Notes: generated by a model from the letters alone, not told the origin. A stretch of DNA of 29,677 nucleotides from Pseudomonadota bacterium (GCA_034439715.1 JAWXAY010000085.1:1-29677), one strand, 5' to 3'; shown: positions 1-29,677, counted from the stretch's first letter. Numbers and translations: made by a program.

Positions 1-21
1 ACTAATAAAAATACATCAGGC

Positions 22-49
22 TAAAAGACTAGCAGCATGATGCCGATAG
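22..49 (+). promoter_or_regulatory. Candidate sigma-28 (FliA/SigD-type) promoter upstream of the S8 protease
   Basis: TAAA (22-25)-N16-GCCGATAG (42-49), versus consensus TAAA-N15/16-GCCGATAA. Same spacing as the motif upstream of lon. Confidence 0.45.
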
Positions 50-144
50 AGGACAGAATCGCTGAAAAGTTAAAAGGACAGTATTCCTGGAGAACTACAA
101 TCTCGACTAACCGATATCCCTGTTAATGGCGACATACATATGAC

Positions 145-1329
145 ATGGATGTTAAACAGTGGCTATTCGGGGTTAGTTTAGTTTTTTATCTGGTTGGCTG
201 TGGTCCGACAGAATCACGAACTCGTTTTGAATTTCATGAGTCTTCCGCTCAATGCCAATCACAGGTGGTAAAAAATCAATACCTCGTGCAAAAATACACG
301 GGCGAAATTTCTGTTGAAAGATCACTTGAGGGCCTAACCGGCGTGCTCCAAGCAGAGCCCAATTATCGCATCACCATTGACAACAATGTTTTGCCTTCGG
401 CCGTTACCGAAAACGGTTTGTGGGGAATTGAAAATGTCGAAGCAGAATCTCTGTGGAACCAAAATATTTTTGGCTCTGACGTTTTGGTTGCCGTCATAGA
501 CTCTGGTGTTGAATTAAATCACGACCAAATTAGATCTCGCATTGCTGTTAACGATAAAGAGTTCAAGGGAGCGTTAGGTATTGATGACGACGGCAACGGA
601 AAAATAGATGACGCTTATGGCTGGAACTTCGCCTCAAATCAAGCCGATGTAAACGACTTGATGGGACATGGCACTCATGTTGCCGGGATAATTCTGGCTG
701 AACACACGGACGACGAGTTTTTTCCTAAAGGACTTGCGCCGCGAGCAAAACTTATTCCTATTAGTTTTATTGACAGATCAGGCGGCGGTTACATTAGCGA
801 CGCGATTTTTTCTCTTGATTATGCGAAAAGCCGCGGCGCAAAGGTCGTTAACGCCAGTTGGGGCGGCGCTGCGTGTTCGGTATTTTTGAGAGAAAAGATT
901 CAAGCCCTTGCCTCCGCCGGAATTTTATTTGTTTCCGCCGCTGGAAACGACGGCGTCAACGTGGATAAATTTCTGCAATTTCCAGCTTCGTTTAACTTAG
1001 AAAATCAAATTACGGTTGGTTCGATAGACTCGAACAATGCCATGTCGAAATTCTCTAATTTTGGTTCCTTAAATGTGCATTTAATGGCGCCTGGGGCCGA
1101 CATCTTAAGCACTTATTTAGGTAGCTCAAATTCGGTTATGAGCGGAACCAGCATGTCTACTCCATTTGTTGTCGGGGCCGCAGCATTACTTTGGAGCGCA
1201 AGGCCTACCGCCAGCTACCTACAAATTAAGCAGGCGCTGCTTTCCTCAGTGACTAAGGTTCAATATCCCGTTAGCTCACGAGGTAGACTTAATCTTCCAC
1301 AAGCTCTCTCGTACTTAATGACTCACTAA
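145..1329 (+). CDS. Subtilisin-like S8 serine protease, predicted lipoprotein
   Basis: Catalytic motifs VAVIDSG (Asp), GHGTHVAG (His), AAGND (oxyanion Asn) and SGTSMSTP (Ser); DDDGNGKIDD Ca-binding loop; signal peptide with lipobox LVGC. Confidence 0.93.
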   Translation: MDVKQWLFGVSLVFYLVGCGPTESRTRFEFHESSAQCQSQVVKNQYLVQKYTGEISVERSLEGLTGVLQAEPNYRITIDNNVLPSAVTENGLWGIENVEAESLWNQNIFGSDVLVAVIDSGVELNHDQIRSRIAVNDKEFKGALGIDDDGNGKIDDAYGWNFASNQADVNDLMGHGTHVAGIILAEHTDDEFFPKGLAPRAKLIPISFIDRSGGGYISDAIFSLDYAKSRGAKVVNASWGGAACSVFLREKIQALASAGILFVSAAGNDGVNVDKFLQFPASFNLENQITVGSIDSNNAMSKFSNFGSLNVHLMAPGADILSTYLGSSNSVMSGTSMSTPFVVGAAALLWSARPTASYLQIKQALLSSVTKVQYPVSSRGRLNLPQALSYLMTH

Positions 1330-1367
1330 TTGATTTTAGATTAGGTGCATGGTAACTATTTTTCTTC

Positions 1368-2657
1368 ATGCGTTACTATATAGAAGACCTCAAAAAATAC
1401 GTGGGCCAAACTGTTGAATTAAAAGGCTGGGCCTATAATGTTCGTTCTTCAGGAAAAATTAAGTTTTTGCTTTTACGGGACGGGACGGGACTTTGCCAAT
1501 GTGTTTATTTTAATGGCGAATGTGAAGAGTCGGCATTTAATACTTTTGAGCAGATCACCCAAGAAACCAGTGTAAAAGTGACCGGTACCGTTCGCGAAGA
1601 AAAACGCAGTCCGGGTGGGTACGAACTCACTGCAAAGAATTTTGAAATTATAGGCAAGTCTGTAGATTACCCAATAACCCCTAAAGAACATGGACCTGAC
1701 TTTTTAATGAACAATAGGCACCTCTGGCTTCGCTCAAAACGTCAACATGCCGTAATGCGAGTTCGAGCTGAAATTATTCGTGCCATCAGAGATTTTTTTG
1801 ATGGTCGAGGGTTTACTTTAACCGATGCGCCGATTTTTACGCCCAATGCCTGCGAGGGCACGTCTACACTTTTTGAAACTAAATATTTTGATGAGAAGGC
1901 CTTTCTCTCTCAAAGTGGTCAGCTTTATATGGAAGCTACCGCCGCCGCCTTTGGCAAGGCCTATTGTTTTGGCCCTACTTTTCGCGCTGAGAAATCAAAA
2001 ACGCGTCGTCACCTTATTGAGTTCTGGATGGTAGAGCCCGAAGTTGCGTTCAATGACCTTTATGACAACATGGAGCTTGCCGAGCAATTCGTTGAATATA
2101 TAGTTCAACGAACCCTTACCAACAAAAAAGAAGAGCTTATTACGCTTGAAAGAAACACCGAGCAGTTGCAAAAAATCAAGGGACCCTTTCCCCGAGTTCA
2201 CTATAAAGAAGCTGCTCAAATCATAAAAAAAGAAAATCCTGAATTTATTATTGGCGATGATTTCGGTGCACCTGATGAGGCCATTATAAGTTCCAAATTT
2301 GAAAAACCAGTATTTGTGCACCACTTTCCCACCGCCATTAAAGCCTTTTACATGAAAGAGGACCCTGAAGATCCTACTTTTAGTATGAGCTGTGATTTGA
2401 TTGCCACAGAGGGATTTGGTGAAGTTATTGGCGGCGGGCAGCGCGAAGAAAATATCGAAAAACTTCGTACAAAAATTCAAGAACATAAACTGAGCGAAGA
2501 ACACTTTCAGTGGTATCTAGATTTACGAAAATTTGGCAGCTTTCCGCATGCGGGATTTGGCTTGGGACTAGAGAGGACTGTTTCTTGGATCTGCGGCCTA
2601 GGTCACATTCGCGAAACGATTCCTTTCCCGCGCATGTATGGACGAAGCTATCCCTGA
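1368..2657 (+). CDS. asnS: Asparagine--tRNA ligase
   Basis: N-terminal OB fold (LKGW...FLLLRDGTG), LSQSGQLY, motif 2 [24 protein letters not shown], motif 3 [10 protein letters not shown]. Confidence 0.95.
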
Positions 2658-2673
2658 AACCCAAAGGAGCATA

Positions 2674-4245
2674 ATGAACGAACAGATAGCGCCCCCCTCA
2701 ACCGCTGATAAGTTAAAAATCCTCGAACTAAAAAATGCTGAGGCCCTTCGTGGCGCAGGCCTTGATAAAATTAAAAAACATAAGACGGCTGGCCGGCTCA
2801 CTGCCCGAGAACGCGTCGAAATATTAGTCGACCCCGGAAGCTTTGTTGAACTTGATCGCCTAGTGACCCATCGCTCAACCAATTTTGGAATGGATAAAAA
2901 GAAATTTCTCGGCGATGGTGTCGTTACTGGCTTTGGTACTATCAACGGCAAGGCCGTATATTTATACAGCCAAGATTTTTCGGTTTTTGGCGGCAGCATG
3001 TCTCGAACTCAGGCCAATAAAATTATTAAAATCATGGACCTTGCAGTTAAGAATGGAATTCCAATTATCGGACTTAATGACTCTGGTGGAGCCAGAATTC
3101 AAGAGGGTGTAGAGTCACTCGGCGGCTACGCCGATATCTTCTTAAGAAACGTCACAAGTTCAGGTGTAGTGCCACAGATAAGCGCTATTATGGGCCCGTG
3201 TGCTGGAGGCGCCGTTTATAGTCCCAGTATTACGGATTTTATTTTTATGGTTAAAAACACCAGTTACATGTTTGTGACCGGACCCGATGTTGTTAAAACT
3301 GTGACTCAAGAAGAAGTTTCTATGGAAGAACTAGGGGGCGCAAGCACTCATAGTCAAAAATCGGGCGTCTGTCATTTTTTAGCAGAAGATGACAAACACT
3401 GTTTGCTCCTTATACGAGAATTACTTAACTTTTTACCTCCAAACAATGTGGACGACCCACCTATATTGCCTACCAAAGATAAATCTAATCGTGTCGACGT
3501 GGAACTTAACTCTATCATTCCGGACAGCCCAAAAAAACCATATGACATGATAAATCTCATAAAAATAGTAGTCGACGAAGGCTATTTCTTGGAAGTCCAC
3601 CAGCATTGGGCAAAAAATATTATTGTGGGCTTTGCGAGGTTTAATGGTCGCTCGGTGGGTGTGGTTGCCAATCAGCCCCAGGTTTTGGCGGGCTGTTTAA
3701 ATATTCAGGCTAGCATTAAGGCGGCACGTTTTATTCGTTTTTGTGATGCTTTTAATATTCCAATCGTTACCTTTGTTGATGTTCCCGGGTTCTTACCTGG
3801 CACCGATCAAGAGTGGAATGGCATCATCACTCACGGTGCCAAACTTCTTTACGCCTACGCCGAAGCAACGGTACCCAAAATCACAATTATTACCAGAAAA
3901 GCTTATGGCGGCGCCTACGATGTGATGAGCTCAAAACATCTGCGCGGAGACATCAACTTTGCATATCCCACCGCCGAGATCGCCGTAATGGGCGCTGGGG
4001 GTGCCGTTAATATTATTTTTAGAAGCGAAATCGCAGGTGCAAAAAATACAGAGACGGAAAGGGCCAACCTAACACGGGCTTATGAAGAACAATTTAATAA
4101 TCCCTATATCGCGGCTGAACTTGGTTATATTGATGAAGTCATTGAGCCCGCGATGACCCGCTCACGAATAATTCAGTCCCTTGAAATGTTAAAAAATAAA
4201 AAAGATTCCAATCCACCGAAAAAACACGGGAACATACCACTATAG
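2674..4245 (+). CDS. pccB: Acyl-CoA (probably propionyl-CoA) carboxylase, carboxyltransferase beta subunit
   Basis: [43 protein letters not shown]-terminal KKHGNIPL. Start moved to ATG 2674, which follows an AAGGAG Shine-Dalgarno. Confidence 0.9.
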
Positions 4246-4255
4246 GACGATATTG

Positions 4256-5749
4256 ATGTTTAAAAAAATACTGGTCGCAAATCGTGGTGAAATTGCTCTT
4301 CGCGTAATTCGCGCTTGTCGTGAGTTAGGTATTGGTTCGGTGGCCGTTTACAGTGACGCCGATCGAAATAGTTTACATGTAGCACTGGCTGATGAAGCCT
4401 ACCATATTGGCCCGACACCAAGTAAAGAGTCCTATTTAAATATCGCAAAAATAATCGATGTCTGCAAAAAAGCGGGAGCAGAGGCCGTACACCCGGGCTA
4501 TGGTTTTTTGAGTGAAAATGAAGATTTTGCTCGCGCCTTAAAAAAAGAAAATCTGGTTTTTATTGGTCCTACTCCTGAAAACATAGAAGCTATGGGTGAT
4601 AAATTAAATGCCCGTAAAATTATGCAAGAGGCCGGCGTTCCGATAGTTCCAGGTAGCCCCGGACCGGTAACAACAGAGGAAGAGGCCACAAAGGTCGCAC
4701 AAAAAATTGGCCTGCCAGTTATAATAAAAGCCTCGTCGGGTGGTGGCGGCAAAGGCATGCGAATTGTTCACAAAATCGAAGATCTTCCTAGCGCCTTAAG
4801 GGCCGCTAAGTCTGAAGGCCTCAATTTTTTTAAAGATGATACTGTTTACATTGAACGCTATATTGGCAACCCCAAACATATCGAAATTCAAATTTTTGGG
4901 GATAGCCAGGGCAATGTTGTGCACCTTTACGAGCGAGAATGTTCAATTCAAAGACGTCACCAAAAAGTAATCGAAGAGTCTCCCAGTCCCTCTTTGCCGC
5001 CGGAGATTCGTGAAAAAATGGGTGAAATTTCAGTAAGAGCCGCAAAGGCCATAGGTTATATTGGTGCTGGAACTTTTGAGTTTATTTTTGACAACAAAAC
5101 TAAAGATTTTTTCTTTATGGAGATGAACACGCGTCTTCAAGTGGAACACCCGATTACAGAGATGGTGACCGGCATAGATCTCGTGCGAGAACAAATATTC
5201 GTAGCACTTGGCCGCCCATTGAGTTTTAAACAGAGCGAGATTAAACAAACGGGGCATTCGATAGAGTGTCGAATTTGCGCTGAAGACCCGGTGACTTTTA
5301 TACCAAGCCCAGGAACCATTCGGCGCTGTCGCAATCCCCAGGGTCCCTTTATTAGAGTGGACGGCTATGCGTATCCCGGCAGTACCGTTCCTATGGAATA
5401 TGATCCCATGATCGCAAAGGTTATTGTTTGGGGCGACAATCGCGAAGTTTGTATCCAAAGAATGAAACGCGCCCTCTTAGAAACTAACATGACTGGAATT
5501 AAAACCAATATTGTGTTGTTGAGAACCATTCTCCAACACCCGACCTTTATTGACGGACACTACACAACTCAATTCGTCGAAAAAGAAATATCTGTTAACC
5601 CAGATATATTTAGATTTGTTCTAGATGAGTCGTTTTTAATTGCTGCGGCCATAACGGCCTACAATGATCGCAAGTCAAAAGACACCAGTCGTCTAAAAAT
5701 TACGACTCGCTGGAAAGACATGGCTCGATTAAAAGGCCTGAGGAACTAG
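4256..5749 (+). CDS. accC: Biotin carboxylase subunit (AccC/PccA-type, no fused biotin carrier)
   Basis: ANRGEIA, HPGYGFLSEN, GGGGKGMR, ERECSIQRRHQK, EMNTRLQVEH. ATG at 4256 (TTG at 4253 is an alternative start). Confidence 0.92.
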   Translation: MFKKILVANRGEIALRVIRACRELGIGSVAVYSDADRNSLHVALADEAYHIGPTPSKESYLNIAKIIDVCKKAGAEAVHPGYGFLSENEDFARALKKENLVFIGPTPENIEAMGDKLNARKIMQEAGVPIVPGSPGPVTTEEEATKVAQKIGLPVIIKASSGGGGKGMRIVHKIEDLPSALRAAKSEGLNFFKDDTVYIERYIGNPKHIEIQIFGDSQGNVVHLYERECSIQRRHQKVIEESPSPSLPPEIREKMGEISVRAAKAIGYIGAGTFEFIFDNKTKDFFFMEMNTRLQVEHPITEMVTGIDLVREQIFVALGRPLSFKQSEIKQTGHSIECRICAEDPVTFIPSPGTIRRCRNPQGPFIRVDGYAYPGSTVPMEYDPMIAKVIVWGDNREVCIQRMKRALLETNMTGIKTNIVLLRTILQHPTFIDGHYTTQFVEKEISVNPDIFRFVLDESFLIAAAITAYNDRKSKDTSRLKITTRWKDMARLKGLRN

Positions 5750-5752
5750 CGA

Positions 5753-6283
5753 ATGTACTTTCAAGCTGAACAAAAAGGAATTAAGTGGGAAATCAATGTC
5801 AATGAGACCAGAACTCATTGGTCCATAAGCCTCAAGCCCGAAACCAAAGATTGGTCGCACTACGAGATGCCAAAGTCTAGTTTTCTAGAGTTAGACAATG
5901 CCATCAGTTTTATTCATAACAACTCATCTTATGTTTTTGATGTCGTAGGCTCTGGCACTGACTACACTGTTTATGCCCGCGGCTCCTATCGTGTGATTAA
6001 GATTTTTAACGACGAAATGCTTTTGCACGAAAGCTTAAAGCAAGACGGTGGCCTTGTCGGCAGCGACAAGCTTTCTGCTGGAATGCCCGGAAAGATCACT
6101 AAAGTTTTTGCAGAAGAGGGCAAAGAAGTAAAAAAAGATCAGCCACTTTTAATCATGGAGGCGATGAAGATGGAAAATGAGATTCGTTCTCCTAAAGCCG
6201 CGCTGATAAAAAAAGTTTTTGTTAAAGAGGGCGATGTAGTAGAGTCTGGGGCCGCCCTAATTTCATTTGAAAAATCAAAGTGA
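5753..6283 (+). CDS. Biotin carboxyl carrier protein with N-terminal extension
   Basis: EAMKMEN biotinylation motif preceded by AGMPGKI; starts 3 nt after the biotin carboxylase stop. Confidence 0.92.
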
Positions 6284-7872
6284 GAAAATCAAAATTTGAA
6301 ACTCAAAGCCAAATCGGCGTCAAAGACCTCTATTCTGCCAGCGACATTGCTGAACTTAATTTAGAAACTGAGCTTTCAGCTCCCGGAAAGTTTCCATTTA
6401 CACGGGGAGTGCAAGAAACGATGTATCGTGGGCGCCTCTGGACCATGAGACAGTACGCGGGCTTTGGCTCCGCCAAAGAAAGCAACGAGCGCTATAAAAT
6501 TTTATTAAATAAAGGGCAGACTGGTCTTAGCGTCGCCTTCGACCTACCTACGCAAATGGGTTACGACTCCGACCACGTTATGTCTACAGGAGAAGTGGGC
6601 AAAGTAGGCGTGGCTATTAGTTCAATTGAAGACATGGAGCTTTTGTTAAAAGGTCTTCCCTTAGAAAAGATTTCAACCTCTATGACCATAAATTCCACGG
6701 CCGGAATATTGTTGGCACTTTATATTGCCGTCGCCAAAAAGCGAGGAATTGCTTTAGATAAAATTAATGGAACCGTACAAAATGATTTGCTTAAGGAATA
6801 CATAGCTCGCGGGACGTATATATATCCTCCGGGCCCAAGCCTTCGTATCATCACTGACATCATCGACTATTGTCGTAAGCACGTTCCCCAGTGGAATACT
6901 ATTAGCATTTCTGGTTATCATATTCGTGAGGCGGGTAGCACAGCAGTTCAAGAAGTTGCGTTTACTTTGGCCAATGGCATCACTTATGTACAAGCGGCGC
7001 TTGATCGCGGCCTAGATATTGATTCTTTCGCTCCGCGGCTGAGTTTTTTCTTTAATGTTCATAATGGTTTTTTTGAAGAAATCGCCAAGTTTCGCGCAGC
7101 GAGAAGACTTTGGGCTAAAATCATGTTTGAGCGCTTTCATCCAAAGGATGATCGATCTATGATGTTACGATTTCACACGCAGACAGCTGGCTGCTCGCTC
7201 ACGGCGCAACAGCCTGAGAATAACATTGTTCGAGTTACTACTCAGGCCCTCGCCGCAGTCTTGGGAGGCACACAAAGTCTTCATACTAATTCGATGGATG
7301 AGGCGCTGGGGCTCCCTACAGAAAAAGCGGCTGGGATCGCTCTTCGAACGCAACAAATTATCGCTTTTGAGTCTGGCGTAGCGGACGTTGTCGACCCTCT
7401 GGCTGGTTCGTACTATGTTGAGTCTTTAACCAGTGACATCGAAAAACGTGCTTTGGAGTATATTCAAAAAATTGAATCGCTTGGAGGAGTTGTCAAGTGC
7501 ATTGAAACGGGCTGGATTCAAAAAGAAATTCAAAACTCTTCCTACAAATATCAGCTGCAGGTCGAAAAAAAGGACGAGATCATTGTGGGCGTAAATGAAT
7601 TTGTCGATAACAATGTGACACCCAATAAGTCGGTTTTCAAGTTGAGCCAAAAGGTAGGCAAAGAGCAAATTTCTCGGCTTAAAAAATTTAAAAAATCTCG
7701 CAATCAAAAAGTTATTGACGGGCACTTGGCCAGAATTAAGTCGGCGGCAGATACCAACGAAAATCTCATTCCCCTTTTTATTGATGCCGTCAGCGCCAAG
7801 GTTACTTTGGGTGAAATTTCTGACACCTTACGATCTGTATTCGGAGCCTATCGCGAAACGGTGACAATTTGA
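6280..7872 (+). CDS. Methylmalonyl-CoA mutase family, large (substrate-binding) subunit without B12-binding domain
   Basis: [63 protein letters not shown]; no DxHxxG cobalamin motif. GTG start overlaps the upstream TGA. Confidence 0.92.
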
Positions 7873-8357
7873 GACTTCGCGAGCTTCAATACAGCCAATT
7901 TAATCGCGAGCCCGCCGCACTATTATCACGATTTATAGCGATGATATTGGATTTCGTTGTTCTTGCTAGCCTTTTGTTTTTTTCTAGCTTTATGCTCTAT
8001 TTTATTTTCTCTCGGTACGGCGCGCGACAGGAATATTTCTATGGCATTCTCGGGTTTATAAGATTCAATATAATATTTATTGGTGTGCCCGCACTGTTGA
8101 TCGCCTATGTCTACTATGGAGCCTTTTACTCCAGCTTTGGAGCTACTCCTGGAAAAATGTTTATGGGACTAAGAGTGGTTGACTTTTACTCGGGTGAAAA
8201 CTTGGGGTTAATTCAAATATTATTTCGTGAGTTTTTTGGAAAGTGGCTTTCAGCTGCTATTTTATTTTTTGGATACTTTTTGTCGGTTATGCGTAAAGAT
8301 GGCCGAGCATTACACGACTTTTTTTCTTCTTCTCAGGTTATTTCCGACTGGGACTGA
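7869..8357 (+). CDS. RDD family membrane protein
   Basis: [22 protein letters not shown] and RALHD motifs with hydrophobic helices; TTG start overlaps the mutase stop. Confidence 0.85.
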
Positions 8358-9094
8358 TCGCCAAATATTCCGACCGTGAAAATTGAAACTTCGTAAAGAA
8401 ACATCATCGGAATCAACAACATGAACATACTTAACACATCCGGAGGCGTTACTACAGCCGCCACGACTGCCAAAACCACAATCGCATAGCGGCGCTTTTC
8501 TTTTAGAAATTTTTTATCAATGATTCCCATAATTCCAAGGAGAGTTAAAACGAGGGGCATCTCGAACATCAGCCCAAAAATTAACATGGTCGTTGTAAAA
8601 AAAGAAAGGTACTCGCTAATGGTGATCATGGCCTTATCTTCTTTGCCTCCAAAATTCAGCAAGAAATCAAACGCCATAGGCAACACTAAAAAATAAACAA
8701 AACACAGTCCTACCATAAAGAGAAAGGTTCCAAAAAAAATAAACCATAGACCATATTTTTTTTCATTCTCTTTTAACCCGGGTTCAATAAACTTCCAAAC
8801 TTGATACAACCAAAGTGGGCAGGTTAAAACAATGCCTGCCGTAATAGATACCTGAACATAAGAAACAAATTTGTCGACAGGGTTTAAAAACACAAATCCG
8901 CCTGACGGCAAGAATGCGGCTATTGGTCGTCTGATATAGCGAAACAGAATCTCGCTGTAATAGTAACTTATACCCGCGCCCACCAGAACAACTATGGCGC
9001 AATTAACGACTCGATCGCGGAGTTCGGTCAGATGGTGAGTGAGGTTTTCGGTTGGCGAAGCTGGCTCACTTGTTGGAAGCTCGATGTGGTCCAC
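8333..9094 (-). CDS. tatC: Twin-arginine translocase subunit TatC
   Basis: HLTELRDR, YQVWKFIEPGLKENEKK, FEMP, RRYAIV, VTPPD, LYEVSI; multiple TM segments. Confidence 0.96.
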   Translation of the reverse strand: MDHIELPTSEPASPTENLTHHLTELRDRVVNCAIVVLVGAGISYYYSEILFRYIRRPIAAFLPSGGFVFLNPVDKFVSYVQVSITAGIVLTCPLWLYQVWKFIEPGLKENEKKYGLWFIFFGTFLFMVGLCFVYFLVLPMAFDFLLNFGGKEDKAMITISEYLSFFTTTMLIFGLMFEMPLVLTLLGIMGIIDKKFLKEKRRYAIVVLAVVAAVVTPPDVLSMFMLLIPMMFLYEVSIFTVGIFGDQSQSEIT

Positions 9095-9099
9095 GTCGT

Positions 9100-9387
9100 T
9101 TATTCTTTCTTCAAAAAGTCGTCTGGTTTTGTCATTTCTGCAATTTTTTCTTTTTCTTCTTCAAGTTTTTTAGCGGCACTTAAAAGGTCAGTGGTAAAAT
9201 CTCGGGCCCAAGTGTCGGCCTCTTTTTTTTGCTCAAAAAAATCTTTGGAGACATCTCCCATAGAGCGCTTTAATTGATTTATCATTCGGGCTAGCGAGCG
9301 CGCTACCTCAGGAAGTTGTTTGGGACCAATAAACACCAGCGCTAGAATTGCAATGACAAGTATCTCTGAAAACCCCATGTTGAACAT
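9100..9387 (-). CDS. tatB: TatA/TatB family subunit (TatB-like)
   Basis: MFNMGFSEILVIAILALVFIGPKQLPEVAR: TM helix, G-P hinge, amphipathic helix; 5 nt upstream of tatC. Confidence 0.85.
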   Translation of the reverse strand: MFNMGFSEILVIAILALVFIGPKQLPEVARSLARMINQLKRSMGDVSKDFFEQKKEADTWARDFTTDLLSAAKKLEEEKEKIAEMTKPDDFLKKE

Positions 9388-9427
9388 ATCGTCGATGCTA
9401 CCTTTTCTCGTTGTCTTTCTCTATACT

Positions 9428-10045
9428 TTATTGCTTGGAAAACTTATGTGTTGCGTCTGGAAGGGCAAGCCCCTTCTCTAGTATTTGGTCTCTCGCAAGT
9501 TCTGAGCCTGTGCGCATATACTTTTCGTAGAGACGCAAGATGCTTTGATTTGAGCCATCGCTTGTCTTTCCGCTAATGTAGCCCAGTACATCGACAAACA
9601 TGACAAATTTCTCTGAGATTTCTTTAAACACTTTTGAACTTGGATTTTCATTCACATAGCCTGAGAGTGCCGCATAGGCGGTGCCTCCCATGTTAACGTA
9701 ATAGTCGAGATCAACCAACTTTCGTTGCAATGAATCCCCAAAGAAGCCGCTGATATATAGTGAGGTTTCACCTAGTTTTTTTAAGATTTCGACTTTATGT
9801 GCGCCGTCGGCGCCGGATGCTCTCAAATATAATTCTGCCAGCGTTCCTTGAGTTCTTTTTGTGCCCTCGCTTTTTTCGTCAAATAAATTGTCAGCAACAA
9901 TATACTTCTCTAAGAGTTTAGCCAAATAAGTGTTTACGGCCGGATAAGTATTAATGTTTCTTTGCGAAATGGCCTCGTTAACCCTTTCCAAAAAGAACAC
10001 CGATGGATTCAGACTAATCTCTAGTAGTTCTTGTTTATCTGACAT
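9428..10045 (-). CDS. Conserved hypothetical protein
   Basis: 205 aa ORF co-oriented with tatBC. The segment LGETSLYISGFFGDSLQRKLVDLDYYVNMGGTAY resembles a widespread uncharacterised proteobacterial family (recognised from memory). Confidence 0.7.
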   Translation of the reverse strand: MSDKQELLEISLNPSVFFLERVNEAISQRNINTYPAVNTYLAKLLEKYIVADNLFDEKSEGTKRTQGTLAELYLRASGADGAHKVEILKKLGETSLYISGFFGDSLQRKLVDLDYYVNMGGTAYAALSGYVNENPSSKVFKEISEKFVMFVDVLGYISGKTSDGSNQSILRLYEKYMRTGSELARDQILEKGLALPDATHKFSKQ

Positions 10046-10227
10046 TATCCCTCTGTCTAACTAACGGCATAATCTATGACTTATTTTAACAGTTTCCGTG
10101 GCCCTTGTAAAAGAGACCCCGATCAAAAGTCTAGGAATTAGATTTGAGGTTTGTTTTTCTCGTTTTGAGACGGCAATCAATAAAAAAAATTTGAATAACC
10201 ATAACAATTGATTCATCAAGGGCGCAG

Positions 10228-12003
10228 CTAAAGATTTTGCGATATTACCTTTGTGTGAATACTATCGGGCGGACTTTTGAGCCACGAATTCTGAGGAATA
10301 ACTAGCCCAGGGCCAACGAGGCTACCACCCAAAGTTTTTGCTCCCTCTTTTAAGATGGAGCCCAAAAAGCGGCCTTGATAAAGATAGACATGAGTATCCG
10401 TGCTCACCTGTATTGGTTTTGCGTCGGGGCGATAGTCCATAAGAATTGTTGCAAAGGCTGCACTTTTTCTATGAAATCCAGAAAACTGATAAGGACCATG
10501 AATTAAAAATACGTTGTCTTCTGTATAACTGCGATAAAATACGAGATCATGCATGAGCCAACTTTTGGCACCCACATATGAGAGCTCCACCTTGGCTCCA
10601 TCGTGAAGTCGGGCGTCACTCGCGATATGACTAAATCGCACAACACAGTGAGCCCCTATGCGCGCACCTTTTTCAACGAAACTTCCTTCGATAACAGCCG
10701 TTGGGTGAACATCAGCCCCATTCTGTATTACATTAGAAAGTAGCGCTACTCTCATAGAGTATGGAATTGACTTACGAACAAAGAGTGCCCTCAGCAATAC
10801 CGTGAGGTTCTGGCTCGCCCTCTCTTTTAACTGAATCAGAATTAAGATTTGATGCGCAAATAAAATGTCGAACTCGGTTATAACAGGCAAGAGTAGTGCA
10901 TGTGGCAAACTTCCTTTGTCGGCTGGGGCCAAAGAAGAAGGATAGGGAATATTATTAATATCAACCGGGAGATTAAGGTCCAATATTTCGTCTCCCTCGC
11001 CGTAAAAACGTTCCGCCGAACAGGGGAGATCTATCGTCGATTGTGTGTCGCCCCTTATAGAGTAGTAGTCTCGGTAGGTAACATCATCAAGTACGAGTTT
11101 AAACTTCAACGTGGCGGCAGAACCTCGATATTTTTTAATGGCATCAACGATGAGTTGTAGTCCCTTTTTATCAAACAAAAAATCACCGTCAAGTTTAACC
11201 GTCCACTCACTAACGATGTGGCCAAGGGCTGCTATTTCATTATTCAAGTAATCATTAAAAGGTCGGCCTAAAATAGTTCGGTTTTGAAAGTTTAATGATA
11301 ACTCGCGTTTAAAATGCATTTTATAGCGCGCTTTAATTTGCGACCAGGGCAATGTCGGGTTGTCGTGGTGCTCCCAGTGAAGTCCATTATTAAAAAACAA
11401 TTTATTGTACCATTTTTTATGATAAGTCGTCGTTGGCTCGTTTCTTTTTGGGGAGTGCTGTACAAAATTTTGAAACGTACTGAATACCCAACCAACATAA
11501 ATATGAGAAAGATAAAAAAACATGGCCAGGGGATTCACATTGTAAAGACCTATCAGCAACGCTAAAAGTGACCACTTTTGAAGTGAAATTCGTTTTTGGA
11601 TGACCCGCGAAACTGTTCCGGCCATAATTCCTCGTTTTATGCCCAGGCGGGCGAGATTAAGAAAGTAGGGCCACCCTAAACTATAATAAAAGGCTTTTTG
11701 GGAAAGCGTAGAGGAGTAGTCTTGAGGTGAGTTATTGTATTCGTGGTGATTAAAGTGGTGGAGACGATAACCGTCAAAAGGTAATCCAGCAATCCAAGAC
11801 AGAGCGATCGAAGGCAGAGAAAAAACTCGCGATGTCTTATACTGATGAACACATTCATGAAGTGTCACATGAATTGAATAATTTAAAAAAAATGCGGAGA
11901 TTAAAAGCGCGGCGCAACCTAAAACGGGATAAGCGTAAAACACTTGAATCCCCGCGCTCAGGGTTAATATCTGAAGCACCGGGAATATAAACAGCCAAAT
12001 CAA
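10228..12003 (-). CDS. Fusion protein: membrane fatty-acid desaturase-type di-iron domain plus GlmU-like left-handed beta-helix (acyltransferase-like) module
   Basis: His boxes HECVH (49-53), HHFNHH (82-87), NFVQH (179-183) and HWEHH (209-213) with TM helices; hexapeptide repeats from about aa 425 (NVIQNGADVHPTAVIEGSFVEKGARIGAHCVV). TTG start overlaps the upstream TGA (TTGA, 12000-12003). Confidence 0.8.
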   Translation of the reverse strand: MIWLFIFPVLQILTLSAGIQVFYAYPVLGCAALLISAFFLNYSIHVTLHECVHQYKTSRVFSLPSIALSWIAGLPFDGYRLHHFNHHEYNNSPQDYSSTLSQKAFYYSLGWPYFLNLARLGIKRGIMAGTVSRVIQKRISLQKWSLLALLIGLYNVNPLAMFFYLSHIYVGWVFSTFQNFVQHSPKRNEPTTTYHKKWYNKLFFNNGLHWEHHDNPTLPWSQIKARYKMHFKRELSLNFQNRTILGRPFNDYLNNEIAALGHIVSEWTVKLDGDFLFDKKGLQLIVDAIKKYRGSAATLKFKLVLDDVTYRDYYSIRGDTQSTIDLPCSAERFYGEGDEILDLNLPVDINNIPYPSSLAPADKGSLPHALLLPVITEFDILFAHQILILIQLKERASQNLTVLLRALFVRKSIPYSMRVALLSNVIQNGADVHPTAVIEGSFVEKGARIGAHCVVRFSHIASDARLHDGAKVELSYVGAKSWLMHDLVFYRSYTEDNVFLIHGPYQFSGFHRKSAAFATILMDYRPDAKPIQVSTDTHVYLYQGRFLGSILKEGAKTLGGSLVGPGLVIPQNSWLKSPPDSIHTKVISQNL

Positions 12004-13112
12004 GCAAGAGCCTTTAGAGCTTGGCTAATATCTGCTACCAGATCTTCTTCGTCCTCGAGGCCAAAACAAAGGCGCACAAGAGTTTTTTTAATTCCCACTT
12101 TTGATTTCTCGTGTTCCGTCATAGACGCATGACTTCCACTGTAAGGCTGGGCGACCGATGATACTACGGAAGCCATTGACGTTCCGCGGTCGAAGAGTTT
12201 TAAGGAATTCATAAACGTAAGTACTTGCGGTTCATATTTATCATGTAACTCTATAAAGAGAATGCAGCCATAACCCGTCAACTGGTGACCATCAATTTCG
12301 GGAATATAGACTTTTGCAACGGCCGGCTGTTCGGATAAAAAGGAACTCATAATTTTAATTTTTCGCTCATGCTCCTTCATGCGCAGCGGAAAGGTCTGTA
12401 GACTGCGGCGAATGAGCCACGCGGCATGGGGATCTAGATTTGCACCAGTATAAAAGCGCCAAGCAGCCAGTTGGTCACCCAGCTCTTTGCTATTGGTTGT
12501 CACTACTCCTCCCATGACGTCAGAATGGCCGGCATAATACTTCGAAGCACTAACCACGCAAATGTCGGCGCCATGGTTCAAAGGTTTTTGAAAAAATGGA
12601 GTAGCCCAGGTATTATCTACGACAATCAGAGCTTGCTTTGACTTAGACTTTGCTTTTTCAGAAATATTCTTAATGTTTATGGTTTTAAGTAATGGATTTG
12701 TTGGGGTTTCAAAAAATAGCATTCGTGTTTTTGGTGTCACTTTATCTAGCCAGCCTTTTTCATTTTCGAAATCGACCTTATCAAGTGTCATATTATAGTG
12801 GGCACAGAAATCCGTAATGTAGCGATAGGTGCAACCATAGATGAGTTCGTTTATTAAAACGTGATCACCCGGCTTTAAAATTTTAAGCACAAGGTTGATG
12901 GCGGCCATGCCAGTGTTCACAGCTATAGCATGGGAACAATTTTCGATTTGTTTTATGACTTCTTCAACTTCGTTACAATTTGGATTCGACTTTCTTGAAT
13001 AAAAGTGAGGCGAGGTCGACAAAAAAGCCGAGTTTTGAAAAATAGGAGTAACGGTAGGAGCTGCTCCTTCAAATGACAGCTTCGTGTGTAGAATCTTTGT
13101 CGATTCTTTCAT
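12000..13112 (-). CDS. PLP-dependent Cys/Met metabolism (trans-sulfuration) enzyme, methionine gamma-lyase-like
   Basis: YSRKSNP, TGMAA, IYGCT, FETPTNP, VVDNTWATP, PLP-lysine motif SASKYYAGHSD (K191), LVRLCFGLED; AAGGAG Shine-Dalgarno 8 nt upstream. Confidence 0.9.
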   Translation of the reverse strand: MKESTKILHTKLSFEGAAPTVTPIFQNSAFLSTSPHFYSRKSNPNCNEVEEVIKQIENCSHAIAVNTGMAAINLVLKILKPGDHVLINELIYGCTYRYITDFCAHYNMTLDKVDFENEKGWLDKVTPKTRMLFFETPTNPLLKTINIKNISEKAKSKSKQALIVVDNTWATPFFQKPLNHGADICVVSASKYYAGHSDVMGGVVTTNSKELGDQLAAWRFYTGANLDPHAAWLIRRSLQTFPLRMKEHERKIKIMSSFLSEQPAVAKVYIPEIDGHQLTGYGCILFIELHDKYEPQVLTFMNSLKLFDRGTSMASVVSSVAQPYSGSHASMTEHEKSKVGIKKTLVRLCFGLEDEEDLVADISQALKALA

Positions 13113-14493
13113 CTTTCGATCTCCTTACGGGGTAATGCGCGCGATCCAAGAGTTCATTGTATTTGAAATCCACTTTGTCCGAACGGCTGACTGAAAACCC
13201 AGTTGAAGCTGCATCTGTGCGAGAAAATAAAAATCTCCATGACTCTTTGGGTTTTAAAGATAGGGATTTGAAGCCCGGCACCCCAATTTCTTCGATCTCC
13301 ACTATTTCTTCAGCGGGTGATCGATTAAATAATTCTATGTGGGCCGAATTAATATCGTCATGCCAAAAGTGGGAGGTTTTTTTATAGTTAGTCGAAGAAT
13401 GGACAGGAACTGCTATTGATTGATTTGTTTCGCCGGCAAGAACTTTAATTGGGCTTAGCGTCCCGCACGTCCTACAGGTGCCGTCGTTTCGCAAATTTAC
13501 CCAACGTGATTGCATTCCAAATCTTTCAACCAAGATTGATGAACAACTCTGGCACCTAGAATTGAGCCATTCGCCTTGCTCAAAAATGTTTCCGAGATAA
13601 CAATTTTTAATGCCAAGAGAAAGCACCAAGTCTCGAGCTTTTTTTAAAAAATCAATCGAGGTTCTTTCTACATTTCGATACTTGTAGTCTGGATGAAAGC
13701 GCACGAGGTGCAGTGGTACGCTTTCATCGAGATTCGTTAGAACCCAGTCCGCAAGTCTTTTGACATCTTCAAAGTTGTCATTGAGCTCAGTGACGACGAG
13801 ATTGCTTATCTCTAGATGGCGATCGCCAAAGCGATAGACCTGTTTAATGCCATCGAGAACAGGCTGCAACCGCCCTTTGGCTACTTTAAGATAAAACTCA
13901 GGACTCATGGACTTCAAAGACAAACTAAAAATATCGATGACTTCATGTAATTCATCGATAGCTTCGGGACCAATATAAAATGCGGATTTGTAGAGGTTCA
14001 ACAAGCCGTTTTCTTTTGCCAGCTTTGCTGTATCATAAACAAACTCATGCCACACAACGGGATCATTATAGGTCCATGATAAAATTTTAATATTTTTGTC
14101 CAACGCCGTTTGTACAATTTCTTGGGGCGTATATGTTTTAAAGTCCTCGGCGCGAACATGTTTTGTTTGAGATGTTTGCCAATTATGACAATAGTCACAG
14201 TTAAGCATGCAGCCCACATTTCCAAGAGATAGAATGGGTGCACCCGGGGCAAAGTGGAGCACGGCCTCGGTTTCAATTACTTCCTGAGTAATGGGTACAG
14301 ATACGCCGTAGTTTAATGTGACTAGTTTGCCACTATTGTTAAAACGAACCCCACAAAATCCATGCGATTGATCAGAAATTTTACAATGCCTTGGACATAG
14401 GTAACACTCTACTTTGCTCTCTGAAAAAGTCCGAAAAAACTTAGCTGAATGTTCGCTAATTCCCAGTTGCCTTTTCCTTTCATTTAGATTCAT
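13069..14493 (-). CDS. AmmeMemoRadiSam (AmrS)-like radical SAM enzyme with C-terminal extension
   Basis: N-terminal C30xxC33xxxC37...C47GVR; radical SAM motif C95xxxC99xxC102 followed by HNWQTSQ; TYNDP; PLHLVRFHPDYK; YLGN; C314xxC317...C340xxC343; about 125 extra C-terminal aa; AGGGAG Shine-Dalgarno. Confidence 0.88.
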   Translation of the reverse strand: MNLNERKRQLGISEHSAKFFRTFSESKVECYLCPRHCKISDQSHGFCGVRFNNSGKLVTLNYGVSVPITQEVIETEAVLHFAPGAPILSLGNVGCMLNCDYCHNWQTSQTKHVRAEDFKTYTPQEIVQTALDKNIKILSWTYNDPVVWHEFVYDTAKLAKENGLLNLYKSAFYIGPEAIDELHEVIDIFSLSLKSMSPEFYLKVAKGRLQPVLDGIKQVYRFGDRHLEISNLVVTELNDNFEDVKRLADWVLTNLDESVPLHLVRFHPDYKYRNVERTSIDFLKKARDLVLSLGIKNCYLGNIFEQGEWLNSRCQSCSSILVERFGMQSRWVNLRNDGTCRTCGTLSPIKVLAGETNQSIAVPVHSSTNYKKTSHFWHDDINSAHIELFNRSPAEEIVEIEEIGVPGFKSLSLKPKESWRFLFSRTDAASTGFSVSRSDKVDFKYNELLDRAHYPVRRSKDERIDKDSTHEAVI

Positions 14494-14570
14494 GAGGTCT
14501 CCCTATTCGCTATTGCAGCAAACTTCCTTTAAGGTGGCAATAAGTTTAAAGGGATGCCACAATTCTCAAG

Positions 14571-15356
14571 ATGCACTCCTACGATTTAATTTTGATGTCG
14601 GGCAACCAGATTTGGCATCAGTTTTTTTTAATATTAGCGTTGTTGGTTGGTGCTATTTTTCTGTGGTGGGATTCTCGTTATTGGCCAATGGCATTAAGTC
14701 AAAAATTAGCGCTGATGTTGGTATCTTCGGTGGCCATCTTCTTGGGCAGCGCTCTTCCAGGTTTTTTTGCAGAAGGCTATGTCGACTCTCAAATTCAGGA
14801 TTTTTTTTGGGATCCCGCTTACCGTTTTCAGCCGGCAATTTACGCATTTCTATTGGGTCCAAAATCTGTGCTTGGCGGCTTTATCTTAGCTTTCCTTGCA
14901 GTGGCTGGATATAAGAATTTGTTTAATGTTAGATACGATACCAGCGACAGTTTTGCTCGTGGCACAATTGCAATAATGGCGATCGGTCGCTTGGGTTGTA
15001 TTGCCCAACATTGTTGTTTTGGAAGACCTACGCACTCACATTGGGGAGTTGATCTTGGCGATGGCGTTTTGCGCTATCCGGTCCAGGTTATTGAGTCCGT
15101 CTTTCTTTTTTCTTTGTTAATTTTAATTTTCAGGTTCCATTCTAAAAACCTTTTTAGCGGACTGCGGTTTTTTATCCTGTTTGCGGCCTATGGTTTTTTT
15201 CGTTTTATCATTGAATTCTGGCGAGAGTCGGTTTCTTTGAATATTATCGGCTTGGGATTCTATCAATGGTTAGCTCTATTGATGGGTGGCCTCGGGATTT
15301 ATCAATTACGAAAACGGCAGAATAAAATTAGGGCAAAGGATACTGCCACATATTAA
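14571..15356 (+). CDS. Prolipoprotein diacylglyceryl transferase (Lgt) family paralog, non-canonical
   Basis: Multi-TM protein with IGRLGCIAQHCCFGRPT..WGV, RYPVQVIE and YGFFRFIIEFWR motifs of the Lgt family. Confidence 0.8.
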   Translation: MHSYDLILMSGNQIWHQFFLILALLVGAIFLWWDSRYWPMALSQKLALMLVSSVAIFLGSALPGFFAEGYVDSQIQDFFWDPAYRFQPAIYAFLLGPKSVLGGFILAFLAVAGYKNLFNVRYDTSDSFARGTIAIMAIGRLGCIAQHCCFGRPTHSHWGVDLGDGVLRYPVQVIESVFLFSLLILIFRFHSKNLFSGLRFFILFAAYGFFRFIIEFWRESVSLNIIGLGFYQWLALLMGGLGIYQLRKRQNKIRAKDTATY

Positions 15357-15942
15357 CAATCCCCAAGTCACTATGAGAAAAACCTATGGCGCTAGCGCCC
15401 CCTTCAGCCCCTGCAAAGGCGGTTGCATAAAAGGAATCGCGGTCAACAAGGCCAACACTCCTACGATTTTCCCAATCATCCTTGGGAACAGGGTTCTCAG
15501 AAAATGAGATAATCACTGCTCCGCCAACTTTAATCGGGGAATTGGCGGCATAATTAATGTCAGAAGCTGTTTCGATTTCACTCCCCAAAGTGTCCTTCTC
15601 TAGGCATGGGGTATCATAGGCGCCATAAACCGCGCAAGACGTCGCAAAATCGGTTCCACAATTATTAAAAATCCATGATGTGCCAAAGCCAACGCTGAAA
15701 TGCCTTTTAGTGCCCAAATCATATTCAAAGCCAGCCTGCCTTATACACGCTGTATAGGTGCTGTATTCTTGAAAATAAATTTTTTCGGCCTTATAAATGG
15801 CGCCCAGTGCTACGGTCGCCTCTGCTCTTAAAGCGTTAAGTACCATACATTGGTAATTGGAAGCTGCAACACTCGTAAGAATAGATACAATAGCGAGAGT
15901 CGTCAAAAGCTCCACGATACTGAATCCTGAGTCTCGCTTCAT
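15328..15942 (-). CDS. Type IV pilin-like protein (prepilin N-terminal cleavage/methylation motif)
   Basis: From ATG 15942: MKRDSG|FSIVELLTTLAIVSILTSVAASNY (Gly -1, Phe +1, Glu +5), then EATVALGAIYKAEKIYFQEY helix; five Cys. Confidence 0.85.
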   Translation of the reverse strand: MKRDSGFSIVELLTTLAIVSILTSVAASNYQCMVLNALRAEATVALGAIYKAEKIYFQEYSTYTACIRQAGFEYDLGTKRHFSVGFGTSWIFNNCGTDFATSCAVYGAYDTPCLEKDTLGSEIETASDINYAANSPIKVGGAVIISFSENPVPKDDWENRRSVGLVDRDSFYATAFAGAEGGASAIGFSHSDLGIVNMWQYPLP

Positions 15943-16018
15943 TGAATAATTATGCCTTCTGCTGTTGGCGCCAGCAAGCACCATTGTAATAGATAGAATT
16001 CTGCGTCACTATCTAACT

Positions 16019-17005
16019 ATGGTGTCTGGACTAAAGTTTTTTATATTTTTAACTTTACTGCTTTGTTCCGCCTGCACTGACAATGGTAAAACCGCAAAGC
16101 CAAATGCTCCCACGGCCATGGTATTTTCGGGACCGCCGATTTCTTTAGTTAAAAAATGTGTTGCTGTAATTGTTAAAACTAAGAGTGGTCAAAAAATCGA
16201 GGTGCCAACGACAGAAGAAGTCACAGTCAGAGTTAAGCACAAGGCCTCAAACAAACACCCCAAGACTTTTACCGACATAAAATGTGCCACCGAAAACATA
16301 TCAGAAAAAATGTCCATCCGAGCAGGCGGCAACTCTATTGCGTTTTCTGTTTTTTTAGATATGACCGGCGACTTTGTATTTGAGGCGTCTACACCAAAAC
16401 TCGGAAAGTTGCCACTGGAGGGTAACTTGAGTATCCGTGTTAGACCCGATGAGCTTTTTCAATTTCAAATAATACCTAGCGCACGTTATCCCAGACCAGG
16501 CGATATGATTACCCTTGAAATTTCTGCGCGCGATAAATATGGTTCCCTCATCGAAGATTTTAACAACGCGGTGAATGTGGGTCTCGAACAAACTGTCGAA
16601 AAATACCAGATAAAGCTTCCTCCACAAATTACACTGGTGAACGGAAAAGCTCAAATCAAAAATATCCAAATGGACGGGCCTGCAGGCGATTACACATTTA
16701 CTATAAAGTATAAAAAAATATCATCTGAAAGTTTAAAAGTAACAGTCCAGGACTCTGAAAAAAATATTGTCACTCTAAATCCCAAGTCTGTTGAAGAAGA
16801 AAATCAAAAGCTAGATCTCAATAAGATTTCTATTACGATTGATGGCGCATCAAGCACGGCCTTTCAGGTAGACGAAGATGAATATATGATTAACTCTTGG
16901 CCGATAATAATTAAAAAAGATCAAAAAGAAGTACGAATAGATAATATTCTTTACGTTATAAAACGAAAGTCCGAAAACGAGTGGGCGTTTGAAATAAAAA
17001 AATAA
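16019..17005 (+). CDS. Putative lipoprotein with Ig-like beta-sandwich domain(s)
   Basis: From ATG 16019: MVSGLKFFIFLTLLLCSA-C, a lipobox-like signal; beta-rich; ITLEISARDKYGS resembles bacterial Ig-like repeats. Confidence 0.6.
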   Translation: MVSGLKFFIFLTLLLCSACTDNGKTAKPNAPTAMVFSGPPISLVKKCVAVIVKTKSGQKIEVPTTEEVTVRVKHKASNKHPKTFTDIKCATENISEKMSIRAGGNSIAFSVFLDMTGDFVFEASTPKLGKLPLEGNLSIRVRPDELFQFQIIPSARYPRPGDMITLEISARDKYGSLIEDFNNAVNVGLEQTVEKYQIKLPPQITLVNGKAQIKNIQMDGPAGDYTFTIKYKKISSESLKVTVQDSEKNIVTLNPKSVEEENQKLDLNKISITIDGASSTAFQVDEDEYMINSWPIIIKKDQKEVRIDNILYVIKRKSENEWAFEIKK

Positions 17006-17009
17006 AGTC

Positions 17010-19619
17010 TCACCAAGGACATTGGCTTCCGACCGCCACCAAAACCGAGCTCGAGCCAAAAATTGCACTAGCCAAATCGCGCACTTCACTGGCTGCCACT
17101 TGATTTATTCTATCGGGAAACTCAAAAATTTCATTTCTTGAAATACCATAAATCTCATTGAACAGAATTGACGATGCAAAGGCTCCATTGCCCTGAAGAT
17201 CAATGTCATGTCGCCCAATTAGGTACCTTTTTGCGCGCGCTAACTCCACTTCGGCAGGTGCTTTCTCCATTATTTTTTTGAGTTCGATTTCCATCATGCC
17301 TATGGCCTTGGCTCCCTTGCCGGGAGAGCAGCCAATATAGGTTCCAAAATATCCGGTGTCGACGCCATCAAACCTGATAGGTGAAACGGAATAGGCCAGT
17401 GACGCCTTATCGCGAAGTTCGACAAAAAGGCGGCCCCCTTGCCCCGCTAAAATTGATTGCAAAACATGTAGTACATACCGCCGCTTATCAAACATATTTA
17501 AACCACGATAGCCCAAAACAATATGTGTTTGTTCTTTTTTTAATGACTGAAAATGCCTCGTCGAATCTCCGAGGTGTTTGAGTTGAAACTCTTTTTTCCA
17601 TTCACTGCCTACGGGTAAAGGAACCAATTGTTTTTCAAGCGCATCGACCCATTTATTGGGGTCGACGAATCCAGAAACTGCCACCATTAGATTTTTTTGC
17701 ATGGCCATCGCTTGGTAATGATTGGCGAGGTGTTCGCGATTTATTTCTGAGACTGACTCTGTCTTTCCTTGGCTGTCCCTTCCGTAGGGATGACCCGAAA
17801 ACATGCGATCCAAAAACAACTGAATGGCGACATGCGAGGCCTCATCATTTTGGGTTTTAATAGTGTCCAAAAGTATCGTTCGTTCGCGCTCAATAATTTC
17901 AGGCGGAAAGTTGGGCTCACTTAATACATTGGCAAAAAGACCCGCGCCCTCTTTTTCAAATGGAGATAAAACAGACATTGACACTCCGACAGTGTTTCTG
18001 CCACCGAAGGCAGACAGCCTTCCTGCGATGTCCTCTGTTTTGCGAATGATTTCTTCTTCGTTGAAACATTTAGTTCCGCTGGTCCAAACTCGTGATAACA
18101 TTTCGGTGAGTCCCTCGGCCTTAATAGGCTCTGCACGCAGCCCACCCAAAAATGCGGCGCGCGCACTAATAACTGGCGTGTCTCTACTGATCCTAAAGAC
18201 TACGCGCGTTCCATTTCGCAGGGTCTTCTCTATTATTTTAGGTTCTGAGTGTGAATGCGCAGATATTTTTATTTTTGCCTTTTTGGCTTTTGGTTTAGAT
18301 TTACTCTGGGATTTCGCTTGGGATGCCTTTTTAAACATTTCTTTGTAACCAGATGCCCAGACTTCAAAAAATTCTTTTTTGGTTTTTGCTTCTTTACCCA
18401 AGAGCACGGATAGGCTTAGTGCTTCGGGCACCAGATACTTTCTTGCCACTCCTAGTATTTTTTTTGCGTCCGTCCCGCAAATCTGCTTTAAATATTTTGG
18501 GTAGTAGTTGTGGTTACCCATAAAAAACTCAAGGTAACCCGCCTTGCCGGCAAGCCCATCGACAGTTTCAAGACCATAGTATTCGTCGGTCTCGAGTTGT
18601 AGAATTGCTTTTGACAGTTCATCTTGTTTGACTTCGGCGTCAAGTATCGATTCCAAAATGTCTTTTAGTTTTTGAAAGTACCGCTCGATCGAAGTCGACG
18701 GGAGCGATGCCACAACAAAAAACAATCCGGGGTCTTTATGGGCGAATGTCGACGCTCCCACATACCTGACAAGCGGCTCTTCTAGACGAAGCTTTGTAAA
18801 CAGACGAGAGGACTCTCCTTCGCCTAAAATCATCGCTAACAGATCAAGTGCTACCACATCTTTGTGTTTGATATTGGGAATTTTCCAGGCAAGGTAAACA
18901 AAGTTTTCTTCGAATGTTGATTGGCCTACGAAAACTCGTGCTTTTTTTTGCGGAGGTTCTTTTTTTCGATTCACCCTAGACACTTTAGTTTTTTTGATTT
19001 TTCCAAAGTATTTTTTAATGTCCGCTTTCATTTTTTTGGATTCAAAGTTGCCTGTGACCACAAGAAGCATATTGGGAGGTGAATATCTTTCGCTGAAATA
19101 TTTCTGGAGAGTTTTTCTAGTCACGTTTTTTATGATTTTTTCGTAACCAATTACGGGAATGCCATAGGGGTGCTTTTGATAGCTGTTTTTAAACATTTGC
19201 CAGCTCGCCTGCGAGTGCGCCGAATCTAGCGACCGCTTGATTTCCTCAAGCACCACTCCCCGTTCATTATCTATTTCTGCCTGATCAAACGTCGGAAAGC
19301 CTATCATCTCACTGATAGCCTGCAGACCAATTTCACTAAATTGCTTTGAAATTGTGACATAATAGACCGTTTGGTCAAAAGAGGTATAGGCGTTCAGCTC
19401 ACCGCCACTGCCTTCTATGGTTTTTGCTATTTCTCCCACCTTAAAACTTTTTGTACCCTTGAACACCAAGTGTTCAATGAAGTGACTGATTCCCTCTTGG
19501 CCCTTAACTTCGTCGGCGCTTCCCGTCTTTACCCACGCCTGAACCGAGACAACTGGTGCCTTATGGCTTTCAATCAACAATACCGTTAATCCATTTTGCA
19601 ATTTGTATTTAGTTGTCAT
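17010..19619 (-). CDS. M16 (pitrilysin/insulinase) zinc peptidase, two fused modules
   Basis: Inverted zinc motif HFIEHLVFKGT, ELNAYTSFDQT, ERGVVLEE; second module lacks HxxEH and carries RLFVELRDKASLAYSV; Lys-rich linker between modules. Confidence 0.93.
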   Translation of the reverse strand: MTTKYKLQNGLTVLLIESHKAPVVSVQAWVKTGSADEVKGQEGISHFIEHLVFKGTKSFKVGEIAKTIEGSGGELNAYTSFDQTVYYVTISKQFSEIGLQAISEMIGFPTFDQAEIDNERGVVLEEIKRSLDSAHSQASWQMFKNSYQKHPYGIPVIGYEKIIKNVTRKTLQKYFSERYSPPNMLLVVTGNFESKKMKADIKKYFGKIKKTKVSRVNRKKEPPQKKARVFVGQSTFEENFVYLAWKIPNIKHKDVVALDLLAMILGEGESSRLFTKLRLEEPLVRYVGASTFAHKDPGLFFVVASLPSTSIERYFQKLKDILESILDAEVKQDELSKAILQLETDEYYGLETVDGLAGKAGYLEFFMGNHNYYPKYLKQICGTDAKKILGVARKYLVPEALSLSVLLGKEAKTKKEFFEVWASGYKEMFKKASQAKSQSKSKPKAKKAKIKISAHSHSEPKIIEKTLRNGTRVVFRISRDTPVISARAAFLGGLRAEPIKAEGLTEMLSRVWTSGTKCFNEEEIIRKTEDIAGRLSAFGGRNTVGVSMSVLSPFEKEGAGLFANVLSEPNFPPEIIERERTILLDTIKTQNDEASHVAIQLFLDRMFSGHPYGRDSQGKTESVSEINREHLANHYQAMAMQKNLMVAVSGFVDPNKWVDALEKQLVPLPVGSEWKKEFQLKHLGDSTRHFQSLKKEQTHIVLGYRGLNMFDKRRYVLHVLQSILAGQGGRLFVELRDKASLAYSVSPIRFDGVDTGYFGTYIGCSPGKGAKAIGMMEIELKKIMEKAPAEVELARAKRYLIGRHDIDLQGNGAFASSILFNEIYGISRNEIFEFPDRINQVAASEVRDLASAIFGSSSVLVAVGSQCPW

Positions 19620-19632
19620 ATTAAGTCCTGAT

Positions 19633-20808
19633 ATGAAGTTTGGCGTTTACGTTCATATTCCCTATTGTGTTCAACGTTGTTCGTACTGTGATTTCGCCAC
19701 GTACAAACAAGACGAAATCATACCCTCTAAAGACTACCTGGATATCTTAAGAAAAGAAATCTCGGATAGGTCTGGGGCTGTTCCCTATCGCATCATTGAA
19801 ACTGTCTATTTTGGTGGCGGAACCCCCAGCTTGCTCGATCCCTCGGATATTCAATCTATTCTGGAGTGTTTGTCGATGGCTGGATTTTTATTTAGTCCAA
19901 ATATTGAAATCACTCTGGAAGCTAACCCGGGAACGGTTTCTGAAAAAAAGCTTTTAGGCTATGTAAACGCTGGCGTTAATCGAATAAGCGTTGGCGCTCA
20001 GACTTTTGACGCCAAGTTATTAAAAGATATTGGCAGATTTCATAGCCCCAAAGACACAGAAGTCACTCTCTCTTTACTTCGTGCCATTAATCTCAATTAT
20101 AGTTTTGATCTCCTTTTTGCTCTGCCAAATCAGACTCAAGAGTTGTTAGCGTATGATTTAGAAAAAGTTTTGGAATATCAGCCGCCACACTTAAGCCCGT
20201 ACTGCTTAACTTTACCAAAAAATCATAAACTACAAATCAATCGACCTAGCGATGATCGCCAAATTGAAATGTTTAATCACATTGATAGAGCCCTTTTGGC
20301 TAACGGTTACTCTTCTTATGAAATTTCAAACTATGCAAAACCCGGCTTTGAGTCTCGCCATAATCAATTGTATTGGGACGATTCGCCTTATTGGGGCGTG
20401 GGCTTGAGCAGCCATTCCTATTTTAAGCAGGGGTCCTGGGGCACTCGGTTTTGGAATCCAAGCTCTATAGAGGAATACGAGAAACAGGTCGCAAGGACAT
20501 CGGCCCCATCTGCCAGCATTAAGGACTATTTAGAGCCCTCTCAATACGAGGATTTAAAAATCCACGAGGCACTTTCTGATTATTGCTATACATTTTTGAG
20601 AACAGCACGGGGCCTTTCTGAGGGCGCCCTGCGTTGTAAATTTGGCGACTCACTTCAGTCGTTAGTTACAGATAAACTCCGACTACTGTTGGATAGGGGC
20701 CTTGTGTCCAAAACTGCTGACACTTGGTTCATTACTTCAGACGGAAAAATGATCAGTAATCATATATTTGAAAACGTCCACTTTACTGCATCTTGCATTA
20801 ACCGGTAA
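19633..20808 (+). CDS. hemW: Radical SAM heme chaperone HemW (HemN-like)
   Basis: YVHIPYCVQRCSYCDF, FGGGTPS, EITLEANP, YEISNYA, HNQLYW (HemW-type HNxxYW). ATG 19633 preferred over TTG 19603, which overlaps the M16 gene. Confidence 0.9.
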   Translation: MKFGVYVHIPYCVQRCSYCDFATYKQDEIIPSKDYLDILRKEISDRSGAVPYRIIETVYFGGGTPSLLDPSDIQSILECLSMAGFLFSPNIEITLEANPGTVSEKKLLGYVNAGVNRISVGAQTFDAKLLKDIGRFHSPKDTEVTLSLLRAINLNYSFDLLFALPNQTQELLAYDLEKVLEYQPPHLSPYCLTLPKNHKLQINRPSDDRQIEMFNHIDRALLANGYSSYEISNYAKPGFESRHNQLYWDDSPYWGVGLSSHSYFKQGSWGTRFWNPSSIEEYEKQVARTSAPSASIKDYLEPSQYEDLKIHEALSDYCYTFLRTARGLSEGALRCKFGDSLQSLVTDKLRLLLDRGLVSKTADTWFITSDGKMISNHIFENVHFTASCINR

Positions 20809-20850
20809 CATGTTTTAATGCTTTTAGTCTGATTGGTAAGGAGGATGCTC

Positions 20851-21336
20851 GTGGAAGAGAAAAAGGCCGACGAAGAAAAAATTCAAGAGAACTCAAACCC
20901 TGAATTAGATAAAATTAAATCGGACTATCTTTACCTGCAAGCCGAATTTGATAATTATCGAAAACAAGTCATGAAAGAACGTTCTCAGCTATTAAAGTAT
21001 GGTTCCGAACGAGTGCTGGTTGAAGTCTTAAATGTTTTAGATAATTTCCAGCGCGCATTGGCCACTGGTCAGTCGGCAAGTCTAGATAGCTTACAAAAAG
21101 GTATGGAATTAATCTCGGTACAACTTAAAACCGTACTGGAACATTTTGGTATAAGCGAAGTGCCAAGTGAAGGCCAAAAGTTCGATCCTATGGCTCATGA
21201 GGCGCTAAGTAGCGAAGAGTCCGATGCGGTTCCCGCCGGACATATTCTGCGTGTTTTTCGCAAAGCCTATAACCTTCACGACAAACTAATCCGCCCAGCC
21301 CAAGTAGTGGTGGCCAAAGAAAAAACGGTAAAGTAG
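20851..21336 (+). CDS. grpE: Nucleotide exchange factor GrpE
   Basis: [36 protein letters not shown] 20851 follows an AAGGAGG Shine-Dalgarno. Confidence 0.95.
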
Positions 21337-21337
21337 C

Positions 21338-22342
21338 TTGGCCAAAAAAGACTACTACGAAATCTTGGGCGTAAGCAAAACGGCAAAAGCTGACGAAATA
21401 AAAAAGACGTTTCGAAAGTTGGCTATGAAGTGGCACCCCGACAAAAACCCCAATAACAAGGCCGCCGAAACAAAGTTTAAAGAAATTGCTGAGGCCTATA
21501 GTGTGGTTGGCGATGCGGAGAAAAGACTCCAATATGACCAATTTCAGGCCTCTCCTTTTTCAAAAGGTCCCGGCAATCAAAACCCTTTCCGAGCTGGCGA
21601 CCCGTTTGCGAGTAGCGGTTTTCCTGGTGGTCCCGGGGCGACAAGCTTTCAAGATCTTTTTGGAGATATGTTCGGGGATATTTTCGGTGCCTCGAGACAA
21701 GATCCTTTTTCGCGCCCCCAGGGAGGACCGCAACCGCAAGCCCGCGGGCCTCAACAACGGGGCCCCGATTTACGCTATACTCTAAATGTAAATCTTGAAG
21801 AAGTTAGTACTGGTATAAAAAAAGTTATTTCATTTTTAAGAAAACGAAGTGGTCGCGACGAAAGCGCTAGACTTGAAGTTTCTGTACCCCCTGGAGTAAG
21901 ACAAGGGCAAAAGCTCAAGCTGCAAAATGAGGGTGACTCTCTGCGAGGAGAGGCTCCGGGCGATTTATTTGTCGTAATAAATGTAACTGACCACATGCTC
22001 TTTGAAAGATCAGATAATGACCTTCTGTTAACTCTGCCCATTTCTTTTGTCGAAGCTGCTGGAGGGGCCACCAAAGATCTTCCAACTCTAACGGGCACTG
22101 TGTCATTAAAGGTACCCAGAGGTTCTCATTCAGGGCAAGTTTTTCGCTTAAAGGATAAGGGGTTTCCAAATGTTGGGGGGGGGGCTCCTGGAGACATGTT
22201 GGTAAAAATCGTCGTAGACATCCCCAAAGATCTTGATGAAAATCAAATCAAAGTATTGCGTGAATTAAATATCGTGGATTCTTCTTATCCTTTGATAAAT
22301 GAGTTCAAGGAGAAGGTTAATAAAGTTCGCAGGAACAAATGA
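21338..22342 (+). CDS. DnaJ-class chaperone, class B (no zinc finger)
   Basis: [12 protein letters not shown] motif (KWHPDKN), G/F/P-rich linker, C-terminal substrate-binding domain; no CxxCxGxG repeats. Confidence 0.92.
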
Positions 22343-24321
22343 TGACAAAAAAATTATTAAAGAGTGCGGCACTATTCCTAACTGTTGTTTTATTTTCTCA
22401 GTGCACCTCTCTGCCAAAAAAGAAAGAACCCAAGAAAGCTCCACCCAGCGCCGTACAATTGTTTAATAGCGTGCAAGTAGATATCTCTAGCAATAATAAA
22501 TCTCGAGCGCTTAAAAAACTCGACAAGGTTATTCAAACCTATCCCGACACAGACATTGCCGATGACGCCCTGATCATGAGAGGGGACATTAATTATAAAA
22601 ATAAGAAATACGAAGAAGCCTATGACAGCTATATAGCTGTCGTAAAGTCTGAAATCTATAGTCCCAAAGAAGTGGACGCCAGTTATTGGGCGGCGAAATC
22701 TTTGAACGCCCTTGGCCGCTGGGACGAGGCGTCCTTACTCTTAAATCAAGCGTTAAAAAATGACGGCATTCCGATAGAATTGCAACTCTCAATCTACGAG
22801 CTAAAAGTCGATCTCCACCGACAACTGGGCGACGCTCTTGAATCGCTTCGATACTTGGTTAAATTGTCCGAGACCCATGTCGACCTACAGAAAAAAGAAC
22901 AATTTCGGGTTCGTGCGGCGGCTACAATTGAAAATGGTCTCGAAGTAAAACAGCTTGAATATATTTCGAATGACGCCGATTTCGGATTTTTGAGACAACA
23001 GGCTCTTTATAACCTGGGTCTCTATTATTTAGAAGACCACAACTTTTCTTCTGCGAGAGACTATTTTTTAGAATTAACCAGCTCTTACTCCGCTGGTCCT
23101 TTGGCCGAAAAAGCGCGGATTCATTTAGAACAAATTAATTCCCGGCGAATTGTTGACTCGCAATCCATTGGCGCTGTACTACCGCTTAGCGGAAAAAATC
23201 GCAGCATTGGTCTTAGAGAGCTCCGAGGCCTTCAATTGGGACTTGGCATCTATGGATCTAATAAGTCTAAATATCGGCTGGCTGTTGTGGATAGCGAGGG
23301 AAGCCCCGACATCGCTCGTCGAGCCGTTGAAAGACTTGTGGTAGAAGACCACGTTATTGCGATTGTTGGCAGCTATTCGAGCAAAACTGCACCAGCAATT
23401 GCTAGTGCAGCTCAAGAAATGGGTGTTCCCTCAATTGACCTTTCGCAAAAGGTAGGTATCACAAGTATTGGCGAATCGGTTTTTAGAAATTCAATTTCAA
23501 GTGAAATGTATATTAAGCACTTAGTTCGAGTTGGGATGGAAGAATTTAATCTTTCTCGTTTTGCCATTCTTTATCCCAACGATTCATATGGCGTTGAATA
23601 TGCTAACTTGTTTTGGGACGAGGTTTTACGCCGGGGTGGTCAGATCAACGCCGTCCAGACCTATCCCCCATTAGAAAAAGACTTTAAAGGACAGATTCAA
23701 AGACTTGTCGGCACCTATTATCTAGAGGATCGCCTAGATGAGTACCGACTTTATTTAAAGGAATGGGAGAAAAAGCAAAAGAAACTTACGTCTCGCAATA
23801 GACCGCCCACTGATTTGTTACCTCCCATTGTAGATTTTGAGGCCATTTTTATTCCTGATGAGGCCGCGGCGGTTGGGCAGATTTCTCAGATGCTTATATA
23901 TAATGACGTCAACGGCCTACGTTTAATGGGTACAAATATTTGGAGCAAACAGGTCCAGGAATTTATTAAGCGGGGAGAGTCCTCGGTTGAAAACTCACTC
24001 TTTGTAGATAGCCAACTCCCTTCGGAAAAAGAGCTTGAGCAAACTTCGTTTTATCAAGAATATTACAAAGCCTTTTCGCAGAAGCCTACGGATTTTGAAA
24101 TTCAGGCTTACGACACCGCAAAAATTTTGAGAAGGGCGCTAGACCAAGGCGCCAGTTCTCGCCAAGGTTTAGCTAATGATCTGCGCGAAACGCGAGACTT
24201 CCCTGGCGTAATTGGAGCTATTTCAATTAATGCACGGCGCGAATTTACGCGGCCCATTGTTGCGCTTACGATCGCCAATGGCCAGGTGCAAAAAATTACT
24301 TCTTCAAAAAGAAAACCTTAA
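22339..24321 (+). CDS. Lipoprotein with TPR repeats plus type I periplasmic-binding domain (LpoA/LppC-like PBP activator)
   Basis: Lipobox-like FSQC; TPR/BamD-like helices ([11 protein letters not shown]); [18 protein letters not shown] and QAYDTAKIL motifs. ATGA overlap with dnaJ. Confidence 0.8.
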
Positions 24322-24403
24322 ATTTAACCAAATTCTTAGCTCCTTTAGTCTAATAGAAATCAACGAGACTTAGTGCTTGTTGCTGAGACCTAAAGGAGGG
24401 GTT

Positions 24404-24784
24404 ATGAATACCGTTCAAGAAAGACAACAATCAATTATTAAGGAATGTCGGGACAAGCTGCTAGCCATGAAGTCTGAAATTCTTAACCGGTCACGTTTCT
24501 TGCTGCGAGAATTTCGCAGTCGCGAAAACATTACTGGGGACGAGGCCGACATGGTGACTTATGTATTAGCCGAGCAAAATTATTTGCGCGAGCAGGGGCG
24601 ACTACAAACGCGCCTAATAGAACTTGATCAAGCCTTAGAAAGAATTCTTCGCGGCACTTTTGGAATTTGCGAAGAAACAGAAGAGCAAATCGAGGCTGCG
24701 CGCTTGCTCGCCGTCCCCTGGACTACCTTGAGTATTGAGGGTGCTGAAATGCGCGAAGCTCGCCAAAGCAGATTTGCCAAATAA
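24404..24784 (+). CDS. DksA/TraR family protein with degenerate (one-Cys) zinc finger
   Basis: Coiled coil with GDEAD tip; ALERILRGTFGICEETEEQIEAARLLAVPWTTLSIEGAE; ATG 24404 follows AAGGAGG. Confidence 0.88.
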   Translation: MNTVQERQQSIIKECRDKLLAMKSEILNRSRFLLREFRSRENITGDEADMVTYVLAEQNYLREQGRLQTRLIELDQALERILRGTFGICEETEEQIEAARLLAVPWTTLSIEGAEMREARQSRFAK

Positions 24785-24932
24785 GCATTCAGCTTAAATT
24801 CCCTTACACTAAAAAAGTGGCATTTTTTGCATTTATAATCAGCACTTACAAGTTTTTAGGTGACAAACCATGGCTCATAAAAATATATCTTACAAACCCT
24901 GTTTTCTGTAAGTAGCCATGGAGGAAATAGCT

Positions 24933-25292
24933 ATGCGAGTTTCTCAAGTCAAAACGTTGCAAAGATTATTGTTGGGCCAAAAGGAGTCTCTCCTTAATAA
25001 GACCGAGCGTTTTCGGTTAGAAAATCGCCAAGGCTTTCAAGCTGTGGGAGACGAGGCGGATCAAGCAAGCTCTGAGCTAGCACGAAGTCTTAATATTCGC
25101 TTGATTGAACGCGAGCGAGTTTTAGTACAAAAAATAGATCGCGCACTCGAAAAAATTACTCAGGGAAGGTATGGGTACTGTGATGAATGCGCTACACCTT
25201 TAGACTTTAGCCGCCTTAAAGCTCGACCAGTGGCGAGCATGTGCATTGATTGTAAGTTGGCTCAAGAGCAGGAAGAGCAACTTTACGCATAA
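24933..25292 (+). CDS. dksA: DksA/TraR family protein with C4 zinc finger
   Basis: DEADQA (DxxDxA) tip; YGYCDEC...RLKARPVASMCIDC; ATG 24933 follows GGAGGA. Confidence 0.88.
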   Translation: MRVSQVKTLQRLLLGQKESLLNKTERFRLENRQGFQAVGDEADQASSELARSLNIRLIERERVLVQKIDRALEKITQGRYGYCDECATPLDFSRLKARPVASMCIDCKLAQEQEEQLYA

Positions 25293-25332
25293 TTTTACTT
25301 AAATTCCGGACCTAGCCTACACCTAATTTTCA

Positions 25333-25360
25333 TAAAGCCCCCCAAAGATTACGCCGACAA
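25333..25360 (+). promoter_or_regulatory. Candidate sigma-28-type promoter upstream of lon
   Basis: TAAAG (25333-25337) and GCCGACAA (25353-25360), N16 spacing from TAAA, ending 45 nt before the lon ATG. Confidence 0.45.
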
Positions 25361-25405
25361 TTTATCAAGATAACAGCGCTGAAACTAAACTTTTGGGGAT
25401 AAAAA

Positions 25406-27826
25406 ATGAACTTCGACAACAAAGAAATTGAAGTACCGGCTTCACTCCCACTATTGCCCGTCAGAGACATTGTCGTGTTCCCATATATGATTCTGCCGCT
25501 GTACGTGGGACGAGATGCTTCGATCAAAGCCGTAGAGGAATCACTAGCTACAAACAGAATGATTTTTTTAGCTTCACAAAAAGAAGTCTTTGAAGAAAAT
25601 CCTGCTAAAGAGTCCATTCATACCGTCGGCACCGTCGCAATGATTATGCGAATGAGGAAACTCGTTGATGGACGGGTAAAAATTCTTATTCAAGGCGTAG
25701 CAAAGGGACGCATTAAAAACTTCACGAAAGTTTCTCCCAGTTTTCATGTCGAGGTCGAAAAAATTTCTGATCCGGCTCAAACTGGAGCTCCCATTGAATA
25801 TGAGGCAATGATCAGACATTCAAAAGAACTTATCGAAAAAATTATCGCTTTCGGAAAATCTCTGTCACCCGATATTTTACTGGTTCTCGATGATGTAAAC
25901 GAACCCGGGCGCCTTGCCGACCTTATCGCAAGCAACATTGGTCTCAACGTTTCTCAAGCGCAAAAAGTTTTAGAGACCATGGAGCCCAAAGTTCGACTAG
26001 CTCTGGTTAATGAACTTTTGGCTAACGAGCTTGAAGTTTTACAAATGCAGGCAAGAATTCGCAATACCGCAAAAGACGAGATGACTCGCTCCCAAAGAGA
26101 GTATTTTTTAAGAGAACAGATGCGTGCTATAAAAAATGAATTGGGCGAAGCTGACTCTAAAACTGAAGAGATCGAAGAGTTGCGCGAAAAACTACTCAGC
26201 GCAAAAATGCCTGTAGTCGTAGAGGTCGAAGCCATTAAACAAGTGGGGCGCCTTGAGCGAATGCATCCCGATGCGAGCGAAGCCTCGATGGTACGGACCT
26301 ACCTCGATTGGCTAATAGATCTACCTTGGAACAAAACCACCGAAGATAAACTGGATTTAAAGGATGCTCAAAAAATTCTAGACGAGGATCACTATGATCT
26401 CAATAAGGCGAAAGATCGAATACTAGAGTTTCTTGCGGTTCGAAAACTAAAACAACACAATCAAAAAGGGCCAATCTTGTGTTTCGTCGGCCCCCCTGGA
26501 GTTGGCAAAACTTCTTTAGGAAAAAGCATTGCTCGCGCTATGGGAAGAGGCTATCTGCGTATTGCGCTTGGTGGAGTAAAAGACGAAGCAGAAATTCGTG
26601 GACACAGACGCACCTACGTCGGTGCAATGCCCGGAAAAATAATTCAGGCCCTTAAACAATCAGACTCTAACAATCCTGTGGTCGTTCTAGACGAAATCGA
26701 CAAACTTGGTAGTGACTATCGGGGCGACCCTAGTGCTGCAATGCTTGAAGTTTTGGATCCCGAGCAAAATTTTGCCTTTAGGGATAACTACCTCAACGTC
26801 GATTTTGACCTAAGTAAAGTATTGTTTATTGCAACGGCCAACGTCTTAGACAGCATTCCCGGCGCACTTCGTGATCGCATGGAAATTATTCATATTCCCG
26901 GCTATACCGAAAACGACAAGGTAATGATTGCTAAAAAACATCTTGTGCAAAAACAAATTGAAAATAGCGGCATTGACCCAAAAGCAATTCAGTTTACTGA
27001 CGAAGGGCTTCAGGCAATAGTTTCTAGTTACACTCGTGAGTCGGGAGTGAGAAATTTTGAACGAGAAATTGGATCGGTTTGTCGCAAAATTGCAAAAAAA
27101 GTTGTTACAGGAGATACTGCTACTACTTACATCATTAATAAAGAAGTCGTGCAGGATTTGTTGGGCACACCTAAATACCTTCGTGACGAAAAACTTAAAG
27201 AAGACCAGGTGGGAATAACCACGGGTTTGGCTTGGACCCCTGTCGGCGGCGAAGTTTTGTATGTCGAATCGCTAAAAATGAAGGGTAAAGGCGACCTCGT
27301 ATTAACTGGTCAAATGGGCGACGTCATGAAAGAGTCGGCACGCGCCGCTATGTCTTACGCTCGCTCCAACTACGAGAGTTTAAATATTCCTGTGGATTGG
27401 TTTGAGAAGTTCGATGCACACGTGCACATTCCCGCCGGGGCAATTCCAAAAGATGGCCCGTCCGCTGGAGTTACAATTGCGACATCCTTGATAAGCCTAA
27501 TGACAGATACGCCTGTTCGAAAAGATTTTGCCATGACCGGCGAAGTTACTTTATCAGGGAGAGTGTTACCTGTAGGCGGAATTAGAGAAAAAGCATTAGC
27601 CGCACTTAATCTTGGAATTACTAACATCATAGTCCCGATCGCCAACAAAAGAGATCTTTCTGATATTCCCAAAGAATTGAAGGACAAAATTAATTTTGTA
27701 TTGGTCGAAAATCTAGATGAGGTGCTGGCCATAGCACTTGATTCGAAAAAGTCGTTTAAGCACAAAAAGGGCGGACCAAAATCCGGCAAAAAAGGCAAGG
27801 AACCTGCCGCCGCCTCGGCTGCTTAA
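25406..27826 (+). CDS. lon: ATP-dependent Lon protease (LonA)
   Basis: LPLLPVRDIVVFP N-domain, Walker A GPPGVGKTS, Walker B VVVLDEIDK, catalytic PKDGPSAG, PVGGIREK. Confidence 0.97.
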   Translation: MNFDNKEIEVPASLPLLPVRDIVVFPYMILPLYVGRDASIKAVEESLATNRMIFLASQKEVFEENPAKESIHTVGTVAMIMRMRKLVDGRVKILIQGVAKGRIKNFTKVSPSFHVEVEKISDPAQTGAPIEYEAMIRHSKELIEKIIAFGKSLSPDILLVLDDVNEPGRLADLIASNIGLNVSQAQKVLETMEPKVRLALVNELLANELEVLQMQARIRNTAKDEMTRSQREYFLREQMRAIKNELGEADSKTEEIEELREKLLSAKMPVVVEVEAIKQVGRLERMHPDASEASMVRTYLDWLIDLPWNKTTEDKLDLKDAQKILDEDHYDLNKAKDRILEFLAVRKLKQHNQKGPILCFVGPPGVGKTSLGKSIARAMGRGYLRIALGGVKDEAEIRGHRRTYVGAMPGKIIQALKQSDSNNPVVVLDEIDKLGSDYRGDPSAAMLEVLDPEQNFAFRDNYLNVDFDLSKVLFIATANVLDSIPGALRDRMEIIHIPGYTENDKVMIAKKHLVQKQIENSGIDPKAIQFTDEGLQAIVSSYTRESGVRNFEREIGSVCRKIAKKVVTGDTATTYIINKEVVQDLLGTPKYLRDEKLKEDQVGITTGLAWTPVGGEVLYVESLKMKGKGDLVLTGQMGDVMKESARAAMSYARSNYESLNIPVDWFEKFDAHVHIPAGAIPKDGPSAGVTIATSLISLMTDTPVRKDFAMTGEVTLSGRVLPVGGIREKALAALNLGITNIIVPIANKRDLSDIPKELKDKINFVLVENLDEVLAIALDSKKSFKHKKGGPKSGKKGKEPAAASAA

Positions 27827-27946
27827 GGTCAGTTACTAATTATAAAGAAAAAGTGGCCCACTTGCTAAAGTCAGCGATATGGGTCCAAGGAATCTTTTTA
27901 AGCAACGACTTTGGATTGCGCCTGTCCCTAAGAAAGTAAGCAAAGC

Positions 27947-29077
27947 CTACAAATTGTCTGTCGAATCTTGAATTAAATCAATCCGCCTTAGATAAAAAAG
28001 CATATCCTCTTCTCCGCCAGCTACAGAGAGTATCAAAAGTTTATTGCCAATAACTAAACTTTCTATTGGTCTGTTTTCATCTTGCCCTTGCAGATCTGGC
28101 GTGTAGGAATCTAGCAGTTCCCACGAGTCTCCCCTTTTTATGCGAGTTATAACTTCTCTGTTGTCGGGCCCACCTGCGCTGTTACCGGCGTTACCAATAC
28201 AAATCGGTTCATTGCCAGATTTAGAGGTAATGAGTGAGGGAAAATTATAGCGATAATTTCCTTTGTAGGTGAACTTATCAGAGTCCTTCCAGGTATTGCC
28301 GCCATCTTCGCTTACTTTCACGAGCCAGTAGGTGCCTTTTCCAGAAAACATAGAGCCGGTAAGGTAAACTCTCCCATTGTTATCGACAAAAACCATTGGG
28401 GAATGGAACGATGAGCCTTCTTCCACAACCTTTTTTTCCCAAGTCTTGCCTTGATCGGTTGTTTTTAACAGATAAAGAAAGTCATTGGTACGTTCTGACA
28501 AGTAGACTTCACCTTTTTTTGTGGAAAACAAACCTCCAAACTGAAATGAGCCGCCCTTATCATCTGACTTTATAACTGTCCACGTCCGGCCGTGGTCATT
28601 ACTCACCGTTAATATACTTCCATTGTTGAGGGTTGCCGCTGTCACAAAAATATTCCCCAGTGAGTCAATGACTACTTCATTGATATAGCCAGGGGATAAA
28701 TCGAAGTCACTCCAGATTTTACCGCCATCCTCGCTCACCATAACTACGGTACGCCCAAACCTTCCCATCACGAACCAATATAATCTGCCAATGCCATCGA
28801 TTCTGATATGAGTTGTGCCATGAAGTTTTTTTGCGCCGATGTCAACATAGGCTATTTGTTCCCAGGTCGTGCCCAGATCGCAACTTCGATAAAGCCACGC
28901 ATGAGCGTACGCTCCAGCCGGATCGAAAATTCGGCTAGTTATTAGAATACATTCGTTTTTGTCAACTGCCATGCTTTCAATAAAGCCCACTTGTCGCAAC
29001 TGAACTGTATCGTTTGCCCGACCGAAGCTGGACGCACAAAGGACGATGGTAAAAATAATTTTTGAAATCAAGTTCAT
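27947..29077 (-). CDS. Secreted BNR/Asp-box (sialidase-like beta-propeller) protein
   Basis: Signal peptide; five Asp-boxes: SCDLGTTW, SEDGGKIW, SNDHGRTW, TTDQGKTW, SEDGGNTW. Confidence 0.8.
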   Translation of the reverse strand: MNLISKIIFTIVLCASSFGRANDTVQLRQVGFIESMAVDKNECILITSRIFDPAGAYAHAWLYRSCDLGTTWEQIAYVDIGAKKLHGTTHIRIDGIGRLYWFVMGRFGRTVVMVSEDGGKIWSDFDLSPGYINEVVIDSLGNIFVTAATLNNGSILTVSNDHGRTWTVIKSDDKGGSFQFGGLFSTKKGEVYLSERTNDFLYLLKTTDQGKTWEKKVVEEGSSFHSPMVFVDNNGRVYLTGSMFSGKGTYWLVKVSEDGGNTWKDSDKFTYKGNYRYNFPSLITSKSGNEPICIGNAGNSAGGPDNREVITRIKRGDSWELLDSYTPDLQGQDENRPIESLVIGNKLLILSVAGGEEDMLFYLRRIDLIQDSTDNL

Positions 29078-29214
29078 AATAATCCCTCTAACATTAGAAA
29101 ATTTTCACTTAACTACAACATAGATTTTTTTTAATTCCTATGCGAAAAAGAGCCGAAAATAGTCTATCTGTTCAATTCTTAGACAGGTCAAAACGCGTAA
29201 ACACGCTGGTTCTA

Positions 29215-29230
29215 AGGCCCCGTGCTTGCA
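29215..29230 (+). promoter_or_regulatory. Candidate sigma-54 (-24/-12) promoter
   Basis: AGGCCCCGTGCTTGCA: GG (29216-17)-N10-GC (29228-29) with TTGCA, about 30 nt upstream of the ORF at 29262. Confidence 0.45.
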
Positions 29231-29261
29231 TAGGTAAGTCTAGTCAAACTTTAGGTGGTTT

Positions 29262-29677
29262 ATGAAAAACAAAATTTTAGTTCTCCCAGTTTTTGCTTCT
29301 TTACTTTTAACCTTTTCTTATAGCTGGGCTGGCGATAGTGCATTTAGCCGGTATTATAATTCAAAAACCATTCGTCAGGGCGAGGGCCTCGGGCCCAATC
29401 GTGAAAAATCCATGAAAAGATTCTTAGCGGATCCAGAGGCCAAAGGCAAAACAGTCGAATTGATCAATCAAGATTTAAATTTAATGTTAAACTATTGGAC
29501 TCCATTAATTGAGGATTTTGAGAAAGCAAAGGCTGCGATAGTTTCTACGAGTACCAACACCCAACTCATTCGCTTTTATTCCGAAACCTCGAGTCTAATG
29601 GGTCTTCTCGATAAATTTCTGCGATCCGATATTGCTGCGCAAGTGGCCGAGGGAGCCTTTGCTCCTGAATGCACAGC
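29262..29677 (+). CDS. Secreted hypothetical protein, truncated by the window end (absent from the ORF track)
   Basis: Open frame from ATG 29262 to the end (MKNKILVLPVFASLLLTFSYSWA|GDSAF...); Sec signal peptide; AGGTGG Shine-Dalgarno. Confidence 0.75.
   Translation, partial: MKNKILVLPVFASLLLTFSYSWAGDSAFSRYYNSKTIRQGEGLGPNREKSMKRFLADPEAKGKTVELINQDLNLMLNYWTPLIEDFEKAKAAIVSTSTNTQLIRFYSETSSLMGLLDKFLRSDIAAQVAEGAFAPECT

Follow-up and report, generated by a model that had tools for sequence, protein, structure and literature searches.

The four genes at positions 10,228 to 15,356 of the window (the whole stretch of 29,677 nt that was analysed) are one copy of a conserved cassette of five modules: an AmrS-like radical SAM enzyme (rSAM), a Cys/Met-metabolism PLP enzyme (PLP), a His-box membrane di-iron desaturase/hydroxylase domain (DES), a paralog of Lgt and a left-handed beta-helix module (LbH). 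On balance, this cassette probably encodes a conserved, undescribed and lipid-directed pathway. Its product is most likely an unusual membrane lipid, possibly a sulfur-containing one.

The original prediction had read these genes as a coherent, undescribed pathway, and had inferred that they place a lipid with sulfur or with unusual unsaturation on an envelope acceptor. The coherent, undescribed pathway is supported, because none of the three findings named beforehand as speaking against it was obtained: the modules recur together elsewhere, the proteins stand apart from their housekeeping orthologs, and no characterised cluster or curated family matching the set was found in the literature searched or in NCBIfam release 20. 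The leads towards an acetylenase or an alkyne found no support here. No AmrS-type, PLP-linked or Lgt-linked system turned up in the searched text of a 2026 review of lipid-modifying radical SAM enzymes (PMC13459092).

Organisation and recurrence of the cassette

Three overlapping genes lie on the minus strand. The rSAM gene (13069..14493, 474 aa) and the PLP gene (12000..13112, 370 aa) share 44 nt (13069-13112), and the PLP gene shares 4 nt (12000-12003, TTGA) with an ORF (10228..12003) in which DES and LbH are fused. Within this fusion, DES forms the N-terminal part (11299..12003, about residues 1-235) and LbH the C-terminal one (10228..11298, residues 236-591). The gene of the Lgt paralog (14571..15356, 261 aa) is on the plus strand, divergent from the rSAM gene, and the two starts are separated by a 77-nt intergenic region (14494..14570) that presumably carries promoters; promoter- or terminator-like sites at the locus were not more numerous than in shuffled sequence. 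The overlaps and the divergent gene lie exactly as the original prediction had placed them, and the Shine-Dalgarno sites that it called strong for the first two genes correspond to a Shine-Dalgarno-like GGGAG ahead of the rSAM ATG and AAGGAG ahead of the PLP ATG. The fusion gene starts with TTG, preceded by no Shine-Dalgarno site as strong as these. A pilin-like gene adjoins the Lgt paralog in the window and is not kept in other loci.

Eighty loci were fetched using an LbH profile, and the 36 with a full-length LbH at 42-54% identity were considered as the close set. All five modules were found in 22 of these 36 loci, 16 of them having the modules on the same strand in the order rSAM-PLP-DES-Lgt-LbH, and the Lgt paralog adjoins LbH in 34. 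The gene set is thus more than a chance association, since it recurs in other phyla: by record label, the carriers include Planctomycetota, Gammaproteobacteria, Bdellovibrionota and others, all of them MAGs. Three genomes from the same phylum as the window (G003, G088 and G145) also have the five modules, the cassette being patchy there (5 of 301 genomes). The labels Aquificaceae, Geobacteraceae and Elusimicrobiota may be due to mis-binning; in the tree, the rSAM from the «Aquificaceae» locus has a position nearly identical to that of Cocleimonas rSAMs. The homologs derive without exception from MAGs or metagenomes, and those that bear a name are annotated as «hypothetical protein».

Cassette genes are tightly packed, with gaps mostly below 150 nt. 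DES and LbH are usually separate genes with the Lgt gene in between, an arrangement that goes beyond the original prediction, as do the many versions with an indolepyruvate-oxidoreductase-like (IorAB-like) pair or a private fatty-acid synthase. The IorAB-like pair occurs in 10-11 of the 36 close loci and is absent from the window's genome. MsbA-like ABC genes were seen in four loci, and a PS decarboxylase gene lies beside the cluster in two. Clustering of the ORFs of at least 80 aa from the 36 loci revealed no conserved substrate-like gene, only enzymes and membrane proteins besides the five modules.

A second architecture, mainly from Bacteroidota, combines rSAM, PLP, DES and LbH with a private type II fatty-acid synthase (FAS) set, an acyl carrier protein (ACP), an RND exporter and the IorAB-like pair. 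In G024, G261 and L083, FabZ-like, KS/CLF-like, KR and ACP genes lead into LbH, which is followed by DES, a HAE3/MMPL-type RND transporter, the IorAB-like genes, rSAM and PLP. The Lgt paralog was found in none of the 44 loci of this architecture, and the family as a whole therefore cannot have thiol diacylglycerylation as its core chemistry. Remoter LbH relatives lie beside KS, ACP, KR, B12-rSAM and MiaB-like rSAM genes. The source organism is a predatory-type bacterium, and its version of the cassette has no KS, ACP, KR or dehydratase gene.

Protein families of the five modules

The family calls originally made for the four genes all hold in Pfam and NCBIfam profile scores. Each cassette protein is a subfamily of its own in which the catalytic motifs are kept. 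Lgt and the PLP enzyme also have housekeeping copies in the source genome (95.7% complete), which score higher than the cassette copies.

The rSAM passes the AmrS model (TIGR04337, 283.3 bits for a cut-off of 220; 284.1 in the genome search), the match spanning residues 18-346 only. It has the CX3CX2C motif (C95/C99/C102), four cysteines on the N-terminal side (C30, C33, C37, C47) and four on the C-terminal side (C314, C317, C340, C343). At the C-terminus, a cluster-specific extension (about 110 aa) forms a beta-sandwich domain and finishes with an invariant LDRAHxP. Compared with 24 AmrS-like proteins of the phylum, it is 29-34% identical and longer (474 aa vs 341-396 aa), and bears ETEA where these extension-free proteins have EKKP; the top AmrS proteins of the phylum score 459-615 bits on TIGR04337, far above the cassette rSAM. 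Cassette rSAMs were split from other AmrS-like proteins with an SH-aLRT of 100 in a quick tree. As had been predicted, this rSAM is an orphan, because neither AMMECR1 (AmrA, PF01871) nor Memo (AmrB, PF01875) was matched in its genome, each control being positive in 5 of 14 genomes.

The PLP enzyme has a full-length PF01053 fold (321 bits), with the PLP lysine within SASKY, and lies under every NCBIfam equivalog cut-off (the best being 284 vs 594; 261.6 bits vs 549.7 for methionine gamma-lyase, MGL, TIGR01328). The MGL-type YGC (Y92-G93-C94) is invariant in 19 cluster orthologs, to which the cassette enzyme is 48-63% identical; the two PLP paralogs of the genome are 31-34% identical to it and have YGG in place of YGC. 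It belongs to a distinct subfamily, a separate orthologous group linked to the radical SAM gene. No bona fide MGL over the TIGR01328 cut-off was found in 121 genomes of the phylum. The YGC motif is reported as an MGL indicator (PMC11568061).

In the fusion, DES matches PF00487 (89.9 bits, residues 31-229). Its three His boxes are present, with His 45/49/53, 82/83/86/87, 183 and 209/212/213 conserved in 24 homologs. No NCBIfam family was matched by this part at E<=0.01, and no characterised regiospecific subfamily (acetylenase, ketolase) was assigned. Left-handed beta-helix hits cover residues 424-581, and the LbH module consists of a reduced nucleotidyltransferase-like domain and a left-handed beta-helix acyltransferase-like domain, with the motifs FLIHGPYQ and HPTA..EG invariant in alignments. 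Its AlphaFold2 model (pLDDT 93) has a series of short strands between residues 200 and 340, and the best Foldseek matches were ST0452, GlmU, GMPP and eIF2B architectures (E 4e-9 to 1e-5 for ST0452/GlmU). Among PDB sequences, a profile search placed LpxD and LpxA nearest (E ~1e-7). Hexapep matches are present in LbH homologs, and NCBIfam matches were weak and partial (E 7e-5 and 4e-3), far under the LpxD, LpxA and GlmU cut-offs. LpxD and LpxA are acyl-ACP-dependent, and the ACP gene that directly precedes the LbH gene in relatives suggests an acyl-ACP or acyl-CoA donor for LbH. This family is a small one: only 81 representatives were found at E<=1e-30 among 1.84 billion.

The DES/LbH junction (around nt 11298) is bridged by contigs of all four other metagenome runs, with no differing letters and no indels, and the fusion is therefore not an assembly slip. 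Another 50%-identity cluster (P0002) contains a second, independent DES-LbH fusion.

Of the three Lgt-family genes in the genome, the Lgt paralog of the cassette scores lowest (63 bits vs 220 and 186). It passes PF01790 (63.4 bits for a cut-off of 24.9) and misses the equivalog level of TIGR00544 (41.1 bits for a cut-off of 118.9); a phmmer search for a similar solved Lgt returned none at E<=1. The paralog family keeps the signature GR (IGRLGC...) and the R..E..R motif (FRFIIEFWRE), the GR and the R239/E243/R246-type network being mapped to E. coli numbering through the motif text of PMC4728403. The HGGL-type motif of arm-2 is replaced by GPK[ST]xLGG; the two canonical copies of the genome have G-G-x-x-F-Y-G-G. 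Mao et al. 2016 (PMC4728403) describe the signature R and the R..E..R motifs of Lgt as essential and its active site as facing the periplasm.

Proposed pathway and competing explanations

The lipid-directed reading is favoured by the FAS, ACP and lipid-type exporter genes around relatives, by LpxD and LpxA being the solved sequences nearest to LbH, and by the MsbA-like and PS decarboxylase genes seen in some loci. In the proposed scheme, LbH would acylate an amino-acid-derived acceptor in the cytoplasm with an acyl chain taken from acyl-ACP, and the fused His-box domain would oxidise that chain (by desaturation or hydroxylation) at the membrane face. The PLP enzyme would perform gamma or beta C-S chemistry on a sulfur amino acid, and jointly with the radical SAM enzyme would supply or install a thiol-bearing group. 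After flipping, a step that must be assumed since the Lgt active site is periplasmic and LbH, PLP and rSAM are cytoplasmic, the Lgt paralog would add diacylglyceryl from phosphatidylglycerol to the thiol on the outer side of the inner membrane. This would yield a free thioether lipid resembling the N-acyl-S-diacylglyceryl-cysteine end of lipoproteins, without the protein. There is a tension within this scheme, as the His-box oxidase requires O2 and radical SAM and IOR-type enzymes are O2-sensitive. The IorAB-like pair has no necessary role in it.

The sulfur and thioether detail is put forward tentatively. Against the scheme, known Lgt enzymes act on protein substrates and not on small molecules, and PflA/AmrS-type radical SAM enzymes, where a function is known, are protein activases. 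A bolder proposal, which we regard as rather doubtful, is that no diacylglyceryl transferase before the Lgt paralog was known to act on a non-protein thiol and that the cassette would make a new class of free S-diacylglyceryl thioether membrane lipids. The PLP enzyme and the AmrS-like rSAM would then generate the thiol, starting from a lipid or amino-acid precursor, and LbH and the di-iron oxidase would add and modify the acyl chain.

Instead, the cassette could make a secondary metabolite or signal that diffuses, for instance of the N-acyl sulfur-amino-acid or homoserine/homocysteine-lactone type, with the Lgt paralog and DES serving self-protection, tailoring or export. Cys/Met-family PLP and radical SAM enzymes are frequent in natural-product clusters, the second architecture resembles a type II PKS/FAS-like biosynthetic cluster (no enoyl reductase being found in the scanned loci), and the patchy spread of the cassette and the small size of the LbH family are typical of accessory metabolism. 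This explanation is nevertheless unlikely: three of the five modules come from families that are integral to the membrane or handle lipids, the exporters seen are of lipid type (HAE3/MMPL-like, MsbA-like), and the scanned loci contain no NRPS, thioesterase or signal-synthesis-type regulator. Protein modification, in which a dedicated protein or peptide would be lipidated on a Cys by the Lgt paralog and acted on by the PflA/AmrS-type radical SAM enzyme, is improbable. It is not obvious what LbH, DES, the private FAS and ACP would do in such a system, no conserved substrate-like gene was found among the clustered ORFs of at least 80 aa, the tight packing of the cassette genes is a further argument against it, and the pilin-like neighbour in the window is not conserved. 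It is favoured by three sources, according to which protein S-diacylglycerylation is the sole characterised Lgt chemistry (PMC4728403), a so far unidentified Lgt-like acyltransferase is postulated for MYXO-CTERM proteins (PMC11980579), and predicted peptide-processing systems contain radical SAM domains of a kind related to Memo-AMMECR1 (PMC7159879).

Every family concerned has ordinary housekeeping members, with other copies in the genome, and the four genes might be diverged paralogs from methionine/cysteine metabolism, lipoprotein maturation and fatty-acid desaturation, with an AmrS remnant, that became adjacent incidentally. This is very improbable, being contradicted by the conservation of the linkage between the same subfamilies in several phyla, by the translational coupling through the 44-nt and 4-nt overlaps, by the independent DES-LbH fusions and by orthologous groups distinct from the housekeeping copies.

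Significance and comparison with known systems

AmrS-type radical SAM enzymes are widespread, and no reaction assigned to them was found in the literature searched. The cassette gives an AmrS-like enzyme a different, well-defined enzymatic context that points to testable substrates, and the minimal version has four or five genes and is thus small enough for synthesis and expression. If the bolder proposal is true, the cassette would be the first biochemical handle on AmrS-type function, and free thioether lipids would occur across uncultured Planctomycetota, Gammaproteobacteria that oxidise sulfur or methane, and Bdellovibrionota. Lgt is known only for the first, essential step in the maturation of bacterial lipoproteins, and a conserved paralog tied to small-molecule or lipid enzymes would broaden its chemistry. 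By record label, the carriers include planctomycetes, Thiotrichales-type sulfur oxidisers (among them a symbiont MAG labelled Thiodiazotropha), predatory Bdellovibrionota and methanotrophs; since the cassette is retained in such environmentally important uncultured groups, its product could be a membrane lipid or biomarker that has so far gone unrecognised.

The AmrS-like proteins of AmmeMemoRadiSam systems share with the cassette rSAM the N-terminal four cysteines, the CX3CX2C motif and the C-terminal four cysteines. Their partners are AMMECR1/AmrA and Memo/AmrB, whereas the cassette rSAM is partnered by the PLP, DES, Lgt and LbH genes, and it sets itself apart in sequence, length, motifs and the extra C-terminal domain. 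MGL, CGL, CGS and CBL, and natural-product C-S lyases, have the PF01053 fold, the PLP lysine and, for MGL, the YGC motif in common with the cassette PLP enzyme, which differs by falling below every equivalog cut-off and forming its own orthologous group.

With the Lgt/Lnt pathway, the cassette shares an Lgt-family membrane protein having the GR arginine and the R..E..R network, and the pairing of the paralog with an acyltransferase in 34 of the 36 close loci recalls S-diacylglyceryl transfer followed by N-acylation. The paralog, however, has a divergent arm-2 motif and a shorter head domain, with no lipobox substrate evident, and the cassette acyltransferase is a cytoplasmic LbH protein, whereas Lnt is periplasmic and has a nitrilase fold. 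The acyltransferases LpxD, LpxA, GlmU and ST0452 share with LbH the left-handed beta-helix and the nucleotidyltransferase-like N-domain; LbH differs from LpxD, LpxA and GlmU in its own invariant FLIHGPYQ and in being desaturase-fused in the window and in one other cluster. Finally, FabZ-like, KS/CLF-like, KR, ACP and RND genes are common to the operons of the cassette's relatives and to specialised type II FAS-like lipid clusters (aryl polyene, ladderane-type), from which the cassette of the window itself differs in having no KS, ACP, KR or dehydratase.

Gene organisation of the cassette and its setting

The cassette (10228-15356) consists of three overlapping minus-strand genes and one divergent plus-strand gene. 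The trio encodes an AmrS-like radical SAM protein (rSAM; 13069-14493, 474 aa; 283 bits on TIGR04337 against a cut-off of 220, with a match covering residues 18-346 only), a Cys/Met-family PLP enzyme (PLP; 12000-13112, 370 aa; 321 bits on PF01053, and under every NCBIfam equivalog cut-off, the best being 284 against 594) and a fusion (10228-12003, 591 aa) of a His-box desaturase domain (DES; FA_desaturase at residues 31-229) with a left-handed beta-helix acyltransferase-like module (LbH; residues 424-581). The divergent gene (14571-15356) encodes an Lgt paralog of 261 aa that scores 63 bits on PF01790 and 41 bits on TIGR00544 (cut-off 118.9). The overlaps of 44 nt and 4 nt (TTGA) within the trio and the 77 nt between the Lgt-family gene and the rSAM start, as claimed in the original prediction, were reproduced exactly by the ORF list, and the strong Shine-Dalgarno sites that it assigned to the first two genes correspond to GGGAG and AAGGAG, 6-8 nt before ATG starts; the fusion, third in the trio, begins with TTG and has no site of that strength before it. 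A promoter and terminator scan gave 16 and 9 sites versus 13.1 and 7.2 expected. The region has an even GC content (0.41-0.43), so the cassette bears no mark of a recent island. The DES/LbH junction was bridged without any difference by contigs from all four of four other metagenome runs, showing the fusion to be real DNA; one sampling campaign may underlie all four, since they bear the same habitat label. The DNA is abundant in samples of the microbial-mat type, and no RNA source was listed for the stretch. The 205-aa ORF downstream (9428-10045, minus strand) was left out of the cassette because it belongs to no Pfam or NCBIfam family and has no homolog in 80 related loci.

In the corresponding genome (3.26 Mb, 111 contigs, 95.7% complete), the rSAM is an orphan as proposed: it is the sole TIGR04337 match, and no match to AMMECR1 or Memo was obtained. 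The genome carries two further Lgt genes in tandem on another contig (220 and 186 bits), two further full-length Cys/Met PLP genes (531 and 404 bits) and two further desaturase-family genes, which makes the cluster genes additional copies and not the housekeeping ones. The tandem canonical Lgt pair (L098/L099, at G000:C39:36868-38395) has the signature GR.(A/G)C...GCC.G, with F-Y-G-G replacing the H-G-G-L of E. coli.

Genes for a propionyl-CoA carboxylase-type carboxyltransferase, a biotin carboxylase, a biotin carrier and a methylmalonyl-CoA mutase (2638-7872, plus strand) are located some 2.4 kb away from the cassette; TatC, TatA/B and RDD-protein genes and one orphan gene intervene. Since gamma-lyase action on Met or homocysteine would yield 2-oxobutyrate and then propionyl-CoA, this nearness could be meaningful or a coincidence. 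On the other side, a type IV pilin-like gene (15328-15984, minus strand; N-terminal methylation motif, weak PilA_Myxo match) is convergent with the Lgt paralog and covers 29 nt of its 3' end; it is not kept beside the cassette at other loci. A second, unrelated radical SAM gene (19603-20808, plus strand, 401 aa) is located directly upstream of grpE and dnaJ.

Subfamily status of the cassette proteins

The original prediction held that each protein deviates from its housekeeping family, and comparison indeed placed rSAM, PLP, DES, the Lgt paralog and LbH each in a subfamily of its own; judged from their sequences, these proteins look active. For rSAM, 19 cluster orthologs (40-59% identity) have invariant C30/C37/C47 (C33 nearly so), C95/C99/C102 and C314/C317/C340/C343; they also carry a C-terminal extension of some 110 residues, in which W377, H385, R420 and LDRAHxP do not vary. 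The other AmrS-like proteins of the phylum have all Cys motifs in common with the cluster type, but have EKKP instead of ETEA, lack the extension (341-396 aa), are 29-34% identical to it and score, for the highest among them, 459-615 bits on TIGR04337 versus 284 for the window rSAM. A quick maximum-likelihood tree (20 cluster-type and 24 other sequences, omitting three duplicate rows and trimming one fused ORF) split the two types on one branch (SH-aLRT 100). Folded alone, the extension is predicted as a beta-sandwich (pLDDT 82); Foldseek returned no match to this model at E<=0.001, and the best VIA-align Z of 7.5 (YomS, GOLD domains) is typical of chance-level common folds. Prediction of an rSAM-PLP complex (alignments A3 and A4) gave a score of 0.00 in a run without controls, which speaks neither for nor against a complex.

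The 19 PLP orthologs (48-63% identical) have invariant K191, a D166-N-T motif, R347 and Y92-G93-C94. YGC is reported as a methionine gamma-lyase indicator (PMC11568061), and the genome's own PLP paralogs, 31-34% identical to the cluster PLP, have YGG instead. Genuine methionine gamma-lyases, sought in order to map the KD motif, were not found over the cut-off in 121 genomes of the phylum. The DES His boxes are kept in 24 homologs, implying an O2-dependent di-iron enzyme (predicted).

The Lgt paralog family keeps the signature-motif GR and the R..E..R of the genome's two canonical copies, and differs from them by GPK[ST]xLGG in place of the arm-2 motif and by a shorter head domain. The kept residues correspond to R143, reported as essential in E. 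coli Lgt, and to its R239/E243/R246 network (both from PMC4728403); the correspondence was established by motif because phmmer retrieved no solved Lgt at E<=1. L019, one of the related loci, encodes at 7221-7877 a paralog without the stretch bearing the signature motif, and in L028 (= L015) the rSAM is split into two overlapping ORFs of 162 and 299 aa (1703-3051); in both MAGs, gene decay or faulty assembly may be the cause.

The AlphaFold2 model of LbH (pLDDT 93, pTM 0.90) places a beta-helix after a small alpha/beta domain, and resembles by Foldseek the architectures of ST0452, GlmU, GMPP and eIF2B (best E 4.4e-9, TM about 0.4); by profile, the nearest solved sequences are LpxD and LpxA (E about 1e-7). 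The family is small: a set of 1.84 billion contains 1524 representatives at E<=1e-3, 388 at E<=1e-10 and 81 at E<=1e-30, and a set of 5.8 billion contains 204 clusters at E<=1e-40. Among 120 clusters listed, all source-given names were 'hypothetical protein' and all named organisms were MAGs; the ESM Atlas gave only 'hypothetical protein', hexapeptide or mis-named clusters for the module. In one distant relative (P0068, 813 aa), the fusion partner is a glycosyltransferase domain of family 2/21, resembling the ceramide-glucosyltransferase type.

Distribution of the cassette and its second architecture

These subfamilies recur in two settings, one with the Lgt paralog and the other with a fatty-acid-synthase/ACP/RND-exporter set of their own. 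An LbH-module profile (A1) run against a one-genome-per-species collection retrieved 154 relatives, and 80 loci were retained (L018-L097, all MAGs), in which tblastn searches with the window proteins detected LbH in 80, PLP in 40, rSAM in 37, DES in 37 and the Lgt paralog in 34. No cultured carrier was present among these 80 records, nor among the 120 LbH-protein clusters listed. The genes had been proposed to belong to one pathway, and they do co-occur elsewhere: in the close set (36 loci, L018-L053, with full-length LbH at 42-54% identity), all five modules are found in 22 loci with labels from several phyla, 16 of them in the single-strand order rSAM-PLP-DES-Lgt-LbH. Given this usual order, the window layout, with DES fused to LbH and Lgt divergent, is a derived variant; a second DES-LbH fusion (667 aa) falls in a different 50%-identity cluster. 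The Lgt paralog adjoins LbH in 34/36 close loci, both exceptions having LbH at a contig edge. Several of the 14 loci with fewer modules are cut by contig ends, and some are true exceptions, with other DNA upstream (L029, L043, L052) or, in the fetched stretch, without PLP (L037) or DES (L045).

Labels in the close set are Planctomycetota (including Rhodopirellula and a Brocadiia MAG), Thiotrichaceae/Cocleimonas/Leucothrix, Methylococcales, other Gammaproteobacteria and Bdellovibrionota, with single MAGs labelled Geobacteraceae, Elusimicrobiota and Aquificaceae. The odd single labels may be binning errors, as suspected from the 'Aquificaceae' rSAM, which sits beside the Cocleimonas ones on short branches of the quick tree. 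The nearest loci bear the record labels Bdellovibrionales and Bacteriovoracaceae, which makes Bdellovibrionota the probable origin of the window. Within the phylum, the fusion protein was matched in 4/41 related genomes (in one, G014, by a weak desaturase-type match only) and its LbH part in 5/301 genomes. Genome G003, of the same family as the window, has a divergent Lgt-like gene, rSAM, PLP, and DES and LbH as separate, overlapping genes; G088 and G145 have rSAM-PLP-DES-LbH plus a convergent Lgt-like gene, and G024, G261 and G283 a different, larger architecture.

Clustering of the ORFs of at least 80 aa from the 36 close loci revealed four recurrent extra families: a pair of IorA-like and IorB-like genes that immediately precedes rSAM in 10-11 loci (409-452 bits on TIGR03336, where 651 is the cut-off), a 6-TM protein found in 11 loci, most of them planctomycete, a PF10118 protein (6 loci) and an MsbA-like ABC transporter (4 loci). 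The IorAB-like pair is optional, since a search of the window's genome with the Bacteriovoracaceae-labelled, cluster-type IorA-like protein gave no match, and only a distant OFOR (34 bits) is present.

The other 44 loci contain rSAM and PLP together in 12 cases, DES in 11 and the Lgt paralog in none. One of them, L083 (Schleiferiaceae label), encodes in succession Acyl_transf_3, FabZ-like, CLF-like, KS, KR, ACP and LbH, then a Rossmann-type protein, DES, an HAE3/MMPL-type RND transporter, IorA-like, IorB-like, rSAM and PLP; G024 and G261, from the window's own phylum, have a similar layout. A Roseibacillus-labelled locus is restricted to LbH-DES-IorA-IorB-rSAM-PLP, and two loci have a phosphatidylserine decarboxylase gene adjoining the cluster. 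In Riflebacteria-type and unclassified MAGs (L056, L058, L063, about 5500-16000), more distant relatives of LbH have KS, ACP and KR neighbours. The same stretches encode three further radical SAM proteins (one B12-binding, two MiaB-like), an IOR-like pair, a CdhD-like Fe-S protein and a methyltransferase, and look like another uncharacterised lipid-type cluster.

Proposed pathway and comparison with known systems

The comparisons show conserved subfamilies that retain their catalytic motifs, with translational coupling in many cases and fusion in some, and in its simplest reading the cassette would be a lipid-tailoring pathway. LbH is proposed to act as an acyl-ACP-dependent acyltransferase, in view of its likeness to LpxD/LpxA and its position after ACP genes, and the His-box domain may oxidise the same acyl chain or lipid, as the DES-LbH fusion suggests. 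The residues activating the glycerol C-O-P bond of phosphatidylglycerol for thiol attack appear to be kept in the Lgt paralog, and the PLP enzyme belongs to a family that forms and cleaves C-S bonds at the beta or gamma carbons of amino acids; together, these features point to a sulfur-containing product. One candidate would be a sulfur amino acid that is first N-acylated and, once flipped, S-diacylglycerylated. Alternatively, a thiol lipid might be produced via cysteine conjugation and subsequent C-S lyase action, a known logic of natural-product pathways. The rSAM could perform C-H activation on the chain or on a PLP-bound amino acid, and the optional IorAB-like pair could serve in 2-oxo acid disposal, starter-unit supply or ferredoxin supply. 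Two points weigh against the lipid-tailoring reading as outlined: diacylglyceryl transfer cannot be the core step, because one architecture lacks Lgt, and a flippase would be needed to connect the periplasmic Lgt site with the cytoplasmic enzymes.

Among known systems, the lipid-modifying radical SAM enzymes covered by a 2026 review (PMC13459092) include Tes, Mss, Gms, GrsA/B, Gmm, Cds, HpnH/J/P/R, Jaw5 and ladderane candidates, and a term search of the review finds no AmrS, Lgt, cystathionine or indolepyruvate. For a possible link to ladderanes, a term search of a 2009 comparative paper (PMC2649909) finds no acyltransferase, lpxD, lpxA, hexapeptide or indolepyruvate. Identity with a ladderane cluster was rejected because the window has neither KS nor ACP and because the cassette also occurs outside anammox bacteria. 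A search of Creative-Commons PMC papers and bioRxiv found no assigned function for AmrS. Work by Burroughs and colleagues on Memo-AMMECR1 systems, cited in PMC7159879, may contain AmrS predictions bearing on novelty. The view that this combination is not a described system stood, as no description was found in the same literature, and none of the models in NCBIfam release 20 is specific to the LbH, DES or Lgt-paralog subfamily; accordingly, the cassette is rated as an undescribed system assembled from known enzyme superfamilies.
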